Shown here: in pieces, positions 1 through 64,000 of the stretch
Position numbering within the stretch: the stretch's first letter is position 1
How the letters are laid out: each line of letters begins with the position of its first letter
Origin: a virus
DNA length: 64,000 nt
Direction: 5' to 3' (one strand)
IMG/VR virus record: IMGVR_UViG_3300027811_000039
Location: 21,149-85,148 of that record
The notes under the pieces: model-generated
Database searches by the model: none
What the model was told of the DNA's origin: nothing
What the model saw: the letters and a program-made list of their open reading frames with translations, nothing else
Made by a program: the position numbers and the translations under genes

Positions 1-238
1 CTGATCAAAACCATTTCCTCTGCACTCGCTTTAATAATCATTTTCAATCTCTCCCCTATTCTCCATTTATGAAATCTTCCCAATCCATGATCCATTTACC
101 ATTTACCTTTATGCCCCCGGTTGCCCACGAAAATTCGCACCATCCATGCCCATCTATAAGCACCTCCATAACCGTTTTCCCAAATTCATTTATAAGTCCT
201 TCTCTTCTCCTCCAATCCTGAGCCACATATTTCATAAT

Positions 239-556
239 TTAGGCCATTTCTTTCTGCTTCAATGCTCTTTCACCATCCCAAAAAAATGGTTTATGACACG
301 TTTTACAAAATGCATTATTCTTATGCTTAGGGTTTTTAGATCCCTTCATTTGTAATCCTCTTAGCATTATTAATATTGATGCAGGTACACCAAACAATAA
401 AAAGATAATGCCTAATGGAAAAAATACTAGTAGGAAAAATGCACCAAAGGTTATCATAAACATTAACGCTGCTAATCCAGAAGTGAATGTTGGTGGAATT
501 ACCTTTACATTTTCACTATCACAATGTGGACATTTCATCTTATTTTTCTCCCACAT
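239..556 (-). CDS. Hypothetical membrane protein with Zn-ribbon-like Cys pairs
   Basis: CPHC and CKTC pairs flank two hydrophobic helices. Confidence 0.55.
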   Translation of the reverse strand: MWEKNKMKCPHCDSENVKVIPPTFTSGLAALMFMITFGAFFLLVFFPLGIIFLLFGVPASILIMLRGLQMKGSKNPKHKNNAFCKTCHKPFFWDGERALKQKEMA

Positions 557-773
557 ATAATAAATTTTTTGTGTTCAATATAACATCTGCGATTTCCTTC
601 TGCTTTTCAATATCAAGTGTCAATGTATAATCTCTTAATTCTTCGGACATTGTCTGGATAACTTGTGTTTGATCTAGACTTAGCTTTGGTTTTGAATACT
701 TGAATATGGACATACCTCCTGTGATCCCGATTACTGCAACCATTGTTACGATTAAATATTTGCTTTTATTCAT
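540..773 (-). CDS. Hypothetical protein with N-terminal membrane anchor
   Basis: ORF with hydrophobic N-terminus and an AGGGG-type RBS upstream. Confidence 0.5.
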   Translation of the reverse strand: MNKSKYLIVTMVAVIGITGGMSIFKYSKPKLSLDQTQVIQTMSEELRDYTLTLDIEKQKEIADVILNTKNLLYVGEK

Positions 774-901
774 CCTATTTTTCCCCTCTCATTTCATAAA
801 AATGTAAGTTTCGATACACTCTATACGGCTTCCCTGTTTTACCTCTAAGCAATATCTGGCACGGTATTCTTCTGAATCCATTTTCTGATAATTTTTTCAT
901 C

Positions 902-1303
902 TTATTTTCCCCCTCTAATCACTGTAAACTTCTCGGTAACATTCATCATTATTTCAGACGGATCCACATAACCATTGCCATGCCCTGCCGATCTAGCTTC
1001 CCTGCAATCCTTAACCTTTACTGAATCAAAATACATATCTCTCTCGATTCCAGCAATCCCATGCCATTTTACTGATTCCATTTCTCTTAATGAGAAGTAG
1101 CCCCATTCCTTTTCTAATCCATCTACTAAACCAAAGAACAAGTAGTCACCATTCTCCTGCCGTTCTCCTTCGACTGCAAACCATGTCCAGCTACTACCAA
1201 GGGCATAGAATTTGCAGATAATCTTTTTCTCTTCCAACTCGATTCCCTCTGTGCTATATAATTTAGGCATTTTTTTCTCAATCGCTTTTGTTAATAATTT
1301 CAT
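902..1303 (-). CDS. DUF2958-family protein
   Basis: Motifs K-F...W-T-W-F-A-V-E...FFGLVDGLEKEWGYFSL.E recognised. GAGGT RBS. Confidence 0.75.
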   Translation of the reverse strand: MKLLTKAIEKKMPKLYSTEGIELEEKKIICKFYALGSSWTWFAVEGERQENGDYLFFGLVDGLEKEWGYFSLREMESVKWHGIAGIERDMYFDSVKVKDCREARSAGHGNGYVDPSEIMMNVTEKFTVIRGGK

Positions 1304-1427
1304 TTTGCATTACCTCACCTTTTTTTATTTTCCTCAACCTCATATGCTTATTATACTCGATCTTGTTGACATTGTCCACATATCACCATCATTTTAAGTA
1401 CATCAATTTTTACCATTTTACTTCCTT

Positions 1428-1643
1428 CTAATACACTTTCATGATCCTGTATTTCTTATTGAACTTTGCAAGATTCCAGCCCTCACCCTGTTCATCAATC
1501 TTTAATGTTTGGTTATCCTCATTGAATCCCAATACTTGTTTGAGCCATATCAAATCATGGTGATTATTCTTGGCATCAATTTTAAACTCAATTTTCAACG
1601 TCTTGCGGTTTACTGCTAATTCCATCATTTTATTTTCCTCCAA
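1428..1643 (-). CDS. Hypothetical protein
   Basis: Short ORF co-oriented with the early-region genes. Confidence 0.5.
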   Translation of the reverse strand: MEENKMMELAVNRKTLKIEFKIDAKNNHHDLIWLKQVLGFNEDNQTLKIDEQGEGWNLAKFNKKYRIMKVY

Positions 1644-1774
1644 TTTTTAGCAACTTAGATTATAATTAAACATCCAATATTCAGCCGATCTATATATGGA
1701 TCTATTCCCCTTCACCCTGCTTGGGTGCTTAGTAACCCAAGCAGGGTGTGCAATCCTTTATAATTCATTTTCAT

Positions 1775-1969
1775 TTACATCTCCTCCAATGACCAATTTG
1801 CTTCTAATCCTTCTGGCTCCTTAACCATAACATCGGATCTATTCATTCCATGATATCTAGCAAATCCGAATGATTTTTTCTCAGCATCCTTCAAATCTTT
1901 TGCCTCGAAAGCTAATCTTGGATCATAAACTTCATCAAACATCAGAACGTGTAATATATATTTTTTCAT
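1775..1969 (-). CDS. Hypothetical protein
   Basis: ORF directly downstream of promoter-operator 2022 with a GAAGGGG RBS. Confidence 0.6.
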   Translation of the reverse strand: MKKYILHVLMFDEVYDPRLAFEAKDLKDAEKKSFGFARYHGMNRSDVMVKEPEGLEANWSLEEM

Positions 1970-2036
1970 TTTTAATTTCCCCCTTCAATTCCTGATCTCT
2001 TGCACTATTGTATCATCTAATGTAGACTTTGTCAAC

Positions 2037-2252
2037 TTATGCAGCTTTTTTTATCTTCATTTCCAATTTGATAATCATATCTTTTACATCTTCGTAATCT
2101 CTTTCGCATTGATTCACTCTTTCATCATACAACTCATAATCGTCATTTGCTTCAAGCGATTCCTTATATGCAGCCTTCATCTTACGTTCCAATCTACCAA
2201 GCTCATAATTCAAATCATCCAACCGTACCTTCATTGATTCTATCTTTTTCAT
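2037..2252 (-). CDS. Coiled-coil hypothetical protein
   Basis: Start reassigned to ATG 2252 (GGAGG RBS). The longer ORF-track start runs through the promoter leader. Confidence 0.6.
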   Translation of the reverse strand: MKKIESMKVRLDDLNYELGRLERKMKAAYKESLEANDDYELYDERVNQCERDYEDVKDMIIKLEMKIKKAA

Positions 2253-2286
2253 TTTAATTTCCTCCATTTTGTTTTTATATTTAGTT

Positions 2287-2333
2287 GATAAGCGATCCCA
2301 TGCCCATCGCGTTGTGGAACGTCCATCGCTCTC
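2287..2333 (-). ncRNA. Leader RNA motif, copy 3 (degenerate)
   Basis: GATGGACG-N14-GGGCATGGGATC closed by a GAGCGAT/ATCGCTT stem, just downstream of promoter 2364. Confidence 0.5.
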
Positions 2334-2538
2334 AACTCCATGCACTTATTGTACCATATTTTAGTAGACATTGTCCACACCAATTTATAGAAATTAATCT
2401 TTATCTAAATAATGAATATCTTCCATCAATTCATAGTCATCCTCATAGAATTCCTCAGCCTTGCTATACTCGATGAGGACATATAATTCTTCTATTCCCA
2501 TCTTAATTATTCTCCTTTTATTCTTAATTTATGGATCT

Positions 2539-2585
2539 GGAAGTGATCCCATGCCCCGGCACATTGCGTTGCGTCCATCACTTCC
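2539..2585 (-). ncRNA. Leader RNA motif, copy 1
   Basis: 35-bp core 2545-2579 is identical to 4045-4079 and is closed by a GGAAGTGAT/ATCACTTCC stem. Confidence 0.55.
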
Positions 2586-2658
2586 TCATCTCTATATTGC
2601 ATATAGTATACGTTTTTGTTGACTTTGTCTACAGTAACATATGGTTAATATTCATTAT

Positions 2659-3027
2659 TTAGGACAATGCTCTGAGCCATCTATCTTTCATGTCTTGGGT
2701 ATCTTTACCTATATCAAAAGACATCGTAACTTCAACCATTCCTTGGTTTGTCTCGAAACGCTTAGGTGCAAATGCTAGGCTGCTTCCAGCCTCAATAACT
2801 CCAATTGCTTTCATGGCATCAAGATCCCTCTTGGCCCAATTTCCAGCTTTCATGAATTCATAAACTTTACCATCTTCCGTGCATCCATATATTATTTTAA
2901 ATCCCATACACTTGCCAGTTGCCTTGTTAGCATCCTGCACATTATTTAAAGGCATTTCATAAAACTTATGGGGCATGAATCCCTCTGTCGTTTTAACCAT
3001 CCCAATAAAATTTTCACATTTTTTCAT
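2659..3027 (-). CDS. Hypothetical protein
   Basis: ORF with GGTTGA leader motif upstream. Confidence 0.6.
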   Translation of the reverse strand: MKKCENFIGMVKTTEGFMPHKFYEMPLNNVQDANKATGKCMGFKIIYGCTEDGKVYEFMKAGNWAKRDLDAMKAIGVIEAGSSLAFAPKRFETNQGMVEVTMSFDIGKDTQDMKDRWLRALS

Positions 3028-3112
3028 ATCTCATCAACCTCTTTCATTTTTTATATCCTTCAACCAACCTATGGCTCATTATACCATTTTTTTGTATACT
3101 TTGTCCACATTA

Positions 3113-3391
3113 TCAAACTTCCAATTCTTTCATTTTTTCTTTCAGATTTTCTAACTCCGCTATTTTATTTCTAATTTCCAATTCCATTTTTGATATTTCC
3201 AACGCTCTCGGGTGCATATCTTTTATTAACAACATCCCATGGTTTACATATAAAAGTGCTATATCACGCTTTTCATTGATGCTAGGATAATAATCATATA
3301 CCATTTGGATAATCTCAAATTCCGCATTAGTAAATACCTTATATTCTGGATTCATCTCTGCAACCAAATCTGTAAATTCAATATTAGTCAT
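3113..3391 (-). CDS. Hypothetical protein with C-terminal coiled coil
   Basis: ORF with strong GGAGGAGG RBS. Confidence 0.6.
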   Translation of the reverse strand: MTNIEFTDLVAEMNPEYKVFTNAEFEIIQMVYDYYPSINEKRDIALLYVNHGMLLIKDMHPRALEISKMELEIRNKIAELENLKEKMKELEV

Positions 3392-3406
3392 TTTTATTTC
3401 CTCCTC

Positions 3407-3664
3407 CTATAATCCATTTATAGCTAATATCATACCTTCATAATCCGGGCCATCCTGAGCTGATCCATATGATTTTTTCTGGTAGAAATTATCTTTAAGC
3501 CAACAAACCTTTTTTTGCACATCCCAGCTAATATCTGAATTTTCAACCATGATAGCAAATGCTTTATCAAAAGAATTCTTAGCAGCAACCTTATTCTCAT
3601 TTCTCATATGTCTACCAGAATTATTCAAGGCTCTCATAATTAATATCTCATTTTTATTCATCAT
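3407..3664 (-). CDS. Hypothetical protein
   Basis: ORF downstream of promoter-operator 3716. Confidence 0.6.
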   Translation of the reverse strand: MMNKNEILIMRALNNSGRHMRNENKVAAKNSFDKAFAIMVENSDISWDVQKKVCWLKDNFYQKKSYGSAQDGPDYEGMILAINGL

Positions 3665-3743
3665 CTTTTCCCCCTTATTCTTTTCCTCAACCTGTGCCTA
3701 TTGTACCATCAAACAGTAGACAATGTCTACTGTTTGATATAGA

Positions 3744-4010
3744 CTAAATTATTCCATATATTTTAGATTTGAAAACAAAGTAATCATCTTCAAATTCAAC
3801 CCAATCAAGTTCACCATTAAACTGTAAGCATTGATATCGGAAGAAAGCTATTATTGCACCAAGTGTCCATTCAGTTTCCTTTACCCATTGCATGAATGAC
3901 ATATCATCGGGCCTCATGCAACAAAGAGCTGTCATTTCATTTTCATGTTCCTTATTGTATGGAGTATTTTTCACCAGATCTATAAATTGTTGCTTTTTGC
4001 TTATCTTCAT
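3744..4010 (-). CDS. Hypothetical protein
   Basis: ORF with AAGGAG RBS, downstream of promoter 4115 and a leader RNA motif. Confidence 0.6.
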   Translation of the reverse strand: MKISKKQQFIDLVKNTPYNKEHENEMTALCCMRPDDMSFMQWVKETEWTLGAIIAFFRYQCLQFNGELDWVEFEDDYFVFKSKIYGII

Positions 4011-4039
4011 TTTGTTTTTCCTCCTTATTTATCAGAGAA

Positions 4040-4084
4040 ATCAAGATCCCATGCCCCGGCACATTGCGTTGCGTCCATCTCGAT
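4040..4084 (-). ncRNA. Leader RNA motif, copy 2
   Basis: Same 35-bp core as 2545-2579, closed by a different stem (ATCGAGAT/ATCTTGAT). Confidence 0.55.
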
Positions 4085-4321
4085 CTCCCTTATGGCTTTA
4101 TTATATCGTAACAAGTAGACATTGTCCACTATATATATTTACCAATTATTAGGCTTTTATCAACTCAAATCTTTCAATAGTTTTACAGGTAAGCTGCCGA
4201 ACAGCCCGCTCTTCTTCAGTTTCCAGCTTCCCCTTATATTCCATGCTGCCCTCATATTTATATGTCAAGATAGATCCATTTTTAAAATATGCAATCGCTT
4301 TAATCATCTTCATTTCCTCCT

Positions 4322-4528
4322 TTATTTAGAATTTAGAATTTCCAGATCCATATCCAATAACCATTGGGCCAAGATTTTAACATCATCCAATTCCTCAATT
4401 TTCAGCTTCCTTGTTTGTCCTATTTCAACGATCTGTTTCAGCCTATCGCCAATCTCATTAATCGTTTTCCCCATATTTTCTCTTTCAGTTTTCATCTTGC
4501 ATCTCTCCTTTAATTTTCTCTCGCTCAC
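4322..4528 (-). CDS. Hypothetical protein (true start probably internal)
   Basis: ORF downstream of promoter-operator 4550. Confidence 0.45.
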   Translation of the reverse strand: MSERKLKERCKMKTERENMGKTINEIGDRLKQIVEIGQTRKLKIEELDDVKILAQWLLDMDLEILNSK

Positions 4529-4592
4529 AATTTAATAATACCATATGTAGTGGACAATGTCCACAGTTGGCCAAGGGTAATGGATATTTATT

Positions 4593-4796
4593 TCAAATGT
4601 TTTCACCAAATGGATTATGGATCAACTTATATATATCAATCCAATTCTTGCAAGCAGAAACATCTAACTCAGCAATCTTGAGCACCATCATTTGATAATA
4701 TCCATCTATCTGCTCATAAGTGCTTAAACGTGTCAATGCTGCCCACGTTCCATAGGATACGCATCTTAATTCGTTCTTTGCTTCATCTTTTGTCAT
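4593..4796 (-). CDS. Hypothetical protein
   Basis: ORF in a tight operon with 4803-5607. Confidence 0.55.
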   Translation of the reverse strand: MTKDEAKNELRCVSYGTWAALTRLSTYEQIDGYYQMMVLKIAELDVSACKNWIDIYKLIHNPFGENI

Positions 4797-4802
4797 TTCA
4801 TT

Positions 4803-5201
4803 TCACCATTTCACTTCAATTAATTCAATGAGCATCCCATCATTCTGAGCTTTCTCAATCCATCCATCCGTGCTATCCCATGTATATGAATTCATGAATT
4901 CTTCTAAGGTCTGGTCACAATCGGATATGTTCATTAATTTTATCGCATACTCTTTTGGGATCGTGAATTCCCTACAGTAATACGCATATTCCTCACCATC
5001 ATTCCTGAATGGGTCATGAGCTGGGTATGCTGTGAGTGTTACCTTTTCCCCAACATATGATGGATTGGATGGTATTATCTGTTCCCTCGGAACTGGTTCA
5101 TCATCCATTTTATTTTCCTCTATCTTCAATCCACAGATCCTGCAATAATTCGCATTACTGCTATGTTCTTCGTTTTCACATCTAGGACATAAATAAATCA
5201 A
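4803..5201 (-). CDS. Zn-ribbon hypothetical protein
   Basis: N-terminal CPRC-x10-CRIC. Confidence 0.6.
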   Translation of the reverse strand: MIYLCPRCENEEHSSNANYCRICGLKIEENKMDDEPVPREQIIPSNPSYVGEKVTLTAYPAHDPFRNDGEEYAYYCREFTIPKEYAIKLMNISDCDQTLEEFMNSYTWDSTDGWIEKAQNDGMLIELIEVKW

Positions 5202-5607
5202 AGCAATTTCCCCCTCTTATATTCTCCCAAGGCCCCTTGTGCTTATGCTTCCATGATAGATCCCTGACCTGTTCACTACTATATTCAAAGTGCTTAATCA
5301 ATCCTCTTGCAGCATAGTATTTTTCCTTATCATAAAATCGCTGGTAGACTCCTTCAAATACAATGTTTTCCCCGATCTCAATCCAACCATGATCTATAGG
5401 AATCCCTCCAAGCACCATGCAGGTTCCATGAATAAGTTTGATTTTCGATTGGCTTAATGAATGTATAATATAATCCCAACTTTTATTAAAACACGCTTTA
5501 GGGTAAACTCTATTGGTAACATTGATTTTATATACAGGATCTACGGCTACCTGCAGATCCCTATATTCTTCTCTTGTTCTCTTTACTGCTTGGTACATAG
5601 TAGGCAT
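5182..5607 (-). CDS. Putative papain/transglutaminase-like fold protein
   Basis: ACFNKS...LIHG...DHGWIE gives a possible Cys-His-acid triad. Start reassigned to ATG 5607 after a GGGG RBS. Confidence 0.45.
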   Translation of the reverse strand: MPTMYQAVKRTREEYRDLQVAVDPVYKINVTNRVYPKACFNKSWDYIIHSLSQSKIKLIHGTCMVLGGIPIDHGWIEIGENIVFEGVYQRFYDKEKYYAARGLIKHFEYSSEQVRDLSWKHKHKGPWENIRGGNCFDLFMS

Positions 5608-5620
5608 TCCACTGTTCCCC

Positions 5621-5770
5621 CTATTCGCTGATTGCATCAATTCGGATGAAGTTATCTTTATCTTGAAGCTTAACAATGAATTTGTCCATAGCTAATCTGG
5701 TTTTGAATTCCTTCATTTTTCCAACCATTTGATCTTTTTTATTAACCTCAACCCATTTTACAGCTACCAT
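5621..5770 (-). CDS. 49-aa hypothetical protein (below the ORF-track cutoff)
   Basis: MVAVKWVEVNKKDQ...IDAISE read by hand, downstream of promoter 5833. Confidence 0.45.
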   Translation of the reverse strand: MVAVKWVEVNKKDQMVGKMKEFKTRLAMDKFIVKLQDKDNFIRIDAISE

Positions 5771-5853
5771 TTTATTTTCCTTCTTTCATTTTTTATTTCC
5801 TCAACCTCTTGGCATCATTATACCATTTTCTTGTATACTTTGTCCACACGTTT

Positions 5854-6081
5854 TTAATATCCTTCTGGCACTTCCTTAACATCCCAATCCCACGGAGCCA
5901 TATTGGTATATTTGCATATATAATCAAAAACATTGGATTCTTTAACCTTCGCAGGGTTTACCTTATATCCATTCCCTCTCAAATCTTTTATGAATCTAGC
6001 CTTTGTTTCGTACTCTTTATTCTCAATAAAAGATATCCCATTGCCATAACTCGATTTCACCAAAGCACTATATGTTTTCAT
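5854..6081 (-). CDS. Hypothetical protein
   Basis: ORF downstream of promoter-operator 6144 with an AAGGA RBS. Confidence 0.6.
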   Translation of the reverse strand: MKTYSALVKSSYGNGISFIENKEYETKARFIKDLRGNGYKVNPAKVKESNVFDYICKYTNMAPWDWDVKEVPEGY

Positions 6082-6174
6082 TTTTAGTTCCTTCTTTCTT
6101 TTTTAAAATCTCTCTCAACCGCATCTTCATAGTACCATCACATAGCGACATTGTCCACACCAAATTATAGAAGA

Positions 6175-6195
6175 AGGCCCGATTATCACGGGCCT
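6175..6195 (-). terminator. Hairpin terminator after the DUF932 gene
   Basis: AGGCCCG-N7-CGGGCCT followed by a pyrimidine-rich tract on the minus strand. Confidence 0.6.
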
Positions 6196-6200
6196 ATTTT

Positions 6201-7217
6201 CTATGCTGCAACAAGTTCGGTATAGATGAATGATTCCAACGCTATTCTTGTATCTTCATTCGTTAATACTTGTGCTGCTCTGGTAAAGCTATTAACAAGA
6301 TCATACACTGTAGCTTGCTTAGAATCTATTCTCTCTACTTGGAAGCACTCCTGTACTGTCACATTGAATTCCTTCGGCAGTGTGATCCCTTTTGTTCTTT
6401 TGAGTAGATCATTGATTGCTTTCATCGGATCAGTAATCTTCATATTTTTTGTTTGAGCGAATTGGGCCATCTGTTTTTCTCCTTGGCTTAAAACCTTTTC
6501 AAATGCCTGAGCAACCTTTAGCGGCATATCTTCTTTCTTAACTCCCATGTGTCTCTGCATGAATCTTTCGGTCTTTGCTTCCACGACTTGAAGGCCATTA
6601 GAACAAATCGTCCGGTATATAAATCCCCCAATTGATACGCTTCGTTTTCCAACCTCGCTATTTCTGATCTGCATACCAAACATTAATTCATCCGGTTGTC
6701 CATCCTTTAATGTCCCAGCGTTATAAGATATCTCAGGGAAAGTTATTCTCATATTGAATCCGTCAAATAACTCATCTGTATTGAATCTCTTGATCTCATG
6801 TTTCTGATCTCCCACAACATCGGCTACCATTTTCAAAACATCAGTATTATCAAAGATTGAATATTTATCAGTGAGTACAGATCTAACATATTTTTTACCA
6901 TCTTGCTCAACCGTTCTCAGCATCCAATTTTTTTCTTCATACTTGGCATTATTTATCCAATAATCCACATTCTGTTTCTGTAGATCCAAAGGGCATCTTT
7001 CCATGTAAGTTGTTGGGATAGCCAATTTGTGGAACAATTGATTTTTTCCCCAATCGGTAAAGCCATAAAATTCATTCCCTGTGATAAGTTCCCCATTCAC
7101 GCTATATCCTAACAATTTAGGGCTAACGAATACATCCTCGGTTCTAGTATCCTTCTCCTTGGACATTTCTAATAATTCATTAATTGTTTTAGTTGCCATT
7201 TTCTTTTCCCCCATCAA
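6201..7217 (-). CDS. DUF932-family protein
   Basis: R.VLTDKYSIFDN...FG+QIRNSEVG..SV.IGGFIYRTICSNGL and C-terminal T.YDL.N.FT pattern. Confidence 0.75.
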   Translation of the reverse strand: MMGEKKMATKTINELLEMSKEKDTRTEDVFVSPKLLGYSVNGELITGNEFYGFTDWGKNQLFHKLAIPTTYMERCPLDLQKQNVDYWINNAKYEEKNWMLRTVEQDGKKYVRSVLTDKYSIFDNTDVLKMVADVVGDQKHEIKRFNTDELFDGFNMRITFPEISYNAGTLKDGQPDELMFGMQIRNSEVGKRSVSIGGFIYRTICSNGLQVVEAKTERFMQRHMGVKKEDMPLKVAQAFEKVLSQGEKQMAQFAQTKNMKITDPMKAINDLLKRTKGITLPKEFNVTVQECFQVERIDSKQATVYDLVNSFTRAAQVLTNEDTRIALESFIYTELVAA

Positions 7218-7477
7218 TTTTTATTTTTTTCCTTCAACCTCTTGGCATCATTGTACTATACATCTGTAGACTTTGTCAACAGTAAACGACATTTATATTT
7301 AATATTTTTTCAAAGCGAATTTTTTACCATTCAATCCTGCGAATCTAATATCAATGAATATGATTTCTATAATTTTTCTCTTCTTCATTTTCTTTTCCCC
7401 CCAAATTTTTTATTTCCCTCAACCTCTTGGCTTTATTGTATATGTTTCTGTTTACATTGTCTACATGAAAATATATC

Positions 7478-7720
7478 CTATTCCCCATCTTTGAACTTTG
7501 TCAAAATCAATTCATCATTCCACATCTCATATGTTACTGAGCCGATACCATCTAGCTCTAAATTACCATTCTCATTAACGTATATATTTATCTCTCTCTG
7601 TAATCCTTCACCATTTATTTTGATCTTGGCCTTTCCTACTAATCTTTTCATGTCTTTCTCCTCCAAATTTACTTTTATATTTAAACTAGGAAGGTTGGGG
7701 CTTACCCAACCTTTTTCCAC
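7478..7720 (-). CDS. Hypothetical protein
   Basis: ORF overlapping the end of the preceding gene. Confidence 0.5.
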   Translation of the reverse strand: MEKGWVSPNLPSLNIKVNLEEKDMKRLVGKAKIKINGEGLQREINIYVNENGNLELDGIGSVTYEMWNDELILTKFKDGE

Positions 7721-8163
7721 ATTAGGTATTCAACGATGCAGGTTATGGTTCTGAATGATACGTTATATTCTTTAGCCAAGTGTGATTTACGCATTCCAGC
7801 TTTAAACTTTCCACGGATTTCTATGACTTGCTCTGGGCTTAATTTTGGTTTAAATTTATCGGTTCTCTCAACCTTTTGAACATTTTCAATCTTCTTAGCT
7901 TTCTTCGCCTTTTTTATCTTCTCTGGCATCATGATAAATTCGATCATCTTATTTAGTTCTTCATCTAATATTTTGCTTTCAATTTCAGATTCTTCGGTAA
8001 TCTTTTCACCAAGCTCATACCATCTTTTAATAGTTGATTCTGTGATTTGTTTTTCTTTTCCCGATTCAACCTCAGTAGCAATGATCTCGCCATTCACCTT
8101 ATGTTCTACTATGAATTCTTTACCATTTCTTTTATTAATTGCATTATATTTCATTTTCATCAA
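7702..8163 (-). CDS. Protein with C-terminal helix-turn-helix
   Basis: KLSPEQVIEIR...KSHLAKEYNVSFRTITCI. Confidence 0.6.
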   Translation of the reverse strand: MMKMKYNAINKRNGKEFIVEHKVNGEIIATEVESGKEKQITESTIKRWYELGEKITEESEIESKILDEELNKMIEFIMMPEKIKKAKKAKKIENVQKVERTDKFKPKLSPEQVIEIRGKFKAGMRKSHLAKEYNVSFRTITCIVEYLMWKKVG

Positions 8164-8467
8164 TCTCCTTTTATATTTAATTTGCTCAACCTCTTATTTA
8201 CATAGTACCATTTGCAGACATTGTCTACAACGCCCAATTATTTCCATTTTATTATTCAATAACCTCATAAAATGAAATGAAGGACATTTTGCTAAGCGTC
8301 ATTTTCCTACCAGTTTCCTTATTTATCAAGGTATAGATCCATCCAGTTTCAGGTGTCCAACCTTCACGGTAAAAATATTCAACCATATTAGATTTATCAA
8401 TGCACGATTTTTCCATTTCTATTTCCTCCAATTTTACTTTTATATTCAGAATGGGGAAGGAGATTTT

Positions 8468-8773
8468 TTACATCTCCTGCAACCATCTCGCATTATCAAA
8501 ATCTAGCAGCCCACCAGCATCTAGTATTTCTTGGAGTGCCTTTTTCCCTCCCATTGGGGTATACGGTGCATCAATCATTGGTCTGCCCATTGCTCTTTTT
8601 AGGAAATTGATTGGGGCCAGATCTGCAGCGAAAGCGAAATATCCCAGCCCTTCCACATGGAAAGCATATCCTTTATTCATTTCAATATAACCTCTAGCTG
8701 TTCCGAATTTTTTACCCTCAATCTTTACTATTTTCAACTTGGCGTTAATTTCTAATGTTGTCATTTCAACCAC
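8468..8773 (-). CDS. Hypothetical protein
   Basis: ORF downstream of promoter-operator 8821. Confidence 0.55.
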   Translation of the reverse strand: MVEMTTLEINAKLKIVKIEGKKFGTARGYIEMNKGYAFHVEGLGYFAFAADLAPINFLKRAMGRPMIDAPYTPMGGKKALQEILDAGGLLDFDNARWLQEM

Positions 8774-8877
8774 TCCTTTTTTTATCTCTCAACCTTATGT
8801 GTTTATAGTACCATTTTTATGTAGACTTTGTCAACAATTAATTTATCAGGAAGGGGAGTTTCCTCCCCATGTTTTAT

Positions 8878-9072
8878 CTAATTTGCATACTTGTGAATCA
8901 CACTCAATAACTCACAATATTCCCCGCCATGAAGTTTATATAATCTGCTTTTATATACGGCCTCCCAGTTACCAGTATCCTTAGCATCCTGAATTCTTTT
9001 AACATCTGCTTGTGTCGTATAACTTTTATCATAAGATCTTCTTTTTTTAATCTCATCCAATATTATTTTCAT
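8878..9072 (-). CDS. Hypothetical protein
   Basis: ORF downstream of promoter-operator 9131. Confidence 0.55.
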   Translation of the reverse strand: MKIILDEIKKRRSYDKSYTTQADVKRIQDAKDTGNWEAVYKSRLYKLHGGEYCELLSVIHKYAN

Positions 9073-9284
9073 TTCATTTTCCTCATTTCATTTTTTAAAT
9101 TCTCCCGGCTCATTTATAATACCACACCATGTAGACATTGTCCACATTTTATTCAAACTCAATCCTTAAATTTGTATATCCAAGGTGCATATAAACTGAT
9201 CGCTTATGATTTACCTTGCTCCTAGTACAATACATACATTTTCCATCTTTTCCGTCCAAATCTGTAAAATATAAAATAAACATT

Positions 9285-9512
9285 TCAGTTCCCCTTCGCT
9301 CTTAATATAGGTGCCATAGATCCTTTGCCCATTGGGTAGATGCACTCCATGTTGTCCCAGTTAGTAATCCTACGACTCGATGTAGAATCCTGCCCAATTC
9401 TTTTTATCGTAATGGATTTATCAGTTCTCCTAACAACCTCATAAACCCAAATGCATTCATAATCGCAAACTGATCTGCATGAATATTCTTGCCCAACTTC
9501 AAATCTTTGCAT
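9285..9512 (-). CDS. Hypothetical protein
   Basis: ORF coupled to 9499-9747. Confidence 0.6.
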   Translation of the reverse strand: MQRFEVGQEYSCRSVCDYECIWVYEVVRRTDKSITIKRIGQDSTSSRRITNWDNMECIYPMGKGSMAPILRAKGN

Positions 9513-9747
9513 TTTTCATTACCTCCATATATTCTTGATAATCATTATTTTGTAAATCCTCAATGGTTTGATATTCCTCTTGCCCTTCTTTCAACATAAT
9601 GCTAATGGTATCAATATTATTCATCTTAACTATTCTCTCATACGCTGCCAACCAACTATATTCATTAGCTATCAATGTAAAATTATATCCTCTTTCTTCC
9701 AACCACGCTTTGTATTCTTGTTCTTCTTCATAATTCATCCTCAACAT
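9499..9747 (-). CDS. Hypothetical protein
   Basis: ORF downstream of promoter-operator 9793 with an AAGGAG RBS. Confidence 0.55.
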   Translation of the reverse strand: MLRMNYEEEQEYKAWLEERGYNFTLIANEYSWLAAYERIVKMNNIDTISIMLKEGQEEYQTIEDLQNNDYQEYMEVMKNAKI

Positions 9748-9816
9748 CTCCTTTTATTTTTCTCAACCCCTATGCTCTATTATAACGTATTTGCAGACAT
9801 TGTCCACATAAATATT

Positions 9817-9855
9817 AATAAATGGATCCCAGTTTTGGGCTGGGATCCATTTATT
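9817..9855. terminator. Bidirectional intrinsic terminator
   Basis: Perfect 16-bp inverted repeat AATAAATGGATCCCAG / CTGGGATCCATTTATT with a 7-nt loop. Confidence 0.8.
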
Positions 9856-9857
9856 TA

Positions 9858-10088
9858 TTACGCTTCTGCATTTCGCTTTTCAATCCAAGTATCAACTTGT
9901 TTCTCTGTCCATACTGGTCTATTCCCAATATAGGTCGCAGGGCTAGGGATGATGCCACGTTTCCAATAGGTATGGACTTTACGGCGATCCCATCCACCAA
10001 TTCTTTTCCCGAACTCAGTCACTCCAAGCAATTTCGGGATACCCGCTATTTCCTTTTTCATTATATCTTCAATAGTTAATACCTTCAT
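9858..10088 (-). CDS. Excisionase/AlpA-like winged-HTH DNA-binding protein
   Basis: LLGVTEF..RIG.WDRRKV..YWKRG..P.P...GNRPVW...V..W. Confidence 0.65.
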   Translation of the reverse strand: MKVLTIEDIMKKEIAGIPKLLGVTEFGKRIGGWDRRKVHTYWKRGIIPSPATYIGNRPVWTEKQVDTWIEKRNAEA

Positions 10089-10100
10089 TATTTTTCCCTC

Positions 10101-10406
10101 CTATTCATTAACGGCAATAAATCTAAATGTTTTTTTCTCAAAATAATGGTGTATACATTCATCAACAACCATTTCCACATTCCCTTTTATATCCCTAATG
10201 TCTCCAAATATTCTGTCATGTTCCGACTTATTAACTTCTGCAACATGTTCCAATGCCTTTAATATCTGAGTATTTTCCTTGACTTGGATTTCTAAACTAT
10301 CAAATCTAGATTCTAATCCATCAAACCTAGATTCTAAGCTATCAAAACGAGAATTCAATTTTTCAAATTGTACTAATACTAATTCCTGAAATTTTTCGTT
10401 ATCCAT
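10101..10406 (-). CDS. Coiled-coil protein (heptad RFD/LE repeats), paralog 1
   Basis: MDNEKFQELVL...RFDSLESRFDGLESRFDSLE. Confidence 0.65.
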   Translation of the reverse strand: MDNEKFQELVLVQFEKLNSRFDSLESRFDGLESRFDSLEIQVKENTQILKALEHVAEVNKSEHDRIFGDIRDIKGNVEMVVDECIHHYFEKKTFRFIAVNE

Positions 10407-10632
10407 TTTTTATCCCCCTATACATCTCACATTTTCTTTTTGCATACATTTCAATCAGATCATTATTAAAATCTACCAATTCTTTATTCCATGCTTTTAC
10501 TATAGAAATCTCATTATCAATGCTATCAAATCTTTGATCCATCTGTTCAAATCTTTTATCAATAACCAAAAACCTTTTATTCATCTGTGTTAATAGATTT
10601 AATACTAATTCTTGGAATTCATTATTTTCCAT
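10399..10632 (-). CDS. Coiled-coil protein, paralog 2
   Basis: MENNEFQELVL...KRFEQMDQRFDSID. Confidence 0.65.
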   Translation of the reverse strand: MENNEFQELVLNLLTQMNKRFLVIDKRFEQMDQRFDSIDNEISIVKAWNKELVDFNNDLIEMYAKRKCEMYRGIKNG

Positions 10633-10639
10633 ATATACA

Positions 10640-10933
10640 CTATTCCCCTTTAACTATTTCCGTGAAGTCACTCCAATCCTCTACCTTAAATGCTCTTATA
10701 TCCCTAACTGACTTCTTGAACCAATCTATTTTTTGCAATTTATTTATCGCTTTATATACATTCGTTAAATTATTCTGGTCACTAGAAATATACAGACTCC
10801 CTTGTGTCCATGTAAATCCAATCGCCTCTAATTCTTGTCTCACTTCAAGATAGGCATTGCCATATGATTCACCATAATGTTTTTTTAATTCGTCTGTTTT
10901 CATATCAAATGCTATCGCATACAATAGCCTCAA
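10640..10933 (-). CDS. vapD: VapD-family (Cas2-like fold) ribonuclease
   Basis: YAIAFD...Y..AY.E+R..L...GF...QGSLY...[20 protein letters not shown]. Confidence 0.85.
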
Positions 10934-11011
10934 CCTCCTTGAGCATTATTTTCTTAATTCAAATGTACCATTTATTGTTTACTATGTCAACAGGATATTA
11001 TTGCCACGCAG

Positions 11012-11401
11012 CTATTCAATATCTTCTGCCCAGCTATCTATCTTTTCAAATGCCAGAATTTTTTCGTCATCAAATCCAGCACCTTCCAATAATCTATATT
11101 CACCTATGATCTCTTGCCCGAACTGCCCCAATATTGCTTGTAAGCTGAATGTCCGTGCTATCCTGCCCCTACCATCCCCCACCTCGGATAACTTTACCCC
11201 TCGCTTTGTTACCTTCACATAAAACCGTTTCTTATCCTTAGAGAAGCCCACATTAATTCTGATCTCTTCCCTATCTGCTTCATCTAGATCCTTTATCAGC
11301 CTAAGCACGACATACCCCGGGAGGTAGCCGATCTTTTTCCTAAGCTTTACCACATCCAAATGCTTCGCCCATGTTATTAATTCTTTGGTGTATGGCTCCA
11401 T
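11012..11401 (-). CDS. Hypothetical protein
   Basis: 129-aa ORF. No family recognised. Confidence 0.55.
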   Translation of the reverse strand: MEPYTKELITWAKHLDVVKLRKKIGYLPGYVVLRLIKDLDEADREEIRINVGFSKDKKRFYVKVTKRGVKLSEVGDGRGRIARTFSLQAILGQFGQEIIGEYRLLEGAGFDDEKILAFEKIDSWAEDIE

Positions 11402-11405
11402 TTAT

Positions 11406-11819
11406 TCACCCCATCTTTGTAAATAAAATTTCAATTTCTGAAATTTTATAATACTCACCATTATAATAAGATTTAGCATTATTTCTTTTTAATAATCTCT
11501 TAACATCCCATGCACCCATGCTAAAATAATGCTTTATATTATTTGCATGAATATATGTTTTATTTGATGGCAGATATGATGAATTGAGGATCGGCGATAA
11601 TTCCACAATATAAAATGCTTCCCTTTCATCTAATTCATTAACATCAACTTCTATATATGAAAAGCTATCAAAATCCTTGTCCCTATGTCCATAAATTCTT
11701 GATACTCCAAACTTGCTTTGGCCTACATAGATTATCTTGTTATCCTTAATCAGAAAATAGATCATCGGTTTTTTATTAATATTTTGTTTTTTATCCAAAA
11801 TATAATTTACCAATTTCAT
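11406..11819 (-). CDS. GIY-YIG-like nuclease domain protein
   Basis: MIYFL....IIYVGQS....SRIYGH...E.E...I..L.P.LN. Start placed at ATG 11819. Confidence 0.6.
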   Translation of the reverse strand: MKLVNYILDKKQNINKKPMIYFLIKDNKIIYVGQSKFGVSRIYGHRDKDFDSFSYIEVDVNELDEREAFYIVELSPILNSSYLPSNKTYIHANNIKHYFSMGAWDVKRLLKRNNAKSYYNGEYYKISEIEILFTKMG

Positions 11820-11855
11820 CCACCTTACTTTTATTATTAATAAGATATATAAACT

Positions 11856-11954
11856 TTGTATAGGTGTATTTTGTATAGGTGTATTTTGTGGGTTCAAATT
11901 CTGCACCCCCCCAGTATAGAATCTGCACCCCCCCAGTGCAAAATCTGCACCCCC
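11856..11954. repeat. Putative replication origin: three iteron-like repeats at 22-bp period plus a 15-bp tandem repeat
   Basis: CTGCAC(5-7) units start at 11901, 11923 and 11945. TTGTATAGGTGTATT occurs at 11856 and 11871, next to an AT-rich tract. Confidence 0.7.
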
Positions 11955-11967
11955 TGTTGATAACTAT

Positions 11968-12357
11968 CTATTTCCTTTCATCCATCATTTCGTTAAATAA
12001 TTTATCTGGACTCAGCATACCTTCCGCAACCATTCTTTCCATTTCCTCTGTGTCATCGTTATATAAAAAATACATAACTTTTTCAAATCCCGGTTTTCCA
12101 GCCTTAACTTTCCATATATAACCATTCTCTTCTAACCACTTCATTCCCGATAAAACGCTATTCTTGCTTAATTTTGTTAGACTTATAAGCTGAGACATTG
12201 CCAACCAATCACCAATTTTTCCCCAACCCCATGTTTTTCTGACTAATATCAAATAACATTTAATAGCAGCAAGATTAGTCATTTTTGGGATATATATATC
12301 AAAAACAACATTTGGGACTTCGGTATAATTTTTCTGTGGTTTTGGTAATCTAAACAT
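11968..12357 (-). CDS. Phage replication-initiator-like winged-HTH protein (lambda O N-terminal type)
   Basis: NYTEVPNVVFD...L.LVRKTWGWGK..DW+AMSQL..LTKLSKNSV..G+.WLE..GYI. Confidence 0.7.
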   Translation of the reverse strand: MFRLPKPQKNYTEVPNVVFDIYIPKMTNLAAIKCYLILVRKTWGWGKIGDWLAMSQLISLTKLSKNSVLSGMKWLEENGYIWKVKAGKPGFEKVMYFLYNDDTEEMERMVAEGMLSPDKLFNEMMDERK

Positions 12358-12377
12358 CTTATTTTTCTCCTTTAATT

Positions 12378-12408
12378 AAAAAAGCCACCTTAGCACAAGC
12401 CAGATAGC
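12378..12408 (-). terminator. Terminator-like hairpin (putative attenuator) immediately before the rep RBS
   Basis: Minus-strand RNA GCUAUC-UGGC-UUGU-GCUA-A-GGUGGC-UUUUUU. RBS AAGGAG at 12372-12367. Confidence 0.55.
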
Positions 12409-12428
12409 AGAAGATCCATAAAATGTCA

Positions 12429-12458
12429 TTGATACCTTGTACTATTACATGGTACAAT
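12429..12458 (+). promoter_or_regulatory. Plus-strand sigmaA promoter antisense to the rep leader
   Basis: TTGATA-18 bp-TACAAT with TG extension, inside an imperfect palindrome. Confidence 0.55.
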
Positions 12459-12464
12459 GGGCAT

Positions 12465-12546
12465 AATGTTATAGGAATCTCTGCACTATTTTGGGTAGTG
12501 CTAAGACGAGAAAACCTTCAAGGACTGAGAATCCTTGGAGGTTTTT
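12465..12546 (+). ncRNA. Putative ~80-nt antisense (countertranscript) RNA
   Basis: Lies between the promoter at 12429-12458 and a 14-bp stem plus T-tract terminator at 12511-12546. Internal hairpin GCACTA-TTTTGGG-TAGTGC. Confidence 0.5.
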
Positions 12547-12564
12547 GCTTTATTCATTTTTGCC

Positions 12565-12573
12565 ATTATATCA
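12565..12573 (-). promoter_or_regulatory. Extended -10 promoter for the rep leader
   Basis: TGaTATAAT on the minus strand, about 200 nt upstream of the rep ATG. Confidence 0.5.
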
Positions 12574-12576
12574 CAA

Positions 12577-12762
12577 TCATGGGACGAGTTGAGTTTTATT
12601 TTTCTCCTTCAACGCTTTCTGGATATAAATCCAATATTCCTTTGATACCACGATAACATTCCCATAATTAGATTCCACTTCAAGTGGCTCATTGGATCTT
12701 ATAACCTCATTTATTTTTCCGAAAAAGTTATCTCTGAACTCAGCTACTGCAATTTTCTCCAT
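12577..12762 (-). CDS. Phd/YefM-family antitoxin-like protein
   Basis: I.VAEFRDNFFG.+NEVI....PL.V....GNV+VVS.EYW. Confidence 0.75.
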   Translation of the reverse strand: MEKIAVAEFRDNFFGKINEVIRSNEPLEVESNYGNVIVVSKEYWIYIQKALKEKNKTQLVP

Positions 12763-12784
12763 CTTCTTTTACTCCTTTACTCTT

Positions 12785-12979
12785 TTACCCCTTTATCTTA
12801 ACTGCTGCAAAAATCATCCTATTAACCCCAATAACCTTTCCTAAAACTTCATGATGTTCATCTTCAAAATGAGTAGGTTCTTTGTATCCCTGTTCCCTAG
12901 CAATTTTTGTATCTTCAAATACATCCTCAATTTTCACTGTCAGAAATCTTGGTGTTTTAATATAATCGCCTTTTTTCAT
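12785..12979 (-). CDS. Hypothetical protein
   Basis: ORF with GAGGGG RBS. Confidence 0.55.
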   Translation of the reverse strand: MKKGDYIKTPRFLTVKIEDVFEDTKIAREQGYKEPTHFEDEHHEVLGKVIGVNRMIFAAVKIKG

Positions 12980-12999
12980 TTCTTTTAAGTTCCCTCCTT

Positions 13000-13269
13000 T
13001 TATGGATTACATAAAATCTCGTCATGGTGCCCACAATTCCTGAAAATAATATTTTCTTTTCCATCTATACTAAATGTAATTCTAATATCCATATTTCCAC
13101 TAATCTCATAAACTCCTCGATACCCTTTGACCTTTTTAAATCTCAAACTATTTGGCAATGGTTCAGAAAACAACTGGACTATCGCCTTATTTATTACCTT
13201 TTGTATTGCTCTATCTAATTTCATATATTGTTTTGTGAAATAATTAGTTCTCTGCAAATCTTTAAACAT
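13000..13269 (-). CDS. RelE/ParE-superfamily toxin
   Basis: RT..F.KQY.KL...SLRFKKVKG..GVYEI...DIRITF...I.FRN.G.HDE. Overlaps the upstream antitoxin gene. Confidence 0.75.
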   Translation of the reverse strand: MFKDLQRTNYFTKQYMKLDRAIQKVINKAIVQLFSEPLPNSLRFKKVKGYRGVYEISGNMDIRITFSIDGKENIIFRNCGHHDEILCNP

Positions 13270-13546
13270 CTGATTTTAACCCATCTAAATGTTTCATTAA
13301 ATTTTCTAGATCCATCGGTTTACTGACTCTTCCCAACCTGATATCTTCATCAGCCTCACGTTCTCCATCTTGCCATTCTTTTGTCCAGAACCATGCTTGG
13401 CTTTTATCAATAACTAGAACTGGTGTAATAATTATCTTTCCATCTTGGACGATAATTTCCAAATTATCCCCTTTCTTTATCTCTAACTCTGCTACAACTT
13501 CTTTTGGTAAAGTTATTTGGGATTTCTCCCTGAGTGTCAGAATCAT
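13262..13546 (-). CDS. AbrB/MazE/SpoVT-family antitoxin
   Basis: LREKSQITLPKEV..EL.IK.GD.LEI...DG.III.P, then QAWFWT.EWQ.GERE. Confidence 0.85.
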   Translation of the reverse strand: MILTLREKSQITLPKEVVAELEIKKGDNLEIIVQDGKIIITPVLVIDKSQAWFWTKEWQDGEREADEDIRLGRVSKPMDLENLMKHLDGLKSDV

Positions 13547-13630
13547 TTCCTTCCCCACTTTCCTACATTCCAACTTTCCTACATTTGCATTGTACTATGA
13601 TTATGATTACTTTGTCAACATGTAAGCAAA

Positions 13631-13657
13631 AGAAAAGGGCCGGATGTTTATCCGGCC
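13631..13657 (-). terminator. Intrinsic terminator ending the structural/lysis operon
   Basis: GGCCGGAT-N4-ATCCGGCC stem followed by CTTTTCTTTT on the minus strand. Confidence 0.75.
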
Positions 13658-13660
13658 TAT

Positions 13661-13945
13661 TTACTTTCCATTCCCATTCCTTGCGACTTCAATTGTTGAC
13701 TTACTGGAAGAATATAAACCACTAGCTGATAATCCAGTAATAATCCCAAGTAATACAGCCATTGGTATATCCTCCTGTGAACTAGGCATGAAAAAATAGG
13801 ATACTAAAATACCCAACACTATATTTGATACTGGGTAATACTTTTTATCCATCCCTAGACTTTTAAATACTTGGGTTATAACTATAATGATAGGGATGAA
13901 AAAAGACATCAATTGCCAATCATTTGCATTAATAAAAATTTCCAT
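13661..13945 (-). CDS. Holin
   Basis: Three hydrophobic segments with P++...+TQV.K...KKY.P...LG...GI+.GL.ASGLYS..K. Start at ATG 13945 with AGGAGG RBS. Confidence 0.75.
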   Translation of the reverse strand: MEIFINANDWQLMSFFIPIIIVITQVFKSLGMDKKYYPVSNIVLGILVSYFFMPSSQEDIPMAVLLGIITGLSASGLYSSSKSTIEVARNGNGK

Positions 13946-13958
13946 ATAGGCCATCCTC

Positions 13959-14258
13959 CTATGGACAAAGAGTAGGCTGCACAACATCAAATGTTCTACT
14001 AGAAGTGAAAACATTTCCAGATGGATAACCAATTCTTACCTCGAATTTATAGACTCCAGTTGTCGGTAAATCGCCAGAAGCTACTTGATATGCTACTTTA
14101 CCACCAGTAGTATTATAAAACATCATGGTATGACTAGTTAATGATTGACCATCATAAATGCATAATGAAGCAGTAGTTGCTCCCGATAAATCAACGACTG
14201 CATCTGAGGGATCAACAATAGTAAAGATTAATAATGCTCCTATGTCATCTACTTTCAC
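13959..14258 (-). CDS. BppU-N-like baseplate/adaptor beta-sandwich protein
   Basis: D.G..L.F.+VD....VDLSGAT...G.V.Y....GDL...G.Y.FEV.+. Confidence 0.55.
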   Translation of the reverse strand: MKVDDIGALLIFTIVDPSDAVVDLSGATTASLCIYDGQSLTSHTMMFYNTTGGKVAYQVASGDLPTTGVYKFEVRIGYPSGNVFTSSRTFDVVQPTLCP

Positions 14259-14270
14259 TCATGTTTCACC

Positions 14271-16727
14271 TCAACTTCTCTCTATCACGACTTGATGATT
14301 AATTTCATTAAATATTTTGATAGTATAATTAATCTTAATATTTATGATCATCGTATTTGGAATTGGTACTGTAAATATAGATACTGCTGGATCAACATGG
14401 ATTAATTTACCTATCATAATCGTTGGATTAGAGACACTAAATATTGCAATTGCTGGCGTTGGATAAAGTACATAATCTACAGTGATTCCATTAGCTGAGA
14501 AATTAGCTACTGCTGGCGTTGGATAAAGTATATAATCTACAGTGATTCCATTAGTTGAGAATGTTGCAGTTGCTGCATCAGGATATATACTTAAAGTGAT
14601 GCCTATCCCATTAGCACTGAAAGTTGCCACTGCTGGCGATGGATAAATAATAAAATCAGCAGTGATTTCATTCGTGCTAAAAGTTGCTACTGCTGGCGTT
14701 GGATATATTACTAAATTTATATCTACATCTTGAGCAGAAAAGATTATTACTGCTGGAGTTGGGTTGATTATTGATATAAGTGTTGGAGGTGGAAGAGATA
14801 ATGTGATAACACTTTCTGTTGCATGTTGAGTTAATCTTATTGTTGGAGTTGCAACGACAAAATTAATAATCGTTGGCATAGCTGTTATGGTCATATTTAC
14901 CTGAATAGAATTCGTGCTAAAATTAGTTACTGCTGGTGATGGATGAATTGTTTGAACATTTCTTACTCCATTTGATGTGAATGTTCCAATCGCCGAATCT
15001 GGATAAATTATTAAGTTATTTTTTACTGAATTTGCAGTAATATTTATCACTGTTGGCGTAGGATAAATTTTAGTTATCGTAACCAATGGACTTTGAGCTG
15101 ATACATTAATGATCTCCGTAGTCGGCTGATATGAAATAGATGTTCTGACTGATCCATTAATTGTTCCATTATTAGATAATGTGGTAGCATTATAGGCTAC
15201 TGTCCCACTCTGTTCATTCAATTTCCAATAACCTTGTAAACCAGAAGTTCCGGGATTGATTTCGCCTAACATGAAATCCTGAATTTGAGTTTGGGTTCGT
15301 GCTATACTCCACAACCTAACTTCATCAATTACGCCCTTGAATCCAAAATTTACTGGGCCACCATTTTCCCATATTGCAAAAAATAGATCCGTGGAACTAT
15401 TTATGATTATAGTTCCGGTAGCTGGTGTAGTAACTCCTACTGCACCATCAATATATAAGATAATATTTGCTCCATTATACGTTATTGCAATATGATGAAT
15501 TTCAGATATTGTCCAAGCGGAAATATTGTATATCTGGAGGACTCCACCAGTTACACTTGTAACAAAAGTAGATCTTAATTCCCCACCATTATTAGGTAGT
15601 GTAAATTGATCTAATGTTCCTCTTTTGTACATTGTTCGTGGTGATCCTGCTGGCTGAGCTGATGGAACGGCATCTAGCCTTATGCGATATTCAATCGTTA
15701 TTGCAGCAGTTGGCTCAATAGATGTTGATCTTGGAACTTGAATATAATTACTAGTTGTACCATTAAATTTATAGGAATAATAAGTCTTTGGTGCAACATT
15801 GAAAACTTGGCGTGGATTGGGAGCTGTGATACTTATGGTAGCTGGACTAGGTTGAATCGTTACAGTCCCTAATATTATCGTTGGATTTTGGGCTGAAAAA
15901 TTAATAACAACAGGATCTGGTAACACAAGGGAATTAGCAACCGATGGGCTTTGAGCAGATATAGCTATTATTTCTGCCTCTGGTTGATACGATATAGACG
16001 TTCTAACAACCGTTCCATTTATATCTCCATCATTGGTTGGAGTATTTGCACTAAATGCTATGGTTCCAGAATCTTCATTTAATTTCCAATATCCAACTAG
16101 TCCAGAAGTTCCGGGATCTACTTCACCTAACATATTGGCAGATATTTGGGGTTGAGTCCGGGCAGTGCTCCAAATTCTTACTTCATCAATCATGCCTTTA
16201 AATGCAAAACTCACTGGGCCACCAGTTTCATAACCACTAAAAAATAAATCGGTGGTGTTATCTGTGCTTATAGTTCCAGTTGCTGGAGAGGTATTTACTG
16301 CAACACCATCAATATATTGGATGATATTTGTGCCGTCATAAGTTATGGCTACATGATGAATTTCCGAAGTTGTCCACGTTGATATATCTGCAATTTGAAG
16401 AACTCCACCTGTTCCATTTGTTGAAAAAACTGATCTAAGCTGACCGCCATCATTGGGCAAAGTGAAAACATCTAGTGTTGTCCTTTTATAAATTACTCTT
16501 GGAGATCCTGTTGGTTGTGCTGCAGTAAGAGCATCTAGCCTCATTCTCCATTCATAGGTTATCGCTGCACTTGGCTCAATAGACGTTGATCTTGGAACTT
16601 GGATGTAATTCGTATTTACACCATTAAATTTATAGGAATAATAAGTTTTTGGTGCGACATTGAAAACTTGGCGTGGATTGGGAGCAGTTATGGAAATACT
16701 TACGGCAGAAGGATTAATTGTTGCCAT
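14271..16727 (-). CDS. Tail fibre/receptor-binding protein: two LamG/ConA-like domains plus 20-aa repeats
   Basis: Duplicated H.A.TYDG...Y.DG...F.G.IDEVR.W...GL.GYWKL.E.SG module at 861-bp period. C-terminal IYP.PA..+FS.N repeats. Confidence 0.75.
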   Translation of the reverse strand: MATINPSAVSISITAPNPRQVFNVAPKTYYSYKFNGVNTNYIQVPRSTSIEPSAAITYEWRMRLDALTAAQPTGSPRVIYKRTTLDVFTLPNDGGQLRSVFSTNGTGGVLQIADISTWTTSEIHHVAITYDGTNIIQYIDGVAVNTSPATGTISTDNTTDLFFSGYETGGPVSFAFKGMIDEVRIWSTARTQPQISANMLGEVDPGTSGLVGYWKLNEDSGTIAFSANTPTNDGDINGTVVRTSISYQPEAEIIAISAQSPSVANSLVLPDPVVINFSAQNPTIILGTVTIQPSPATISITAPNPRQVFNVAPKTYYSYKFNGTTSNYIQVPRSTSIEPTAAITIEYRIRLDAVPSAQPAGSPRTMYKRGTLDQFTLPNNGGELRSTFVTSVTGGVLQIYNISAWTISEIHHIAITYNGANIILYIDGAVGVTTPATGTIIINSSTDLFFAIWENGGPVNFGFKGVIDEVRLWSIARTQTQIQDFMLGEINPGTSGLQGYWKLNEQSGTVAYNATTLSNNGTINGSVRTSISYQPTTEIINVSAQSPLVTITKIYPTPTVINITANSVKNNLIIYPDSAIGTFTSNGVRNVQTIHPSPAVTNFSTNSIQVNMTITAMPTIINFVVATPTIRLTQHATESVITLSLPPPTLISIINPTPAVIIFSAQDVDINLVIYPTPAVATFSTNEITADFIIYPSPAVATFSANGIGITLSIYPDAATATFSTNGITVDYILYPTPAVANFSANGITVDYVLYPTPAIAIFSVSNPTIMIGKLIHVDPAVSIFTVPIPNTMIINIKINYTIKIFNEINHQVVIERS
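14461..15120 (-). repeat. About eleven 60-bp (20-aa) in-frame tandem repeats
   Basis: GGATA recurs at 14461, 14521, 14581, 14641, 14701, 15001 and 15061 (GGATG at 14941), all in a 60-bp register. Confidence 0.8.
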
Positions 16728-16751
16728 ATTCTTCCTCCTTTCCTCAAAGAT

Positions 16752-16786
16752 ATAAAACCCACGATTTTAAATATCGTGGGTTTTAT
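16752..16786. terminator. Terminator-like hairpin
   Basis: Perfect 14-bp inverted repeat ATAAAACCCACGAT / ATCGTGGGTTTTAT. Confidence 0.7.
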
Positions 16787-16808
16787 TTATCGAAAAATAC
16801 TAAGCTAC

Positions 16809-17228
16809 TTATCTTACGTAGGTACATATTTCGCATTGAGTGCAATCCATCTTAGAAAAATTCTTGGGTATGAATGTATTAATCGATGCAAGAGAATCGC
16901 AATAGCTTTGACATTCTGAACTTGTTGCAAATGGATTTCCACTCACAACAACCATATCTGCTGAATCACAATATATTTGGCATCTTGAACTACTCGAAAA
17001 TGCATCTCCACTTATATACCACCAATTAAAAATTACTTGAATTCTGAGATCACTAACAACTTCATCCATTGTACAAATATCATTTATTCTCATACAAGGT
17101 GTGCATCCAGCACTTGACCTATGATAACTACCAGAATGTCCATTGCTTATCAATTCTCCAATTACAACCTCGCACTCACCAATAGTTTTATATGATGCTT
17201 GAGTTTGTGCAAGCCAAAGATTAGCCAA
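16809..17228 (-). CDS. Cys-rich hypothetical protein with internal repeat
   Basis: TTG start after a GAAGGGAG RBS. Repeat SG.[AP]F..SS.CQ.YCDS occurs twice. Confidence 0.55.
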   Translation of the reverse strand: MANLWLAQTQASYKTIGECEVVIGELISNGHSGSYHRSSAGCTPCMRINDICTMDEVVSDLRIQVIFNWWYISGDAFSSSSRCQIYCDSADMVVVSGNPFATSSECQSYCDSLASINTFIPKNFSKMDCTQCEICTYVR

Positions 17229-17243
17229 TTTTTCTCCCTTCTT

Positions 17244-18077
17244 TCAGAATTGATTAGGCCATTTGTGACCGTAGTCGGCGATTAGTTCCGGTGGGCATGG
17301 GCCGACTAAGGATATAAATTTATCTACATCATCTTTAGTTATGGTAATACGCATTCCTTGACCAGAAATTTTATTACTTTTGGTTATCGTGGAATGAATT
17401 CCCAAATTACTAAGACCTTTAACAAGTATTTCCTGATCTTTCAAAGGGAAATAATTGGTGTACAAAGTTAGTCTAGTTCGGTATTTTTCTTCAGTTCTAC
17501 TACCATCGCCAAGATACCAATGCAATAACATCCTCGGAGTTAAAACTAAATCTGCTGGCACACGCTTTTTTGGCTTGTACCAGCGTTTTTTCATCTCTCC
17601 TAAGATTGGAATATGGACGCTCCTGAATTGATATAATTCCGAAGCATTCATTTTTGAACCTTTATTTATTCCACCTGACATAATTTTTTCCTCCGCAGGA
17701 CGAATACCCATGGGACTTGTTGGTAATCCATTTAATTTAAATTCTTCCTTCAACCATTCCATATGATTTAAAGAAATAGAACCATGACCATAACCAGCAG
17801 AAAGCTTACTCGGAGTAAATATTAAACTACCATCTCCCAATAAATTACCTTCAAGTATCTCTCTTAATGGTTCCGTAATTTCAATAAATTGATTTTCACC
17901 AAGACAAGCACGTTGTCGTCCAAGACTGTGGGAAATTTCAAAACCATTTTGTTTAAGATACTTACTAATAACTTCCCGATCTGTTCCAACTTCTTTTGAT
18001 ATTGCCCTGAGTGATAAACCTTTGTTATGGTATTCAATTATTTCCTGAATTTTTTCTGGTGACAGAACTTTTGCCAT
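17244..18077 (-). CDS. Free-standing LAGLIDADG homing endonuclease with N-terminal HTH
   Basis: ILEGNLLGDGSL and LLHWYLGDGS motifs. Start at ATG 18077 (AGGGGGAG RBS). Confidence 0.85.
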   Translation of the reverse strand: MAKVLSPEKIQEIIEYHNKGLSLRAISKEVGTDREVISKYLKQNGFEISHSLGRQRACLGENQFIEITEPLREILEGNLLGDGSLIFTPSKLSAGYGHGSISLNHMEWLKEEFKLNGLPTSPMGIRPAEEKIMSGGINKGSKMNASELYQFRSVHIPILGEMKKRWYKPKKRVPADLVLTPRMLLHWYLGDGSRTEEKYRTRLTLYTNYFPLKDQEILVKGLSNLGIHSTITKSNKISGQGMRITITKDDVDKFISLVGPCPPELIADYGHKWPNQF

Positions 18078-18137
18078 ATTAACTCCCCCTCTGTCACCCA
18101 TTGTACTCCACCAATGGATACAATTCAAGTTGGAATT

Positions 18138-18629
18138 TTAGGTAAGATCAATTATACCGGCTGTACTCCAGCTTATAGTTAGATCTCCACCATTTGTTAC
18201 GACTGGGAAGCCACTATCAATATAACAAATCAAGGTAGTCCCAGTATCACTAGTAGTAGATCCAGCACCACCCTCTCTGATTAATATAGCTGATCCAGCA
18301 GTTCCAGCATCAATTCCTGTCCAAGTTATATCTGTGGCATCAAATACAGCCCTGTTATTAGTATTATCTTGGGTGAGCGTTTTGGATGCTAATGTCTTTC
18401 TTCCTGTAGATGCACCAATACCATTGTCATACCCTGTACCATTTAATTCATAGGATTCTGGATCTGCTGTTGTCCCAAAAGAAAAGGTATTATGATCTGG
18501 ATTAACCGTGTAGCCAGTTGAGATTAGAGCGACTTTAACGGTATCCGAGAGTAGATCAATATGATCCAATTGACCACTAGATGGAGCAACCGCGAACTTT
18601 TTAAATCTGTTATACACTGTGTTTGCCAT
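18138..18629 (-). CDS. Minor tail/virion structural protein
   Basis: N..YN.FK...DL.SDT+KVAL...GY..G...L......+FDA.D+TW...L+.YID...NGGD.T+.W pattern seen in phage minor tail proteins. Confidence 0.6.
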   Translation of the reverse strand: MANTVYNRFKKFAVAPSSGQLDHIDLLSDTVKVALISTGYTVNPDHNTFSFGTTADPESYELNGTGYDNGIGASTGRKTLASKTLTQDNTNNRAVFDATDITWTGIDAGTAGSAILIREGGAGSTTSDTGTTLICYIDSGFPVVTNGGDLTISWSTAGIIDLT

Positions 18630-18663
18630 TTTTTAAAACCCCTTTCAAAATAATAATAATAAT

Positions 18664-19971
18664 TTAGACATTGGTAACTGTTGGTACTGGTAACGTGAAA
18701 TTAATTACCGCTGAATCAGGATGGTAAGATATAACTTCTCTTGTTGTTCCATTTATTACACCATCATTAGTGCCATTATTAAGGGCATTAAAAGCAGTCA
18801 CTCCACTAATCTCATCTAATTTCCAATATCCAACTAGGTTGCTTGAATTAGGATCTACTGAACCCATCATATTGGCTGAAATTTGAGGTTGACTTCTAGC
18901 CACATCCCAAATACGTACTTCATCAATGAATCCTTCATAGCCAAGGAAAACTGGGCCACCATTTTCATATATCCCAAAATACAGATCGCGTGTATTATGT
19001 GATATAGTTCCAACTATTGGAGTTGTAACTCGGGCTACTCCATCAACATAAAATATGACATTAGCCCCATCATATGTGGTAGCTAAATGATGGATAATAT
19101 TCGTATCCCAGCTGGTAATATTAAAAATTTGCTCTATCACCGTAACCCCAACAACAAGTCTTGAAACCACTGTACCTTGTGTAGCTCGCGTAAAATATTC
19201 ATATCCTATTGCAAAAGTATCGGAATATTTATGGATGATTCTTGGGGTTGCTGTTGCTTGTAATCCAACAATGGTATTCAATCTAGTCCGACATTCTACT
19301 GTAATTGCTGCCGTTGGCTCAATGGTCGTAGTTCTAGGAATTTGGATGTAATCAGTATTTGAACCATCAAAATTATAACCATAGTAGACCTTTTGTGCGA
19401 CATTAATTACTATAGGGTTGAGTGTTTCTGCTGAAAAATTTAATAAATTTGATGCAGGCCCAAGTGTAATATGCGTATTATCAGATTCATACCACACCCA
19501 ATTGAAATCAACGACCTGTGCCGTGAGTGATCCATTAGTTATCCTAATGGCATAACTCATCTCTTGGTCTAGGATAAATTCCGGTTCCGCTTGATTCCAT
19601 TCAAGCAATGGAATAAGGAAAATATCTTCAAGGATTGTTCCCACGCCAGTTAGTGTTGAATCAGTATATATTTCGATAGTTGGAACAACATTACTTGAAT
19701 ATTTACTGTTAAACACTGGGGAAGTTGTTACCCCTATGGCGAATGTCGCATTTTCATTAACCGTGATACTAATCAATGGTGCATACGTTATGATATGCCT
19801 ACATGTTAAATGGACAAACTTATCTTTTCCTACTACAATTTGAAGATCTAGTGTGCTAGAACCGGGTATTGTTATTTGTTTTACCCAACTAAAAGTTGAA
19901 CCAGAAAATAAAAATTGGAGTTCATAAATAGTTGGGCGTGATACTCCTAGATACCCACCATTCAAATTCAA
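18664..19971 (-). CDS. Virion protein: beta-sandwich paralog domain fused to a LamG/ConA-like domain
   Basis: N-terminal ~170 aa resembles 20022-21028 (ends DFNWVWYESDN). C-terminal LamG resembles 14271-16727. Confidence 0.7.
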   Translation of the reverse strand: MNLNGGYLGVSRPTIYELQFLFSGSTFSWVKQITIPGSSTLDLQIVVGKDKFVHLTCRHIITYAPLISITVNENATFAIGVTTSPVFNSKYSSNVVPTIEIYTDSTLTGVGTILEDIFLIPLLEWNQAEPEFILDQEMSYAIRITNGSLTAQVVDFNWVWYESDNTHITLGPASNLLNFSAETLNPIVINVAQKVYYGYNFDGSNTDYIQIPRTTTIEPTAAITVECRTRLNTIVGLQATATPRIIHKYSDTFAIGYEYFTRATQGTVVSRLVVGVTVIEQIFNITSWDTNIIHHLATTYDGANVIFYVDGVARVTTPIVGTISHNTRDLYFGIYENGGPVFLGYEGFIDEVRIWDVARSQPQISANMMGSVDPNSSNLVGYWKLDEISGVTAFNALNNGTNDGVINGTTREVISYHPDSAVINFTLPVPTVTNV

Positions 19972-20021
19972 TAAAATTCACCTCTAATCTAACAAAGGAA
20001 TTTAATTTCTAAAAACAAATT

Positions 20022-20522
20022 TTAATTACTTGATTCATACCAAACAAATGTAAAATCTGCTGGCGTTGCTCCACCAGAATTTGCAATTGTCATCAGGTAA
20101 CTAGTATTTGTCTTTAATATTATTTCAGGTGCCAATTGAACACTAGCAGTATTTGCAACAAGCTTTATGGTTTCAAGATTAATCGGTGCCGTTGCTCCAC
20201 CAGTGGAAGTAGTTGGTGCGGTATTAATCGCAGCAGTAACTGCCGTATCATTAATTCGATTTACGTTAGTTATGCCTGTAGCAAGTATCCCATCTGCCTT
20301 TATGCCATTTTCATTAAATATAAAACTCAACCCTGTACTTGCAGTCTGTAAATTCCTAGCTATTAGATGAACTATTTTCCCAGTGCTAGTTTTTAACTGA
20401 AAATTAGTATTGCCATTTGGAAATGATTGCTGATATTGCCACTTAAACATAGCACCAGCAAAAACAAATTGTGCGGTATAAGGAGTATCCCTAAATGGAG
20501 TTAGACTTAATCCACCTATCAT
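20022..20522 (-). CDS. Virion beta-sandwich protein, paralog B
   Basis: FR.TPY..QF.FAG.M..WQY...F..GNTN.QLKT...APEIILK..T.Y.M.I.NSG...DF.FVWYES.N. Confidence 0.65.
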   Translation of the reverse strand: MIGGLSLTPFRDTPYTAQFVFAGAMFKWQYQQSFPNGNTNFQLKTSTGKIVHLIARNLQTASTGLSFIFNENGIKADGILATGITNVNRINDTAVTAAINTAPTTSTGGATAPINLETIKLVANTASVQLAPEIILKTNTSYLMTIANSGGATPADFTFVWYESSN

Positions 20523-20545
20523 TTTTAAATAGCACCCCCCTCCTC

Positions 20546-21028
20546 TTAATTATCCGATTCATACCACACGAATCCAAAATCAATCACAGCATCTACGGCT
20601 CCTGAATTAGTAATCTTCATAATATAATCCGTATCACTTTTTAAAATTATTTCCGGTGACTCTTGTACGAATGGACTCCCTGAAACCAAAAGAACATCAT
20701 CAATGATCGTTCCACTTGTCGCACTTGGATTCGTATAAATTTTAAATGCCGAAGTAGAATTAACATTTCTATTCACATTAAAAAATGCAAGTGCAGATGT
20801 CCCTTGTACACTGATAACAGAATCTTGAATAAACTGAAAGACTAAAGCCGTACTGGATGTCAGCAATGTCCTATTTATGAAATGAATAATTTGAGTTGGT
20901 GGAGTTTTTAATTGATAGTTTGTATTTCCGGGTACAAATGTTGAACTATATTGCCATTCATACATTTTTCCAGCAAATGCAAACTGCAGATTGTATGGAG
21001 TATGTCGAAAAGAAGTTAGACTGAACAT
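20546..21028 (-). CDS. Virion beta-sandwich protein, paralog A
   Basis: Same motif set as 20022-20522. Confidence 0.65.
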   Translation of the reverse strand: MFSLTSFRHTPYNLQFAFAGKMYEWQYSSTFVPGNTNYQLKTPPTQIIHFINRTLLTSSTALVFQFIQDSVISVQGTSALAFFNVNRNVNSTSAFKIYTNPSATSGTIIDDVLLVSGSPFVQESPEIILKSDTDYIMKITNSGAVDAVIDFGFVWYESDN

Positions 21029-21052
21029 TATTACTTATCAACTCCTTTCCTT

Positions 21053-21406
21053 TTAACTTTTAATTTCAATGACATGTGGACTTACTGTGCCAGTAAATGC
21101 AATTGCATAAACCTTTTGACTTTTAGTTGGATCTAATCTAATTGTCGCTGATGTTCCAGAATCAACTAAAAATCCATCTACCGTATTAAGACTTGTTGTG
21201 TTTTTTATAAAAAATAATCCCGAGGTATCATTTTCTATAAACAGAGTATGCCTCTCACTTAATGTAGTGGTACCAGATTTTAATTCTGTGACTGCTGTGG
21301 TAGTTAACGCTACTGTGCCTATTCTAGTTCCAGATCCCCAACATTCATTATCTAAGATAGTCCCATAACCCCTATGATTCGCTGGTGCTGGTGGAGTAAA
21401 AGGCAT
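21053..21406 (-). CDS. Putative virion protein
   Basis: Thr-rich beta-strand protein in the tail module. Confidence 0.55.
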   Translation of the reverse strand: MPFTPPAPANHRGYGTILDNECWGSGTRIGTVALTTTAVTELKSGTTTLSERHTLFIENDTSGLFFIKNTTSLNTVDGFLVDSGTSATIRLDPTKSQKVYAIAFTGTVSPHVIEIKS

Positions 21407-21425
21407 TCCAAAAACCTCCTTCTCT

Positions 21426-21848
21426 TTAAAATTTATCTAACCATCGGCATCCAATACCGATGGCACTTGCTCCCGATGAAAACGCTGTAAAAGAAAGTGT
21501 TTCACCCGGTAAAGACAACATGATGTAATCAGACATATCAATACTTTGGCTACCAGTTTTTCCTAATTTAATTGGAAAAACCAAAGTTCCACCACTTACA
21601 CTTGTGGCTGCAATATCATAGATACTTGTTACAGCACCACCTCCAGTGGCAGCACTAATTGTGTCATACGAAGAAACTCCAACTTGAAATGAAACAGTGA
21701 CTTCATCCAACTTTGATCCAGTTATAGTATCTCCAAATACTGAATACTGAGGCCCTTTTTTGGATGCATCTCGTAATACTTGCCCATTATATATAGCTTC
21801 TGAAGCATTCCTATGATTTTGTGGAGGTACAAATGCTGTCACTTTCAA
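21426..21848 (-). CDS. Putative virion protein
   Basis: N-terminus F.PP.NHR resembles that of 21053-21406. Confidence 0.55.
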   Translation of the reverse strand: MKVTAFVPPQNHRNASEAIYNGQVLRDASKKGPQYSVFGDTITGSKLDEVTVSFQVGVSSYDTISAATGGGAVTSIYDIAATSVSGGTLVFPIKLGKTGSQSIDMSDYIMLSLPGETLSFTAFSSGASAIGIGCRWLDKF

Positions 21849-21858
21849 TCCCTCCTTT

Positions 21859-24213
21859 TTAAAACTGTAATCGTTTAATCCTTAATCTTGTCATTCTCTC
21901 TGAGGAATTTATAGTTGTCGCAAGAGATGCGAATCCAACAAGTCTAACCGTAGAACCTGACTCTATATACATAGTAACGGATCCATTAGTCATACTGTCA
22001 CTCTCCATTGCATTATGATAACTTAATGCTGCTCTGTTAATACCATTGATTTCCACAAAGTGTTCTACTAAACCACCAGTTATTCCTGCTCCCCACCTAA
22101 CAGCACAATCAATATGATATATCCCATTACGTCTAGGACGGAATATTCCATTTGCTGTACTCCACTCACGAAGGGGATCATTTATTTTTTGGGCTGATGT
22201 AACCCCTGATGGATCAAATTGAGTTGATAATTTTTTCAGATTGAGTGCGAATGATGTCCCTGCTGGTGCCACTTGTTTGGAACTTGGATATGTTTGAATA
22301 TATGTGTTCCTATTGAAATATCCAAAAGCACCATTTTGAGCACCCCATAAAGCTGATTCAGGTTGATATGATACTGGTTGTTCGGTAGGAGTTAATTGAA
22401 CCGCATCCACCAAATACCTCATATTTGGATTAGCACTACTCTGAGTCATCGAAACCTCTAGATATACTGTACTCGTCGGGAGATTCCTTATATTTGGAAT
22501 AGCTACTCTTGTCCATTTATACCAATTTGCCGATGTTGCCAATAAATCATAATCCGCAATCCCTACCCTAGATATCCTATGTGCAATTCCTCCTATGAAA
22601 TCCATCGCCCATACTTCTAATCTTGCTTTTCCATCAACAGTAGTCCCCGGGAAAGAAGATATATAAGCACTATAAGAATACGGCCCATTTAACTCAATTG
22701 TCTCATTTATGAACGCTAACTGTTTTGGATTCCTCCTACTACTTCCAACTACAAGAGCTTGGAAATCATTCGGTGTCCTATTTTCCTGTGTCATTCCAGC
22801 AAGGCCATTCAGTAATTCTGATGTAAATCTTGGTGCTGGTGTTACTGCTGTGGTCATTGTGCTAGGTGATGTCGTGTTACCCCAATACCATGTATTGATA
22901 TTGGTATTCAACGGTCTAGCTACCGCATATGTTCCTTCTGCGTCAGGTGTTGATTCTGTTGATCTCATTAACTCAAAACTATGATCCTTAACCATATTTC
23001 CAGAATACGCATTTTCTTCCCATACACCTTGACGGTTATCAAACTTGAATTTATGCTCTTGAATCTTAGCACCATCTGTAAATGTTATCTTTCTTGTCTG
23101 GTTTTGAAGGGTAATTTGCGTCTGTTCAGGTTCCGAATAATTATAGGTTATCTCTTGAATCCTAGTCGTAAATTCAATATCTGGATTTATTAAATGATCA
23201 ATAACATTTACGACATCACCCAATCGTGCTGCCTCAAATCCATGACCAGTTAGAATTTCCAGATCAAGTGCTGTCATTTTATACTCAAGGCGTGGAGAAT
23301 TATTACTCTGTAATGCACTCCATGTTTCCTCTAATAATAATTCTGGATCATTTTGATCTGGATTAGAATAGAATCCCAACCTATTCCTTGTTCCATTTGA
23401 TCTTCCATATGCTGCCTTTGCTACTGGATCCTCAACATAAGTTTGCGTTATTGGTTTATCCGCAGGATCTCCACCTATTGTTGTCCACAATACATTGCCA
23501 AAATCCAACCGTCTAATGCCGCCGGGAATTTCTTGAGCTTTTCCATATCCGTATAATGCTGTTTTCAGCTCATAAGTTTCCACATTTCTTTCAAGACTAA
23601 CAATATCCTTGCTATATTCAAACCGTTTTCCATTATCAGATCCAACTTGTGAAACAAGGTCAATAAAACGCCCTGAAATGGAACCATTTGCTGTTAATGT
23701 TACCCTGAATTGCCATTCCAATCCGAACACCTGAGTTAATGCATATATCGCTTCTGTTTTACTACTTAATTCTGCCTTTATGGATTCAGTTCCAGTTGTT
23801 GCTATAGACCCAGCCACCCACCTTGAAGTAGTACCAAATGCTAATATTGCTGCTAATGTTGCAGTTGCATCTTGTTCCGAAACTATCAAATAACTGATAA
23901 ACTCATCATTCATCTCTGTTATAAATTGATGTTCACAAGTAACTTTCTTGATAACTTCATCGCCATGTTCTTCTGCCATTTTGACTATTTCAAAGAGTTG
24001 AACTGCTTCATCTTTATCCTTAAATGCCACCAAATTACCTTCAATAACAAATTCGGAATCTGGATGATCCCCCGGTACTGTAAAAGTAAATGTATTTTCC
24101 GCATTAATCTGAACATAATGCAAGGCATCCCAAAATGGGCATGGGCCATAAACTACATCATTTAAAACAGCCAGAACATATTCTGTTTGACCATCAAGAA
24201 TTGTTAAATCCAT
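21859..24213 (-). CDS. Tal/tail-spike hub (prophage tail endopeptidase-like, minor structural protein)
   Basis: Follows Dit. F+Y.K+I..+ER.V+..E+.TALYG.GK...PELLLE.T...L motif, with C-terminal accessory domains. Confidence 0.8.
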   Translation of the reverse strand: MDLTILDGQTEYVLAVLNDVVYGPCPFWDALHYVQINAENTFTFTVPGDHPDSEFVIEGNLVAFKDKDEAVQLFEIVKMAEEHGDEVIKKVTCEHQFITEMNDEFISYLIVSEQDATATLAAILAFGTTSRWVAGSIATTGTESIKAELSSKTEAIYALTQVFGLEWQFRVTLTANGSISGRFIDLVSQVGSDNGKRFEYSKDIVSLERNVETYELKTALYGYGKAQEIPGGIRRLDFGNVLWTTIGGDPADKPITQTYVEDPVAKAAYGRSNGTRNRLGFYSNPDQNDPELLLEETWSALQSNNSPRLEYKMTALDLEILTGHGFEAARLGDVVNVIDHLINPDIEFTTRIQEITYNYSEPEQTQITLQNQTRKITFTDGAKIQEHKFKFDNRQGVWEENAYSGNMVKDHSFELMRSTESTPDAEGTYAVARPLNTNINTWYWGNTTSPSTMTTAVTPAPRFTSELLNGLAGMTQENRTPNDFQALVVGSSRRNPKQLAFINETIELNGPYSYSAYISSFPGTTVDGKARLEVWAMDFIGGIAHRISRVGIADYDLLATSANWYKWTRVAIPNIRNLPTSTVYLEVSMTQSSANPNMRYLVDAVQLTPTEQPVSYQPESALWGAQNGAFGYFNRNTYIQTYPSSKQVAPAGTSFALNLKKLSTQFDPSGVTSAQKINDPLREWSTANGIFRPRRNGIYHIDCAVRWGAGITGGLVEHFVEINGINRAALSYHNAMESDSMTNGSVTMYIESGSTVRLVGFASLATTINSSERMTRLRIKRLQF

Positions 24214-24234
24214 AATCTAACACTTCCCCTTTTC

Positions 24235-26196
24235 TTAAAGCCAACGCGGAGTATATTCCAACGTGATTATTGCAGCTGTATCATTTGATAGGAAATAATG
24301 ATCTCCTGTTAATACTGGGAATTGAGACTGAGCACTAACGAATTGCATAATACTCTCCGTTGTAAGGAAAAAATTATTAGCATAAGAGCCACTTGTATTT
24401 ATTTGGAATGCATCATACGTCGATCCTGTTGTTAATATTTCAAATCTACTTGTCGTGGGATAAATATCTAATCGAAGATATGTTGATGCCAATGTTTGGT
24501 GGAATGTAATGACTGGATAACCATAAGCAGATCCCTCATTTGATACTAAAGTTCCATATAGAGTTTCATCCCAAGTATATTTAACTGATGCTTTTGTATC
24601 CTTGATCAATGGTTTTCTAAGTTTCCACGAATCATCAATATCCGTATCATTTCTGATAATCTGACTAAATCTCACATCTTCATAACAAGCATTGACCCTA
24701 TATGCTGTACTATTTGAAACCGAACCCACCCAAGCAGTTGAAAATGCTGTCATCTTCGGTGGCCTTATTGATGTCGCAGAAGTAATCTGATACGAAGTAT
24801 TATTTTCAAGATCAACCAATGTCACTTTCATTAATCCAGTTACTGCCGATCCCGTCAGATACCATCGTGCAGCTAAATAATATGGTCTACCAACTACCAG
24901 ATCTACACCTATATCTAGATCAACTACTTTTTGTTGCAGACCAGTATTAGATATTTCAAATCTTACAACATCTTCACCAGATCCAAACCCAGTTCCATGT
25001 GATACAGCAATCCTGTCTATTGTCGGCCCTGCTGAAAAAAGACCCCAATCAAAGAATGCTCCGAACGTGGATGGTTGGCTTACTTTCTTGAAAAACATAT
25101 CAATGGAACCTTGTTGACCATTGAGTTTATTCGTAGGTTTTACTTTTAAGAATTCAACAGCCCTTGTTTGTCCACCCTTCATCCAACTTGACGAATATGC
25201 CTTACGTTCCAATTGCAACGCATCAAAATACACTTCCACACTTTGCTGGGAAGTTGTCAATATTTTTAAAACAACAGTTGTCGTTCCTGCTGCAGCCGTA
25301 AATGAAAGTTCAAGCCGTTGATATGCATTCCAATCCAATACCAAAGATGAACTATCAGTAGTCGTTGCTCCACCATTATTTTCTAAACTCTGGAGTTTTA
25401 CCATACCTTGTCCTCTTAAATAAACGCTAAACGTATAACTAAGCCCAGCAGTTATCGCAACAGCTACAATGGACGTTCCTTCAATTGCAGTAACCCCGGG
25501 AGTTCTCAGTTTCAATGTCTCCGAATCAATAAGTCCATATGCTCTCACATCATTCAAGGTTGTACCTGTTCCAATGGTCGTAAATTGGCTAGTTCCACTT
25601 GCTACAGAAGTTATTGCTGTGAGCATATTAGTAGTGTGTTCTTCAACATAAATTCCTTTATTATAAGCACAATCCTCAAATCTTGGTGCATTAGTACCCT
25701 TCTCAACAAATCCAAGTCCTGTCATATCTCTTGTATAAGCACTTGATGCCCTAATGAATGTTGCGGGTGCTTCTTGTGAAATAACATGAGTCAACGAACT
25801 TGTGGAATGGGAAACTCCATCTGGAACCAAGAATATTAGCGTCACTTTCCCAAATGAAAGTAATTGGTCGAACTTAGTCTCACTAGATAAAACTGCATAA
25901 TATAATCTATCTGTTTCATCATCCACTATCAATTCCTGCAATCCACCTTTAGGATCCAAGAAATTTGCAATCTTTTCAATTGTCTTTCTCAAATTAGGTT
26001 GATCTGAATCCTTAACCGTTATCTCGAAATCAACGGTTTTACTACTCAAATCATTCCTATAAAAATAAATACCGTCCCTATTCGGCACGGTTGCAGATCT
26101 CGTATTAATCGGTGGTGAAACATTCCGTTTAACTTTATTGATAATAATATCTTTATATTCTGACCTTATACCTCCAAACGAAAAACTAAATGCCAC
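24235..26196 (-). CDS. Distal tail protein (evolved Dit) with inserted carbohydrate-binding and LamG-like domains
   Basis: FSF.GI.SE...L+.DDE.DR.YYA...F+VPD N-terminus and ...+EYTPRWL C-terminus around insertions. Confidence 0.85.
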   Translation of the reverse strand: MAFSFSFGGIRSEYKDIIINKVKRNVSPPINTRSATVPNRDGIYFYRNDLSSKTVDFEITVKDSDQPNLRKTIEKIANFLDPKGGLQELIVDDETDRLYYAVLSSETKFDQLLSFGKVTLIFLVPDGVSHSTSSLTHVISQEAPATFIRASSAYTRDMTGLGFVEKGTNAPRFEDCAYNKGIYVEEHTTNMLTAITSVASGTSQFTTIGTGTTLNDVRAYGLIDSETLKLRTPGVTAIEGTSIVAVAITAGLSYTFSVYLRGQGMVKLQSLENNGGATTTDSSSLVLDWNAYQRLELSFTAAAGTTTVVLKILTTSQQSVEVYFDALQLERKAYSSSWMKGGQTRAVEFLKVKPTNKLNGQQGSIDMFFKKVSQPSTFGAFFDWGLFSAGPTIDRIAVSHGTGFGSGEDVVRFEISNTGLQQKVVDLDIGVDLVVGRPYYLAARWYLTGSAVTGLMKVTLVDLENNTSYQITSATSIRPPKMTAFSTAWVGSVSNSTAYRVNACYEDVRFSQIIRNDTDIDDSWKLRKPLIKDTKASVKYTWDETLYGTLVSNEGSAYGYPVITFHQTLASTYLRLDIYPTTSRFEILTTGSTYDAFQINTSGSYANNFFLTTESIMQFVSAQSQFPVLTGDHYFLSNDTAAIITLEYTPRWL

Positions 26197-26217
26197 TAAT
26201 AATCCCTCCTTTCTTTA

Positions 26218-28737
26218 TTAAGGAGTAACCCCTCTAGCCCTTAATTGATTTTGTTGAAGTCTGAATAATTCTTTCGCTATCTCAGCGATATCAGTTTCTT
26301 TTCTAACATACACATTTTCCACCACAACAGGCGAATATGTCATTTCTGGTTGAGTCCCAGCAACGCTATTCGGTGTTGTTGTTCCAGTTGGTGCCGACAT
26401 CGCCGGATATGCCGTACCTGTATCCCCTGAAATAACAGTCGGAACACCAACTGATGCTATCCGTGATGTTGCCGTGCTAGTTGTCATACTTCGAGTTGCT
26501 GCCGTTGATCCACTTGATATCTCGGATGCTATTGTACTGAAATTACTTGATTGTGCTGCTTTTGTTGCACCTTTTATTTCCTTACTAAGTTTTGAAACAT
26601 GTTGAGTAACTGCTACCCAATCTGCATTACTTTCCTTTGCCTTTGCAGACGCATCCTTGATCGCTTGACCAAAATTCTCATATTGAAGTTTTGCATCATA
26701 TAATGCTGTTTCAGTATCAAGGAATTCTTTTGTATTGGTCTGCCCTGCTTTTGATAATGCATTCAACTTATTGGTTAAATCATTTACTTTTAGTGCAGCA
26801 ATTCTTTGCTGTGCTCCTATGACCTCAATAGATTTTCCTAAATATATGGTGCTATCAGTAGCAAGACCATTTTGAAGTCTAAATATTTCTAACTGTTTTC
26901 CTAAGATATCTATTTGATGATCAAAATAATCCAGAGCTGTTAATGCTATTTCTGTGGCACTACTGAATTCTTTAATTGCTCCTGTAGTATCAGTTACAGT
27001 ATTTCCCAATTTTTTGGCATCATCTGCAGCCTTTTGGAGTGAATTACCATAATCATTTGTCGCAGGAGTTGCCAACCCACTAATTCCACCAGTTACACTA
27101 GAAACAATACCTTTTACTTGGTTGATAACATTATTTGTCAATGCTGACCAGTTTTGAGATATAACTGCTTGGGCATTCCCAATTGACATTTGTGCATTTG
27201 AAAATGATACTTCTGCAGAACCAAGGGCATTGCTTAATCCTGATCCAAACGAATAAACAGAACGTCTAGCTGCATAAAAACCATTCGCAATCGCTGCCAA
27301 TGGCCCACCAAAACTTCCTAATCTATCAATAGTTGGTTGAATAATATCCAACATTCTATTAAATGCATTGTACATTACTGTTACGAGGCCCAACATTGTC
27401 CTTTTAGCATCTGCATACATAGCAGAAAAACCAGCAACGATTAATGCTGGTAATGCTTGAAATACTTTTGATATAGAACTCCAATTAGTAGCAACGATAT
27501 AGGCAAGTGCTGCAAACGCTGCTGCTGCCCCTGCAATTAAAGCAAACTTCAAAGATACTCCATTCAATACCAATGCTAAAGCTGTCATTCCACCGATTAC
27601 AGCTACTAATGTCGGAACAAAATACCCACCTAATTTAGCTGTTGCACCCTGTACTGCTGCCGTTATCTTATCCCAATTAGTGGCTATTAAATAAGCAACA
27701 TATCCGAATATTGCTCCCTTGATAATTGCTGGTAATAGAGCTAAAACAAATCTCCCGATCCACATTACAGCAAGGCCAATTGCTGGAACGAGTGCCCCCG
27801 CTATTGCTCCTGTTACAACGAATATCATAGCTAGAACTTGTGGTGGTATCATTTGTTTAATCGCTGCCGACATACTACCAGTTTTCTCTGCCAACTCTAT
27901 TACATTTTTAGTTAATTCTCTCAGATAACCAGTAAACTCGATTAATCCCCCTATGGCAGATTTTATCCCTAATAAATCAATGAGCATCGCTCCAAAATTG
28001 ATCATTATTTGTCCGACATTATCCTGCAAATTTGAAAACATTCCGAGTAAAGTCTTTGATTGTGCTTGCATTGATCCACCGAAACTATCAGCCATTCCTT
28101 TGAGCAAAGCACTTATTCCAGTTGCAGCATCAACCGTTCCCTTTGTAACTTGGGCCATTGCACCTTTGGTATCTGTGCCTATATTTTTAGCAAGTAATTT
28201 CCATACTGGTATCCCTGTCTCTGCTAATTGATTCATTTCCTCTGCTGATACCTTGCCCTTAGCATTCATCTGCCCTAATGCTCGGACAACCCTTGCTATT
28301 TCTACTTCCCCGCCACCCAATGCACCAACGGCATCCCCTATATTAGTCATCATTGGAATAATACTTTTTGCTTCAAATCCAAATGCTAATAATTGTTTCG
28401 ATGATTTCTGCAATCCTATCAATGTAAACGGTGTATGTGCTGCGAAGTCTGCCATCTCAGCTAAGAATTCTTTAGCTTTTTTTGCACTTCCTAATAGCGT
28501 TGTAAACGCTACCATCGTTTGTTCCATATCCCCAGCCATCTTTATTGATGCTAATCCAAATGCACCAATAGCGATTGCAGCTGCACCAACCATTTTGGAA
28601 AAAGTTACGCTTGCTTCCTGAGCTGCCGTTGCACTTCCCGCAAATGAATTTAAAGCATTTTGTGCTTGGTTCATTCCATTTATAAACGCTGAAACCGATG
28701 CCGAAACAACAACATCAATTGTATCAATCAATCCCAA
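26218..28737 (-). CDS. Tape measure protein
   Basis: F.TLLGS...A...L.E+.DFAA.TPF...LGQM.AKGK+..EE+NQL.E.GIP domain, plus Ala/Gly-rich hydrophobic middle. Confidence 0.95.
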   Translation of the reverse strand: MGLIDTIDVVVSASVSAFINGMNQAQNALNSFAGSATAAQEASVTFSKMVGAAAIAIGAFGLASIKMAGDMEQTMVAFTTLLGSAKKAKEFLAEMADFAAHTPFTLIGLQKSSKQLLAFGFEAKSIIPMMTNIGDAVGALGGGEVEIARVVRALGQMNAKGKVSAEEMNQLAETGIPVWKLLAKNIGTDTKGAMAQVTKGTVDAATGISALLKGMADSFGGSMQAQSKTLLGMFSNLQDNVGQIMINFGAMLIDLLGIKSAIGGLIEFTGYLRELTKNVIELAEKTGSMSAAIKQMIPPQVLAMIFVVTGAIAGALVPAIGLAVMWIGRFVLALLPAIIKGAIFGYVAYLIATNWDKITAAVQGATAKLGGYFVPTLVAVIGGMTALALVLNGVSLKFALIAGAAAAFAALAYIVATNWSSISKVFQALPALIVAGFSAMYADAKRTMLGLVTVMYNAFNRMLDIIQPTIDRLGSFGGPLAAIANGFYAARRSVYSFGSGLSNALGSAEVSFSNAQMSIGNAQAVISQNWSALTNNVINQVKGIVSSVTGGISGLATPATNDYGNSLQKAADDAKKLGNTVTDTTGAIKEFSSATEIALTALDYFDHQIDILGKQLEIFRLQNGLATDSTIYLGKSIEVIGAQQRIAALKVNDLTNKLNALSKAGQTNTKEFLDTETALYDAKLQYENFGQAIKDASAKAKESNADWVAVTQHVSKLSKEIKGATKAAQSSNFSTIASEISSGSTAATRSMTTSTATSRIASVGVPTVISGDTGTAYPAMSAPTGTTTPNSVAGTQPEMTYSPVVVENVYVRKETDIAEIAKELFRLQQNQLRARGVTP

Positions 28738-28768
28738 AATTCCTCACCTACTTTCTGGTGCGAATTTT

Positions 28769-28801
28769 AAAAAGATAACTCAACCACATTGATTGAGTTA
28801 T
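28769..28801 (-). terminator. Terminator-like hairpin between the chaperone genes and the tape measure gene
   Basis: 12-bp stem ATAACTCAATCA/TGGTTGAGTTAT followed by CTTTTT. Confidence 0.6.
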
Positions 28802-28971
28802 TTTTGTCTTCTTGCTTTATCTTCCTCAATTTTCCGCATTTTTGCTTCATACGAATAAAAAGCATTCCATTCATAGAACTCTGCAGTTCCCATTCTCTCT
28901 CTTAATTCAGCTACGGTCATCCTAAGTTCTTTTGCTAAAATAAATTCAAATCTATATTCTCCATCAAGGAC
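28798..28971 (-). CDS. Tail assembly chaperone C-terminal (GT-like) extension, +1 frame
   Basis: Hand-translated VLDGEYRFEFILAKELRMTVAELRERMGTAEFYEWNAFYSYEAKMRKIEEDKARRQK. It overlaps the chaperone stop, and no RBS-linked start was seen. Confidence 0.75.
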   Translation of the reverse strand, partial: VLDGEYRFEFILAKELRMTVAELRERMGTAEFYEWNAFYSYEAKMRKIEEDKARRQK

Positions 28972-29335
28972 GAAATCGTTTCTCCGCTTCTTTTACAGCT
29001 AACTCCGTCAACCCCGAAATAGCTAAGATTTCATTCAAAACTGTATCTACTGCTTTTGCAGATTTACCCTGAATCTCCAAATAATCTTGTTCGGTGAAAA
29101 CAGGATCAATAACACCATGAATAAACATTAGCAGCTCTAGTCGATCCGAATTGATTTCTTCGCCCAACACCGCTTCTTTTCTAAGTTGTTGTTGTTTCGC
29201 CTTACTGAACTCCCTAATTAAGACATCCCCACCCCACTCAGGAACATGAATTTCCTTTTCTTTAAGTGGAACGGATTTGATCTCACTTGCCGACAACCTA
29301 CTTTTCTTCTCTTTCATAAAAAAACTTCCCCCCAT
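28964..29335 (-). CDS. Tail assembly chaperone (G-like)
   Basis: +.VPEWGG.V.+RE....GV+DP.F...V+..I..+SGL, located before the tape measure gene. Confidence 0.8.
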   Translation of the reverse strand: MGGSFFMKEKKSRLSASEIKSVPLKEKEIHVPEWGGDVLIREFSKAKQQQLRKEAVLGEEINSDRLELLMFIHGVIDPVFTEQDYLEIQGKSAKAVDTVLNEILAISGLTELAVKEAEKRFRP

Positions 29336-29343
29336 AATTTTAA

Positions 29344-30990
29344 TTAAACGGCTGTTGACCTTGAAACTGTTCCTGAAACTTGAAATGAAGCAGTAAATGT
29401 TGCTGCACTATCAATGGCAACAGGCACCTCATAACTCGTTAAGAAACAAGTCCCACTATATTTCGCATACATACCATTAACTGGTGCTGTTGTCCCGGGA
29501 TAATACACGAAAGCAGCCGATGTTCCCAATATTCCAGATAGATATCTATTTGGTGTGGTAGAAAATATTCCCTCTATCGAAATAGTTGCATCCCTCAACC
29601 CCGCAACATATTCTTTCGAAGAACTGCAAAACACCGAAACCTCGACTGTATCTAATGTCCTCGGAAATGTTACACTCTTGATCCAACAATTTAAAAGTCT
29701 CTCGGTTCCACCAGAATCCGTAATGCTGAAACCAGAATTCTTCCCATGAACTGCATGGACTGGACTTGGGTAAGTCAGAAGTAGATCACTCAAACTTTCA
29801 GCAAAATTTAGATCAATATCTGCACCAGTTACACCATAGGCAGCACCCAATCCATTCAAATCACTTGAATATTGCCATGCATTCCAGAAATCATTTACAT
29901 AATTTCCAAACGCAAGATAATCAAATGATGGATAAACCCCAGCACCAAAATTAGCTGCCAACCATAACGGTGCAATTAATCCCACTCCACCTTTGACAGA
30001 ATGGACTAATTCATTAGGCACGGTTGCCATTGTGTCAATAGTATAATAGGCCGTATACAACATTACCTGTTTACCAGTTAATTGCCTGAACTTATTAACA
30101 AATGCTTCAATAAAATCATAACCCGAATCATTCGTAACTGCTGGATATATACTGCCAAATTGATTTTCAAAATCCAATACTGGCATTATATCTCCCCAAT
30201 CAGAACCACCTAATTCATTGTCAATAAACGTCTTAAATAATATTGCCTCTGCTTCCGCATCTGCTACAGAAGTCAACCATCTTAAATTTGCAACATCATA
30301 GTAATTCATTCCTTTGAACCAATAAAACCCTACTGCTATTCCTGCAGCTCTTGCAGCTGCAATATTAACAGCAAGCATTTGGGCATCCTGTGAATAATGG
30401 GATGGTGCTGCATCTGCCGTTACGACCCATGCACCATCTGCTGAATCTGCATAGGTTCCAGTACCGACACTATTGACATCAAAAATCGTTTCCCAAACAA
30501 CATCATCTGTACTATATTCAACGAGCAAATCATTGAATGTCCTACCTGTGACTTGTTTTAAAACGAAATATCTAATGTTGGTCGATGCAGTTAAATCAAC
30601 TTTTACCCATTGTGCCGATCCACTTCCAATGGTAACAGAAGTCGCAAGACTTCCATCTGTAAAATTTGCCAATGCCCCAGCCGTAGGTGCAATCGAAGAT
30701 GTTACAGTTTTTCCACCTGCTACCTCTGTCAAAGCAGTATTATAAACTTCTATTTCATTGAAAACATTATCTCCATTCACATCACTACCATTACAAGTAA
30801 CCCGAATGTACCTAGCTGTATGGAAATCAAAACCATTCCCACCAGCTTTCAACCATACAAATCTTACCCCTGCACCATACATAGTTGCCCAATTGATAGG
30901 ATATTGAGCACTTGCTACATCTGCACCCTGAACCAATCCAGCTTGATCCACCAAGCTGTACCATTGAAAATATCCCGCTGACTGAGTCAC
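29344..30990 (-). CDS. GH25 lysozyme with an inserted discoidin/F5-8-like domain, fused to a C-terminal tail-tube domain
   Basis: GADVASAQ, PVLDFE and WQYSS...G.DIDLN motifs. The last ~140 aa are near-identical to 31036-31449. Confidence 0.85.
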   Translation of the reverse strand: MTQSAGYFQWYSLVDQAGLVQGADVASAQYPINWATMYGAGVRFVWLKAGGNGFDFHTARYIRVTCNGSDVNGDNVFNEIEVYNTALTEVAGGKTVTSSIAPTAGALANFTDGSLATSVTIGSGSAQWVKVDLTASTNIRYFVLKQVTGRTFNDLLVEYSTDDVVWETIFDVNSVGTGTYADSADGAWVVTADAAPSHYSQDAQMLAVNIAAARAAGIAVGFYWFKGMNYYDVANLRWLTSVADAEAEAILFKTFIDNELGGSDWGDIMPVLDFENQFGSIYPAVTNDSGYDFIEAFVNKFRQLTGKQVMLYTAYYTIDTMATVPNELVHSVKGGVGLIAPLWLAANFGAGVYPSFDYLAFGNYVNDFWNAWQYSSDLNGLGAAYGVTGADIDLNFAESLSDLLLTYPSPVHAVHGKNSGFSITDSGGTERLLNCWIKSVTFPRTLDTVEVSVFCSSSKEYVAGLRDATISIEGIFSTTPNRYLSGILGTSAAFVYYPGTTAPVNGMYAKYSGTCFLTSYEVPVAIDSAATFTASFQVSGTVSRSTAV

Positions 30991-31035
30991 ATCCCCCTCA
31001 CCCTCCTCCCTTTAAAATATTAATATGAAAAACAA

Positions 31036-31449
31036 TTATGCTGTCGTAGTCCTACTGACTGTACCCGATACTTGGAAAGCTGCTGTAAAAGTCGCTGCTG
31101 CATCTACGGCAGTCGGGATCTCATACGATGTCAAGAAACAAGTTCCAGTATATTTAGCATATTTCCCTGCTACTGGTGCTGTCGTCCCGGGATAAAAAGC
31201 AAATGCTGCAGAAGTGCCCAATATCCCATTCAAATACCCATCAACTGTGGTTGAAAATATTCCTTCCACACTTAATGTCGCATCTCTCAAACCAACGACA
31301 TATTCCTTGGCTGAACTACAAAAAACCGATACTTCAACTGTATCAGCAGTTCTTGGGAATGTGACACTTTTGACCCAACAATTTAATAATCTTGGTGTTC
31401 CACCCGAATCTGTAATACTAAATCCCGCATTTTTACCATGTACTGCCAA
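31036..31449 (-). CDS. Major tail tube protein
   Basis: AVHGKN...T.EVS.F....KEYV.GLRDAT+S+EG.F...Y.IPT.VD....F.A.FQVSG. TTG start at 31449. Confidence 0.85.
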   Translation of the reverse strand: MAVHGKNAGFSITDSGGTPRLLNCWVKSVTFPRTADTVEVSVFCSSAKEYVVGLRDATLSVEGIFSTTVDGYLNGILGTSAAFAFYPGTTAPVAGKYAKYTGTCFLTSYEIPTAVDAAATFTAAFQVSGTVSRTTTA

Positions 31450-31470
31450 TGTAAACAACTCCTTCCAAAG

Positions 31471-32169
31471 TTATAATCTCTTAACTCCTGTATTAAAAGC
31501 TGCTGTCCCAGCTCCCGAAAATGTCCACGATGTACGAGTATATCGTTTGATATTAGTCCCTGTAGATGCTCTCTGTGCCGTTCTAACCGATGAAGCAAAT
31601 GTCTGAACTGTTGCCCACGATGTTCCAGCAGATGAATGTTGAATATTAACCGTTACAGTTATACCACCAGTAATTCCATCTAATTGCAAATACGTCAATA
31701 TCCCTCCTGTTGTTGCGACTAAATTATCGTATGCCGTACCAACGCCAGAACTTGCCCTTGTCTGGAATGCTATATGGGAGATAATATTATCTACTCCAAG
31801 TGTTGCTTGACCAGCAACCGTAACGCCAACTGCTCCATCTACAGGACTCATGATTTCATACGATGTTTGGTCAGTCTTTATTCCATAACCCGGTTGACCA
31901 ACTCCCGATCTATTTGGATAATACGTCCATATACTAGTCGATGCTAAAGTCTGATTAAATACATAATCAGTTTCTAATGTGCTTCCCGCAAAAAATCCCT
32001 CAGCAGATATCGTGCCATCTCTTAATCCCACAATATAAGTTTTACTTTCTTGATTGAATGCACTTACATCTACCACATCTGCAGATTGTATTACTGAAAA
32101 ACTTTTGAGATAAGTTGTCAAATCATATCCATTAATATACGTTCTTGCATTTTTACCATGATTAGCCAA
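31471..32169 (-). CDS. Tail-tube paralog with C-terminal beta-sandwich extension
   Basis: ANHGKN...DV+DVSAF...K.Y+.GLRDG.IS.EGFF...YEI.SPVDG. Confidence 0.75.
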   Translation of the reverse strand: MANHGKNARTYINGYDLTTYLKSFSVIQSADVVDVSAFNQESKTYIVGLRDGTISAEGFFAGSTLETDYVFNQTLASTSIWTYYPNRSGVGQPGYGIKTDQTSYEIMSPVDGAVGVTVAGQATLGVDNIISHIAFQTRASSGVGTAYDNLVATTGGILTYLQLDGITGGITVTVNIQHSSAGTSWATVQTFASSVRTAQRASTGTNIKRYTRTSWTFSGAGTAAFNTGVKRL

Positions 32170-32187
32170 TTCATTACCTCCTCCCTC

Positions 32188-32604
32188 CTAAGTCGATATG
32201 GTTTTCATTACAGCAAAATTACACGCTACAAGATTGCGTGAATTTTCATCTATACCCAAACGAAATGGAGATTGTATTGCATTGACCCTAAGATAAAAAC
32301 TTCCAGAATCTAAGCTAGAAGCCTTTATCGTTTGATTAGCTATTCCAATCAAAACCCTGAAAGCACTTTCTGCTTTATTTCTAGCGAATTGATATTCGGT
32401 TGATCTGGAAATAATCTGAATTCTTGGGTTCTCCCATGCTGCAACATTAGTCGATCCGAATGTATCCTGTGGTCTCTCTCCACCAGTTTCATAAATAATT
32501 AAAAGTGAATCTGGTTTATTGGGCGAATACGACTTGAAAATATTAGTTCCAACAGTACCGATTCCATTATCTTGAAGGTGTCTTGCCAATTCATCCAATA
32601 TCAT
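32188..32604 (-). CDS. Tail terminator / minor capsid protein
   Basis: L...GIG..G.+IF....P..PD....YETGG..P...P..Q+..R...P..LG.DEN.R....NF. Confidence 0.8.
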   Translation of the reverse strand: MILDELARHLQDNGIGTVGTNIFKSYSPNKPDSLLIIYETGGERPQDTFGSTNVAAWENPRIQIISRSTEYQFARNKAESAFRVLIGIANQTIKASSLDSGSFYLRVNAIQSPFRLGIDENSRNLVACNFAVMKTIST

Positions 32605-32628
32605 AATTTACACCTTCCTTAATCCAAA

Positions 32629-33021
32629 CTACTGCGATGATATAAGTTGATTTACCGTTGCTTCTACTGCACCCCTAACATGGCCCCTCTGATCTTGGAC
32701 AGCACTTTCATAATATTTGACTCTACCTACATGGTGATATACATTTAGATCTTCATGCACTTTAAGGGCATAAGATGCAGATGGCCCACCAAATGCTCCC
32801 ATACTTTTTATCGTCCTAGCTAATACAACTGGTGGAACAACATGACCCGATGCCCTTAATGCTCCTGTATCAACTGGTGTTCTTTCCTTCGCCAATGTCA
32901 TGATAATTTCATGTTCACGATTGAGTGTTATCATCAATGCTGGGATTATCCCATTAGCTATTGCATTAAAATCACGAACAGTTTCAACTATTCCTGTTAC
33001 AGTAATTGTTGTGTCAGTCAT
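32629..33021 (-). CDS. HK97 gp10-like neck/tail component
   Basis: AKE.TPVDTG.LRASG...YA..VHE...G..KY.E. Confidence 0.8.
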   Translation of the reverse strand: MTDTTITVTGIVETVRDFNAIANGIIPALMITLNREHEIIMTLAKERTPVDTGALRASGHVVPPVVLARTIKSMGAFGGPSASYALKVHEDLNVYHHVGRVKYYESAVQDQRGHVRGAVEATVNQLISSQ

Positions 33022-33356
33022 TATCCCTTCCTCCCAAATTTTATTCTAATATGATGATATGCCCCATCTTCATCTGGAAAAGCATCCATATCTAAAATCT
33101 TGGGTTGTGTCCCATCTGGAAAAGTTATTTGATCTTCTGGATCAAACGTCCCTGTTGATGCTACATAGACAACGGCTACAACCAAATTTTCAGCTTCCAT
33201 ATCTCTCGATATAGCTTGATGAAGGTGAACTATACGACATTGATAATCACTTGATGCCGTTGAATAAAGTGGTGCTCCATAGGCTGAATATCCTAATATT
33301 TGATTCCTCACAATTGTATCTCTCATAAATTCAAGGAATTCAGTTTCAAAGCTCAT
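33021..33356 (-). CDS. Head closure/stopper protein
   Basis: Position and D.+T.PDG.+P.I...DE.G..HH motif. Confidence 0.7.
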   Translation of the reverse strand: MSFETEFLEFMRDTIVRNQILGYSAYGAPLYSTASSDYQCRIVHLHQAISRDMEAENLVVAVVYVASTGTFDPEDQITFPDGTQPKILDMDAFPDEDGAYHHIRIKFGRKG

Positions 33357-33369
33357 ACTTTATCACCCC

Positions 33370-33801
33370 TTAGCTTGACGAACCAACTAGGGTTCCCGGG
33401 AAATCATTCATGTGTTTATAGAATTCTGGAACAACTCTATCCGTATTTTGTTCCTGACTTTGTTTATCAGCCTTAGATATCCCACCAGCATATACTTGTG
33501 GTCTACCTCTATATAACCTTGATAAAATCCAAAGTCTACCCGCTTGATCCCTAAATGATCTAGATTTTTCCACAAGATTAATCCTTAAATCGCCAACCGA
33601 CTTATCGGATGCCTCTCTCGAAAATTTACTTGAAAGTGTTTCGCATCCCATAGCTGCAGCTGCGATTGGATTCGGAAATATACTGAGCAAATAATATATT
33701 TCTTCATCACTTAATAATTGATCAGTTATATCCGTATCCCTAACAAGGAACCTAACTTCATCTTTCAGATTATCTGCTGGGTAGCCATCATAACTCCACA
33801 A
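33370..33801 (-). CDS. Head-tail connector/adaptor
   Basis: WSY.G.P....DEVRFLV.DTD....LL.DEEI.YL...A...C....KF...VGDL. TTG start at 33801. Confidence 0.75.
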   Translation of the reverse strand: MWSYDGYPADNLKDEVRFLVRDTDITDQLLSDEEIYYLLSIFPNPIAAAAMGCETLSSKFSREASDKSVGDLRINLVEKSRSFRDQAGRLWILSRLYRGRPQVYAGGISKADKQSQEQNTDRVVPEFYKHMNDFPGTLVGSSS

Positions 33802-33879
33802 AATATTACACCCCTTCCATATATTTTCAGTATATACATACTTAATCAGCATGTATAATTCAATTTGGGGTGGTTAAAC

Positions 33880-34422
33880 ATGAAGAAACCCAAACTTTAT
33901 ATAGGTGATAATAACTTAATTAAAACTTGTTCTGATTGTGGACATATTAAAGAAATAGGCGAATTCCATAAGAATAAGAATGGACTCTTTGGTGTTAGGG
34001 GAAATTGTAAACATTGTAGAATTGAGTATAATAGAACATATTCAAAAAATTACGCTAAAACTCCAAAAGGAATAATTACCTGTGCTCGTTCAATCAAAAA
34101 ATATCAGTCTAGCGAAAAATATAAAACGACCTCAAGGCTATATTGGCAAAATCACAAAGAGGCACTGAACAGAAAAACTAGAAATGCAAAAATCAAACGA
34201 AAGATAATTATGGATCAATTTGAACCTATAGATCATATTCGCGTAGCCAACAGAGATCAATGGACATGCTACTTGTGTAATAAACAAATTGAAGGAAATG
34301 ATTTATCCATTGATCATGTTATTCCACTTTCAAAAGGTGGCAGTCATACATATGAAAATGTTAAAGCCACTCATTTAATTTGTAATTTAAGAAAGGGAAC
34401 AAAACTAATCAAAGTCATATGA
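33880..34422 (+). CDS. HNH endonuclease (opposite strand)
   Basis: C..C...K...EF...C..C N-terminus and W.CYLC...SIDHVIPLSKGG.H...N+...H..CN..KG. Confidence 0.9.
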   Translation: MKKPKLYIGDNNLIKTCSDCGHIKEIGEFHKNKNGLFGVRGNCKHCRIEYNRTYSKNYAKTPKGIITCARSIKKYQSSEKYKTTSRLYWQNHKEALNRKTRNAKIKRKIIMDQFEPIDHIRVANRDQWTCYLCNKQIEGNDLSIDHVIPLSKGGSHTYENVKATHLICNLRKGTKLIKVI

Positions 34423-34459
34423 CCACATGATGTGAAACACCTCCCAACACAAAAGGCAG

Positions 34460-34714
34460 CTATTTAGCTGCCTTTCCTTTTGACTCCTTCTTTAAATCTT
34501 CAACATTTCCATCCGTTATGCCGAATAATTTTTCCCTTTTTGATTTAACATCCAATAACGAACCCCTATAAATGATTCGCCCTAGAATTAACGCCACCAT
34601 TCTTTGTTCATTAACATTATTGAATTGCTCAGTTGTATAAATCTCTCCCGCCTTTAATGGCAAATCATCAAATCTATATCCATTCCTCAAAACTAAATGA
34701 TATAGTTCACTCAT
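34460..34714 (-). CDS. Hypothetical protein in the head-neck module
   Basis: ATGA-type overlap with the upstream gene. Confidence 0.55.
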   Translation of the reverse strand: MSELYHLVLRNGYRFDDLPLKAGEIYTTEQFNNVNEQRMVALILGRIIYRGSLLDVKSKREKLFGITDGNVEDLKKESKGKAAK

Positions 34715-35670
34715 TTTTGTGGCCTTCCCTTCGGCTTAGAATAAACGTCTAATCTAGTTGGATTTCCAAGTCGCATAATATATTCAACATCGTGTAATGC
34801 TCCAAGAAGATTTTGCTCGGCTTGAAGTTGCTGATTAGCTTGTTCCTGCATCCCAATCCTTTGTCTTCTGGTATTTTCAACTCGCTCAATTAATTCTGTA
34901 CGTCTTGCTTCCAACTTTTGCATATACGCTGTCGCATCATCGTAACCATAAAGGAATGGACTTAGGAGGAGATCCGAAACAGGTGGTTTATAGAGTTTAA
35001 TGCCCTTTCCCCTAGCCCACCCAAGGAAGAACTCACAACTTGGTCTTTGGTGCTGGAACTCTTGATCCTGTGCCATATTGACACCATAAACCTGAATATC
35101 CTTGTAACCCATCTTGATCGCAAGGGCTATCATCCATGAAATAGAATTGGTGAAATATGATCTCTGTCTAACATCTGGTTGATCCAATGCCATTTCTTCA
35201 CCATATATATCAAACTCTTCCAGAACTTCCTGTAATGGATATTCAATCGAATTCGGAATGTTTGGATGTTTTCTCCACATGAGTACAGGACACTTTAAGA
35301 AACCAAGATTCCTAACTTGTTGTGCATCCCTAATTGTTGGTGGCTCATAACCATGCAATTGAAACCACGCTGTTGCTCTTAATGCAATCTTGGGCCTATC
35401 TAGATACAACTCATTCAATGCCCAAACATCAATACCTTTTGCATCAAGTGGTGCCCATTTCAAACTGTCAGGTGCAAATCCAAGAATCATAACACTATCG
35501 TTATATCTCTTGAATTCATAGATCTCCTCTTTTGAAACTGTAGCTTTCGATAAATCATAGAATTTAGGAATTGGTTTTTCTACTTCAACTGGTTGATCAT
35601 TTTCAATGATAGTCTCTCTTACCTCTTGATCCAACATCGTTAATTCTTCACTCATAAATTTAGTGGGCAT
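34711..35670 (-). CDS. Cst-II(GT42)/Maf/DUF115-like Rossmann-fold transferase candidate
   Basis: MILGFAPDSL...DVWALNELY and TNSISWMIALAIKMGYKDIQVYGVNM parallel Cst-II IIAGNGPSL...DVFRCNQFY and TSGVYMCAVAIALGYKEIYLSGIDF (recalled from memory). Confidence 0.55.
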   Translation of the reverse strand: MPTKFMSEELTMLDQEVRETIIENDQPVEVEKPIPKFYDLSKATVSKEEIYEFKRYNDSVMILGFAPDSLKWAPLDAKGIDVWALNELYLDRPKIALRATAWFQLHGYEPPTIRDAQQVRNLGFLKCPVLMWRKHPNIPNSIEYPLQEVLEEFDIYGEEMALDQPDVRQRSYFTNSISWMIALAIKMGYKDIQVYGVNMAQDQEFQHQRPSCEFFLGWARGKGIKLYKPPVSDLLLSPFLYGYDDATAYMQKLEARRTELIERVENTRRQRIGMQEQANQQLQAEQNLLGALHDVEYIMRLGNPTRLDVYSKPKGRPQK

Positions 35671-35717
35671 CTCCCCCCAAAGGATTGCCCTTGTCCCTCC
35701 CTTAATCTTTTCTTTTT

Positions 35718-36104
35718 TTAGCTAGATCCAAAAGTGCTTCCGATATTAGAAACAACGAAATATTTTACTGCTGATACGGCAATAAATTGCACAACTTCCC
35801 CTCTGGCACTTAAATTAAATGACCTTCCTGTACTTGATACGGTTGAACCAAAAAGGACTGTAGTTGTATTTGGAATAATCTTATACGAGGAAGATGAGCC
35901 AGATTGAACTAGGCAAATGACTGTTTTATCCACCCCAGCATAAAGCGGTGGATCAATTCTGAATGTTCTTACACCCGCCTTGGTTGAAGATAAGGTTGTT
36001 ACCCCATAACCAGTAATAGCTGTCCCTGTACTTGTAACAGCTTGTATAGCATATCTTTCATCATACGTTTTCATGAATGGACGTTGCTCTTTTTCAAATC
36101 CCAT
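35718..36104 (-). CDS. Ser/Thr-rich putative virion protein
   Basis: Directly after the major capsid gene, with beta-rich composition. Confidence 0.55.
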   Translation of the reverse strand: MGFEKEQRPFMKTYDERYAIQAVTSTGTAITGYGVTTLSSTKAGVRTFRIDPPLYAGVDKTVICLVQSGSSSSYKIIPNTTTVLFGSTVSSTGRSFNLSARGEVVQFIAVSAVKYFVVSNIGSTFGSS

Positions 36105-36137
36105 CTACTTTCACCTCCATCAAAAATGAAAATTACA

Positions 36138-36163
36138 GGGAAGGTCACTCTTTGAACCTTCCC
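36138..36163 (-). terminator. Hairpin after the major capsid gene
   Basis: GGGAAGGT-N10-ACCTTCCC with a weak U tract. Confidence 0.5.
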
Positions 36164-36174
36164 ATTATTTATGC

Positions 36175-37149
36175 CTAAGTTATAGCTGCCGAGAAGAAGC
36201 AACCTAAATCAGCCCCAACAACTTTTAAGCTATATGCCGATTCTCCTTCAATCCGATTAGCAGCATTTTGTTCCATGCGGAAATTCTTGATCCTGACACC
36301 TTCTGCTCCTGAACCAAAAAGTCCAGACCATGTGAACAGATACCCAGCAGAAGGTTGATACAAGCCTGGTGCTGGTGCAGCATATCCAAGGAATGCATTT
36401 TTACCATACACAAAACTATATGATGCTGTAGCAGTCTCATTTGCAGTATTCCTAACTGCCCTTGGTACAAGCACTCTCTCCACATCGAACAAAACAGCCA
36501 GAATTTCTTCTGTGATAACTCCTTTTTGGGTATATTTAACACGATCTAAAATATCTGGATGATTTTTCAATGTTGTATAAACCTGTGGCCCGAGAACTAG
36601 GCAATTCGGACGATAACCAGTTTTTTGAGAAATACTATCCGCTTCGTTCGTAATATCCTCAATAGGTGTACTGACGATATTATCCCAAAGTGTGAAATCA
36701 ACACCTCCAACTAGATCTGTCCCAGTCGTAGCACCAGTCCAAAGTCCAGTAGTGAAGAAATGTGTGACCCAATCAAGTTCACGTTTGAGAAGAATTTGTT
36801 GAGTTACATAAACGGTGTGTGATCTCTCAAGTTGCAACGGTTGATCTGCATTAGCTCTTGTTTGGTCGTCAAGATCCGCATGGTATCCGATTACATCACA
36901 AGAGTAATTATCTGTGCTCAAACGATATCCACCACCAGCAGTTTCTGCCCCCGGTGCCCTCAATTTAGCTTCACTACGGAAGAAATCAGCTTGTGAGAAT
37001 ACGAAATACTTATCACTCTTATTGGTAACTGGAACAATCGGAAATACTTTATTCGCAATGAAGTTACGTTCTGTATCCTGAATATATGCAATTGAAATGT
37101 TAGTTAATGCACGGTCTACATGAACATCCGATAAGGTAGGATTCGGCAT
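36175..37149 (-). CDS. Major capsid protein (HK97 fold, capsid protein E-like)
   Basis: P..SDVHVD..LTNIS+AY.Q....IA..VFP.VPV...G..PN.+V+G.....L..HP.I. Confidence 0.9.
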   Translation of the reverse strand: MPNPTLSDVHVDRALTNISIAYIQDTERNFIANKVFPIVPVTNKSDKYFVFSQADFFRSEAKLRAPGAETAGGGYRLSTDNYSCDVIGYHADLDDQTRANADQPLQLERSHTVYVTQQILLKRELDWVTHFFTTGLWTGATTGTDLVGGVDFTLWDNIVSTPIEDITNEADSISQKTGYRPNCLVLGPQVYTTLKNHPDILDRVKYTQKGVITEEILAVLFDVERVLVPRAVRNTANETATASYSFVYGKNAFLGYAAPAPGLYQPSAGYLFTWSGLFGSGAEGVRIKNFRMEQNAANRIEGESAYSLKVVGADLGCFFSAAIT

Positions 37150-37194
37150 ATCTGTTACCTCCTTCTATTTCTGTAATTAATAGCAATAAAAAAA

Positions 37195-37271
37195 CCCCCT
37201 AAAGTTGGCAACAAAAAAGCACGATCTTTACTGGGGGGGATTCAGTAATGGGCAATGCCCTAGATCGTGCT
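37195..37271 (-). other. Branched (three-way junction) structured intergenic element upstream of the capsid gene
   Basis: 10-bp outer stem 37218-27/37262-71 encloses two hairpins, followed by a U6 tract and a downstream GGGGG-U8. Confidence 0.55.
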
Positions 37272-37302
37272 AAATCTTAATTTTTTTTAAATCAAACTGA
37301 AT

Positions 37303-37689
37303 TTAGGTTGTCATACCAACTGCCGAGAAAGCAACAGTAGCAATTCCACTAGATGCAGAAGCAACAAGAACAGGCCCATACATTGATGCTTTTGCAGGAA
37401 TAGCAGCCGTACTATATGCCAATCCATTGTTTGCAATCCAGAAATTGCTACCCAAAGCCATTGCACTCCTACATGCAATCTTGGAAATACATCCGGGAAT
37501 CCAAATTTCACCTGCATCTCCGGTAATAGGATTATTCTGCAAAATACCAATAGGATAAATTGCGGTCGTTGTTGCCCCAATAGCAAAATAATCTGCTACT
37601 GTCGATGCCCTAACACCCTGATATTGTCGGTTTTGCATACTGCTAGAAGCAATGAGTGAGAAACTTAAATTTTTGATATCGTAAGCCAT
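37303..37689 (-). CDS. Head decoration / capsid cement protein
   Basis: G+LQN.P..G.A.E+...G.SK+ pattern, located between the scaffold and capsid genes. Confidence 0.7.
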   Translation of the reverse strand: MAYDIKNLSFSLIASSSMQNRQYQGVRASTVADYFAIGATTTAIYPIGILQNNPITGDAGEIWIPGCISKIACRSAMALGSNFWIANNGLAYSTAAIPAKASMYGPVLVASASSGIATVAFSAVGMTT

Positions 37690-38603
37690 TATTTACCGCT
37701 CCTTTCTTTGGTGTACTCATCATAGAGTTTAGGATTTTCCGCAAGAACCCGATCAACAGCCTGTGACATACTTTGTCCTTGACCTTTAGCAACATAACTT
37801 TTAGCCAATTCTTCAATCTTGGCCCAAGCACTATCACTAGTCCCAGTTGCCTCTGATCCGATTTCCTTAAACAAATCTGACTTTTCAATCTTGGCATTAG
37901 CATCTTTCAAAGCAGTTTCTAATGATAATCCATACTCTGCCGAAACTTCATATGCCTTTTTCAAAATGTCACCAACTACCATAGCAGTTCCAATATTCGG
38001 GTAACTAGCACCCTTCTCTTGGTACTCCTTGGTAATTCTGATTTCTCTTTCCGATTTCAGAACAGCTTCCAATTCATCAGCTTTCTTAATCGCAGATTCA
38101 TGTTCTTTCCAAAGCATCTGAACAAGTTCACGGGATTCTTCAGGAATAGCATCAAGATCCAATGACCCATCTTCTTTCTTCATCCTCTTTTTCTCCGCAA
38201 CAACAGGTGTTGGTTTAGGCATTTCTTTTCCTCCTTTTGGATTAGCTGGTTTTTCTATTTCCTCTTCTTCCATATCACCATAACCAGCCATGCTAATTAA
38301 TTTTTCCATGAAACTTTTCGGCATTTCTTCCTTATATGCCGACATTAATTTGAGTGCCCCTTTTGCAGCCTTACACGCTTTTTCACTCAACTTCATTTTT
38401 TTCATGATGTTTTCGATGCTCTCAGCATTCTCTAAATCAATGTCTAATTCATCAAGTGATTTCAAGACATCATCCAATTTGTCCAAGTTGTCTCCTCCTT
38501 TTTGTTTTAAGAGTAAGAATAACCGCTCATTTGCAGGTTTAGCTACCAAGGATATTTCTTCAACATTCAACCCTTTAAGCTCATTGATAAACAATTGTGC
38601 CAC
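37689..38603 (-). CDS. Scaffolding protein
   Basis: L.V.EISLV..PAN N-terminus and Lys/Glu-rich helical body. Confidence 0.65.
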   Translation of the reverse strand: MAQLFINELKGLNVEEISLVAKPANERLFLLLKQKGGDNLDKLDDVLKSLDELDIDLENAESIENIMKKMKLSEKACKAAKGALKLMSAYKEEMPKSFMEKLISMAGYGDMEEEEIEKPANPKGGKEMPKPTPVVAEKKRMKKEDGSLDLDAIPEESRELVQMLWKEHESAIKKADELEAVLKSEREIRITKEYQEKGASYPNIGTAMVVGDILKKAYEVSAEYGLSLETALKDANAKIEKSDLFKEIGSEATGTSDSAWAKIEELAKSYVAKGQGQSMSQAVDRVLAENPKLYDEYTKERSGK

Positions 38604-38609
38604 CCCCCC

Positions 38610-40073
38610 TTAGCTGACTGGCTTATCTACTGGTATCCTCCTAGAAAATCCACCAATTGAAAAACCATTGAACTTTTTTTCCTTGATCGAATCCCACATT
38701 TTGGCATCGTTGATCTTAACAGCCATTATCCAAGTGCCTTTTACGATATCTTGACCACCTAATTTAAAATCCAATGGTGCAAGATAACTTTCAACGACAT
38801 TTGCCTTGGCCTTGCCCTTGTGCGACTCTCCTACAACTCTGGAATCTTGCAAATAGATATGTGCAGTTTTTTCTATTTCCTCTGCACCTATTGTGTCATT
38901 CTGAGCATCGACACTTCCCGGTTCTAAAACTATGCCATACACAAGTTGCTTTTCTACATCAGCCTTGATTATATCTGCATAGATTTTTTCATCTTTTTCA
39001 TCACTAGGTTTTACTTTCTTCTTCGGCCTCTTCCAATCTGTAGAATCTATATGGACATCCCCTACGCTTGGCAACCCCTTATTAATTTCTTCAAGTTTAA
39101 TCTTGATTTGTTTAAGTTTTCTTCCAACCTCACCAGAATCATTAAACTTTCGGATTGCCATAGGGTGCGGTAAAACAAAATCAACATCTCCATCAAGAGC
39201 TTTTTTGGCCTTTTGCCCTAAAGCTACAATTACCTTTGGATTAGCTCTTTCTAATTCACCATCCAACCAATCTTTCCAATTACCAACTTCCACATCTGTT
39301 GGTTCCCTGACATTCCCCGATTTATCAACCAATAACATTGGTACAACATTAGTTAGAAATATATCATTACGGCCCAACCCTAATGGTTTGATATACATTT
39401 CATTAAAAGTTTCCCCACACGGCCCAACGAATGCTTCCCCTCGTAAATATTCAATCTTTCCCGGTGATGCTCCGACAAACGCTATTTCCGAATTTGCCCC
39501 ACCTGAACTCTTAACCATTGGAACTAATTCATCGCTTTTTTCTACTGGAGGAATTTCCTTTTTAAATGGACTGACCAATTTTTCATCTTCCCAAATCTTT
39601 CGCATTTTTGCATAGTATTTGTCAACATGATCTTTCATTCCCTGTATATCTTCTTTTGGAACATTTATTTGCGATGTTCCACCTTCTAGCATAGCCCCAT
39701 TTAAAATTGCTGCAGAAGTAAATATTGCTCTAGGTATCGCCATCAATTTTCCATCAATCACATTTGCAATTGGAAATTTATATCCACCAAAAGCTTCCTT
39801 GTTTTCATCATCAACCCATAAGAAACCTTGGCTAAATTTACCCCAATTTATATCTTCCTTATCCGTTCCCCTTGCCCACTCTCTGATATTTTTTTCCGCT
39901 TCTGATCCATCCCATTCCAATTCTCTATCAGCAATGGGCAAATCCTTGAACGGTGTTACTCCCTTTATGATTTCCTCTGGAACTGCTATTTCATGGATCT
40001 TGTCAAATGTTTCTTTTGGTATAAATTTTTTGAGAGTATCCAAGACTACATCTAAATACTCCTGAACTTGCAT
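38610..40073 (-). CDS. XkdF-like prohead protease-family protein with a central uracil-DNA-glycosylase-like domain
   Basis: C-terminal LVYG+VLEP..VD.Q.D...EEIEK.AH...H...VVESY.AP...GTW+M...W..+K...+NGFSIGG. Central FVG.SPG..E...G.AFVG..G...TNVV...P.VIVALG..A...HP. Confidence 0.8.
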   Translation of the reverse strand: MQVQEYLDVVLDTLKKFIPKETFDKIHEIAVPEEIIKGVTPFKDLPIADRELEWDGSEAEKNIREWARGTDKEDINWGKFSQGFLWVDDENKEAFGGYKFPIANVIDGKLMAIPRAIFTSAAILNGAMLEGGTSQINVPKEDIQGMKDHVDKYYAKMRKIWEDEKLVSPFKKEIPPVEKSDELVPMVKSSGGANSEIAFVGASPGKIEYLRGEAFVGPCGETFNEMYIKPLGLGRNDIFLTNVVPMLLVDKSGNVREPTDVEVGNWKDWLDGELERANPKVIVALGQKAKKALDGDVDFVLPHPMAIRKFNDSGEVGRKLKQIKIKLEEINKGLPSVGDVHIDSTDWKRPKKKVKPSDEKDEKIYADIIKADVEKQLVYGIVLEPGSVDAQNDTIGAEEIEKTAHIYLQDSRVVGESHKGKAKANVVESYLAPLDFKLGGQDIVKGTWIMAVKINDAKMWDSIKEKKFNGFSIGGFSRRIPVDKPVS

Positions 40074-40135
40074 TATCAATCTCTCCTTCCTCTCAAAAAT
40101 AATAAAAAGCACCGACTAAACCAGATACATTTTAA

Positions 40136-40429
40136 TTAAATCAATGCATCGGTAGTCGGTGCTACTCTTGAATCTGCAAGATGAACATACTTGCACTTAT
40201 TACATTTTATTTGAACTCTTCCATCAGCAAAACCTAAAAGGTGATTACACATCGGACACCTTATTGCTTCAAGATTTATAGTGCTCGGATGGATAATTGT
40301 TTTCCACCTATAATCCTCTAGGATTGCCCCATTACTCTCAAATATGACATTTGAAGAGTTACATACCACATTCTCTTTAAGCACTCTCATTTGCCCTTTA
40401 AAACTCCTCTCCTTGGAATTTTGTTTCAA
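40136..40429 (-). CDS. Com-like zinc-ribbon regulator (true start likely internal)
   Basis: IRCPMCNHLLG...+QIKC.KC. Confidence 0.55.
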   Translation of the reverse strand: MKQNSKERSFKGQMRVLKENVVCNSSNVIFESNGAILEDYRWKTIIHPSTINLEAIRCPMCNHLLGFADGRVQIKCNKCKYVHLADSRVAPTTDALI

Positions 40430-40435
40430 TGGACA

Positions 40436-40717
40436 TCATGCTTCTCTCTCCATTCTCTCCTTCTCTGCCCTTACCCTATTTGCCTCTCCTCCCCGCTTAT
40501 GTCTTTCCGATCTGTTATATTTCAAAATCGTAATAACTTCCTCATATAATGCAATATCAATTTCCTTCAAAAATTTCTGCAGATCTCTATGAACTGTACT
40601 TTTGCTTACTCCGAATTCTTCTGCAGTTACCCTAATTGTTGATTCATTTTCAACAATAAAATTTGCTTCCAATACTGCTCTCTGATGGATCAATTCTCGT
40701 AATGCTGAATTAATCAT
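40436..40717 (-). CDS. spoIIID: SpoIIID-like sporulation transcription factor
   Basis: T+R..A.EFGVSKSTVH+DL...L.EI...L..EV..IL.Y.+S.RH.RGGEA matches SpoIIID. Confidence 0.9.
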   Translation of the reverse strand: MINSALRELIHQRAVLEANFIVENESTIRVTAEEFGVSKSTVHRDLQKFLKEIDIALYEEVITILKYNRSERHKRGGEANRVRAEKERMEREA

Positions 40718-40761
40718 TAGAAATTGGCTCCCCCCTAATTCCTAAAAATATACCCATATCA

Positions 40762-41688
40762 TTAAATGAAAACAAGTCCCATTGCACATCTGCAATGAGG
40801 GTGAAGCGTCGGGGTTAATGATATATAACTTTTTCCCGAAAGTAACGGTGTCCCAAAGCTTTCCTCCAACCCAACTATTTTTCCATTAAGACTATTACAC
40901 CACGCACATAAACGATCATCTGGTGTCGTAATCCATTTCCTCCTAGTAGTTGCGGTATCAAGTAATCCTTGTTCTACCGACTGTAACCATAATGACTGTT
41001 GCCCCATATTTGCTGCCGTGATAGTCTCTGTTCTTGCGATATTCCTTGACCTATAGATAAGCAAATCCCGAGCATATGCCCTAGTTCTTTGCTCAATCAC
41101 TTTATCTGAAAGCTTTTGAATAATTAATGTTCTTCTCAAATTATTTACTGCCCTTGCTTGCCTCTCAGTAAGTCCAACTATTTTACTGATCTCTTTTGCC
41201 GATTCATAAGGATGCAACCCCTCAACAAAAGCATCATTTATTATTGTTCTTACCGCTTTCCTAGTTTCTTCCGTAATCTCAACAATTAACTTTCCAGTAT
41301 GATCCTTGATATAATCCAACGACTTTGGATTCAAAGTGTTAAAGCTTGCATTCATTCTGATTCCTCTAGGTAAAAAGGGTATTGATTTTTCCCCTGCACT
41401 ATCAAATACCGCTTTGTAAATTAGTGAAATCTTAACCATTTCAGATTCAAAAATTCCCCAAGGTATGGATTCCATAACACCATTAATAGATACGATTTCT
41501 AGAGCACTTCTCATTTCATTGATATTGATATTTCCCTTAGTCCTCTCAACTGCTTGCATGAATGCTTCTACCATCTGTGGTTGATAACCATCAGCCACAC
41601 CATGTATCATGTTCCATTCTTTATCACCATAAGAACCCTTATATATAATCTTTATTTTTGGTTCCCTAAATCTAAACATGGCAATCAT
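40762..41688 (-). CDS. Phage minor head morphogenesis protein (MuF-like)
   Basis: IARTETI.A.N.G...KWITT.DDR.C..C..LNG...P.LHP.CRC. Confidence 0.9.
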   Translation of the reverse strand: MIAMFRFREPKIKIIYKGSYGDKEWNMIHGVADGYQPQMVEAFMQAVERTKGNININEMRSALEIVSINGVMESIPWGIFESEMVKISLIYKAVFDSAGEKSIPFLPRGIRMNASFNTLNPKSLDYIKDHTGKLIVEITEETRKAVRTIINDAFVEGLHPYESAKEISKIVGLTERQARAVNNLRRTLIIQKLSDKVIEQRTRAYARDLLIYRSRNIARTETITAANMGQQSLWLQSVEQGLLDTATTRRKWITTPDDRLCAWCNSLNGKIVGLEESFGTPLLSGKSYISLTPTLHPHCRCAMGLVFI

Positions 41689-43010
41689 TCCTTAACTGAA
41701 ACTGGAAGTCCTGCTGTTTTTCTCAAATAATCCTCTAGTTCATCATCTGGGAATAACGGTGCTCCTGCTCCTGCTAATCTTGAAATATAATTACCAAGTT
41801 CTTCCAGATCTGGACTTTCTATATCTCCATGCTCTAGGGTTGGTAACTTTTCAAGATTGAAACCATTAAGTGCTAACAACCTTGGGATTGCATAACGATT
41901 AAATGTCGCTGCAATTGAATCCAACCAAGTTCCCAATGCCGTACTAAATAATTTTGTCTTATCTGAACTTAATGCATATGACCCATTCGGTGTAGCAGTT
42001 CCCAATAATATGAAATCTGCCATAACTGTCATTGCTAATCTTTGGTCAAGCCTTGTTATGATTTGATTGGTATCAAAATTCCTTCTGCCACCACTCGTCA
42101 ATAACTCCAACCTAACCAATTGATTATTCTGTTCATCATAAATTGCTGGTAAAACTGCTCCCTCTTGTTCATCTCTCCTAATATTGGTCACAAGCTTTTT
42201 CATCGCATTATAAGCATCTTTTTCCCCTGCCGTAGCATTAACATCCGTCCATTCAACTGGCACATACACAACTGGATACCCAGCTAATTCCCTCTCGACC
42301 CCAATGGCCTCATAAGTCTCGATCCTTTTCTTGATGTACCATGTTCGATAAGCACATCTCAATATAGATCTACCTTCTGGATTATTTTTATGAATTCCAG
42401 TTCTGAACAATAATGCTTTTTCGATAGGAATTGTTCGATATTGATAATCTGGTGGTGGAAGCTGAATCATTGCTTGAATTCCTCCACCTTCATCAAACAC
42501 CCAACGCCACAAAGTTTCCTGTGCTCTTATCGGTATCTTCCTCCAACCAATTTTTCCATCAGTAAACCTACTATTCTTGGTCGGATCCCTACTCTCCCCA
42601 AGTCTCCTTTTATATACAATTTCATGGTAAGAGAATCCATAAATCAAAAAGGAAAGTATTTCAGATATGGTATCCTCCCATGTACTGGACATATCCACTA
42701 AGCACGATTCAACGAACTTACTCGCTTCTTCGTCTTTTGTATCTCCTCCCCCCGCTTGCACCCTCCACGGCACTTGCCTAATCAACATATCAATAACGAA
42801 TAAAATTGCACCGATAACACTATCATTTTCGGACATTTCCTTATAAATGCGAACCCTTGTATCAAAGCTAGAAAGTTGTTTTAATTGTTCTTCATAGACA
42901 TAACCTGAGTATTCAATTAACCCAGTACGCCCCAATTCTCTAGTTGCAATCTGAGGCGTTACTCCCTGCTTCTTTACTTTTACTTCCGAATCATTTGGTG
43001 GTTGTGCCAT
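41685..43010 (-). CDS. Portal protein (DUF935/Mu gp29-like)
   Basis: SF+.YG+S.HEIVY...W++..+R.QE...NPEG.S+LR..Y..W..K...E..G.ER...G.P, following terL. Confidence 0.9.
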   Translation of the reverse strand: MAQPPNDSEVKVKKQGVTPQIATRELGRTGLIEYSGYVYEEQLKQLSSFDTRVRIYKEMSENDSVIGAILFVIDMLIRQVPWRVQAGGGDTKDEEASKFVESCLVDMSSTWEDTISEILSFLIYGFSYHEIVYKRRLGESRDPTKNSRFTDGKIGWRKIPIRAQETLWRWVFDEGGGIQAMIQLPPPDYQYRTIPIEKALLFRTGIHKNNPEGRSILRCAYRTWYIKKRIETYEAIGVERELAGYPVVYVPVEWTDVNATAGEKDAYNAMKKLVTNIRRDEQEGAVLPAIYDEQNNQLVRLELLTSGGRRNFDTNQIITRLDQRLAMTVMADFILLGTATPNGSYALSSDKTKLFSTALGTWLDSIAATFNRYAIPRLLALNGFNLEKLPTLEHGDIESPDLEELGNYISRLAGAGAPLFPDDELEDYLRKTAGLPVSVKE

Positions 43011-43195
43011 CCACTACTCGCCTCCCTCTCCCGAAGGCAGAAGTCAAGTGCTTTCCTTAGAGTCCAAGTTGTAGATTCGGATATTCGCCTAATAATCCAA
43101 AATTCCAGATCATTCAGCAGACACTCTCTTTCCACTTCCTGTTCCTCGCTAACCATCATCGCTAATTTTTGATAGTGTTCTAATACCTTACCCAC
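42980..43195 (-). CDS. Hypothetical protein
   Basis: ORF with AAGGGGTG RBS between terL and portal. Confidence 0.5.
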   Translation of the reverse strand: MGKVLEHYQKLAMMVSEEQEVERECLLNDLEFWIIRRISESTTWTLRKALDFCLREREASSGWHNHQMIRK

Positions 43196-43241
43196 TCATA
43201 TCACCCCTTTCTCTAAGTCAATACCTCAACCCATTAGCCTT

Positions 43242-44576
43242 TTAAAATTTGTGCGGGCTATCCCGAGAAAAATCTTCAATGCCCGCAGGGTTATAACTCA
43301 TGATTTTCTTTAACCCACCCATTAATTCAGTTATGGCAAAAACAAGAGCATCAATTCTATCTGGTGAATCTGGATCACTTTCTGGATCCCACTCAATCAT
43401 CTGAGTTTCTAAATCAGGAAACAACCCCACATGATGCACACGATTTTGTTCATATAATGCTGCTACTGGTTCAGCTCTTACCTTTTTTCCCTTACTTGAA
43501 TGCACGCCCCTGAACGCCACATTTGTATCAATTGTTTTTATAACGTGTTGAACCATATCCCCACCTTGATTTATTTCTGCAACAACCCTATCTGCTAACA
43601 ATTTATTGTAAAGCGAAACTACCGCATTGCCCCATCCATTCGGAGATTCAATGCATGACTTATCATCCAACACATAGAATTCACCATCAATTCCCTTCCC
43701 TACGGCAACAATTCCTGTTTCATCCGATTTTTTATTTGCCGTAATAGCTGGATCCACCCCAACCACAATTCTCACCAATCTTGGATGTTTATTAACTCTT
43801 GTCTCTTCAATATTTTTGCTCTTCCACAATGCTTTTGGATTATCGTCAAGAACTTTACCATAAATTTCCTGTTGTCCAATCCTTGTTCCCTTAAACCTCT
43901 CGATAATTGAACTAAAAAAAACAGGAGATAAATTATCCCTGTTTTCAAAAGTAGATCCTCTAGTCACATAAACATTCGGATCATTTATTAATCTTTTAAT
44001 AGTTGCAGTCGGCCTTGGTGTCGTAGTTATGATACACCTCGGATCATTCCCGATCCTCAAACAAAACGCAATCATATCCATGACTTCTTTTTGTTTTCGA
44101 GCAGAACATAATTCGTCAATCCAAGCTGTATCTATATTCGGGCCACGCAATTGATCTGGTTCATCACCCGAATAAGTTATTGCGATTGCTCCAGTATGAA
44201 ATGTTATTTTCCTCTTTGATGGCTCATACATCGGCCTCTTATACTTTGGGAAAACACTTAAAACACCACTAGGCCCCTCAACCATTACGTCTCTAATATC
44301 TGCCGTTCTCGGTGCAACCAAAGCAATATATTTCGATTTGTGAGCATCAACTCTTTCACGAATCCACTCTGCAGCCATCTTGGTTTTTCCATATCCTCTT
44401 CCAGCCAAAACCAACCAATATGTCCAATCTCCCTCTGGTTCAATCTGATTCTGCCTTGCCCATAATCCCCTCCAATCATAATACAAAAATTCTACTTCTT
44501 CCGATGAAAGGTTTTTTATGAATTCTTCTTTCTGTTCCTTGCCTAGTAATCTAAATTTTGCAAACGAATCTTTCAA
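43242..44576 (-). CDS. Terminase large subunit
   Basis: Walker A LAGRGYGKT, Walker B AWIDE, nuclease VGVDP...SDETG and SPDR+DAL. Confidence 0.97.
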   Translation of the reverse strand: MKDSFAKFRLLGKEQKEEFIKNLSSEEVEFLYYDWRGLWARQNQIEPEGDWTYWLVLAGRGYGKTKMAAEWIRERVDAHKSKYIALVAPRTADIRDVMVEGPSGVLSVFPKYKRPMYEPSKRKITFHTGAIAITYSGDEPDQLRGPNIDTAWIDELCSARKQKEVMDMIAFCLRIGNDPRCIITTTPRPTATIKRLINDPNVYVTRGSTFENRDNLSPVFFSSIIERFKGTRIGQQEIYGKVLDDNPKALWKSKNIEETRVNKHPRLVRIVVGVDPAITANKKSDETGIVAVGKGIDGEFYVLDDKSCIESPNGWGNAVVSLYNKLLADRVVAEINQGGDMVQHVIKTIDTNVAFRGVHSSKGKKVRAEPVAALYEQNRVHHVGLFPDLETQMIEWDPESDPDSPDRIDALVFAITELMGGLKKIMSYNPAGIEDFSRDSPHKF

Positions 44577-44733
44577 AATACTTCAACCCCACAACATCGT
44601 TCGCTTTATTATTTTAATTTGCGTACCTTCGCCCATCTTATTACGCAGCAGTTCCCCTAGCATCACTCATGACAATCCATGTAATTGCGGAAGCTACAAT
44701 GAATCGCACTAGAACCGCCCCCATTAATTCACA

Positions 44734-45438
44734 TCAAATTAGGCATCTAAGTAATTCAAATCCCTCTGCTGAACTCATTCCCACTATTGACCCCATATTA
44801 CAGGCCATTAATTGAACTAATTCAGTCGATCTAGGATGCGGGAAATCTCTGATCTCCGTGTCATAACATTTCAACGCATTCACCTTTAATTCTGTGAATA
44901 ATCCAACATCCATAAAAACATTCGGGCTAAAACTCCCAAATGCCGAAAATGTCCATTCTGTACTCGATGGTATCGGGAACATATAAATAGCTGCAACCCT
45001 ATGTTTGCCCTGCATCGGCCTTGTTGCCGTAATTACTGCCCTATTTGTAATACAATGATCAATATTTAGATCCTTTTGAGAATGCGTGAATATGCAATCT
45101 GGTTTTATCTCTTCAATGATTTCCTCAATAGATTTAACTATGGTCAATAATGGAACAGTATCGAACTTATTGTCTGGATAATCAAAAAATCTCATATATT
45201 TCTTAGTTTCTACCTTTGGGATCCCCATCAATACAGACATCGCAGACCTTGATTTCTCTTTGACTTTTTCTTTCTCGAAATCTAATAACTTATCATTATC
45301 AGTCCTTGATGTTAATCCATAACTCATATACACAATATGGACGTTTTGTTCATCCATCCTCACCGATCTAGCTATAATTCCACCACATCCAAGCACTTCA
45401 TCATCTGGATGGGCAGCTATCACCATTATCTCAGGCAT
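44734..45438 (-). CDS. PIG-L/LmbE-family deacetylase
   Basis: AAHPDDEVLGCGG...D+N+DH. Confidence 0.9.
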   Translation of the reverse strand: MPEIMVIAAHPDDEVLGCGGIIARSVRMDEQNVHIVYMSYGLTSRTDNDKLLDFEKEKVKEKSRSAMSVLMGIPKVETKKYMRFFDYPDNKFDTVPLLTIVKSIEEIIEEIKPDCIFTHSQKDLNIDHCITNRAVITATRPMQGKHRVAAIYMFPIPSSTEWTFSAFGSFSPNVFMDVGLFTELKVNALKCYDTEIRDFPHPRSTELVQLMACNMGSIVGMSSAEGFELLRCLI

Positions 45439-46127
45439 TACATCAAATCCCCCATCAATAATTTCGCTAGTTTAAGATCATGTGCCGTATTGATATCCAT
45501 TGCTCTTTCCTCACTCACATAGTAAGGCATTATTTTTGGCATATAAAAATCTTCATACTGCATAAAACTCTTAGTCCTAACGAAAATAATTGAACCATCA
45601 TGGATATATGCCGATTCCAATTCAGTATGTTGAGTATCAATATCATCTGGAAACATCGGTTCCACTAGGCCAGTTTCCTTATTCACCCTAAGCGAATGCT
45701 TGGGTGGATGCTTCAATTTACTCACACTCATTACCCCATTTATCCCTGTATGCTTTTCCATCAATGCTGACGCTGTTCTTAAATCATTAATGGTTCTGAG
45801 TGGTGATGTTGGGATAATTAACGCTATATTATCGAAATGATTTTCTTCCGCACAATATATCTCGGCAAGATATTTTACCAATGTCCTAAGTTTGCAATGA
45901 TCACCACTGAGATTGGGTGGCCTCAAATGCAGGGCCACTTTATATTTTGATGCGATATCTAAAAATGATCTTTCATCACTCGTCACAACAATTTCAGAAA
46001 AAACTCCACTTGCTACCGATATTTCTATTGCGTGTTCCAATAAAGATTTCCCATTAATCATTTGGATATTTTTCTTTAATAATCTCCTTGATCCACCTCT
46101 TGCTGGGATTATAGCTAATGTTCCCAT
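45438..46127 (-). CDS. Acylneuraminate cytidylyltransferase (NeuA/PseF/SpsF family)
   Basis: AIIPARGGSRRL..KNI..+NGK.L...PTSPLR...DI.T..D. Confidence 0.93.
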   Translation of the reverse strand: MGTLAIIPARGGSRRLLKKNIQMINGKSLLEHAIEISVASGVFSEIVVTSDERSFLDIASKYKVALHLRPPNLSGDHCKLRTLVKYLAEIYCAEENHFDNIALIIPTSPLRTINDLRTASALMEKHTGINGVMSVSKLKHPPKHSLRVNKETGLVEPMFPDDIDTQHTELESAYIHDGSIIFVRTKSFMQYEDFYMPKIMPYYVSEERAMDINTAHDLKLAKLLMGDLM

Positions 46128-46146
46128 CCTTTTCCCCCCGCTTCAC

Positions 46147-46851
46147 CTACACCAACATAGCCACCAAATTCCATGTTGCTTCTTTATTTTTTTCTGGTGT
46201 GATAATTTGAGATTCTTTATACTCTAACAACTCTATCTCAAATCCAGATTCAGCAAAAATACTACTAAGATGTTCCTTCGTGCTAAAATGTACTGCTCCA
46301 CAACCTGAAAATTTTCCCGCATTGAACATGAATGTAAATGGATCACCCGCATTATCCTCAGTTACTCTCCCAACCCTTTCACCATGTTCCCATGCAAACC
46401 AATCAATGCCAACAAACTTTCCTGCTGGTTTTAACTTTTCTGCTATAAATGCCAAAGAATCCAAAATGCTCATTGTCGTATTATGTGTCAAGGAACTTCT
46501 ATCAATCACAAGATCAAATTTTTCATCGAATGGAATTATTTTAGTAAAATCAGCATTGACAACCTTATCTGCTATTTCTGGATATTTATCACGAATCAAC
46601 TTAACGGCTGTCGGACTACCTTCAATTGCATAATATTGAACACCAATGGAAAGGAAATAAGGTATATTTGCACCAATTCCCGGCCCCAACTCTAAGACCT
46701 TATCACCCTCCACCAAATTAGCATATCGTTTTACATATTTGATCAAATCAGTCCAAGGCCACAATGAATGGCTCTTTCCCACTAGATATCTCTCTTCCCA
46801 CTCTTTTGCTATCATCATTCCACCACCATATAACTCATAGTGGGACACCAT
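46147..46851 (-). CDS. Class I SAM-dependent methyltransferase (start probably near 46815)
   Basis: KVLELGPGIG...YAIEGS...FDLVIDR.SL.H. Confidence 0.85.
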   Translation of the reverse strand: MVSHYELYGGGMMIAKEWEERYLVGKSHSLWPWTDLIKYVKRYANLVEGDKVLELGPGIGANIPYFLSIGVQYYAIEGSPTAVKLIRDKYPEIADKVVNADFTKIIPFDEKFDLVIDRSSLTHNTTMSILDSLAFIAEKLKPAGKFVGIDWFAWEHGERVGRVTEDNAGDPFTFMFNAGKFSGCGAVHFSTKEHLSSIFAESGFEIELLEYKESQIITPEKNKEATWNLVAMLV

Positions 46852-47498
46852 TCAAATCTCTGTAACCGAATATTTTTTAGTCCTAACGTTTCCCTAATTG
46901 CTAATGTTTCACCGGGCCAATTTTCATTATTTGCCTCGTCAAAAGCTATCACCGAACCCCTGACTATTCTTTCTTTGCATAATTCTAAGCACACCCTTGT
47001 TGGCTCATATATATCAAAATCAAAATATGCTAGAGCAACAATTGTTTCTGGATGTTTACGAAAATAATCTGGCAAGCTAAAAAGCACATTCCCTTTCACC
47101 AACTCATGTTTAGATATGTGGCTAATAGGACTTGCCTTTTCTTGTTCCACCAATATTTTTTCTAGATATTCTTGGTAGTTTTTAGTAACTCCCATATCTC
47201 CAATTTTTGCATCCCCATCATATTCAGACACTTGTGGGAATCCCTCGAAAGTATCAAAACCAACAATCTTTCTTGTATAATTAAACGGTTCAAACATCCC
47301 TCTTAGGCATTCAAATATAGCCATATCTTGACCCCATCTAACTCCAAACTCAAAGATATTACCATGAACATTTATGATCTTCCTATATAATTCATAAAGG
47401 AATATAACTCTGGTTAATGGCTGTCTCTTGATAAATAAATTAAGATTAGATAACATTTCATGCTCAGGTATCGGACAATCCACAAACATACTTATCAT
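46815..47498 (-). CDS. TylF/MycF-family sugar O-methyltransferase
   Basis: G.IFEFGV..G...GFDTFEGFP...ALAY.D.D.YEPT...G.+IAFDE. Confidence 0.85.
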   Translation of the reverse strand: MISMFVDCPIPEHEMLSNLNLFIKRQPLTRVIFLYELYRKIINVHGNIFEFGVRWGQDMAIFECLRGMFEPFNYTRKIVGFDTFEGFPQVSEYDGDAKIGDMGVTKNYQEYLEKILVEQEKASPISHISKHELVKGNVLFSLPDYFRKHPETIVALAYFDFDIYEPTRVCLELCKERIVRGSVIAFDEANNENWPGETLAIRETLGLKNIRLQRFEWCPTMSYMVVE

Positions 47499-48241
47499 TT
47501 AACTACCCCATCCAAAGTTATTTTTTTAACATTACCGCTCATGATTATATCCAAAGAATTCGGCCCCTCGTTGAATAAAAGGTCAATTATGCCCATAAAA
47601 GGAATGAACTCCCCATGCAATTGCCGATATATCGGGTGGATATATTCCTGAAAATAAGGTTGGATATTATTTACCCTAAACGATTCCCTATTTGCATAAT
47701 TCTGACCTTGCCCACCAAAGATATAGATATCAGCTTCGAGTGTCTTGCACATATCTAAAACAAGATCATTCTTGACACCCTCAAAGCTATAATTAACCGC
47801 ATAGTCAACTTCTGTCTTAATACCTAATATCTTCAAATACCAATCAAACATATGGTTGTTTAAATCAATCAGATATTTCCAATCTCGTCTATAAACATCT
47901 TTAAAAAATTCTGCATATTCATTAAAATATTTAGCTTTTTTATAAGCTAAGTAGATCGAAGTCCAATTCTTATCTCTCCATCTGGTGCTGTTATTTATCT
48001 CGATCTCAGCTATGGTTTTATTACGGTGATCTTTCTTTAATACAGGAACAGTCAACCACATATAACCAGAATGTGTCTTTATCTTGTTCCTATTCATCCA
48101 ATCCTTATTGCAATATTGAACTTGATCAAAATGGATATATTTATCAGCCAATGCAACCTTGTGAAACAACCCCAACCAAGGTACATAGCTAGTTTGATGT
48201 GCTGTTAATACCATCAATTTATTCGGACTTAAAACAGGCAT
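47495..48241 (-). CDS. WbqC-family protein
   Basis: HQ..Y+PWLG.F.K...D.VQY....W.NRN+IKT...WLT+PV...Y.Q..GEF+P.+.I+DLLFN.G. Confidence 0.9.
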   Translation of the reverse strand: MPVLSPNKLMVLTAHQTSYVPWLGLFHKVALADKYIHFDQVQYCNKDWMNRNKIKTHSGYMWLTVPVLKKDHRNKTIAEIEINNSTRWRDKNWTSIYLAYKKAKYFNEYAEFFKDVYRRDWKYLIDLNNHMFDWYLKILGIKTEVDYAVNYSFEGVKNDLVLDMCKTLEADIYIFGGQGQNYANRESFRVNNIQPYFQEYIHPIYRQLHGEFIPFMGIIDLLFNEGPNSLDIIMSGNVKKITLDGVVK

Positions 48242-49194
48242 TCCTTCACCACCATTATTATAAATTCCACCTCTTCATCGGTGAGATTCGGATAAATCGG
48301 TAATGATACTAGACTTCTAGTAAGTTCTAATGCATTCGGGAAATATTCCTTTATGCCCAATAACTCCGATTCCACAATCGGTATAATCGCCCTAATGCCA
48401 TGCAATGCCAATACCTTAACAAGTACCCTCGCCTTACTAGTTATCAATATAGCCCTATACCTGACATCCTCTATATTTTCCTTCTTACTCCACAACATAG
48501 GCAACCCAGCCATAACATATTTGCTGAATATTTCTTCCCTACGTTCAATGAACCTTCCCAACTTAGCTAATTGAACCCTGCCAATCGCTGCTTGTAAATC
48601 AGTCATTTGAAAATTAAATCTTGGCTTTAGGTCATCCCTCATATCAAATTCTCTGAAATCCCTTATTTCATCTATTTGATCTCTTGACCACGATACAACT
48701 GCCCCACCCTGTCCACCACTAGTAATAATCTTTGTTGCCGAAAATGAGAATACCCCATAATCTCCAATTGTCCCAACGAATCTGTCATTAACCTTCGCAC
48801 CCAATGCCTGTGCTGCATCTTCAATGAACGGTGTTTTCATACTCTGAATATAATTAGGGAATCCAAACATATGAGTAACGATATTCAAATCAATTGCATC
48901 CACATCCTTAGGACACGGAACACAATTTGCCATAATTATGGCATTTCTCACGGATGAACAAGTATAAATCGGATATGATACCCTCTCTATTCCTAGTTGC
49001 CTTATCGCTAAATATAAAGCTGCAGTTCCACTACTAACGGCTACTGCATGACCATCTGGAATTCCAAGATACCTGCACAATTCATTTTCAAATCCCTCAA
49101 CCTCTTTGCCTTGTCCAACCCATCCAGATTCAATAACCCTATTTGCAGCCCTCATTTCATCCGTGCCCATAGTTGGGCAATTATGAGCTATCAT
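48229..49194 (-). CDS. DegT/DnrJ/EryC1/StrS PLP aminotransferase
   Basis: AVSSGTAAL...IEDAAQA.G...FSFSATK.IT.G..GG. Confidence 0.9.
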   Translation of the reverse strand: MIAHNCPTMGTDEMRAANRVIESGWVGQGKEVEGFENELCRYLGIPDGHAVAVSSGTAALYLAIRQLGIERVSYPIYTCSSVRNAIIMANCVPCPKDVDAIDLNIVTHMFGFPNYIQSMKTPFIEDAAQALGAKVNDRFVGTIGDYGVFSFSATKIITSGGQGGAVVSWSRDQIDEIRDFREFDMRDDLKPRFNFQMTDLQAAIGRVQLAKLGRFIERREEIFSKYVMAGLPMLWSKKENIEDVRYRAILITSKARVLVKVLALHGIRAIIPIVESELLGIKEYFPNALELTRSLVSLPIYPNLTDEEVEFIIMVVKECLF

Positions 49195-49640
49195 GGCCTA
49201 ATATAATATCCTGCTCTGATATTCATCGGATTCCCCCAAACCAAAGAATAAGGCGGGATCTTCCCCGGCCCAACCATTGTTCCAGCAACAATAACCGAAT
49301 GATGCCCTATAGTAGTTCCACCCTTTACAACTGAATGTGAACCAATGAAAACATTGTTCCCGATCCAAATCCCTTTTCGTTCAATATCTTCTGAGAATCC
49401 AAGGCATTTTTTATGGGAATCTGCTGCATTGATAGCAACAAATGAAGCAATATCACAATCATTTTGGATCACAACATTCACACCTTTGGCATTTATTTCA
49501 GAAAACGCCCCAATGTAAACATTATCCCCAATCACAGGACTTCCCTTAACGATCACCATCGGATGGAATCTATTTATATCCAACCCCAATAATTCAATGA
49601 TTATCTTTTTCATTCTCGCTTTTAAGGATATCTTTATCAT
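49191..49640 (-). CDS. Hexapeptide-repeat (left-handed beta-helix) acyltransferase
   Basis: IGDNVYIGA...IG.NVFIG..SV+..G..IG..S+I.AG. Confidence 0.85.
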   Translation of the reverse strand: MIKISLKARMKKIIIELLGLDINRFHPMVIVKGSPVIGDNVYIGAFSEINAKGVNVVIQNDCDIASFVAINAADSHKKCLGFSEDIERKGIWIGNNVFIGSHSVVKGGTTIGHHSVIVAGTMVGPGKIPPYSLVWGNPMNIRAGYYIRP

Positions 49641-50634
49641 TCAACTTTTCCCCTTTTCCAATATCCCTAGAAGCAATCATGCCTAAGAATAGATCAATAT
49701 TTATTGGTGCCAACCCATCACTCGGACGCATCATGCCTAAATTTTTATCCGTAAATAGATCCCCTGCTTTTATATCTAATATTGCTGTCAAACTTCTTCT
49801 AGCTATCTTCCTCATGGCCTCTTCTTTTTTAGTCGGCCTCAACCCACTAGAACCAAGCATTTTGTCTGCTTTGTGAATTGCCTCAACCCAATCTTTCAGA
49901 TCTTGGGGATTCTTGCTGAATTTATGATCTGGCCCAATATCACTATTGGATAGAGTAAAATGTGTCTCAAATACTCTTGCCCCGAAACCCAACGCCAACA
50001 CCGCAGCAATATGTCCTGTTGTATGATCCGAATAACCAAGCAACATATTCGGTAACACCTTTGAAATCTTATCCAACTTTTTCATATTCACTTCATCTGG
50101 CATTGTTGGATATAAAGATGTGCAATGCAGGATAATAAGAGGATAATCATCATCATTCCCCTTTATCACATTAACTGCTTTCTCGATCTCTTCTTGATGT
50201 GCCATCCCGCACCCTAGAATGATAGGTAATTTTGTTGCCGAATATTTCCTAAGCAATGGTAAATTATTCAGATCATCCGAACCAACTTTTATTGCCTTGA
50301 TACCCAAATCTAAAAGCAATTCTAAATCCGAATAGTTTTGTGGCGTTGATAAAAACGTGATACTCAACTGTTCTGTCCACCTTTTTATCTGTCTCCATTC
50401 ATCAACTTCCAACTCACAAGCCTTAAATGTTTTATATAACTCTGCATTAGGATTACAGAATTCATCAGCCTTGAAGGTCTGGAACTTGATCGCATCAACA
50501 CCCGCTCTTTTAGCTGCCCCAACCATCTCCATTGCTGTTTTCAGATTACCATTATGATTAATCCCAACCTCAGCTATAGTAAATGGTCTATGATATCTAC
50601 TTATCGTCCTGCCCCTAATCTGGATTTCCCTCAT
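49594..50634 (-). CDS. N-acetylneuraminate-synthase family (NeuB/PseI/SpsE) with SAF domain, copy 2
   Basis: IAEVG+NHNG...DAIKFQTF...KVGS.D..N..L...LHC.S.YPT...GYSDHT.G...E.HFTL...GPDH. Confidence 0.93.
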   Translation of the reverse strand: MREIQIRGRTISRYHRPFTIAEVGINHNGNLKTAMEMVGAAKRAGVDAIKFQTFKADEFCNPNAELYKTFKACELEVDEWRQIKRWTEQLSITFLSTPQNYSDLELLLDLGIKAIKVGSDDLNNLPLLRKYSATKLPIILGCGMAHQEEIEKAVNVIKGNDDDYPLIILHCTSLYPTMPDEVNMKKLDKISKVLPNMLLGYSDHTTGHIAAVLALGFGARVFETHFTLSNSDIGPDHKFSKNPQDLKDWVEAIHKADKMLGSSGLRPTKKEEAMRKIARRSLTAILDIKAGDLFTDKNLGMMRPSDGLAPINIDLFLGMIASRDIGKGEKLNDKDILKSENEKDNH

Positions 50635-51710
50635 ACAAAACTAGTCCAATCATCCCATGTTATAACTTCATTCTTGGCAATATCCCTATTCACTCTCTTA
50701 CCGATCATTTGACCCATATAAAGAGGTGACACCCCAGTTCCCGGCCTCTTTGCACATAACATATCTTTGGTGATCACTTCACCCTCCGATATATTACAAT
50801 CTGCAACGATACTCGTTAAATACAAACATTTCATGGATAAATCTTCGATTGAAGGTTTTAATGCTTTTTCACCCATCACCAACTCAGCCTGTCTAATGTT
50901 CTTTACCCACTTCCTAAACTCAATCGGATCTAGTGCTTTGCTGTGATGATGCCCAACTGTATCCCTATTCATTGTCATCCTTTTTTCCATCAATTCTGCA
51001 CCCAACGCAACTGCCATTACATCGACTTTTGCATCTCTTGAATCTGCAGAATATCCAACTGGAATCCCTAACATCTCTTTTAAATATGGGATGCTGTTTA
51101 GATTTATTTTCTCTACCGAACTCGCATGGCTGCAATAAACCAACATGACCTCTGTTGCTCCATGCTTTTCAAGGAACTCCAATATCTGAACAACCTCACC
51201 CATGATTGCTGGCCCCAAATCAATCTGAATCGGCTTGCCTGTCTTTGCGACTGCTTCAAGTAATGGGTAATTCCTAAGATCCCATGAACCTATTTTATAA
51301 GCAGAAACATTAGCGTCTTCTGCCCATTGAACACTTCGCAACGAATCCACCGACAAATAAAAAGTTATCCCGATACTTTTTGCATATCTGGACAACTCTA
51401 TCAATTCCAATGGGCTAAATTGATGTTTCTTTAACATTTCAAACATATTTTCTTCTTGAATCCCACTAGAAGTCTCATATCTATATTTTACCGATTTATC
51501 CGACATAAAACCTTCACAATCAATAGTCTGAAACTTTACAGCATTTGCTTCTGCAACTTTTGCCTCATAGATCAATTCCTTTGCTGTCTCTAGACATCCA
51601 CAAGCCGTCACTCCTGTCTCAACAACAATATAAATTGGGTTCCCTTTTCCTATTTCATTTCCCCCAATATTAAAATGCGACCTGAAATTACTTCTCAGCT
51701 TCATTTTCAT
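50631..51710 (-). CDS. N-acetylneuraminate-synthase family with SAF domain, divergent copy 1
   Basis: AVKFQT...YKIGS.D..NYPL...GYS.D...EKR.T....G.HH...KRPG.G+.P. Several canonical NeuB residues differ (NHNG is TACG, SDH is SAD). Confidence 0.85.
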   Translation of the reverse strand: MKMKLRSNFRSHFNIGGNEIGKGNPIYIVVETGVTACGCLETAKELIYEAKVAEANAVKFQTIDCEGFMSDKSVKYRYETSSGIQEENMFEMLKKHQFSPLELIELSRYAKSIGITFYLSVDSLRSVQWAEDANVSAYKIGSWDLRNYPLLEAVAKTGKPIQIDLGPAIMGEVVQILEFLEKHGATEVMLVYCSHASSVEKINLNSIPYLKEMLGIPVGYSADSRDAKVDVMAVALGAELMEKRMTMNRDTVGHHHSKALDPIEFRKWVKNIRQAELVMGEKALKPSIEDLSMKCLYLTSIVADCNISEGEVITKDMLCAKRPGTGVSPLYMGQMIGKRVNRDIAKNEVITWDDWTSFV

Positions 51711-52222
51711 TTTACCCCCAACTTCAATTCCGCAAGTTTATCAATTGTTCTCTTCTCTAATCTGCTAACATAAGACCTCGAAATACCTATTAACTCTGCA
51801 ATTCTCTCTTGCTTTAATTCATAGTAAATTGCATAGGTAAAAATATCCCTTTGCCTCTGATTCAAAGAATTCAACACACCTCTAATTGCAATTATGTCCA
51901 GAACATTGTCATATTCAAGATGTTTTGAATCTGAAATTGATTCATTTAGATATTCTTTCAACTCTCTAGAAACATTCTTTCTTCTTAATGCCATTTTTAT
52001 CTCATTTTCCATACACTTAACTGCATATGTCGAAAACTTAGTTCCTTTATCTGGATTAAATGTTATTCCTGCTTTACATAAAGCATATGAAAACATAGAA
52101 AAAATTTCATCATAGTTATATGGGTACTCTATAGTACATTTATTTGACCACTTGTTAGCCATATATCTCGCCAGATTTAAGTTATCTTCCACCAATCCCC
52201 TTTGCTCTTCATTTAATTTCAT
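51707..52222 (-). CDS. Sigma-70 family factor, SigK-like region 4
   Basis: FNPDKGTKFSTYAVKCMENEI and IAELIGISRSYVSRLEKR. Confidence 0.85.
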   Translation of the reverse strand: MKLNEEQRGLVEDNLNLARYMANKWSNKCTIEYPYNYDEIFSMFSYALCKAGITFNPDKGTKFSTYAVKCMENEIKMALRRKNVSRELKEYLNESISDSKHLEYDNVLDIIAIRGVLNSLNQRQRDIFTYAIYYELKQERIAELIGISRSYVSRLEKRTIDKLAELKLGVK

Positions 52223-52253
52223 TCGCTTTACCTCCCACCAAAGAGTAAAGCCA

Positions 52254-52844
52254 TCAAGAAACGTGTTCTATTTCACTCGACTTCCTATTGAATTTCGCAA
52301 GTTTGTCAATGATTCTTTTTTCCAATCTACTAATATACGATTGCGATATTTTCAATTTGTCTGCTATGACTTTTTGCGATTCTTTATGGAAATAACGCAT
52401 AGTTATGATTTTCAATTCACGTTCTTTCAATATCTTTATCGCATCTTTAGCACACATTAAATCTAGTATCGCATCATATTGCAAATGATCATTATTGCTA
52501 ATGAACTCCTCTAACTCAACCGTATTCCCATCCGAATCCTCTGACATAATTCCATTTAGATATAGATCTGGCCCATTTCTCAACTGATTACCTTTTTTCC
52601 TGAAAGCCATTTTTATCTCATTCTCCATACATCTAGCAGCATAAGTTGCGAATTTAGCACCAGCTAAATTATCTGGATCAAAACTTCTTGCAGCTTTACA
52701 TAATGCAAATGAGAACATCGAAAAAATATCATCATGATCGAAATTCTGGACTCCACATTTCACCCATTTATGTGCCATATATCTAGCCAAATTTATATTG
52801 TCCTCAACTAATTTCCTTTGTTCTTCATTCATAATCATTTCCAT
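52254..52844 (-). CDS. Sigma-70 family factor, SigE-like region 4
   Basis: KFATYAARCMENEI and SQK.IAD.L.ISQSYISRLEKRII. Confidence 0.88.
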   Translation of the reverse strand: MEMIMNEEQRKLVEDNINLARYMAHKWVKCGVQNFDHDDIFSMFSFALCKAARSFDPDNLAGAKFATYAARCMENEIKMAFRKKGNQLRNGPDLYLNGIMSEDSDGNTVELEEFISNNDHLQYDAILDLMCAKDAIKILKERELKIITMRYFHKESQKVIADKLKISQSYISRLEKRIIDKLAKFNRKSSEIEHVS

Positions 52845-52889
52845 TTGCCTTCCCCCTCACAAGAAAACAAAAAAACGACTTTCGCCGTT

Positions 52890-53951
52890 TTACCTTGACG
52901 CTTCTCCCAACGCCATTATTATTAACTTTTGTTCATACTCACTCATGCTCGGATACAATGGAATGGTCAATAGGTATTTCCAGATCCTTTCCGCTATCGG
53001 TGTGGCTCCCGCCATATCATAGAAACTTTGGAGTGTTACTGGCCTGTAATGGATTTGAGTATTAATTTTGTATTCCTTCAACTTTTCGATAAACCTATCA
53101 CGATGTTGGGTTAATATTATATAAATGTGCCTTGCATTAGTCCTATTCTGCTCCTGCACAATTTTAGCAATATCTAATTCATCTAGAGCTTTGTCATAAA
53201 CACTAGATAATCTCTGTCTCGCCAAAACCAATTCTGGAATCCTTTTTATCTGGTTTAAACATAACCCAGCCTGAATATCTGACATTCTGTAATTATATCC
53301 AAGGAATATGGTATCCCCGTTTTCCCTTCCATGATTCCTGAATGCTTTCATGATCCTATAATTCTCTTCGCTGTTTGTGGTTATTATTCCACCCTCACCA
53401 CTAGTGATTAATTTAGATGGATGTAAACTGAAACAACTTAGGTCAACAAGGGTTCCAACCTTTTTGCCCATATATGATGCACCCAACGAATGACAAGCAT
53501 CAGCAACTACCTTTAGGCAATATCTTTTCGCTATACCATTGATCCATTCATAATCTACTGGTTGCCCTGCGAAATCTACTGGGATAATTGCTTTGGTTTT
53601 ATATGTGATCTTCCTTTCGATATCTGCAGGATCAATCAATAATGTTCTTTCACATATATCCGCAAATACAGGAACCCCACCCATATATTTCACCACATTT
53701 GCTGTTGCAACGAATGTCATGGATGGAACAATCACTTCATCCCCCGGCCTGATCCCTATCGCCATCAATGCAGTATGGAGTGCTGCTGTCCCGCTTGATA
53801 CAGCTACCGCATATTTTGCACCAACCGATTTTCTGAATTCATCTTCAAATACTTCTATGATCTCACCCTGCGTAATGCTTTTTCCTCTAAGAACCCTTAT
53901 GACCTCTTCAATATCTTCATCCTCTAACTGGTGTTTTGCATAGGGAATCAA
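52890..53951 (-). CDS. pseC: UDP-4-amino-4,6-dideoxy-HexNAc aminotransferase (PseC-like)
   Basis: IPYAKH.+..EDIE.V..VL....ITQG...DACHSLG...SLHP.K.IT+GEGG...LGYNYRM+DIQ. TTG start at 53951 with AGGAGG RBS. Confidence 0.85.
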   Translation of the reverse strand: MIPYAKHQLEDEDIEEVIRVLRGKSITQGEIIEVFEDEFRKSVGAKYAVAVSSGTAALHTALMAIGIRPGDEVIVPSMTFVATANVVKYMGGVPVFADICERTLLIDPADIERKITYKTKAIIPVDFAGQPVDYEWINGIAKRYCLKVVADACHSLGASYMGKKVGTLVDLSCFSLHPSKLITSGEGGIITTNSEENYRIMKAFRNHGRENGDTIFLGYNYRMSDIQAGLCLNQIKRIPELVLARQRLSSVYDKALDELDIAKIVQEQNRTNARHIYIILTQHRDRFIEKLKEYKINTQIHYRPVTLQSFYDMAGATPIAERIWKYLLTIPLYPSMSEYEQKLIIMALGEASR

Positions 53952-53973
53952 AGTTCCTCTACCTCCTAACATC

Positions 53974-54498
53974 CTAGAAAGCATTCCAAATGAACTCTTT
54001 GGCATAAACCTCATAGCACAATTTCCCGCCCCACCCTGCAAACTCGATTGGCTTTCTGCTTTTATATATAGATTCCAAGACCGAAACTTTAACAATCGTG
54101 TAGGTAGGATCATTGGATTTATAACCATTGACCCAAATTATTGCTGCATTTTGGCGAATATAACTTTCAAGTTGACCCTTCTTTAATCTGAATTTCACCA
54201 ACTTGTTGTTATTTGCTTTCACTTCAACAGGTTTTCCATTTAGGAGGAAATCTGCCTTAGTAGTAACTTCTGAATCATCTAGATAATCACCCGAATTGTC
54301 ACATCCATTTTCCTCAATTACCAACTCTTTACCATATTTTGATTCATAAATTTTTTTATATCTTTGAATAATATCTCGTTCCCTAGCCGTACTAACTGCA
54401 ATATCTTTTTCAAACACTTCCCTTGTTCTAGAATCCATTCGGTAATCAATTACAATAATTATCACCTTCATATGGATAAAAGAAAAAACCGCATTCAA
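53974..54498 (-). CDS. PD-(D/E)XK-like nuclease-fold protein (start uncertain, possibly 54438)
   Basis: KADFLLNGKPVEVK motif. Confidence 0.55.
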   Translation of the reverse strand: MNAVFSFIHMKVIIIVIDYRMDSRTREVFEKDIAVSTARERDIIQRYKKIYESKYGKELVIEENGCDNSGDYLDDSEVTTKADFLLNGKPVEVKANNNKLVKFRLKKGQLESYIRQNAAIIWVNGYKSNDPTYTIVKVSVLESIYKSRKPIEFAGWGGKLCYEVYAKEFIWNAF

Positions 54499-54503
54499 GC
54501 AGT

Positions 54504-54776
54504 TTATTGGAATTGCATTATTCGATATTTCCTCTCAGCAGATACCACATATGTCCCATCCTCAGTTTTCTCGACTACCATTACATATTCTGGTGGACAT
54601 TGGCCCTGCTCTATTTCCTCAAATAAATCTGAAATAGCGATATATTCCATTGTATCTTTATGGAACATCATTTCTGCTCTATATATAATCATTCTCCCTG
54701 TGATTGCCATAACCAACTCTGGCGATTCTAAAATATCTGATCTCGGAATATCAAATTGTCCCAACCTCAAATTCAA
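54504..54776 (-). CDS. Hypothetical protein
   Basis: 90-aa ORF with TTG start, immediately downstream of the repeat array. Confidence 0.55.
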   Translation of the reverse strand: MNLRLGQFDIPRSDILESPELVMAITGRMIIYRAEMMFHKDTMEYIAISDLFEEIEQGQCPPEYVMVVEKTEDGTYVVSAERKYRIMQFQ

Positions 54777-54805
54777 GGTTTATTCCCACTTTCCAATTTG
54801 ATTTT

Positions 54806-62599: not shown

Positions 62600-63231
62600 G
62601 CATCTTTCCTCGCTCTCCCATTAATAATAGCAACCATATTTCCATAAGACATTTCAAAAGTTTCCGCAAGTTGTTTCCTTGTATAATTTCCTGTTTCCCA
62701 TAATGATTTTATGACCCTAATTTCTTCATCATTAAACTTTGAATTGTGATGAGTATTCCCTTTTGGTGGTTTTCTCCTTTGTCCATTAAGCAATTTATTC
62801 ATATAACTTCTTGCAATTCCAAATTTATCAGCTAATTCTCTCTGAGTAAAATGACCACTCTCATACTCACTTCTTACCTTTTCAATCATTTCATCCGTAT
62901 ATTTAGCATTATAAACATTAAACCCTGATCCATTTCTGCCCTTCATCACCATATCACTCGAATTTTCTTGAGGTGTTCCCAAAAATAAATGGGATGGTTT
63001 TACACATGAAGGATTGTCACATTTATGGCAAACCAATAATCCTTCTTCAATTTCACCATATGCAAATTCCCAAGATACCCTATGTGCCCTTAATATCGGT
63101 TCCCCAGCCTTACCTTTTCCAATTTGTCCATACCCTTTTGCTGTTTTAAAACCTTTCCATATCCAACAATTTTCCGTGACTTCTACTTTTTCCATAAATC
63201 TTTCAAACAATGATTTTTTATGATTGCCCAT
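62596..63231 (-). CDS. HNH endonuclease with C-terminal HTH domains
   Basis: CW.W.G...GYG...AHR.SW...G+.VCH.CDNP.CV.P.HL.LGT..EN..D. Confidence 0.9.
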   Translation of the reverse strand: MGNHKKSLFERFMEKVEVTENCWIWKGFKTAKGYGQIGKGKAGEPILRAHRVSWEFAYGEIEEGLLVCHKCDNPSCVKPSHLFLGTPQENSSDMVMKGRNGSGFNVYNAKYTDEMIEKVRSEYESGHFTQRELADKFGIARSYMNKLLNGQRRKPPKGNTHHNSKFNDEEIRVIKSLWETGNYTRKQLAETFEMSYGNMVAIINGRARKDA

Positions 63232-63244
63232 GTTGCTTATCCCC

Positions 63245-63631
63245 CTAAAATCCTAGCTCTTCCATCACCCGAACTGCACTATTTGCACCATTACAAACTG
63301 TCGCAAACCAACCAATTTTATTCAACTTCTCAATCCATTCTTCTTGTTCTGGCGTTGCCTTTGTCCCCTTCTTCCTTTTCATTTCAATAGCAACACCCCT
63401 GAACTGTGGTGACTTAGGCGGGATATCAAAAATGATAAGGTCTGGAAATCCCGCTTTCACTCCCTGTGCTTTTAACCTCGCCCCTGTCAAATAACTTCTG
63501 TTCCCACCATTTGGAACATGAATAAAAGTGATCCTCTTGTACTCCATCCATTGAACGAATGCATATTGCTCTTGATCCTCTGACGGTATCGGCATTTTTT
63601 GCTTTTTCTTAGTCTTGCTCACGATATTCAA
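63245..63631 (-). CDS. VRR-NUC domain nuclease
   Basis: E..EQ..+V.W...HVPNGG.R...GV..G.PDL...+EMK...T.EQ..W...L. Confidence 0.9.
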   Translation of the reverse strand: MNIVSKTKKKQKMPIPSEDQEQYAFVQWMEYKRITFIHVPNGGNRSYLTGARLKAQGVKAGFPDLIIFDIPPKSPQFRGVAIEMKRKKGTKATPEQEEWIEKLNKIGWFATVCNGANSAVRVMEELGF

Positions 63632-63815
63632 TCATGATCCCCTTCAATCTTAATTCTCTCAGGATCTTCATCCGAATATAAGCTGGGTAAAGCCACGTTC
63701 CTAACCCACTTCCACACATAAAACCATAAACCACTTTCCATTCCGTTTGAACCGCATGACCAACCGCAAACATGACCATGAGTGATAGGATCCATTGAGT
63801 ATAAAACTTAGCCAT
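63609..63815 (-). CDS. Small membrane protein
   Basis: Two hydrophobic segments. Confidence 0.5.
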   Translation of the reverse strand: MAKFYTQWILSLMVMFAVGHAVQTEWKVVYGFMCGSGLGTWLYPAYIRMKILRELRLKGIMIEYREQD

Positions 63816-64000
63816 TCCAATACCCTCCGATTACTTAATTGGATTCAGCTTCCTCCAATCTCAATAACCTGAAATCCAATCTTGCCAATTTTCCCCGCCG
63901 ATATACTTCAACATCATCAGCATTTTGATATATAACTTTCAAATGATCTAGGACAATATACACATCAGCTATTTTTTCAGCCACTAAGCATAGATCATTA

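Follow-up and report, generated by a model that had tools for sequence, protein, structure and literature searches.

A dyad-symmetric promoter element repeated across the early/accessory region of a probable phage-plasmid, a candidate operator regulon

In the 86.7-kb genome of a soil phage, 18 near-identical predicted promoters within one small-gene region of 14 kb share a palindromic element that overlaps their -35 boxes. We regard it as probable (about 60%) that these sites are host sigma-A-type promoters with a built-in operator for one phage dimeric repressor; most likely they form a single regulon, turned off by one candidate dimeric DNA-binding protein. As far as can be read from the DNA itself, this interpretation is based on the promoter anatomy, the dyad symmetry, its conservation within the genome and among relatives, and its restriction to the 14-kb region. 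The window, the whole stretch of DNA that was analysed, comprises 64,000 nucleotides; positions refer to it unless they are given as genome positions.

Extent of the array and anatomy of the promoters

The region between 1365 and 13619 contains 15 strong and 3 weaker copies of GT-N-GAC-N3-GTC-N-AC, which bears out the original prediction of 18 palindromic sites (Table 1). With up to 2 mismatches allowed, GTAGACNNNGTCTAC gave 17 matches in 64 kb versus 0.49 expected by chance, a number reached in 0 of 100 shuffled sequences, and 15 of the 17 fall between 1365 and 9807. Scanning all 86.7 kb of the genome with a PWM, as had been proposed together with the prediction, added the weaker units 10977, 13605 and 6144 and brought the total to 18. 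The unit set was picked by core matches; a promoter-only scan returned the same units, and within 1-14.4 kb each of the eight minus-strand matches to a sigma-70-type promoter at 11/12 coincides with a palindrome unit. All 18 units are oriented on the minus strand, which is the gene strand, and none in promoter register was found elsewhere in the genome. The structural region, for which no clean copy had been reported, yielded in pattern search and PWM scan only matches at 33165 (within an ORF), 59375 (without a -10 box) and 63354 (weak), none of them of promoter type.

Table 1. Positions of the palindromic promoter units, a terminator and genes discussed in the text.
Feature	Position (strand)	Dyad	Spacer	-10 element	Predicted target	Remarks
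Unit 1	1365..1379 (-)	GTGGACAATGTCAAC	17 bp	TATAAT (1350-1355)	902-1303 (DUF2958) and genes downstream of it	GGTTGAGG leader
Unit 2	2022..2036 (-)	GTTGACAAAGTCTAC	17 bp	TGaTACAAT	1775-1969	
Unit 3	2364..2378 (-)	GTGGACAATGTCTAC	18 bp	TGgTACAAT		GC-rich 5'UTR element in leader
Unit 4	2618..2632 (-)	GTAGACAAAGTCAAC	17 bp	TACTAT		GC-rich 5'UTR element in leader
Unit 5	3094..3108 (-)	GTGGACAAAGTATAC	18 bp	TGgTATAAT	2659-3027	
Unit 6	3716..3730 (-)	GTAGACATTGTCTAC	18 bp	TGgTACAAT	3407-3664	core of perfect 31-bp palindrome, 3708-3738, 15-nt arms
Unit 7	4115..4129 (-)	GTGGACAATGTCTAC	17 bp	TATAAT	3744-4010	GC-rich 5'UTR element in leader
Unit 8	4550..4564 (-)	GTGGACATTGTCCAC	17 bp	TGgTATTAT	4322-4495, 4149-4313	perfect 7-nt arms
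Unit 9	5833..5847 (-)	GTGGACAAAGTATAC	18 bp	TGgTATAAT	5621-5770 and downstream genes	GGTTGAGG leader
Unit 10	6144..6158 (-)	GTGGACAATGTCGCT	17 bp	TGgTACTAT	5854-6081	right half degenerate; GGTTGAGA leader
Unit 11	7266..7280 (-)	GTTGACAAAGTCTAC	18 bp	TACAAT	6201-7217 (338-aa DUF932 protein)	
Unit 12	7450..7464 (-)	GTAGACAATGTAAAC	17 bp	TACAAT	29-aa ORF	GGTTGAGG leader
Unit 13	8214..8228 (-)	GTAGACAATGTCTGC	14 bp	TGgTACTAT	7702-8163 (153-aa HTH protein)	
Unit 14	8821..8835 (-)	GTTGACAAAGTCTAC	18 bp	TGgTACTAT	8468-8764	
Unit 15	9131..9145 (-)	GTGGACAATGTCTAC	17 bp	TGgTATTAT	8878-9072	
Unit 16	9793..9807 (-)	GTGGACAATGTCTGC	16 bp	TATAAT	9499-9744, 9285-9512	
Terminator hairpin	9817-9855					precedes unit 16
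Unit 17 (weaker)	10977..10991 (-)	GTTGACATAGTAAAC	17 bp	TGgTACATT	10640-10924 (Cas2-like 94-aa ORF)	orthologues in G001 and G002
Unit 18	13605..13619 (-)	GTTGACAAAGTAATC	18 bp	TACAAT	MazE-like 13262-13573 and ParE-like 13000-13269	weakest right half (GTAATC)
CI-like XRE repressor (candidate)	genome 10859-11218 (+)					outside the window
XRE-81 (candidate)	genome 19990-20235					81-aa XRE protein; upstream of ParA; outside the window
153-aa protein (candidate)	7702..8163 (-)					weak C-terminal HTH_7/HTH_23-like motif; inside the regulon
SpoIIID homologue (candidate)	40436..40717 (-)					PF12116, E 1.3e-26; PDB 2L0K, E 1.2e-18
Recombinase-like ORF	genome 11601-12149					182 aa

The -35 box, the spacer and -10 box, and the orientation and distance to the ribosome binding site all correspond to sigma-A (sigma-70 group 1) promoters. 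As predicted, the left half of the dyad supplies the -35 hexamer, which reads T[G/A/T]GACA in 18 of 18 units and matches TTGACA at 5-6 of 6 positions. Among the 17 units scored the spacer is 17 bp long in 8, 18 bp in 7, 16 bp in 1 and 14 bp in 1; the last, in unit 13, is 3 bp shorter than in the orthologous units. The -10 box conforms to TAnnnT and is TATAAT, TACAAT, TACTAT or TATTAT in most units. A TG-extended -10 had also been described and holds for 10 of the 17 units scored (TG at -15/-14), but not for the rest. The distance from the unit to a correctly oriented ribosome binding site and start codon is 60-110 nt throughout (18/18), the starts of transcription being predicted only. The perfect 14-bp inverted repeat previously noted at 3716 is even longer than supposed (Table 1, unit 6), and the site assigned to the toxin-antitoxin operon at 13.6 kb does precede such a gene pair, but with a weak right half.

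Dyad symmetry and conservation

The full dyad, T-GTnGACAAwGTCnAC-A, has 17 bp and is the 15-bp dyad lengthened by T0 and A16, which are present in 14 and 13 of 17 units, respectively. It covers about -37 to -21 with its centre near -29, and its right arm is the upstream half of the spacer. G1, located outside the -35 hexamer, and its mirror C15, located inside the spacer, are invariant in 17 of 17 units; C6/G10 and A5/T11 are also invariant, and positions 3 and 13 are variable alike. At position 3, 12 of the 15 strong sites carry G or A and not the sigma-A-optimal T. Conservation of the left arm cannot be separated from that of the -35 box. To our knowledge sigma-A does not need the part of the spacer that forms the right half, and we know of no basis in sigma-A contacts for the mirror symmetry including G1/C15 and T0/A16. 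Symmetry and conservation beyond the polymerase contacts are properties of an operator, and since the right half is near-invariant, mirrors the left half up to T0/A16 and is kept in relatives, the element fits an operator through which a dimeric repressor would block the -35 box. A spacer length of 16-18 bp and the centre at -29 are consistent with occlusion as the mode of repression and do not suit class I/II activation. Activation of the MerR type uses spacers of 19-20 bp, and operators for such activators were rejected on the basis of this spacing and the overlap of the dyad with the -35 box.

Three sigma-A-like promoters of the same phage, P_cro, P_cI and the promoter of the par operon, were found to lack the dyad, which indicates that the host polymerase can do without it. 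Promoterless palindromes of the array type at 59375 and at genome position 20466 (inside an ORF), together with similar ones in an unrelated phage contig (G009), point to protein binding separate from promoter function.

In the relatives G001 and G002, with a portal protein 90% identical, the syntenic region carries at least 8-10 of the same units, and the dyad is kept though the flanks of orthologous promoters differ by about 47%. Across 21 pairs of orthologous units, divergence amounts to 48% of positions in the upstream flank, 46% in the distal spacer and 29% at the variable positions of the dyad, but only 2% at its core positions. Orthology is partial, and the number of units is 18 in the studied phage versus roughly 9-12 in G001 and G002. 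The repeated blocks of about 60 bp are probably joints for the gain and loss of cassettes between related phages. The right arm is degenerate in the relative G005, where only G10, A14 and C15 are fixed, which suggests a weaker or different constraint; its -35 region reads GTTGACA throughout.

If the dyad is an operator, host RNA polymerase would fire all units together upon entry of the DNA so that small genes for establishment, early or accessory functions would be expressed in a burst. A dimeric DNA-binding protein of the phage would then sit on the dyad and compete for the -35 box against sigma region 4; with the dyads occupied, the whole gene set would be silent once the (plasmid-)prophage is established, at a later stage of the lytic cycle, or at both times.

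Gene content, candidate binding proteins and other explanations

The phage looks like a phage-plasmid, and its CI/Cro, ParA, toxin-antitoxin pairs and plasmid-type rep give it the appearance of a temperate phage. The array region contains or adjoins plasmid-type rep, toxin-antitoxin and par genes, and most products of the array genes are without family. No annotation supports the earlier description as host-takeover genes; because the phage looks temperate this designation is unproven, and accessory or establishment genes fit better. It is safer to speak of genes with an early, accessory or establishment role in a probable phage-plasmid. The observation behind the original prediction was thus confirmed and its interpretation partly supported: the conservation of the non-promoter half in genome and relatives agrees with a single dimeric regulator of a regulon made up of 1-3-gene units, but for the binding protein there are only candidates. 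The best of them, the CI-like XRE protein and the XRE protein beside ParA, do lie outside the window, as had been assumed for the repressor.

Protein binding, repression and the identity of the binder are inferred. The phage encodes HTH proteins of the dimeric type, which are conserved across the five relatives. Five HTH proteins came into consideration: the CI-like XRE protein, XRE-81, a Cro-like protein, the 153-aa protein and a SpoIIID homologue. In rough order we favour the CI-like protein, followed by XRE-81, the Cro-like protein, another phage or host protein, and the SpoIIID homologue. The CI-like protein is 75-92% identical among all five relatives with an invariant recognition helix; in XRE-81 the positions S/T, N, S and R of the corresponding helix are retained among the relatives. 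The dyad was not found in the cI-cro intergenic region or in the promoters of the genes for XRE-81, the CI-like protein and SpoIIID, and autoregulation, the customary pointer, thus gives no hint of the binder. The 153-aa protein is present in G001 and G002 but not in G004 and G005, which keep the motif, and is therefore disfavoured. A repressor with an inactive tyrosine-recombinase fold like MrpR was also considered; the only recombinase-like ORF of the phage matches XerC/XerA catalytic domains, keeps the R, HxxR and Y residues as read from its sequence, and has no MrpR chain among its six PDB sequence matches.

Control without a dedicated binder, by an extended promoter consensus or an inherited cassette, appears unlikely. 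The conserved spacer bases would then belong to an optimised early-promoter module (-35 box, spacer element, -10 box and GGTTGAGG leader), recognised by the host or a phage-modified RNA polymerase and spread by recombination among small-gene cassettes. The whole block of about 60 bp is indeed conserved including the -10 box and the leader, close relatives gain and lose cassettes between units and differ in unit number, and the degenerate right arm of G005 points in the same direction. The contig G009, which has no proteins in common with the studied phage, carries similar palindromes, about five of them in a non-coding region, and its genuine promoters read G-TTGACA-WW-GT; neither a DNA-binding protein nor a SpoIIID gene was detected in it despite the shared motif, which may place the determinant at the level of the host (a preference of the polymerase or some host factor) and not in a phage repressor. 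However, the positions between dyad and -10 box have diverged almost to randomness (46%), and recent copying can thus not account for the pattern; the mirror symmetry, the other sigma-A-type promoters without the element and the promoterless palindromes all speak against a mere promoter module.

That the palindromes are dispersed partition or global-regulator sites, acting as centromere-like sites and operators at once, we consider improbable. The precedents are the KorB-OB sites of RK2 and the dispersed sopC sites of N15, and the binder would be XRE-81 or the 100-aa gene product encoded after ParA. In every relative the ParA operon, with XRE-81 inside it, lies directly downstream of the array, no separate repeat cluster was found beside par as a local centromere, and the region holds plasmid-type rep and toxin-antitoxin genes. 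On the other hand, Pfam assigned no family to the small neighbours of ParA except XRE-81 and detected no ParB or KorB homologue among them, XRE-81 is only 52-67% identical among the relatives that have the motif, and a centromere role does not require the promoter register kept by 18 of 18 sites. Least probable is control of the SpoIIID type, by which the phage homologue, or host SpoIIID in the mother cell, would bind the RRACA cores of both arms and turn off the sigma-A promoters as a phage SigE/SigK-like programme takes over. The phage protein is a bona fide homologue with the B. subtilis recognition helix and occurs in all five relatives, 12 of the 15 strong sites contain, as GGACAA or AGACAA, the core RRACAR of the consensus for SpoIIID, TAGGACAAGC (PMC11180830), and the putative cI promoter has, across its -35 box, a perfect GGACAAG that is invariant in all five genomes. 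SpoIIID represses by promoter overlap (PMC517825). Yet under a matrix derived from ten B. subtilis sites (PMC517825, Table S2) the palindromes obtained between -7 and +1.5 bits and the ten true sites 7.7-14.4 bits, and the palindromes were rejected as SpoIIID boxes (WWRRACAR-GY). The conserved 3' G-C of the box reads T/A-G in the palindromes, about 40% of sites have ACT, not ACA, as the bottom-strand reading of the right arm, G005 uses GTTGACA throughout, G009 has the motif without the gene, and SpoIIID binding is monomeric, which leaves the strict dyad without explanation.

Comparison with known systems

A shared operator-promoter regulon, the reading we prefer, resembles several characterised systems in part. 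The T4-type promoter-early-stem-loop (PeSL) cassettes, which are mobile and regulatory, are near-identical early-promoter blocks between small ORFs of a hyperplastic region; in each a promoter is paired with a terminator-like stem-loop, and an operator function is not attributed to them. Cassette content differs between close relatives there as it does here, but what is repeated in the array is a dyad of 15-17 bp covering the -35 box, and few of the units have a terminator. In the plasmid circuits RK2 KorB-OB, R388 ArdK and pSM19035 omega, strong establishment or accessory promoters under one operator give a burst on entering a naive cell, followed by uniform shut-down. ParA-type partition genes are linked to these circuits as well as to the array; in contrast, KorB, ParB, omega or ArdK homologues were not detected in the studied element, which is a tailed phage.

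The conserved inverted repeats of phiC31, the gp71 stoperators of mycobacteriophage L5 and the C1 operators of P1, which is a plasmid prophage too, are examples of one repressor with many dispersed sites, silencing lytic or early genes across temperate phage genomes. The L5 and P1 sites are asymmetric and many of them lie within operons or away from the -35 box, whereas each strong site of the array is a dyad in promoter register and all are located within one 14-kb module.

The analogy with SPbeta, drawn already in the original prediction, is apt. MrpR (YopR) of this B. subtilis prophage is the master repressor keeping lysogeny and binds the 15-bp SPbeta repeated element (SPBRE) at about ten promoters, which lie between genes and serve early genes that are small or have no known function; SPBRE had been predicted in silico decades before the protein was discovered (PMC10516654). 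The array, too, is a 15-bp motif repeated at intergenic promoters of small genes, but it is a clear dyad that is joined to the -35 hexamer at a constant register. MrpR is folded like a tyrosine recombinase, and the only such protein of the studied phage is the 182-aa XerC/XerA-like catalytic domain. A control circuit of the sort proposed here is already known in phages, and by this comparison MrpR-SPBRE of SPbeta is its closest characterised analogue.

Probable operator-promoter units of the small-gene region

A search with the palindrome pattern GTAGACNNNGTCTAC (at most two mismatches) gave 17 matches against 0.49 expected, 15 of them within 1365-9807, and a position weight matrix built from 15 strong sites added weaker copies at 10977, 13605 and 6144. 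This confirmed the predicted array of 18 sites; with the same matrix one further site was detected just beyond the window, at genome position 20466. Every copy is oriented on the minus strand and shows the layout GT[G/A/T]GACAA[T/A]GTC[T/A]AC, 6-10 nt, (TGg)TA[T/C]AAT. As proposed, one half-site supplies the -35 hexamer, and it is the left arm in every unit. The spacers comprise 17 bp (8 units), 18 bp (7), 16 bp (1) or 14 bp (1). The postulated TG extension of the -10 box holds for 10 of 17 units and not for the rest, and the extended palindrome at 3716 is a perfect one of 31 bp. An independent scan with a sigma-70-type consensus ranked the palindrome units as the best promoters of the region, and all eight minus-strand matches with 11 of 12 consensus positions were palindrome units. 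No site in promoter register was found elsewhere in the genome, in agreement with the noted absence of clean copies from the structural genes. An Rfam scan of 1-16 kb revealed nothing relevant.

Often, 7-10 nt downstream of the -10 box, the motif GGTTGAGG (or GGTTGAGA, or GATGAGG) is followed by an A-rich leader, a ribosome binding site and a start codon. About 12 of the 18 units, as well as their orthologues in the related phages G001 and G002, contain the motif with its A-rich tract, which could stabilise the 5' end in a Shine-Dalgarno-like manner or be the target of a coordinated control of the mRNAs. In three units a GC-rich element of about 35 nt, GATGGACG...GGGCATGGGATC, takes the place of the usual leader. 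It has no Rfam match and may represent a structured 5'UTR.

In unit 8214 the -35 and -10 boxes are separated by only 14 bp, compared with 17 bp in its G001 and G002 orthologues. Since this unit drives a 153-aa HTH protein, we considered that the promoter may either be weak by design or have suffered recent damage. Two orphan dyad-like sites without a -10 box were also found, one of them intergenic. The other, at genome 20466 upstream of XRE-81, was set aside, being located within an ORF and devoid of a -10 box.

Coordinates of the features discussed in the text (genome, complete record, also cited as L005/L006)
Feature	Coordinates	Strand	Remark
Cro-like gene	genome 10330-10662	-	outside the window
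Putative cI promoter	L005:10750-10790 (genome coordinates)		outside the window
CI-like XRE repressor, 119 aa	genome 10859-11218	+	outside the window; faces the Cro-like gene
36-bp repeats	genome 15.4-16.8 kb		TIGR arrays
par operon	genome 18.6-21.2 kb (L006:570-2243 + L005:18657-19714)		
XRE-81	genome 19990-20235	-	directly after the array and ahead of ParA in all relatives
Orphan dyad-like site	genome 20466-20480 (L006:1466-1480)		inside the 131-aa ORF heading the XRE-81/ParA operon
Leader motif with A-rich tract	window 1334-10935		
GC-rich element, about 35 nt	window 2294-2327, 2545-2579, 4045-4079	-	conserved in G001/G002 (L171 near 17340, L173 near 8020)
153-aa HTH protein	window 7702-8163		driven by unit 8214
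Unit 8214	window 8202-8228	-	
97-aa Cas2-like ORF	window 10640-10933		under unit 10977
SpoIIID homologue (true)	window 40436-40717		inside the window
Orphan dyad-like site	window 59375-59389		after a sigma-region-4-like gene
Replaced array region of G004	29-37.5 kb (L290:9000-17500)		
Palindromes of G009	L379:3060-4700		several without promoters, clustered in a 950-bp non-coding stretch with other repeats ACGTAAT, AATCAAGGACTTAG

Conservation and geometry of the dyad

The conservation profile of the dyad is mirror-symmetric. G1, which lies outside the -35 hexamer, and C15, which lies within the spacer, are invariant, as are the pairs A5/T11 and C6/G10; positions 3 and 13 are free, T0 and A16 lengthen the dyad, and the spacer between dyad and -10 box contains almost no information. 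G001 and G002 (90% portal identity) carry the same units in the syntenic region. Comparison of 21 orthologous unit pairs revealed differences at 48% of the positions in the upstream 19 nt, 46% in the distal spacer, 29% at the free dyad positions and only 2% in the core, the last figure being partly circular because the core was itself used to select the sites. Even so, it is real that every orthologous position has kept its site despite nearly saturated flanks. In the more distant phage G005, GTTGACA, G10, A14 and C15 are retained and positions 11-13 drift. Other sigma-A-like promoters of the phage, namely those of cro, cI and the par operon, do not possess the right arm.

The number of units is 18 in the phage under study compared with about 9-12 in G001 and G002, and the units are only partly orthologous; in terms of genome dynamics this is similar to T4-type promoter cassettes. 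Most of the array of G004, another relative, is replaced by a gene block on the opposite strand, and one to three dyad sites remain. Judged from this replacement the array behaves as an exchangeable module.

The dyad spans approximately -37 to -21, with its centre at -29, in promoters with normal spacers of 16-18 bp. Such an arrangement is that of a repressor excluding sigma region 4 and differs from that of MerR-type or class I/II activators. The most economical reading would be a single-input regulon, in which strong promoters would fire upon DNA entry and one dimeric protein would then shut them together. We assign the operator-repressor reading of the array a probability of roughly 60%. 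The original prediction of one repressor for the whole regulon is partly supported: the dyad geometry at the promoters is conserved, although none of the candidate binders could be assigned to the dyad.

Candidate binders and occurrence of the motif in other genomes

Across five relatives the CI-like XRE protein shows 75-92% identity, with an unchanged recognition helix. The cI-cro intergenic region contains its own conserved blocks and no dyad, and the dyad was consequently rejected as the CI operator at its own switch. XRE-81 shows only 52-67% identity among the relatives, with the residues likely to contact bases kept. The 153-aa HTH protein was discarded, as it is absent from G004 and G005, which retain the motif. 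The SpoIIID homologue keeps the recognition helix of B. subtilis, and among the 15 strong sites 12 contain GGACAA or AGACAA, in agreement with the core of the SpoIIID consensus in the literature (TAGGACAAGC, PMC11180830). Using a matrix based on ten B. subtilis sites taken from the literature (PMC517825 Table S2), the palindromes scored -7 to +1.5 bits compared with 7.7-14.4 bits for real sites, so that SpoIIID is a poor fit. The Arc and RHH_1 Pfam families had no match in any of the five genomes. The dyad form TAGA-N5-TCTA presumably resembles the P22 Arc operator, and GTGGAC/GTCCAC presumably that of Mnt. DnaA, Spo0A, CtsR, TnrA/GlnR, NtcA and PrfA boxes, compared by eye, were dropped due to mismatches in invariant positions or spacing.

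The putative cI promoter reads TTGTCC, 17 bp, TATAAT. On its opposite strand the SpoIIID consensus core GGACAAG (TAGGACAAGT in the phage under study) is invariant in all five related phages, with varying flanks; SpoIIID, of either the phage or the host, may therefore influence the choice between lysis and lysogeny.

In a search confined to about 400 Bacillota_A genomes no array was seen; the highest site count was 6 and belonged to one repeated element. The exact 15-mer GTGGACAACGTCAAC recurs 3-5 times, dispersed, in two large genomes of this set (G124 and G083), probably as part of a repeated element. In IMG/VR, scans with exact 15-mers gave single chance matches only, except for the relative G002 and G009 (IMGVR_UViG_3300032307_000123), a soil phage contig of 49 kb with 37% G+C, which surfaced among the chance-level matches and proved on inspection to be a genuine case. 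It contains at least 10 sites of the form G[T/C]TGACAWWGT[A/C]A[G/A]C, of which four are good promoters and about five are palindromes that lack a -10 box altogether. These promoterless copies support binding by a protein. The two phages have no protein in common except an HNH nuclease motif, and G009 has no SpoIIID gene; with no protein in common, a host factor or a polymerase preference could also lie behind the motif. As the unrelated G009 carries similar sites, the dyad extends beyond this phage family. It is conceivable, but in our estimation rather improbable, that the palindrome is a common code in soil spore-formers, read by a host-encoded or widely exchanged small protein and gating early or establishment genes of several unrelated phages, or that a ParA-linked protein uses the sites for both partition and global repression. 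The par operon consists, in this order, of the 131-aa coiled-coil-like ORF, a 42-aa zinc-ribbon ORF, XRE-81, a 98-aa ORF, ParA and a 100-aa ORF, which overlaps with the end of ParA. The promoter of the operon is TTGACG-17-TAGACT, followed by a SpoIIID-like box TGGGACAAGA. No local centromere repeats were found near par; the 36-bp repeats at genome 15.4-16.8 kb are TIGR arrays.

Phage setting, genes served and related circuits

The window corresponds to bases 21149-85148 of the 86,734-bp IMG/VR virus record, which has a CheckV completeness of 99%, a G+C content of about 36% and nearly all genes on the minus strand. The phage is a siphovirus, encoding tape measure, Dit, Tal, portal and large terminase proteins, and inside the window two SigE/SigK-like sigma factors with regions 2 and 4 only. 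Outside the window are located a RecE-like exonuclease, a DnaD-like replication protein, a 182-aa XerC-like recombinase, a PemK/MazF toxin and the ParA operon. With its CI-like, Cro-like, recombinase, toxin and ParA genes the phage looks temperate. The closest portal relatives are prophages of Clostridia-type genomes, the sequencing runs carrying the phage DNA are soil metagenomes with no RNA run among those listed, and megablast of the array region and structural genes against INPHARED phages gave no match. Overall it is most likely a phage-plasmid whose host is a spore-forming member of the Bacillota.

The array serves about 40 small ORFs, most of them without a Pfam family, and the assumption that they are host-takeover genes found no support. 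Exceptions with a Pfam assignment are DUF2958, DUF932, a Cas2-like protein, a lambda-O-like winged-helix protein and a MazE/ParE pair. The Cas2-like ORF matches PF09827 with 24.9 bits (cut-off 23.8) and stands alone in a phage that also carries TIGR arrays. The location between the tail genes and the par, rep and toxin-antitoxin genes suggests accessory or establishment functions; small-gene regions of this type are the usual hiding place of anti-defence, host-modulating and establishment genes.

Should all 18 promoters be under the control of one protein, the uncultured 87-kb phage would possess a very clean single-input regulon of about 40 small genes with no known function, and the operator, fused in a fixed position to the -35 box, would provide a simple, portable and tightly repressible promoter design. 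As the phage also encodes its own SigE/SigK-like sigma factors and a SpoIIID homologue, identifying the factor that shuts off these sigma-A promoters would help to understand the timing of gene expression in such phages of spore-forming hosts. Among characterised systems SPbeta is the closest; there the master repressor MrpR binds a 15-bp repeated element (SPBRE) present at ten promoters (PMC10516654). A MrpR-like protein was not found in the phage. The conserved inverted repeats of phiC31, the stoperators of L5, the C1 operators of P1 and the plasmid kor/ArdK circuits resemble the array in their logic. Taken together, a circuit of this kind is already known from the SPbeta, phiC31, L5, P1 and plasmid kor regulons.

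Follow-up and report, generated by a model that had tools for sequence, protein, structure and literature searches.

The window, the whole stretch of 64,000 nucleotides that was analysed, comes from the 87-kb genome of an uncultured soil phage (G000) that belongs to a siphophage lineage and probably infects a Firmicute-like host, and within it a GC-rich hairpin stands in the leaders of three early genes. Every gene here lies on the minus strand, and the motif therefore reads in the mRNA sense. The early region holds about 17 promoter cassettes of one kind, in which an operator, GTNGACAWWGTCNAC, overlaps the -35 and is followed by TAnAAT. A rep-O-like gene is also found near the motif region. 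The three motif-bearing units contain the following features:

2348..2378, minus strand: operator-promoter of unit A, operator at 2364-2378, extended -10 (TGgTACAAT) ending at 2348
2283..2337, minus strand: hairpin copy A, closing stem AGUUGAgAGCGAU / AUCGCUuaUCAACU, type-A core of 28 nt, GGACGUUCCACAACGCGAUGGGCAUGGG
2249..2326, minus strand: possible leader ORF A, 25 codons, AUG in the motif, TGA overlapping the main ATG (ATGA)
2037..2252, minus strand: gene after copy A, a 71-aa ORFan, coiled-coil-like and weakly matching phrog_5553
2603..2632, minus strand: operator-promoter of unit B, operator at 2618-2632, -10 (TACTAT) at 2603-2608
2534..2590, minus strand: hairpin copy B, closing stem GGAAGUGAU / AUCACUUCC with arms at 2577-2585 and 2539-2547 plus three possible outer pairs, type-B core of 29 nt
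2507..2578, minus strand: possible leader ORF B, 23 codons, stop 5 nt before the main ATG
2394..2501, minus strand: gene after copy B, a very acidic 35-aa ORFan
4100..4129, minus strand: operator-promoter of unit C, operator at 4115-4129, -10 (TATAAT) at 4100-4105
4034..4090, minus strand: hairpin copy C, 14-bp stem GGGAGAUCGAGAU / AUCUUGAUUUCUCU with three G-U pairs, core as in copy B
4025..4078, minus strand: possible leader ORF C, 17 codons, TAA overlapping the main SD (UAAGGAGG)
3744..4010, minus strand: gene after copy C, an 88-aa ORFan

An earlier note on this DNA had described the motif, GATGGACG-N14/15-GGGCATGGGATC, as occurring three times, and a scan for exact matches to GATGGACG-N{10,20}-GGGCATGGGATC found precisely these copies, all on the minus (coding) strand, at 2294-2327, 2545-2579 and 4045-4079, against 0 matches in 100 dinucleotide shuffles. 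The identity of copies B and C over 35 nt was reproduced, and all three copies do lie between an operator-promoter and an RBS, 4-12 nt past the predicted start of the transcript and upstream of the RBS and ATG of the gene; in unit A, the spacing from the -10 would put this start at ~2341, 4 nt before the stem. The link to the operator-promoters needs correction in one respect, as every copy follows such a promoter but only three of the ~17 promoters carry the motif. The 50-nt element has 54-59% GC in a region of 34-36% GC, in keeping with its description as GC-rich in AT-rich surroundings. Logan DNA contigs from two soil samples contain the same sequence with zero variants and break at the 35-nt repeat, and no RNA runs holding the phage sequence were listed among public runs.

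The flanks of the core are unlike in sequence, yet they pair in every copy, with 7, 9 and 14 contiguous base pairs in copies A, B and C, so the stems first noticed are real and longer than had been stated. In shuffles of the 3′ flank, pairing that long arose at P = 0.01 (A), 0.005 (B) and 0.0007 (C), with per-copy values spanning 0.0007-0.02, and the minimum free energies (MFE) of copies A-C correspond to z scores of about -2.3 to -2.4. In the closing stem (P1), 98% of cells pair and four of nine pairs show double-sided (compensatory) changes; the covariation score is 0.49, compared with 0.26 +/- 0.06 in shuffles (0/500 reach 0.49) and at most 0.14 in slid registers, where the shuffle statistics are inflated because the copies share phylogenetic relatedness within one small phage lineage, and where four distinct stems supply the evidence because the family has five copies in three related phages. 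The proposed covariation of the closing stem is thus borne out, in that no shuffle or slid register reaches the observed score. Its cleanest event is seen between copy B and the copies of the two sister phages (G001 and G002), whose arms are 93% identical and differ by one U-A to C-G swap. Because of the G-U pairs, the fold is stronger on the mRNA-sense strand in three of the four distinct copies: the MFEs of copies A, B, C and the fourth are -20.2, -21.1, -22.9 and -20.6 kcal/mol in the sense direction versus -15.8, -21.2, -11.5 and -15.2 kcal/mol in antisense. Around chance core matches in other genomes, the flanks almost never pair past the fixed GAT/ATC.

Inside the stem, the apical domain keeps GGACG...CAAUG.G...GGGCAUGGG whatever the reading frame, and since GGGCAUGGGAUC would encode GHGI in type A but, from another frame, (A)GAWD in type B, it is the nucleotides that are conserved. 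Between the phages, the type-A core has 93% identity, against 70-78% for the early DNA around it. Copy B has a core 100% identical to that of copy C and arms 93% identical to those of the sister-phage copies; arms and core have had different histories. Such histories suit recombination-driven spread as well as selection. Folding within the core gives two mutually exclusive small helices, CGY/RYG and AUGY/GCAU, each backed only by wobble changes and with no compensatory pair. Complements of the core, as would be expected of pairing in trans, are limited elsewhere in the genome to short stretches of coding DNA of the sort that chance would produce.

The motif begins with an AUG that follows a Shine-Dalgarno (SD)-like stretch, and both are buried in the stem, a point that the earlier note did not contain. 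The 5′ arm is the promoter cassette's own SD sequence plus AUG: ordinary cassette leaders read ...GGTTGAGGaaataaaaaATG, and the motif leader AATGCTATAGAGATGAGGAAGCGATGGA parallels a leader of G002, AGTATTATAGGGATGAGGGAACAATGGA, whose ATG opens what we take to be a genuine gene. The stem thus makes an SD/anti-SD clamp that covers a decoy start. The main genes each possess a separate SD, which is unpaired and falls outside the stem. All five copies of the family have the predicted leader ORF, with its SD-like run, its AUG and an open frame, and the peptide is not conserved. The openness of this frame is weak evidence in itself, with ~4/10 other frames equally open over the same stretch.

The motif family is tiny, with five copies in three related phages (G000, G001 and G002). 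Exact-pattern scans of viral, metagenome and genome collections yielded two further copies, one per sister phage; among viral contigs, the strict pattern had nine matches, two of them true (L125 and L127), and its 11 matches in metagenome contigs and 13 in genome contigs, all in DNA of 52-76% GC, were judged to be chance. One 60%-GC contig has flanks that pair over 9 bp, but its homologue does not show this pairing, and it was set aside. The looser pattern GGACG-N10-20-GGGCATGGG gave only chance matches in viral contigs, in high-GC DNA with unpaired flanks. The operator-promoter pattern, too, gave essentially chance matches in viral contigs. A covariance model (R1), which scores copies A, B and C at 66.6, 70.3 and 65.6 bits, matches only the five known copies in G000-G002 and had no match in four more distant relatives; weak R1 matches at 17271 and 1052 fall in coding DNA and were rejected. 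The 250 kb of the three genomes hold no copies in other positions. As for the phages themselves, TerL relatives of at least 75% identity are limited to G001, G002 and two short fragments, with the others at or below 53%, and a search with a 92-aa early protein recovers G002 only. The cultured phages of INPHARED gave no DNA match when 8 kb from the early region served as query, and their best terminase (TerL) relatives reach no more than ~48% identity.

That the motif matches none previously recognised agrees with Rfam 15, which has 0 matches at gathering thresholds over the whole window; at E <= 10, positions 2200-4200 gave noise only, the best match on the motif being caiA (20 bits against a threshold of 55.5 bits), in an alignment that covered only the stem and the A-rich RBS region. 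K-turns, G-quadruplexes and the known small ribozyme and riboswitch cores, compared by eye, do not fit either, in agreement with Rfam. As for a Dam/GATC explanation, these genomes show no avoidance of GATC.

The three phages have collinear early regions, which differ by whole-cassette insertions and deletions. The promoter-plus-hairpin module of unit C is missing between the same two genes in G002, whose ortholog of the copy-C gene (76% identity) lacks both a promoter of its own and a hairpin, and a B-like leader is joined to different genes in G000 and in G001/G002. Whole promoter-plus-hairpin modules differ by gain or loss from one phage to another. Among 20 early proteins scanned against Pfam, none was a classic RNA-binding regulator, and the scans pointed only to a Cas2/VapD-like protein (10640-10933). 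Intrinsic terminators are few across the early region, and the terminator scan found none within or after the one-gene units; the 3′ flanks of the hairpins (AUCGCUUAUCAACUAAAU, AUCACUUCCAGAUCC and AUCUUGAUUUCUCUGAU) all lack the U-run of an intrinsic terminator or attenuator.

Our tentative explanation, to which we give a probability of roughly 40%, is that the motif acts in cis as a leader RNA and that a putative factor, which controls translation or stability, recognises its apical domain. Assuming transcription from the predicted promoters, three early messages, each with one gene, would begin with the hairpin, which would also lie inside read-through transcripts from upstream promoters. 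The standard early cassette consists of an operator, a promoter, an SD-like purine run and an ATG, to which the three cassettes add, after the ATG, the conserved 28-29-nt GC-rich domain and then a pyrimidine-rich arm complementary to the same cassette's SD-like run and the AU of its AUG. This clamp would shut the default start of the cassette, with the real gene following behind its own unpaired SD, and the conserved apical domain would serve as the recognition surface for a trans-acting factor, such as a phage or host protein or a nuclease. The factor would set message stability or govern the opening of the clamp; once it is open, ribosomes could translate the leader frame of 17-25 codons that ends at the main start. 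Since none of the main SDs is paired, the main gene may escape regulation by the clamp altogether. A more specific version, in which a candidate factor opens or cuts the clamp and so times a small set of early ORFan genes, is doubtful; candidates for that role include a phage RNA-binding protein, the Cas2/VapD-like nuclease and a nuclease-free Nop-domain TasA. The suggestion of a functional RNA element made in the earlier note holds in so far as the element is structured, lies on the transcribed strand and has a covarying stem, but local antitermination, among the roles it had offered, is unlikely for the reason given below.

An RNase III-type processing and stabiliser hairpin, with a likelihood about half that of the leader RNA just described, would split the nested early transcripts that read-through produces and leave their ends protected by hairpins, the ~20-bp irregular helix formed by P1, an internal loop and an upper helix being cut by host RNase III or another double-strand nuclease. 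Read-through transcripts are likely because terminators are few in the early region, and the copies are repeated, conserved, located in leaders or between cistrons of the early region, and provided with an internal loop. In type A, P1 and a 7-bp upper helix add up to about 20 bp, and in two copies the stem begins 4 nt from the predicted 5′ end, where, in the mRNA decay of Bacillus, a stem would protect against 5′ exonuclease. The targets of Bs-RNase III in SP82 are stems with internal loops that receive a single cut on the downstream side (PMC1935012; PMC4838370 references). However, the type-B core lacks the upper helix of type A, P1 alone (9-14 bp) is short for this enzyme, and because only three of ~17 cassettes carry the hairpin, it is no general processing signal.

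A slightly poorer prospect is that we are looking at part of a mobile cassette with a regulatory role or at a small, selfish palindrome, of which the hairpin would be a by-product or minor feature and whose conserved blocks would mainly serve recombination, moving small ORFan genes from one related phage to another as the PeSL cassettes of T4-type phages do. The whole-cassette indels in collinear early regions, including the unit-C module missing in G002, and the B-like leader found on different genes in G000 and G001/G002 fit this idea, and the discordant similarity of core and arms is as expected from exchange at the invariant GATGGACG and GGGCATGGGATC. Yet recombination within the core would break P1, and all copies pair; the G-U pairs of P1 make sense only in RNA, the position of the hairpin with respect to promoter and RBS never varies, recombination would need no repeats beyond the promoter-operators, and neither a target-site duplication nor a transposase is evident.

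It is improbable that the motif AUG starts a translated leader peptide (uORF) coupled to the gene by termination and reinitiation, even though the SD-like run stands 4-9 nt ahead of this AUG, the AUG occupies the position of the true start codon in paralogous cassettes, and the frame stays open for 17-25 codons and ends 0-5 nt from the main ATG in four of five copies and at the main SD in the fifth. The two-frame reading of the conserved nucleotides leaves no more than ~6 residues of any peptide conserved; in addition, both SD and AUG are paired in the stem, and about 40% of other frames are as open.

Very improbable, too, is a site that acts as DNA, be it an auxiliary operator or a single-strand DNA hairpin with a part in replication or recombination. 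The core does contain pieces that resemble the operator, GTGGACAATGTCCAC (TGGAC...AATGTGCC in type B; TGGACGTTCCAC in type A), and the rep-O-like gene is nearby, but the half-site spacing is unlike that of the operator, the variable, covarying flanks with their G-U pairs favour a single-stranded fold in the mRNA sense, and there is no obvious DNA-level reason for the strict placement between -10 and RBS.

A part for the motif in a phage TIGR-TasA system, as the DNA target of a tigRNA or as a stem-loop RNA ligand of the Nop-domain TasA, was examined and is not supported. All three motif-bearing phages carry large dual-repeat TIGR arrays, which in the phage of the window have units of the form GAGUGAACCA-N8-GAUWGUAYCA-N8 and a 36-nt period, but since the three are close kin, this co-occurrence is uninformative. 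Single-spacer matches (<= 1 mismatch) to motif regions are in slight excess (83 versus 62.5 +/- 7.9). A tigRNA target has the spacers A and B of one unit matching opposite strands at adjacent sites (gap 0-2), and no such dual-spacer match (<= 2 mismatches) falls on any motif copy. Stem-loop tigRNA units resemble the motif in having a variable palindromic stem around an interior with conserved boxes (PMC12045711; bioRxiv 10.64898/2026.09.09.750476). In tigRNAs, box C (CCA) and box D (UG) flank two variable 8-12-nt spacers in tandem arrays, whereas the motif lacks CCA/UG (here GA...CA) boxes at its stem and has GGA and GGG there, its interior is conserved instead of forming two variable spacers and, at 28-29 nt, is shorter than the expected dual-spacer unit, and its copies are solitary and outside the arrays. 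Just as remote is a leader RNA for processive antitermination or RNA-polymerase modification: a structured RNA with a conserved loop directly downstream of early promoters recalls HK022 put and lambda nut in position and structure, but these are single small-gene units with the next promoter immediately after each, the lack of intrinsic terminators in or after them makes local antitermination unlikely, the variable 3′ flank leaves no boxA-like conserved element, and Rfam has no match.

Among known systems, the early R-sites of phage T7 are repeated early-region processing hairpins of the same kind as those of SP82. The Bs-RNase III sites of SP82 are similar to our motif as repeated early-region hairpins with internal loops in leader or intercistronic positions, and there cleavage and the hairpin ends set mRNA stability (PMC1935012; PMC4838370 references 19-20). 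In contrast to the SP82 and T7 sites, the phage hairpin is present in only three of ~17 cassettes, its stem pairs an SD-like run and AUG, and its upper helix is not common to both core types. The clamp itself has counterparts in RNA thermometers, the expression platforms of translational riboswitches and the lambda N-leader, where likewise a pyrimidine-rich strand pairs with SD and start codon and the pairing is maintained by compensatory change; the start clamped here, however, is that of a short leader frame and not that of the main gene, and none of the Rfam riboswitch and thermometer models matches the motif.

If functional, the hairpin would be a compact (~50 nt) modular leader element, combining a start-site clamp with a recognition domain, that travels with a promoter cassette. 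Its reach is limited, with five known copies in three uncultured phages, but it could offer a small model for how phages time ORFan early genes and a possible handle on a new RNA-binding regulator, and should the factor be TasA, TIGR-Tas proteins would be tied to post-transcriptional control. The cassettes as such have a parallel in the PeSLs (promoter-early stem-loops) of T4-type phages, promoter plus stem-loop repeats that mediate cassette shuffling; both are small repeated cassettes of a sigma-70-type promoter and a stem-loop that flank small ORFans in plastic regions, and in both, close relatives differ by gain and loss of the genes so bounded (PMC2839356, PMC4122927). In a PeSL, the stem-loop is a terminator beside the promoter, whereas the hairpin described here lies downstream, inside the transcript, lacks a U-tract, has a large conserved GC-rich apical domain, and clamps SD and AUG. 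The promoter-plus-hairpin cassettes, gained, lost and apparently recombined among related soil phages, give PeSL shuffling a parallel in an unrelated siphophage lineage.

The motif is real: an RNA hairpin that is strand-specific and co-varies. The earlier note had described three copies of GATGGACG-N14/15-GGGCATGGGATC, and we recovered them all on the minus strand at 2294-2327, 2545-2579 and 4045-4079 (copies A, B and C), with none in 100 shuffles; B and C are indeed identical over 35 nt, and each copy lies, as claimed, downstream of a promoter and upstream of an RBS. The motif starts 14-25 nt past the -10 hexamer, about 4-12 nt past the inferred transcript start, and the RBS and ATG follow 45-55 nt downstream. 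The flanks do pair, and further than first described, over 7, 9 and 14 contiguous bp; equally long pairings arise with P = 0.01, 0.005 and 0.0007 when the 3′ flank is shuffled. The sense strand folds at -20.2 to -22.9 kcal/mol and the opposite strand at -15.8, -21.2 and -11.5 kcal/mol, because several pairs are G-U; it is thus the mRNA-sense strand that holds the structure.

G001 (81.9 kb) and G002 (83.5 kb) are sister phages, with TerL proteins 77-79% identical to that of this phage (G000) and early DNA collinear with its own at 70-78% nucleotide identity. Over the five copies in the three phages, which hold four distinct stems, 98% of the cells of the closing stem, P1, can pair. Both sides have changed in 4 of its 9 pairs, with a covariation score reached by 0/500 shuffles and slid registers far below, so the compensatory changes proposed earlier held up. 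The most telling event sets copy B apart from its counterparts in G001/G002: the arms of B and of these counterparts are 93% identical to each other but show one U-A to C-G swap. Within the conserved apical core, two mutually exclusive small helices may form (CGY/RYG and AUGY/GCAU), both of them candidate folds backed only by wobble changes.

The hairpin family is real but tiny. No Rfam family passed its gathering threshold, and relaxing the cut-off to E <= 10 brought up nothing but noise, in line with the earlier note, which recognised no known motif. Exact-pattern scans of IMG/VR, JGI metagenomes and GTDB genomes yielded true extra copies only in G001 and G002, one each. All other matches were judged to be chance, lying in DNA of 52-76% GC with no comparable flank pairing; a single 9-bp pairing among them was absent from the homologue of that match. 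A covariance model of all five copies found nothing further in G000-G002 or four more distant relatives. Public DNA contigs carry the same sequence, without variants. In the public runs, de Bruijn contigs end precisely at the identical 35-nt direct repeats (2545-2579 and 4045-4079), leaving the 1.5-kb segment between B and C as a separate unitig. Recombination between them would delete or circularise three genes; no junction contig of this kind was seen in the public-run contigs.

The 86.7-kb IMG/VR virus record, rated 99% complete, has no close relative among the cultured phages searched. The 64-kb window (34-40% GC, almost all genes on the minus strand) has structural genes of siphovirus type (tape measure, Sipho_tail, Mu-type portal and T4-type terminase). 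A Firmicute-like host is our inference, drawn from the GC content, from promoters of the extended -10 kind and from the strong RBSs (GGAGG). Small early or accessory genes fill positions 1-11,000, where a sigma-70-type promoter whose -35 overlaps a palindromic operator of 15 bp, GTNGACAWWGTCNAC, stands ahead of about 17 units. The operator at 3716-3730 is enclosed by a perfect palindrome of 31 bp, ATCAAACAGTAGACAtTGTCTACTGTTTGAT (within 3700-3745, minus), which lies directly 3′ of the stop codon of an 88-aa gene and could be transcript-end hairpin and operator in one. Ordinary leaders also contain mini-ORFs of 2-7 codons (3030-3060, minus; G000:30293, G001:29551 and G002:73824, among others), such as ATGAAAGAGGTTGATGAGATATGA, overlapping the start of a 122-aa gene, and ATGAGGAAATAA; their source is an SD-like GGTTGAGG run that has the sequence GGATGAGG. 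Among 20 early proteins checked, no RNA-binding regulator was recognised, with the first of the following as the sole exception:

10640-10933, minus: Cas2/VapD-like 97-aa early protein (Pfam CRISPR_Cas2 PF09827, E = 2.3e-5, 24.9 bits versus a 23.8-bit cut-off)
12577-13573, minus: toxin-antitoxin-like pair 1, a ParE-like gene (weak match, under the Pfam cut-off) and a Phd/YefM-like gene (by eye)
G000:12352-12932, outside the window: toxin-antitoxin-like pair 2, MazE/AbrB-like and PemK/MazF-like (the latter by eye)

By eye, the 97-aa protein resembles VapD, a Cas2-fold endoribonuclease, a match of note in a phage that has TIGR arrays and no CRISPR. The toxin-antitoxin-like genes potentially include phage-encoded mRNA interferases.

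Beyond the earlier description are the SD content of the 5′ arm, a leader ORF, nucleotide-level conservation and the histories of arms and core. Ordinary leaders read ...GCCAWRAGGTTGAGGaaataaaaaATG, and the purine run is therefore the gene's SD. In motif leaders the 5′ arm of the stem is made of this same run (GGAGTTGAGAG, GATGAGGAAG and GGGAGATCGAG) and the motif AUG (GAUGGAC) occupies the usual position of the gene's ATG, so the stem is an SD/anti-SD clamp over the default start. A paralogous G002 leader is near-identical through ATGGA and continues into an open frame that we read as a real gene. The frame from the motif AUG is open for 17-25 codons, stopping 0-5 nt before the main ATG in four copies and at the main SD in the fifth; since about 40% of other frames are also open, this is weak evidence that the leader ORF is translated. 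With cores of 28 nt (type A) and 29 nt (type B), GGGCAUGGGAUC is read in two different frames; what is conserved is the nucleotide sequence. Arms and core have different histories: copy B has arms in common with G001/G002 and its core in common with copy C, while copy A has its core in common with G001/G002. The promoter-plus-hairpin module of unit C is absent in G002 between the same two genes, and the B-like leader of G002 precedes a different gene.

We tentatively favor, with a probability of about 0.4, a cis-acting leader RNA in which the stem would silence the cassette's default start and a putative factor would recognise the conserved apical domain, then set stability or open the clamp. 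No intrinsic terminators were found near the one-gene units, which argues against attenuation and against local antitermination (antitermination was one of the roles suggested earlier), and implies that read-through transcripts would contain the hairpins as well. The main rival, SP82/T7 RNase III-type processing and a stabiliser hairpin, seems unlikely, at perhaps half the weight, and has in its favor that the RNase III substrates of SP82 early mRNA are also internal-loop hairpins (PMC1935012; PMC4838370). Less likely still is PeSL-like cassette shuffling (PMC2839356, PMC4122927), which agrees with the mosaic pattern of arms, cores and modules but leaves the upkeep of RNA-specific pairing unexplained.

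All three phages carry large dual-repeat TIGR arrays (unit GAGUGAACCA-N8-GAUWGUAYCA-N8). The first tigRNA unit in this phage (~55176-55212, minus; spacers CATGATGT and GGGAACAA) has a perfect match (16/16) at G001:50996-51011, gapless and in the dual-strand arrangement rc(A)+B known from the literature. The matched site falls within a tape-measure-like ORF rich in repeats, and a blastn search for it in G000 gave nothing equivalent. About 0.14 such perfect dual matches are expected by chance, and the match may reflect inter-phage targeting. Variable palindromic stems are also a feature of the stem-loop TIGR units in the literature (PMC12045711; bioRxiv 10.64898/2026.09.09.750476), and we therefore tested a link to the hairpin. 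The hairpin is without their boxes and dual variable spacers, no array unit matched it with both spacers together, and single-spacer matches were only slightly enriched. The link is not supported, although the hairpin might, with low probability, be an RNA bound by TasA of the TIGR system. A very narrow distribution limits the reach of the motif. Its interest lies in its anatomy, a decoy-start clamp and a conserved GC-rich apical domain that travel with a promoter cassette.

Follow-up and report, generated by a model that had tools for sequence, protein, structure and literature searches.

A predicted countertranscript-controlled leader ahead of a lambda-O-like rep gene in an 87-kb soil phage with plasmid-type genes

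The window, by which we mean the whole stretch of 64,000 nucleotides that was analysed, corresponds to bases 21149-85148 of an IMG/VR record of 86.7 kb rated as a 99% complete virus. The sequencing runs in which the sequence occurs are soil metagenomes, none of those listed being an RNA run, and contigs from three DNA runs are identical over the region, with zero variants. The minus strand of the window carries nearly every gene. By blastn, the region matched nothing among GenBank phages or PLSDB plasmids. The genes and origin elements surrounding the replication gene rep are the following:

14032-13661, minus strand: holin gene, upstream of the rep leader
13573-13000, minus strand: MazE/AbrB-type antitoxin and RelE/ParE-type toxin, between the holin and a 64-aa gene
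minus strand, between the toxin-antitoxin pair and the 61-aa gene: 64-aa gene
12762-12577, minus strand: truncated Phd/YefM-like gene, 61 aa, adjoining the rep leader upstream
11968-12357, minus strand: rep, a 129-aa initiator with a lambda-O-like winged-helix domain only (PF04492, PHROG)
11855-11965, minus strand: putative origin, with a DnaA-box-like site, iterons and tandem repeats directly after the rep stop
11963-11955, minus strand: DnaA-box-like site TTATCAACA of the putative origin
11900-11965, minus strand: three 22-bp iterons, 3-70 nt past the rep stop
11855-11884, minus strand: two 15-bp tandem repeats of the putative origin

The Rep protein matches Phage_rep_O (PF04492) with 31.5 bits, above the Pfam cut-off of 28.7, and PHROG 'replication initiation O-like' families at 6e-12. 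Its 36 homologues, of about 130 aa and 57-71% identity, are all metagenomic. Searching PLSDB and GenBank phages by tblastn returned remote O-like proteins only (31-44% identity), and a PDB sequence search with Rep gave no match. At the position equivalent to the DnaA-box-like site of the window, a perfect TTATCCACA is found in L002, L004 and L015, three of the related loci described below. The iterons suggest a second layer of control, by handcuffing; further iteron copies near promoters, a sign of Rep autoregulation, were looked for and not found.

Other features of the neighbourhood can be noted in their own right. The 61-aa Phd/YefM-like protein (12577-12762, minus strand) shares 37% identity (E 1e-12) with the bona fide YefM of L002, and its Pfam match reaches only 0.13. 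No toxin gene lies downstream of it and its stop falls 4 nt ahead of the promoter of rep, on which it may act as a Cop-like repressor; alternatively, it may be a remnant. Directly 3' of the iterons stands a small GIY-YIG-like gene (11406-11816, minus strand) with a weak PHROG endonuclease match only; it is missing from the equivalent site in L002, where the next gene is a homologue of 11012-11401. A solitary Cas2-like gene of 97 aa (10640-10933, minus strand; PF09827 with 24.9 bits for a cut-off of 23.8) is located about 1 kb downstream of the putative origin, and other cas genes were not seen nearby. Remote from the rep module, the plus strand carries at 59988-60008 two DnaA boxes, one perfect and one with a single mismatch, separated by 3 nt.

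To these data were added 21 further distinct Rep-related loci, giving 22 leaders with that of the window. All the fetched loci have 400-600 nt of non-coding DNA ahead of rep, and the genes upstream of the leader differ among relatives. Several of the loci are on viral contigs of 24-88 kb. ParA adjoins the Rep module in L016, L026 and L027, ParM-like ALP genes adjoin it in L024 and L029, and in L019 and L021 the module is found on contigs of 7-8.5 kb together with a Mob_Pre relaxase. The small plasmid-like contig of L019 also carries a c-di-GMP-I riboswitch (4123-4208, 84.5 bits), close to response-regulator and histidine-kinase genes. In the Rep tree, L033 is the sister of the window, and both L033 and L002 share its leader type (alignment A4). 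L002, a relative of 88 kb, has an extra 91-aa HTH_36/DnaD_N-like gene (2726-3001) between the leader with its countertranscript and rep; the countertranscript there would control a two-gene operon.

Ahead of rep, the following elements were mapped on the two strands:

12573-12565, minus strand: extended -10 TGnTATAAT, here TGATATAAT, the rep leader promoter, directly after the stop of the 61-aa gene
12358-12558, minus strand: rep mRNA leader, ~200 nt, with a probable 5' end at 12558
12510-12546, both strands: hairpin 1, whose plus-strand copy is the intrinsic terminator for the countertranscript and whose minus-strand copy is the first leader hairpin
12477-12507, minus strand: hairpin 2 of the leader, which cannot coexist with the long-range helices
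12498-12509, minus strand: 5' strand of helix A, including the 8-mer 12498-12505
12385-12396, minus strand: 3' strand of helix A, made of the loop edge and the entire 3' arm of the terminator hairpin
12474-12484, minus strand: 5' strand of helix B, the other long-range helix
12407-12417, minus strand: 3' strand of helix B, holding CUUCU (12413-12409), an alternative partner of the Shine-Dalgarno sequence
12378-12408, minus strand: terminator-like attenuator hairpin (12408-12384) followed by U6 (12383-12378), from folding
12367-12373, minus strand: rep Shine-Dalgarno sequence (SD), downstream of U6, with the ATG at 12357
12429-12458, plus strand: countertranscript promoter, TTGATA-18 nt-TACAAT, hexamers included, TG-extended, with its -10 at 12453-12458
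12465-12552, plus strand: predicted countertranscript, ~88 nt, with a 14-nt 5' tail, a stem-loop and a terminator stem-loop

An earlier, sequence-only reading of this region had proposed a plasmid-style antisense-RNA attenuator. The minus-strand extended -10 that it reported at 12565-12573, and the hairpin with U6 that it reported at 12378-12408 ahead of the rep ribosome-binding site, were both located there. The same TG-extended -10 occurs in L033 and L002, 23-27 nt upstream of hairpin 1, and rep transcription would start near 12558.

On the plus strand, the same reading had described a promoter (12429-12458) and a terminator delimiting an RNA of ~80 nt. Both were recovered, with a slightly longer predicted product, and the layout recurs in all 22 leaders. 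The predicted RNA folds at -30.7 kcal/mol (z -3.85) and is fully complementary to the first ~90 nt of the 200-nt rep leader, covering the part from which the alternative helices take their 5' strands. Taken singly, promoter-like sites are no more numerous than chance predicts for so AT-rich a stretch (11 observed against 11.8 in shuffles). A fixed rule was applied to the combination: a sigma-70-type promoter score of at least 10.5, a spacing of 45-115 nt and a hairpin of -12 kcal/mol or lower ending at four T. The antisense strand of the leader passes this rule in 22 of 22 loci, with RNAs of 70-104 nt. No sense strand (0 of 22) and no dinucleotide shuffle (0 of 880) satisfies it. The observation is above chance because the elements are combined and conserved in relatives, not because of any one of them. 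In L002 and L033, the hexamers of the countertranscript promoter, their spacing and the TG are kept and the spacer varies.

Hairpin 1 has 15 pairs and a T-rich tail on the plus strand. The antisense-side tail reads UUUU(G/C)C in relatives and the sense side of the hairpin is without a U-run in most of them, so that the terminator would serve the antisense RNA; in the window, the hairpin also precedes four U on the sense strand, and some sense transcripts may stop there. Among the relatives, terminator stems covary: when positions are numbered from the base of the stem, each of positions 3-10 is occupied by 3-5 different standard pair types across 19 distinct stems. An exact-pattern scan of viral contigs for hairpin 1 gave the L002 contig as its sole match. 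In most relatives, the antisense -35 is placed in the loop of the last leader hairpin; the antisense promoter of the window, L033 and L002 lies ~40 nt farther upstream. Searches of Rfam, with its curated ctRNA, CopA and RNAI models, at the gathering score, with the window and 18 relatives, gave zero family matches, and nothing relevant appeared up to E = 10 over 11800-12900. A family-wide MAFFT/RNAalifold analysis of 19 countertranscripts gave no consensus structure, because the stems are too divergent for sequence alignment. Taken together, the antisense RNA gene is most likely a classic plasmid-style copy-number brake.

Two sequence motifs in the loops of these leaders were also observed. 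A UUUGCC/UUUGGC-type motif recurs at the apex of hairpin 1 (L015, L016, L026, L027, L029, L031, L039), in the sense RNA of some lineages and in the antisense RNA of others, and might form a U-turn-like loop at which kissing begins. In relatives, the loop of the last leader hairpin contains a conserved GUCUAG...UUGCUAU, the opposite strand of which is the antisense promoter -35; this loop is complementary over 7-11 nt to the 5' end of the leader in L018, L029 and L016.

The leader itself folds better than its shuffles (z-score -4.9 for the whole leader), with two near-isoenergetic states. A terminator-like hairpin with a U-run directly 5' of the rep translation start is present in the window. 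It consists of 7 + 3 pairs with a 1-nt bulge and a UUGU loop, at about -12 kcal/mol, and on its own it is unremarkable (z -1.4 against shuffles; three G-U pairs). The 8-mer CUUAGCAC (12505-12498) was found, as had been claimed, to be exactly complementary to GUGCUAAG (12396-12389), and G-U pairs lengthen this helix to 12 bp (12509-12498 with 12396-12385), that is, to helix A. Helix A is the best helix joining the two halves of the leader, a value reached by 1% of mononucleotide shuffles; RNAduplex applied to the same halves gave over-long gapped duplexes.

For the leader 12558-12358, the minimum-energy fold (-57.7 kcal/mol) is not the terminator but a nested long-range structure composed of helix A, a 3-bp step and helix B (12484-12474 with 12417-12407). 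In the ensemble for the leader starting at 12558, helix A has a P of 0.88 and the terminator core a P of 0.01. When the countertranscript target is masked in silico, the terminator P becomes 0.95-0.98. Extending the 5' end by 2-3 nt, or including coding sequence, turns the minimum-energy fold into hairpin 2 plus the terminator. Since the two states are close in energy and depend on the ends chosen, we call the leader bistable and claim no single ground state: it is predicted to adopt either hairpin 2 with the terminator-like hairpin and U6, or the two long-range helices. The switch statistics for the window alone are modest, as 15% of dinucleotide-shuffled targets lower its hairpin probability equally. 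The competitor in the window takes the 3' arm and the 5' flank of the terminator and engages just 5 nt of the 5' arm. The earlier proposal that the antisense RNA masks an antiterminator is supported on computational evidence, since masking in silico raises the terminator P from 0.01 to as much as 0.98. One caveat is that the partner of the 8-mer is the 3' arm; another is that relatives retain the 8-mer only in part.

Comparison of the window, L033 and L002 brings evidence for both states. In the terminated state, 91% of cells are paired, with 30 of 30 cells paired in the terminator hairpin of the three leaders, where four one-sided compatible changes occur; hairpins 1 and 2 together contain five pairs in which both bases have changed, three of these pairs being in hairpin 2. 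In the alternative state, 90% of cells are paired (32/36 for helix A and 25/27 for helix B), with two both-side-changed pairs in each helix. Slid controls reach 32-49% of cells. This conservation of pairing involves three sequences, one of which defined the structure, and is suggestive only. Two of the 12 pairs of helix A are broken in each of the two close relatives, and the L002 terminator hairpin is predicted to form in either state. The stems of hairpins 1 and 2 are kept in the three leaders and their loops differ, a divergence that would be expected if the loops set antisense specificity.

Across the 22 leaders, masking the antisense target raises the P of the last hairpin from below 0.5 to above 0.7 in about half of them, and the reverse effect is never seen. 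In 15 of the 22, the real target outdoes 90% of its shuffled versions in disfavouring the last hairpin. The competing sequence varies: it pairs with the 5' arm in L031, as in pT181, and for L018 and L029 it is the very start of the leader, which pairs with the loop of the hairpin. The position of the SD varies as well. In most relatives it is within the 3' arm of the last hairpin, and a U-run follows in only about half; in the window, L033 and L002 it stands outside the hairpin, after a U5-U6 run, so that the hairpin cannot act simply by covering the SD. According to these folds, termination may be the better reading for leaders of the window type and SD occlusion for many relatives, both being possible.

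From these elements we infer that the RNA is expressed, that it pairs with the leader, that transcription terminates at the U-run and that copy number is affected. Countertranscript-driven attenuation of rep, setting the copy number of a phage-plasmid, has in our judgement a somewhat better than even chance of being the correct account. The plus strand would yield, from ~12465 to 12552, a constitutive countertranscript of ~88 nt. Without it, the nascent leader would tend toward helices A and B, which would occupy the 3' arm and the 5' flank of the terminator-like hairpin and let RNA polymerase enter rep. With it, pairing would begin at the loops of hairpins 1 and 2 and mask the 5' strands of the helices; the hairpin at 12408-12384 with its U6 would then form, and transcription would end just ahead of the ribosome-binding site. 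Transcripts that are not terminated could have their SD covered as well, by the released CUUCU. Because the RNA is made from the replicon itself, its level would follow copy number and exert a negative feedback on Rep, and this feedback would keep the phage genome, as a plasmid, at a fixed number of copies.

The most serious competitor, although we consider it the less probable account, accepts the countertranscript and makes its action mainly post-transcriptional, either by refolding that covers the ribosome-binding site, as in pSK41, or by creating a substrate for RNase III, the hairpin being an inefficient terminator. The window hairpin is indeed weak as a terminator, the CUUCU at 12413-12409 can pair with the SD once helix B is released, and pSK41 acts in this manner through an RNA that closely resembles this one in size and shape (PMC5703833). 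The location of the SD inside the 3' arm of the last hairpin in most relatives, half of them without a U-run, points to translational control in the wider family. Against this for the window and its two close relatives stands their terminator arrangement, with the SD beyond the U5-U6 run, and the anti-SD pairing of the window amounts to just 5 bp including one G-U and is absent in L002. Another account, which we regard as improbable, is that the module governs phage development, with Rep and the origin used for lytic or early replication that the antisense RNA would time or silence, without a stable plasmid state. Small antisense RNAs time or silence such functions in lambdoid phages, the record is classed as a 99% complete virus and Rep is lambda-O-like. 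However, phage-type replication has its own DnaD-type replisome organiser in this genome, together with RecT and YqaJ, and the genome also encodes ParA, toxin-antitoxin genes and a 182-aa Xer-like recombinase, a full-length integrase or serine recombinase not having been found in it; moreover, the same Rep and leader module is present on the 7-8.5-kb Mob_Pre contigs and beside ParA or ParM-like genes.

Two further accounts are less probable still. It is very improbable that 12510-12546 is simply a bidirectional terminator of the upstream toxin-antitoxin/lysis operon and the promoter a chance match, with no regulatory RNA. Promoter-like sites are as frequent in shuffles and the hairpin has a short U-tract on the minus strand too, but the promoter and terminator pair sits in the same place in all of the widely differing leaders and in none of the shuffles, the U-tail of the relatives is on the antisense side only, and their upstream genes differ. 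The least credible account is that the leader encodes a hydrophobic peptide of 32 aa (12457-12359, minus strand), with the antisense RNA as a type I antitoxin or the peptide coupling translation to rep. The frame is open, its product is hydrophobic, it ends 2 nt ahead of the rep ATG, and a similar frame is open in L033. Yet its TTG start is without a preceding SD, L033 has lost this start codon, L002 carries a frame-shifting indel of 1 nt and has a product that is not hydrophobic, and the countertranscript does not overlap the frame. As a leader peptide or type I toxin, the 32-aa frame was rejected on start, SD and conservation. Attenuation driven by the countertranscript stays our preferred reading.

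The wider genome bears on the state in which the phage would be maintained. Outside the window, it contains:

C1:18953-19714: ParA ATPase, in the same genome
C1:11601-12149: Xer-like tyrosine recombinase of 182 aa, without N-terminal domain
G000:C1:1072-2025, 8407-10286: DnaD-like replisome organiser (HTH_36 + DnaB_2), RecT and YqaJ exonuclease

A serine recombinase (PF07508) was not found in the genome. Holin and tail genes co-occur with Rep, iterons and ParA in a single genome, and the combination of two replication modules with partition and toxin-antitoxin genes is, to judge from gene content, the make-up of a phage-plasmid. The plasmid-like prophage state suggested by the sequence-only reading agrees with this context, both in the genome, with its ParA, toxin-antitoxin genes and Xer-like recombinase, and in the relatives, with their ParA, ParM-like and Mob_Pre neighbours. 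An extrachromosomal state of the 87-kb phage would be consistent with these genes.

Countertranscript control of rep is textbook knowledge for a few Gram-positive plasmid families, and the mechanism as such would not surprise a specialist. Our literature search found no description of countertranscript control of rep in phage-plasmids or for lambda-O-like initiators. We tentatively propose, at not quite even chances, an undescribed replicon family in which a lambda-O-like Rep of 130 aa is preceded by a leader switched by a countertranscript and followed by an origin that contains a DnaA box and iterons. This family would be distributed over small mobilisable plasmids and phage-plasmids of 25-90 kb in uncultured Bacillota and would combine iteron and antisense control; its leaders would have diverged into many non-cross-reacting variants, with differing loops on conserved stems, and would form a natural set of orthogonal attenuators and incompatibility groups. 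If confirmed, the 87-kb soil phage and its relatives would be plasmid-state prophages with RNA-based copy control. Metagenomic plasmids and phages could then also be annotated with a new replicon and incompatibility family, and some twenty natural attenuator/antisense pairs of diverse sequence would become available, a type of element that synthetic biology employs for orthogonal regulation.

Known systems offer close parallels for the RNA and more distant ones for the initiator. The layout of the window equals the design of pT181 RNAI, pIP501 RNAIII and pSK41 RNAI, reviewed in PMC5703833. Like pT181, it has a countertranscript (~87 nt in the plasmid) complementary to the untranslated rep leader with the start codon outside the overlap, a terminator-like stem-loop directly upstream of the rep start, and a competing upstream sequence within the antisense target (PMC5703833). 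Unlike the Rep_trans rolling-circle nickase of pT181, the initiator of the window is a lambda-O-like winged helix with iterons. The pT181 competitor pairs with the 5' arm, whereas the main competitor of the window pairs with the 3' arm and leaves the SD outside the hairpin; helix A on the 3' arm is, on this comparison, a kinetically weaker way to pre-empt the hairpin. Inc18 plasmids (pIP501/pAMbeta1/pSM19035) attenuate transcription through RNAIII on a leader of ~320 nt, against 200 nt here. Their Rep is of PriCT_1 type rather than PF04492, their origin architecture is also different, and a CopR-like XRE repressor gene was not found upstream of the window rep, where the neighbour is the truncated Phd/YefM-like gene. 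The RNA of pSK41 (~83 nt) likewise has two stem-loops and a single-stranded 5' tail, is complementary to the leader ~100 nt upstream of the translation start, works from a distance through refolding, and belongs to a replicon that also has Rep-binding repeats (PMC5703833). The induced stem-loop of pSK41 covers the ribosome-binding site, as it would in most relatives, whereas the SD of the window is only weakly coverable, and the Rep of pSK41 is of another family.

With lambda O, Rep shares an N-terminal winged helix (PF04492, TIGR01610-like) and the association with iterons. It differs by its length of only 129 aa, without the C-terminal domain that binds the helicase loader, and by iterons that follow the gene, next to a DnaA-box-like site, instead of lying inside it. 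Phage P1 keeps separate plasmid and lytic replicons in one genome, and the window genome similarly has a plasmid-type module (Rep, iterons, ParA, toxin-antitoxin) apart from its phage-type replication module. Handcuffing at iterons and autorepression, rather than a countertranscript, control P1 RepA; the window genome would add an antisense RNA to such a scheme. Because its Rep is different, a CopR-type gene and an Rfam match are missing and its competitor pairs with the 3' arm, the system of the window falls outside the pT181, pIP501 and pSK41 families. Our verdict, as far as sequence comparison allows, is countertranscript control of the pT181/pIP501/pSK41 kind, probably operating in an undescribed replicon family.

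Follow-up and report, generated by a model that had tools for sequence, protein, structure and literature searches.

Among phage tail lysins, cell wall hydrolases are found on Tal, the tape measure protein (TMP) or the tip, as in the Tal proteins of TP901-1 and Tuc2009, T5 Pb2, the TMP of mycobacteriophage TM4, phi29 gp13 and T4 gp5; the reviewed carriers comprise fibres, knobs, tip devices, TMP and inner capsid proteins, and the tube is not listed (PMC6116005, PMC10194240). Tail tubes themselves can be decorated, with Ig-like domains in lambda gpV and T5 pb6, an FN3 domain in SPP1 gp17.1* and domain2 in YSD1 (PMC8718954). In type VI secretion, specialised ("evolved") Hcp proteins combine a tube subunit with a toxin domain (PMC8262886), and minor Hcps have also been described (PMC13213661).

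Here, we analyzed a 64,000-nucleotide stretch (the window) from the 86.7-kb genome of an uncultured soil siphophage, known from metagenomes only. The window contains three tail-tube genes, all on the minus strand and with confirmed coordinates: TTP1, TTP2 and a gene for a 548-aa fusion protein, which is preceded by a strong RBS (GGGAGGAGGG) and consists, from N to C terminus, of a GH25 muramidase interrupted by a discoidin domain, followed by a linker and then by a full tail-tube domain (Table 1). We infer that this protein is probably a virion-associated cell wall hydrolase anchored by a tail-tube subunit, where both its incorporation into virions and its activity are predictions.

Table 1. 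Tail, lysis and fusion-protein features of the window (aa, residues of the 548-aa fusion protein)
Feature	Position	Strand	Basis
Tail terminator	32188..32604	(-)	PF12691, E 2e-17
TTP1, 232-aa tail-tube protein, Ig/FN3-like C-terminal half	31471..32169	(-)	phrog_9522, full length
TTP2, 137-aa minimal tail-tube protein, TTG start	31036..31449	(-)	PF06199, phrog_10528, RBS spacing
Fusion protein, 548 aa, GTG start	29344..30990	(-)	ORF, Pfam, PHROGs, AlphaFold model, Foldseek
GH25 barrel strands beta1-beta2 (aa 20-52), including catalytic-site Asp24	30835..30933	(-)	Homolog alignment, model
Discoidin / F5_F8 type C (CBM32-like) beta-sandwich (aa 53-195)	30406..30834	(-)	Pfam, AlphaFold DB
Remaining GH25 barrel (aa 196-400), D273-x-E275 and D391/D393	29791..30405	(-)	PF01183, SleM alignment
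Hypervariable flexible linker (aa 401-412)	29755..29790	(-)	Window vs L010, pLDDT
Complete tail-tube domain (aa 413-548), TTP2 paralog	29347..29754	(-)	Identity, HMM, Foldseek
Tail assembly chaperone, likely true start ATG at 29317	28964..29335	(-)	phrog_344, E 2e-13
Tape measure protein	26218..28737	(-)	PF20155, sole match
Distal tail protein (Dit), carbohydrate-binding insertion	24235..26196	(-)	PF05709, PF22768, weak CBM_4_9
Tal (tail hub)	21859..24213	(-)	PF18994, PF06605; ortholog of P0011 residues 422-1200
Amidase_3 protein, 278 aa, probable endolysin	60028..60864	(-)	PF01520, E 4e-44
Holin	13661..14032	(-)	phrog_1299, E 4e-19

Like the lysins on Tal, TMP or the tip, the fusion has a hydrolase domain covalently attached to a tail protein, is encoded in the tail operon and is accompanied by a separate endolysin, but its carrier is a tube-subunit paralog and the enzyme is placed at the N terminus. 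With the decorated tubes it shares an extra domain fused to the tube fold and displayed outside (display being proposed for the fusion protein), and, as for SPP1 gp17.1/gp17.1*, plain and decorated subunits coexist. However, the known tube add-ons are small non-enzymatic domains (about 10 kDa), placed at the C terminus or inserted, whereas the fusion carries a 45-kDa, two-domain, N-terminal enzyme, and this load comes from a separate duplicated gene and not from frameshifting. The specialised Hcps similarly pair a tube-subunit paralog bearing an enzymatic domain with a plain subunit, and co-assembly is thought to occur; unlike in the fusion, their effectors are C-terminal and are delivered into the target cell by a contractile bacterial weapon. 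An Hcp profile gave no match on the fusion, whose context is a siphophage tail operon, and the likeness is an analogy of design only, with no detectable sequence relation.

The fusion gene is situated between the tail terminator and tube genes on one side and the chaperone and tape-measure genes on the other, and the gene order around it is identical in the related locus L010 and in the P0005 contig. It is part of the structural module, distinct from the lysis genes for Amidase_3 and holin. A domain search of the TMP, Dit and Tal of this genome found no recognisable lysin or hydrolase domain, and Amidase_2 was absent from the genome. Since the Amidase_3 gene is located apart from the holin gene, the endolysin assignment is made by family only.

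The preliminary description of this DNA had recognized three tail-tube paralogs, and PHROG matches, pairwise identities and confirmed ORFs all agreed with this. The major tail protein family phrog_10528 matched the fusion (E 5e-23) and TTP2 (E 1e-23), and phrog_9522, also a major tail protein family, matched TTP1 over its full length (E 3e-28), while PF06199 scored 26.1 bits for TTP2, above the cut-off of 23.8, and 19.7 for the fusion, below the cut-off. Using a tube HMM built in this analysis from 112 short tube proteins, the fusion tube domain was matched with E 4e-49. Residues 413 to 546 of the fusion aligned without gaps to TTP2 (140-aa ORF), with 83% identity and 93% positives (E 7e-74), and the domain is complete, starting with the native N-terminal motif (H)AVHGKN and ending at the native C terminus. 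TTP1 was 34 to 36% identical to both the fusion and TTP2 (E 8e-17 and 2e-12). For TTP2, which is 87% identical to its L010 ortholog, the TTG start at 31449 used in the earlier description is the better one, with the Shine-Dalgarno sequence GGAAGGAG 9 nt upstream and a 137-aa product starting with MAVHGKN.

An AlphaFold model of the fusion (mean pLDDT 84.6) matched both GH25 enzymes and tail tubes in Foldseek. For the C-terminal domain, a siphophage tube fold (a beta-sandwich flanked by a helix) was recovered, with the monocin MttP (8qhs/9j1k; E 3e-9, rmsd 2.4) as well as the 80alpha, lambda gpV, R4C and GTA tubes among the matches. A predicted complex of TTP2 and the fusion tube domain scored 0.14 (mark 0.32), which we counted neither way with respect to binding.

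Two major tail protein genes are also found in actinobacteriophage clusters AM, AU, AW, BI, CC, DJ and EL, in Arthrobacter phage Kovu (gp61/gp62) and in Microcystis phage Mae-JY09. In such siphophages a long gene (about 230 to 250 aa) is followed by a short one (about 137 to 142 aa), before the chaperone gene, and the two are homologous to TTP1/TTP2; TTP1 is 36% identical, over its full length, to the Mae-JY09 protein whose gene precedes that of the major tail protein. None of the two-tube-gene siphophages examined had a third, enzyme-bearing tube gene.

Within the enzymatic part, PF01183 matched residues 183 to 379 (45.9 bits, cut-off 27, E 1e-11), a match also recovered in a whole-genome profile scan. 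Strands beta1-beta2 (residues 20 to 52) were placed by alignment with insertion-free homologs and by the AlphaFold model; these residues align with GH25 profile positions 2 to 30 of one such homolog (P0010), and the model has strands at residues 20 to 25 and 42 to 52. The pLDDT of the GH25 part was mostly >90, and Foldseek matched it to SleM of Clostridium perfringens (5jip, E 2e-9), Psm (4krt), cellosyl (1jfx) and a fungal GH25 (2x8r). D24, D273-F-E275 and D391/D393 were invariant columns in all aligned homologs, and LDFE of the fusion aligned with LDVE of SleM, a conserved LD(F/V)E motif. The alignments thereby confirmed the retention of the GH25 D...DxE residues noted earlier (D24 and D273-x-E275). 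From general knowledge of GH25 enzymes, we take D24, D273-x-E275 and D391/D393 to be the catalytic residues. Judged by these features, the GH25 part is an intact and apparently active muramidase with its catalytic residues in place.

The discoidin domain had likewise been described as lying inside the barrel, and it is indeed inserted in the GH25 beta2-alpha2 loop, between strand beta2 and helix alpha2. The PF00754 match was marginal (29.8 bits, cut-off 28.2); PF22633 also matched the region, and AlphaFold DB fold matches covered residues 57 to 190 (31% identity, rmsd 1.7). The insertion is missing in P0010-type homologs. The nearest cultured relatives of the discoidin domain are minor tail and fibre proteins of Bacillus phages. 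The fusion shares the barrel fold and the Asp/Asp-x-Glu/Asp set with SleM, Psm and cellosyl, but differs from these in the discoidin domain in the beta2-alpha2 loop, in being fused to a tail-tube protein, and in having neither an SH3/CW-type wall-binding repeat nor a signal peptide. Another difference from these three enzymes is a conserved peptide, GYFQ(W/Y)Y, at the N terminus.

Three assemblies, obtained independently by different projects, have the same fusion architecture and synteny. When the window was compared with L010, dN/dS was 0.07 for GH25, the lowest of the protein, 0.12 for discoidin and 0.10 for the tube domain, whereas the linker varied freely, with 1/11 residues identical and the reading frame kept; residues 407 to 414 of the linker region had pLDDT <50 in the model. 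A sequencing artefact had been named as something that would undo the fusion, and this was not borne out. It could be imagined that an assembly or sequencing error had joined two neighbouring genes, or that the gene is decaying, as the record is a metagenomic contig with two paralogous tube sequences 1.3 kb apart, but this is hardly credible: the in-frame architecture is repeated in the three assemblies, a full TTP2 copy is joined in frame through a linker of differing sequence but constant frame, all domains are under purifying selection, and the DNA of the paralogs, about 70% identical, is too dissimilar for mis-assembly. On the strength of these comparisons, the fusion is a real gene under purifying selection in every domain, with a dN/dS of about 0.1.

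The fusion tube domain and TTP2 had also been called near-identical. This mildly overstates the likeness: aa identity is 79 to 83% (dN/dS 0.05), and the DNA is only about 70% identical, with saturation at synonymous sites (pS 0.74). The TTP2 and fusion-tube orthologous groups stay apart, and together with the pS value this rules out that the 83% identity stems from gene conversion or a recent duplication. Internal translation starts occur in some endolysins. The linker was searched for an internal RBS or in-frame start codon and had neither, ruling out a free tube domain made in this way.

The selection data also bear on the alternative that the protein is virion-borne but acts chiefly as an adhesin and not by cleavage. 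The tail would then be held sideways on the cell through wall glycan bound by the discoidin domain and by a GH25 groove of weak catalytic power, a sideways attachment also proposed for Ig-like tube decorations. Such a role would agree with the tube decorations known so far, which are binding domains (PMC8718954), with the relatedness of the discoidin domain to Bacillus phage minor tail and fibre proteins, and with a GH25 pair in the head module of a relative, where local wall digestion for DNA entry is improbable. However, none of the GH25 catalytic positions varies between anchors or lineages, and the lowest dN/dS of the protein is what is expected of an active enzyme; we consider the adhesin very improbable.

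A database search for GH25 combined with a tail tube, as suggested in the preliminary description, found the architecture in the three assemblies and in a second lineage (P0010, P0157 and P0158). In the latter, the order is GH25, FN3 and tube domain, the tube domain is 37% identical to the major tail protein of its own phage (E 9e-17), and the fusion gene again has the tube gene on one side and the chaperone gene on the other. The tube part of P0010 was modelled with only moderate confidence (pLDDT 63.6), and sequence comparison was also used to assign it to the tube proteins. In the GH25 tree, a large distance separates the two tube-fused clades, and each lineage's fused tube domain matches only the resident tube protein, showing that the P0010 lineage is a second, independent GH25-tube fusion in an unrelated lineage. 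A word-based search, of limited sensitivity, for longer proteins with either tube domain found only three members per lineage.

In other relatives, the module is found on different anchors. A sister phage (L018/L019) has a syntenic tail module without the third tube gene, and its Tal carries at the N terminus a GH25-discoidin module 57% identical to that of the fusion; the Tal part behind this module shows 54% identity across all 784 residues of the Tal of the window. The sister phage places the module at the tail tip. Tal is also the anchor in P0012, P0019 and P0022, and P0011, a GH25-Tal fusion, is 54% identical to the Tal of the window over all 784 aa. In P0009 the module is on a Dit C-terminal domain, beside an Amidase_3 endolysin, and in other homologs it is on a PHROG "tail protein". 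Another relative has two GH25 proteins in its head module. Across the relatives, the same GH25 head is borne by the tip, by a Dit-like domain and perhaps by the capsid.

These relatives, in which Tal or a Dit-like domain bears the module, are a strong, if indirect, argument for a virion-borne lysin, and the joining of the enzyme to a structural fold points the same way. The relatives also weigh on the reading in which the fusion is a soluble second endolysin, not present in the virion, whose tube-like domain would only oligomerise the protein or bind the wall, or would be removed by cleavage. Many endolysins have GH25 as their catalytic domain, the best fold matches include the phiSM101 endolysin Psm, the holin gene has no adjoining lysin gene, and two-lysin phages exist. 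Nevertheless, the genome has a genuine Amidase_3 gene, the fusion gene is inside the tail operon, and in the relatives the module is on full-length Tal, a structural protein. A second endolysin would moreover leave unexplained both why the C-terminal domain has stayed about 80% identical to the resident tube protein although synonymous sites are saturated and why the second lineage uses its own, different tube paralog; we regard this reading as improbable.

Searching the IMG/VR related loci with the fusion protein gave nothing, and a 10-kb megablast against cultured phages gave no match. In GTDB genomes, only distant GH25 matches in MAGs were obtained, and no host is therefore inferred. Fold searches of BFVD and the AlphaFold DB clusters gave no match spanning enzyme and tube (best query TM 0.34). 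The preliminary description did not know the arrangement from described siphophages and, in line with this, no published or cultured-phage example of a tube-anchored lysin was found in the literature, cultured phage genomes or these fold databases.

For a virion-associated hydrolase anchored in the tube, the C-terminal TTP2 copy, which selection has left nearly unaltered, would occupy a TTP2 position in a tube ring as the tail assembles on the tape measure, and the flexible 12-residue linker would leave the 45-kDa muramidase-plus-discoidin head hanging outside the tube. At the Gram-positive wall, the discoidin domain would hold glycan while local cleavage of MurNAc-GlcNAc bonds by GH25 would ease the way of the tail to the membrane; lysis at the end of the cycle would fall to the separate Amidase_3 and holin. 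In the solved GTA, T5 and lambda tubes, the N terminus of the tube protein joins the ring-to-ring contacts, and deleting it abolishes polymerisation of the T5 protein (PMC8718954). A 410-residue N-terminal load may therefore hinder stacking and, by analogy with these tubes, may be tolerated only sparsely or at the tube end. The fusion tube domain has almost no fixed differences from TTP2, so the sequence points to no particular position in the tail. Of the interpretation in the preliminary description, the selected fusion of an apparently active muramidase to a full tube subunit is supported, whereas display along the tail shaft by co-polymerisation would be a prediction. Sparse copies along the shaft are somewhat less likely than not, with a slight lead over a terminal ring, most likely tip-proximal, which is conceivable but doubtful. 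That the fusion and TTP2 co-polymerise along the whole shaft, giving a rod studded with active muramidase-lectin heads, also appears rather unlikely.

So far, the tube has been assigned only the passive role of a conduit, with small decorations for binding. If our reading is true, the tube lattice accepts large N-terminal cargo, there is a natural design for protein display on phage tails, and the compact, signal-less GH25-lectin module is a candidate lytic enzyme from phages of Gram-positive soil bacteria. If shaft-wide, the fusion would form an enzymatic virion coat cutting through the thick Gram-positive wall or the spore cortex (SleM, the closest solved structure, is a cortex-lytic enzyme), or it could free the particle from wall debris like a receptor-destroying enzyme; such functions would set it apart from the known virion lysins, all of which are credited with digesting the wall locally at the tip. 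The finding also poses the question of what purpose two-tube-protein tails serve in many cultured phages. If our reading is true, one lysin module can move among Tal, Dit-like and tube anchors, and has done so at least two times onto a tube paralog.

The source record is an 86.7-kb IMG/VR virus judged 99% complete, and the window corresponds to its bases 21149-85148. Open reading frames, together with Pfam and PHROG profile matches, revealed a canonical siphophage tail operon on the minus strand of the window (see table). The type of its tail hub protein (Tal), the insertion in its distal tail protein (Dit) and the Amidase_3 lysin point to a Gram-positive (Bacillota) host. The open frame beyond the chaperone stop codon fits the frameshifted long form that is usual for this protein. 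The receptor-binding apparatus probably consists of proteins encoded after Tal, namely two large Laminin_G_3 (concanavalin-like) proteins along with three ~160-aa paralogs (phrog_5335).

Features of the tail operon, lysis genes and neighboring genes in the window
Feature	Coordinates	Strand	Profile or remark
Tail terminator	32188-32604	-	PF12691
TTP1 (long tail-tube protein, 232 aa)	31471-32169	-	phrog_9522
TTP2 (short tail-tube protein)	31036-31449	-	phrog_10528
Fusion (548 aa)	29344-30990	-	GH25 + discoidin + tube domain
Conserved peptide, fusion aa 1-20	30931-30990	-	MTQxxGYFQ(W/Y)Y, ahead of GH25 barrel
Tail assembly chaperone	28964-29335	-	phrog_344
Open frame beyond chaperone stop codon	28800-28964	-	runs as far as tape-measure gene
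Tape measure (TMP)	26218-28737	-	PF20155
Dit	24235-26196	-	PF05709, PF22768; carbohydrate-binding insertion
Tal	21859-24213	-	PF18994, PF06605; 'Prophage_tail' type
Laminin_G_3 protein	18664-19971	-	after Tal
Laminin_G_3 protein	14271-16727	-	after Tal
Holin	13661-14032	-	
RelE-like toxin and antitoxin-like gene	13000-13573	-	directly downstream of holin
Amidase_3 (278 aa)	60028-60864	-	
LAGLIDADG homing endonuclease	17244-18128	-	among tail-fibre genes
HNH homing endonuclease	33865-34422	+	between head-tail connector genes
HNH-NUMOD homing endonuclease	60925-61527	+	adjoins Amidase_3 gene

The preliminary description proposed three tail-tube paralogs, one with an N-terminal GH25 lysozyme, and sequence comparison bore this out: the last 134 residues of the fusion align gap-free with TTP2 at 83% identity (E 7e-74), and each of the two shares 34-36% identity with the N-terminal half of TTP1. 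The start assigned to TTP2 also held, most likely being a TTG at 31449 with a Shine-Dalgarno sequence 9 nt upstream; the product begins with MAVHGKN, paralleling MANHGKN in TTP1. That motif also opens the fusion's tube domain (H-AVHGKN, from residue 411), which extends to the native C-terminus, and thus a whole tube subunit has been appended. No internal start able to yield a free tube domain was found in the fusion gene. The tandem of long and short tube genes (31036-32169) is conserved from the window phage to cultured phages (Microcystis phage Mae-JY09 and Arthrobacter phage Kovu), and 'two major tail proteins' have been noted in several actinobacteriophage clusters (PMC11080557, PMC10652937).

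GH25 was recognized by PF01183 over residues 183-379 (45.9 bits), the first two barrel strands being residues 20-52. The suspected discoidin-like domain inside the barrel (~140 residues) was placed between strand 2 and helix 2 by alignment with insertion-free homologs, by the AlphaFold model (mean pLDDT 84.6) and by fold matches over residues 57-190. The D...DxE residues, described earlier as intact, were kept in every homolog aligned (D24, D273-x-E275), as was D391/D393; a mainly adhesive role for this enzyme-lectin protein appears improbable. Foldseek matches were of two kinds only, GH25 enzymes (SleM 5jip, Psm 4krt, cellosyl 1jfx) and tail tubes (monocin, 80alpha, lambda gpV, R4C, GTA). The N-terminal GYFQ(W/Y)Y peptide was found in nearly all homologs, irrespective of anchor, and is modeled with low confidence in the fusion.

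That the fusion is a sequencing artefact, a concern raised at the outset, can be given practically no weight, as the same three tube genes recur in the same order in two additional assemblies, one an ENA contig (P0005), the other a JGI contig (L010), and every domain is under purifying selection (Nei-Gojobori dN/dS, window versus L010: GH25 0.07, discoidin 0.12, tube domain 0.10). The 12-residue linker, a low-confidence stretch of the model, kept 1/11 residues in this comparison. When the fusion's tube domain is compared with the TTP2 encoded alongside it in the window, 74% of synonymous sites are different, which rules out a recent copy or gene conversion behind their likeness; with 79-83% of residues identical (dN/dS ~0.05), this indicates an old duplication and selection holding the anchor to the TTP2 sequence.

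A whole-genome scan found no GH25 besides the fusion gene, and Amidase_2 was not found in the genome. Since profile searches detected no recognizable hydrolase domain in TMP, Dit or Tal, and Amidase_3 and holin are encoded separately, the fusion is the only recognizable wall hydrolase of the structural module. The separate Amidase_3 and holin also mean that it is not needed as an endolysin, and we consider it unlikely to be a soluble second one. The place directly after the holin, expected to hold an endolysin, is taken by the toxin-antitoxin-like pair, and the Amidase_3 gene lies ~46 kb off.

Relatives were collected with phmmer from 1.84 billion representatives, and the matches were then scanned with Pfam and PHROG. 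In different phages, the N-terminal enzyme module (the GYFQ(W/Y)Y peptide, GH25 with or without discoidin, often then FN3) is joined to different tail proteins: Tal (P0011, P0012, P0019, P0022), a C-terminal Dit domain (P0009, whose gene adjoins an Amidase_3 endolysin) or a PHROG 'tail protein' (P0014, P0016, P0018), some other homologs having C-termini without assigned identity. The P0009 phage (L004:5290-11848) encodes, in order, TMP, Tal, a 513-aa protein in which the N-terminal (Sipho_tail) domain of Dit occurs alone, and GH25-discoidin-FN3 with the Dit C-terminal domain; it looks as if Dit has been split in two and moved behind Tal, with the lysin on its C-terminal half. On the P0016 contig, two tandem GH25 proteins (619 and 461 aa) are encoded between the major capsid and head-tail connector genes, the usual place of decoration proteins, a hint that the head, too, may carry the module.

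The most informative relative is the P0011 phage (loci L018 and L019), which shares the window's terminator-TTP1-TTP2-chaperone-TMP-Dit order without the third tube gene. Its 1200-aa Tal (L018:8802-12404, L019:10001-13603) has the GH25-discoidin module (57% identical to that of the fusion) as an N-terminal extension of a full-length Tal, which shares 54% identity with the window Tal across all 784 residues. This position is unusual, as the Tal lysin domains known to us are C-terminal. In both proteins the module ends directly after a common E(S/H)LS(D/S)LL(L/I)T sequence, and P0011 is the sister of the tube-fused clade in the maximum-likelihood tree of enzyme modules (support 100/98). With the TTP2 proteins of the window and L010 as reference, the fusion tube domains show 76-88% identity, far more than TTP2 of L018 (54%), indicating that TTP2 was copied after the lineages split.

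A second, independent group of fusions (P0010, P0157 and P0158; 55-62% identical) combines GH25, FN3 and a C-terminal domain. In the P0010 phage, an otherwise different siphophage with a Mu-type portal, this domain shares 37% identity (E 9e-17) with the phage's own 132-aa major tail protein, encoded directly upstream, and the fusion gene lies, as in the window, between tube and chaperone genes. Starting at the GKN motif, the domain aligns to the tube family right through to the end, interrupted by an insertion of 75 residues, and its model (moderate confidence) had only tail tubes among its fold matches. The two types of tube domain lack mutual BLAST similarity, each matching its own resident tube protein only, and in the tree their enzyme modules are widely separated, Tal- and Dit-anchored members lying between them. 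The anchor therefore tracks the tube of the carrier phage, which is what co-assembly would predict. The GH25-tube fusion has arisen twice yet is rare, with three plus three 90% clusters found.

We consider it likely that the tube domain occupies a TTP2 position in the tail, where the enzyme-lectin head would hang outside the tube on its flexible linker and work as a virion-associated lysin. The near absence of fixed differences between this domain and TTP2 argues that it would be interchangeable wherever TTP2 goes. Two points favor either incorporation at low density or a terminal ring close to the tip: the N-terminus of the tube protein contributes to ring-ring contacts in solved tubes (PMC8718954), and the sister phage, that of P0011, mounts the module at the tip.

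Full-text literature searches found no tube-fused lysin, matching the preliminary statement that none was known from described siphophages. Among the cultured phages of the INPHARED copy, none matches either fusion over more than half its length, and no BFVD or AlphaFold DB cluster model spans enzyme and tube. Reviews place virion lysins on tips, knobs, fibres, tape measures and inner capsid proteins (PMC6116005, PMC10194240), and a tail-tube review describes only small, non-enzymatic additions to tube proteins (PMC8718954). In design, the closest parallel to the fusion is the specialised Hcp of type VI secretion (PMC8262886). Virion lysins themselves are already known; what would be new here is a virion lysin on a new anchor, a tail-tube subunit.

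Follow-up and report, generated by a model that had tools for sequence, protein, structure and literature searches.

An apparently virus-specific protein of sialyltransferase fold, encoded beside phage capsid genes, as a candidate virion nonulosonate transferase

The 319-residue protein encoded at 34711..35670 of the window (the whole 64,000-nucleotide stretch of viral DNA analysed here) is best read as a pseudaminic-type transferase that glycosylates a surface protein of the virion, probably the small knob protein encoded at 35718-36104. The probability of this reading is put at roughly 0.6. The gene would encode a pared-down member of the sialyltransferase/Maf fold superfamily that is specific to viruses. 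A pathway of the phage's own, located 9-20 kb upstream, would supply a CMP-activated sugar of the pseudaminic-acid type late in infection, and the transferase would move that sugar to Ser/Thr hydroxyls of its acceptor, for which the knob is the most likely candidate, ahead of the capsid protein and other head proteins. From fold, nucleotide-binding motifs, gene order and co-occurrence we infer the donor, the acceptor with its chemistry, and the product on the particle. The locus is laid out as follows, with the evidence for each feature in brackets.

37303..37689, minus strand: ORF of 128 aa flanked by the scaffold and capsid genes, a possible decoration protein (ORF, synteny, composition)
36175..37149, minus strand: major capsid protein (PHROGs match to phrog_1005, E 3e-91)
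36138..36163, minus strand: terminator-like hairpin 3' of the capsid gene and 5' of the knob-transferase-orf84 unit (pattern match only)
35718..36104, minus strand: 128-aa all-beta knob protein with the predicted fold of T4 gp9/gp10, tailspikes and capsid spikes (synteny, model, fold matches)
34711..35670, minus strand: candidate nonulosonate (pseudaminic-type) transferase, 319 aa (ORF, profile, AF2 model, fold matches)
34460..34714, minus strand: orf84, 84 aa, with a 4-nt overlap with the transferase stop codon suggesting translational coupling (ORF, synteny)
34452..34475, no strand assigned: terminator-like palindromic hairpin at the ends of orf84 and of an oppositely oriented HNH gene (pattern match only)

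The transferase reading frame opens with an ATG that has a G-rich Shine-Dalgarno sequence immediately 5' of it, and encodes a variable N-terminus (residues 1-57), a catalytic domain (58-245) and a long C-terminal helix (248-301). Its AF2 model (pLDDT 84 overall, above 90 in the core) has the single-domain GT-A-variant, Rossmann-like fold of Cst-I and Cst-II. A sequence-only reading of this DNA had proposed comparing such a model with GT42, GT29 and Maf enzymes, and GT42 proved the closest. GT42 enzymes fill the first 16 places of the Foldseek list (E 1e-5 to 2.5e-4), and a Foldseek-independent comparison (VIA) places Cst-I (2P56) first with Z 11.7 (rmsd 3.3 Å over 166 residues, 19% identity). 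Lower scores were obtained for MptE (8SD5, Z 9.8, close enough to count against the preferred reading), Magnetospirillum (M. magneticum) Maf (5MU5, Z 9.6, rmsd 3.4 Å over 157 residues, 8% identity), M. tuberculosis SteA (9HMY, Z 9.2), GT29 enzymes (Z ~7) and thiamin pyrophosphokinases (Z ~6).

The motifs on which the sequence-only reading relied are present, namely GFAPDSL at residues 64-70, DVWALNELY at 81-89 and TNSISWMIALAIKMGYKDIQVYGVNM at 174-199. Cst-II and Cst-I of C. jejuni (CAZy GT42, PF06002, PDB 1RO7 and 2P56) are the top profile and fold matches of the family, and Cst-II shares with it the G-x-G-P-S loop, the D-V-x-x-x-N strand (Cst-II Asn31) and a (T/S)-x-S...G-Y-K-E-I-x-x-x-G-x-D block. 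These three motifs bind the CMP-sugar in Cst-II and are predicted to do so in the phage family; a DXD metal motif is absent from Cst-II, Cst-I and the phage family alike. The single transferase sequence has no match among PDB sequences, and the profile of 48 family sequences alone gave matches. The nine best belong to Cst-II, Cst-I and another sialyltransferase from bacteria (9c08), with a best E of 2e-5 and an alignment that runs from the G-x-G-P-S to the G-x-D motif (Cst-II residues 3-161), and the family's profile matches in the PDB are confined to CMP-sugar transferases. Judged by these profiles, the likeness to Cst-II exceeds chance.

Pfam CST-I (PF06002), whose cut-off is 25 bits, scores 15.4 bits (E 0.013) against the transferase; the match is confined to residues 170-204, exactly on the third motif, and 10 of the 48 family members are matched weakly (best E 5e-4). 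Pfam PF01973 (MptE-like/MAF_flag10) has zero matches across the whole genome at E 0.01 and weak matches in three of the 48 (best E 0.0034). The transferase carries no TPR or other Pfam domain above threshold and has no match in NCBIfam; neither it nor the knob has a match in PHROGs. The earlier description of the protein as Cst-II/Maf-like is borne out by the fold and the CMP-binding motifs but does not extend to the Pfam thresholds of either family or to the catalytic residues. The relevant segments of the transferase are these.

35464..35481, minus strand: G-F-A-P-D-S, residues 64-69, counterpart of the Cst-II G-N-G-P-S nucleotide-binding loop (HMM alignment)
35353..35355, minus strand: His106 in a W-F-Q-L-H motif, aligned beside Cst-II Asn51 (profile alignment, residue statistics)
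35074..35157, minus strand: Y-F-T-N-S...G-Y-K-D-I-Q-V-Y-G-V-N-M, residues 172-199, the best match to Cst-II I-T-S-G...G-Y-K-E-I-Y-L-S-G-I-D
35038..35073, minus strand: loop A-Q-D-Q-E-F-Q-H-Q-R-P-S, residues 200-211, with near-invariant Glu204 and Q-R-P-S (model, residue statistics)
34768..34929, minus strand: C-terminal 54-residue helix, residues 248-301, kept family-wide (alignment, model)

Cst-II employs a catalytic His188 together with the phosphate-binding Tyr156 and Tyr162 on a lid of ~33 residues. In the phage family, sequence alignment places a near-invariant Ala200 opposite Tyr156, a loop of ~12 residues stands in place of the lid, and the Cst-II alignment stops at residue ~158, leaving no His188 that can be aligned by sequence. 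No invariant His follows this strand in the family, and a PDB search with an alignment restricted to residues 166-246 carried the Cst-II match no further, leaving the lid/His188 region unaligned. Because the catalytic residues of Cst-II are not conserved, the chemistry of the transferase cannot be read from GT42. The family instead has conserved residues of its own, as counted in 260 members down to ~30% identity. Gly64 (254 of 260), Asn86, Asn175 and Gly196 are near-invariant, and so are the polar residues His106 (256 of 260), Glu204, Gln208-Arg209 and Glu213; the near-invariant His106, Glu204 and Q-R-P-S, the long C-terminal helix and genes that are apparently exclusively phage-borne set the family apart from Cst-II. 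Residue 198 is Asp in 169 members (65%), Asn in 78 (30%), this protein included, and His or Glu in five each; the Asn of this copy is a point against the preferred reading. Loop 200-211 is lid-like and modelled at pLDDT 56, and two independent intein insertion sites in relatives flank Glu204. His106 is a candidate catalytic or acceptor-site residue, and His106 and/or Glu204 may carry out catalysis in place of Cst-II His188, Tyr156 and Tyr162. A role of the C-terminal helix in oligomerisation or docking is a guess.

The donor is suggested by a pseudaminic-type pathway in the same genome.

44734..56254, minus strand: pseudaminic-type nonulosonic-acid pathway (Pfam, NCBIfam)
55271-56254: PseB (NCBIfam equivalog, above cut-off)
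52890-54128: PseC-like (NCBIfam best match, below cut-off)
50631-51710 and 49594-50634: two NeuB-family synthases (Pfam)
45438-46127: PseF-like cytidylyltransferase (NCBIfam best match, below cut-off)

This region also encodes an acyltransferase, a second aminotransferase, WbqC, two methyltransferases and a PIG-L deacetylase; a recognisable PseG step was not found in the window's Pse pathway, a further point against the preferred reading. The sequence-only reading took the 319-aa protein for the transferase absent from this cluster, and the genome, which is 99% complete, holds no GT2, GT1, GT28, Maf or NeuC-type gene elsewhere, nor any other protein-glycosyltransferase family that could be found.

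The unnamed family comprises 3,101 clusters at 50% identity and is apparently virus-specific: among 185,579 species genomes it occurs on phage-like MAG contigs only, and its nearest Atlas clusters are 94-100% viral. It travels with the sugar pathway in both directions, in keeping with the co-occurrence with neuA/neuB that had been proposed as a check. Neither computational ground for rejection named in the sequence-only reading, a fold unlike GT42/Maf or homologues mostly in genomes without CMP-sugar pathways, was borne out. Of 21 long viral contigs with a family member, 20 encode NeuB, including all eight that are at least 90% complete, and the same 20 encode a CMP-cytidylyltransferase (CTP_transf_3); the base rate of NeuB among 50,697 records of isolated phages is three. 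The 21st contig breaks off at a NeuC-type gene, and its sugar cluster is therefore truncated. Conversely, six of eight near-complete viral contigs bearing NeuB contain the family. A distant homologue (27% identity) in a complete Microcystis phage genome devoid of NeuB counts against the preferred reading.

The acceptor is suggested by gene order. As originally noted, the transferase gene lies two genes downstream of the capsid gene, with the knob ORF in between, and this place beside the capsid gene recurs one or two genes after it across four capsid-protein families (phrog_1005, 10, 371 and 267). The gene stays within the late head operon, with the capsid gene on one side and the head-tail adaptors on the other, and in most genomes this head module is kilobases from the sugar genes. 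The knob gene is the most conserved neighbour of the transferase gene and immediately precedes it in 46 of 85 loci, among them loci found independently via NeuB and via MAG contigs. In about a third of loci a different gene occupies the knob's place, which counts against the preferred reading, and hhalign did not relate the knob to any of the other upstream genes (clusters c7, c22, c28, c33 and others). The knob model (pLDDT 84.8) matches phage virion spike or baseplate modules exclusively (Z 8.1-11.3), a capsid spike among them, and on this model the protein is a gp9/gp10-like spike knob, not a classical decoration protein. Positions in its loops are Ser or Thr in 88-93% of members. Prediction of a transferase-knob complex scored 0.00, a 'no answer' that speaks neither for nor against binding.

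Both neighbours singled out earlier as Ser/Thr-rich are so (26.6% for 35718-36104 and 18.8% for 37303-37689, compared with 14.8% in the capsid protein and 7.5% in the transferase), but this richness alone does not discriminate, because the tail-tube paralogs also reach ~24%. Of the two, only 35718-36104 accompanies the transferase widely.

A nonulosonate transferase might instead act on a host structure such as flagellin, the S-layer or a wall polymer and remodel the surface of the infected cell, for example in a superinfection block, although this is unlikely. Cst-II, Cst-I and Maf, the relatives that have been characterised, do modify bacterial lipooligosaccharide or flagellin, phage sugar clusters are often interpreted as host-modifying accessory genes, and the complex prediction lent no support to knob binding, itself not evidence either way. 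Persistence of the gene in the late head operon across four capsid families, its pairing with a virion spike-type protein, and the restriction of the family to phage-like contigs as opposed to bacterial surface-glycan loci all argue for a virion acceptor, and Maf enzymes depend on a TPR domain or adaptor for docking to flagellin, which is missing here. Slightly less credible is a function within the pathway, either as a nucleotide-sugar hydrolase in place of PseG or as a kinase of the MptE/thiamin-pyrophosphokinase type with a sugar intermediate as substrate. Such an enzyme would fit the lack of a detectable PseG or NeuC-type gene in this genome and in 13 of the 21 related contigs, the Z of 9.8 to the MptE kinase fold and ~6 to thiamin pyrophosphokinases, and the missing GT42 catalytic residues, and any pathway enzyme would be expected to co-occur with NeuB. 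However, the other eight contigs carry a PseG-like or NeuC-type hydrolase alongside the family, the gene sits mostly in the head module away from the sugar genes, its profile matches are to CMP-sugar transferases only, and the pairing with the knob would be left unexplained.

The tight pairing with the knob gene, the long C-terminal helix, a feature of many assembly factors, and the missing GT42 residues could also describe a catalytically dead fold serving as an assembly factor or chaperone of the knob or spike protein. This explanation is a shade less probable again, as the nucleotide-binding motifs and His106, Glu204, Gln208-Arg209 and Glu213 are kept across the 260 members, inteins are located at the Glu204 loop, and a strict link to a CMP-sugar pathway would not be expected of a mere chaperone. 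Phage clusters can attach the CMP-activated sugar acid Kdo to cytosine (bioRxiv 10.1101/2023.12.21.572611), and the window has a DNA glycosyltransferase of the TAGT family together with a radical-SAM gene beside PseB, so that the sugar might be a base hypermodification of phage DNA and the transferase a DNA glycosyltransferase. That idea was rejected on co-occurrence and is very improbable: TAGT is found in none of the 21 related contigs, closest relatives included, against 20 for NeuB, and the conserved neighbours of the transferase gene are head proteins, not DNA-modification genes. TET/JBP had no match in this genome nor in any control genome, so its absence is not established.

If the protein is a virion-directed transferase, its presumed chemistry would be that of Maf (PF01973), whose central fold is related and which transfers the sugar of CMP-pseudaminic or CMP-legionaminic acid to Ser/Thr of a surface-exposed structural protein. 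Cst-II, by comparison, acts on lipooligosaccharide, whereas the phage acceptor is likely a protein. Both Maf and the phage enzyme are encoded beside their substrate (a proposed one in the phage) and a sugar pathway. The phage transferase is smaller (~320 aa compared with 440-820 aa), has a single long helix after the catalytic domain in place of a TPR domain or GlfM adaptor, and is surrounded by head genes, with no flagellin as its proposed substrate. The essential Asp of Maf (D247 in Maf-1, D261 in Maf-2) would correspond to residue 198, Asp or Asn, an equivalence drawn through alignment with Cst-II Asp154 and not with Maf itself. Maf enzymes recognise flagellin through a substrate-docking module, either a C-terminal TPR domain or the GlfM adaptor (10.1101/2023.12.03.569772). 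MptE-type 6-hydroxymethylpterin pyrophosphokinase (8SD5) and SteA (9HMY) share the fold superfamily but give no sequence-profile match, and the genomic partners of the phage family are sugar-pathway and head genes, with no pterin-pathway gene noticed among them.

To our knowledge, virion glycosylation by phage enzymes has been documented so far for a few mycobacteriophages only. The enzymes described by Freeman et al. in 2023 are reportedly ordinary GT-A enzymes that use host nucleotide-hexoses, whereas the present system, as predicted from its genes, combines a phage-borne pathway for a nine-carbon acidic sugar with an enzyme of sialyltransferase fold. In both, a known or putative glycosyltransferase gene lies within or beside the capsid block; the mycobacteriophage study, as cited in a later article, places such genes next to capsid genes and glycans on capsid and tail-tube subunits (Cell Host Microbe, PMC10527164, via PMC12619734). 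Neither a phage nonulosonate transferase nor a virion coated with nonulosonate is described in the literature searched, from which most subscription journals were missing.

A broader proposal, rated a little short of even odds, is that the virus-only family, a dedicated head knob and a CMP-pseudaminic-type pathway form a self-contained, sialylation-like system for virions in many unrelated tailed phages, with a His106/Glu204 apparatus unlike that of every characterised sialyltransferase family and an acidic coat that would stabilise the particle, help it adhere or hide it from recognition by hosts or animals. If true, tailed phages of many lineages make a bacterial-type sialic-acid-like sugar and coat their own particles with it, which would bear on their recognition by bacteria, mucosal surfaces and immune systems and explain what a very abundant family of "hypothetical proteins" does. 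Mechanistically, its altered catalytic residues would then make this family a branch of its own, new to the GT42/Maf fold, and a compact protein-directed nonulosonate transferase (~190-residue core) with a small acceptor domain would become available for glyco-engineering.

The remaining neighbours are less widely kept: the ORF at 37303..37689 is retained in closer relatives only, and orf84 (34460..34714) in close relatives only.

The candidate nonulosonate transferase, taken here together with its homologues as one family, has the following setting.

34711-35670, minus strand: transferase ORF, 319 aa, ATG start
34460-34714, minus strand: orf84, an 84-aa ORF overlapping the transferase stop codon
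35718-36104, minus strand: knob, a 128-aa gp9/gp10-like protein directly upstream of the transferase and the proposed acceptor
36175-37149: major capsid gene (phrog_1005, E 3e-91)

The sequence-only reading had described an ORF of this length with three motifs, two genes past the major capsid gene; the ORF exists at that position, carries all three motifs, and has a G-rich ribosome-binding site before its ATG. The window belongs to an 86.7-kb virus record whose completeness is estimated at 99%. One terminator-like hairpin follows the capsid gene and another follows orf84, an arrangement that would bracket the knob, transferase and orf84 genes as a small unit. An HNH endonuclease gene (33865-34422, plus strand) breaks into the head operon, separating orf84 from the first adaptor gene. 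It looks like a recent homing-endonuclease insertion, since the adaptor gene directly follows orf84, without the HNH gene, in the relatives L002, L005, and L006. The prohead protease gene (38610-40112) encodes a 500-aa fusion protein, with a uracil-DNA-glycosylase-superfamily domain (204-321) ahead of an XkdF/S78-type protease domain (381-493).

As a single sequence, the transferase has no match in PHROGs, NCBIfam, or PDB sequences and falls below the Pfam thresholds of both the CST-I and Maf families, giving one sub-threshold CST-I match at the third motif (E 0.013). The family comprises 3,101 representatives at 50% identity (E <= 1e-3), and at least 551 relatives occur in IMG/VR. Among 120 listed members, all those with a source name are called hypothetical, and a Pfam domain is recorded for only one, PF07498, which does not denote a transferase family. 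When 48 members were combined into a profile, its nine top matches among PDB sequences were Cst-II, Cst-I, and 9c08, one further bacterial sialyltransferase (best E 2e-5), and its alignment to Cst-II spans the N-terminal G-x-G-P-S loop to the end of the G-x-D strand. An AlphaFold model built on the same family sequences reaches high confidence (mean pLDDT 84, with more than 90 in the core). Foldseek against the PDB ranked GT42 enzymes in all top 16 places, followed by MptE-type HPPK and then human GT29 sialyltransferases, while VIA, which is independent of Foldseek, gave Z scores of 11.7 for Cst-I, 9.8 for MptE-HPPK, 9.6 for Maf, 9.2 for SteA, and about 7 for GT29. The GT42/Maf-like fold proposed from the motifs therefore holds, with GT42 as the best match.

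Conservation is strong across 260 family members: Gly64 (254), Trp83 (253), His106 (256), Pro145 (257), Gly196 (260), Met199 (249), Glu204 (257), and Tyr241 (255) are kept, as is Q-R-P-S at 208-211. His106 aligns beside Asn51 of Cst-II. At position 198, 65% of members have Asp and 30% have Asn; the Asn of the window copy is a normal variant rather than a sign of decay, as it occurs over the whole identity range of the family. The sequence alignment with Cst-II ends at G-I-D-F-Y-Q-N, which faces G-V-D-M-A-Q-D in the family, so that a near-invariant Ala stands in place of Cst-II Tyr156. By sequence, neither the lid of Cst-II nor its base, His188, has a counterpart. The transferase resembles Maf and Cst enzymes in predicted action and belongs to neither.

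The loop after G-V-D-M-A carries insertions of 155-305 residues in at least 10 of 150 listed representatives (P0122, P0141, P0174, P0176, P0182, P0184, P0211, P0213, P0224, and P0227). These begin with C-[LV]-x-P...V-L-T, end with S-H-N followed by Ser or Thr, contain a LAGLIDADG domain in two cases, and are inteins. Their two insertion points flank the near-invariant Glu204-Tyr205 and are separated by three residues. Since enzyme sites under the strongest constraint are the usual targets of intein homing, this marks the Glu204 loop as the functional core of the transferase. At the IMG/VR loci L061, L068, and L070, the gene likewise appears to be broken or split at this position.

The sugar cluster claimed for the window is present. 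Its PseB exceeds the NCBIfam equivalog cut-off (431.6 against 407.75 bits) and is accompanied by a PseC-like aminotransferase, two NeuB-family synthases, a PseF-like cytidylyltransferase, and tailoring enzymes; from this gene set, the product is likely a CMP-activated pseudaminic-acid-type sugar. The presence of a second aminotransferase, two methyltransferases, WbqC, and a PIG-L deacetylase points to a modified sugar. The two NeuB paralogs of the pathway (44734-56254) are 25% identical to each other. As GT2, GT1, GT28, Maf, and NeuC-type genes are absent from the window's genome, the transferase is the only protein-glycosyltransferase-like gene found there.

Co-occurrence with CMP-sugar genes, the check proposed for the family, bore the reading out. 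NeuB and a CTP_transf_3 cytidylyltransferase occur together in 20 of 21 family-bearing viral contigs (36-101 kb), including all eight that are at least 90% complete. The exception is 60% complete; a NeuC-type gene lies at its bases 149-904, and the contig end therefore truncates the sugar cluster. These contigs cover four capsid-protein families and are therefore not one lineage counted many times. The base rate of NeuB in isolated phages is 3 of 50,697 records (tblastn). In the reverse direction, the family was found in 12 of 41 NeuB-bearing viral contigs and in six of the eight near-complete ones.

The family appears confined to viruses, in keeping with a viral acceptor. Among 185,579 prokaryotic species, each represented by one genome, 23 family loci were found, all on MAG contigs whose taxonomic assignments are scattered; at least 13, about half, also carry phage head genes (capsid gene, knob, head-tail adaptors). 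None of the 100 nearest ESM Atlas clusters has a name, and the viral share is 94-100% in the three nearest shown. A 27%-identical homologue occurs without NeuB in the complete Microcystis phage Mvi-Yong1342-1 (PP496355.1, 34781-35584), either supplied with a sugar donor by the host or representing a distant branch with another function. It is annotated as a 'type 11 methyltransferase' and lies just before terS in a 41-kb genome.

Relatives with identities as low as about 35% share the gene order scaffold, capsid (phrog_1005, phrog_10, phrog_371, or phrog_267), one or two small genes, transferase, and head-tail adaptors. In a few lineages, the transferase directly follows PseB/PseC or NeuB instead of head genes. 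The most conserved neighbour is the knob family rather than the capsid gene. Of 85 evaluable loci, 55 have a knob gene and a third lack one; in 46 it immediately precedes the transferase in the same orientation, among them 11 of the 23 MAG contigs and L164, L165, and L168-L170, which were reached independently through NeuB. The knob model is an all-beta domain (pLDDT 84.8) whose strong matches are limited to phage virion modules (Z 8.1-11.3, with a steep fall below): an Acinetobacter phage tailspike, the N-terminal domains of CBA120 TSP4, a Klebsiella phage baseplate protein, and the Pseudomonas phage Pa223 capsid spike. T4 gp9 and gp10 appear by Foldseek alone, with non-significant E-values. 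Many knob proteins have N-terminal repeats of the S-G-G-x-L-x-V-E-S-G-G type, suggestive of a fibre shaft. Tandem knob-family genes upstream of the transferase occur in close relatives of the window; in L004, L005, L006, L007, and L032, one is short (128-182 aa) and the other long (295-433 aa). The Ser/Thr richness ascribed to the neighbouring genes extends to the tail tubes and does not discriminate by itself. Loop residues 70-71, 81, 88, and 111 are Ser or Thr in 88-93% of knob members, the two swapping freely, a pattern that would fit selection for a hydroxyl group and equally a structural role.

Virion glycosylation by phage glycosyltransferases is established in mycobacteriophages (Freeman et al. 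2023, as cited in PMC12619734). The literature search returned no report of nonulosonate sugars on phage particles or of this family, whose role in virion glycosylation is putative.

Host surface structures are an unlikely acceptor, as they leave the synteny with head genes unexplained and the transferase lacks the flagellin-docking module that Maf enzymes need. Still less probable is a dead fold serving as a chaperone, which would not readily account for the inteins, the pathway link, or the polar residues that the family conserves. The transferase could instead be a pathway enzyme filling the PseG step, given that no PseG or NeuC-type hydrolase is recognisable in the window pathway, nor in 13 of the 21 related contigs. 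The other eight, however, carry a PseG-like or NeuC-type hydrolase besides the family, which makes this reading unlikely, and the head-module position would be left unexplained.

Transfer of the sugar to phage DNA has a precedent in phage gene clusters that place Kdo on cytosine (10.1101/2023.12.21.572611), and a TAGT gene adjoins PseB in the window. TAGT is nevertheless absent from all 21 related contigs, even the closest relatives, and a DNA glycosyltransferase role for the family is very improbable. A TET/JBP search matched neither this genome nor any control genome and is hence uninformative. Between PseB and terS (56508-58831), the gene for the TAGT-family DNA glycosyltransferase is grouped with those for a radical-SAM and a ParB_N protein; together they may form a DNA-modification module of their own, peculiar to the window's phage.
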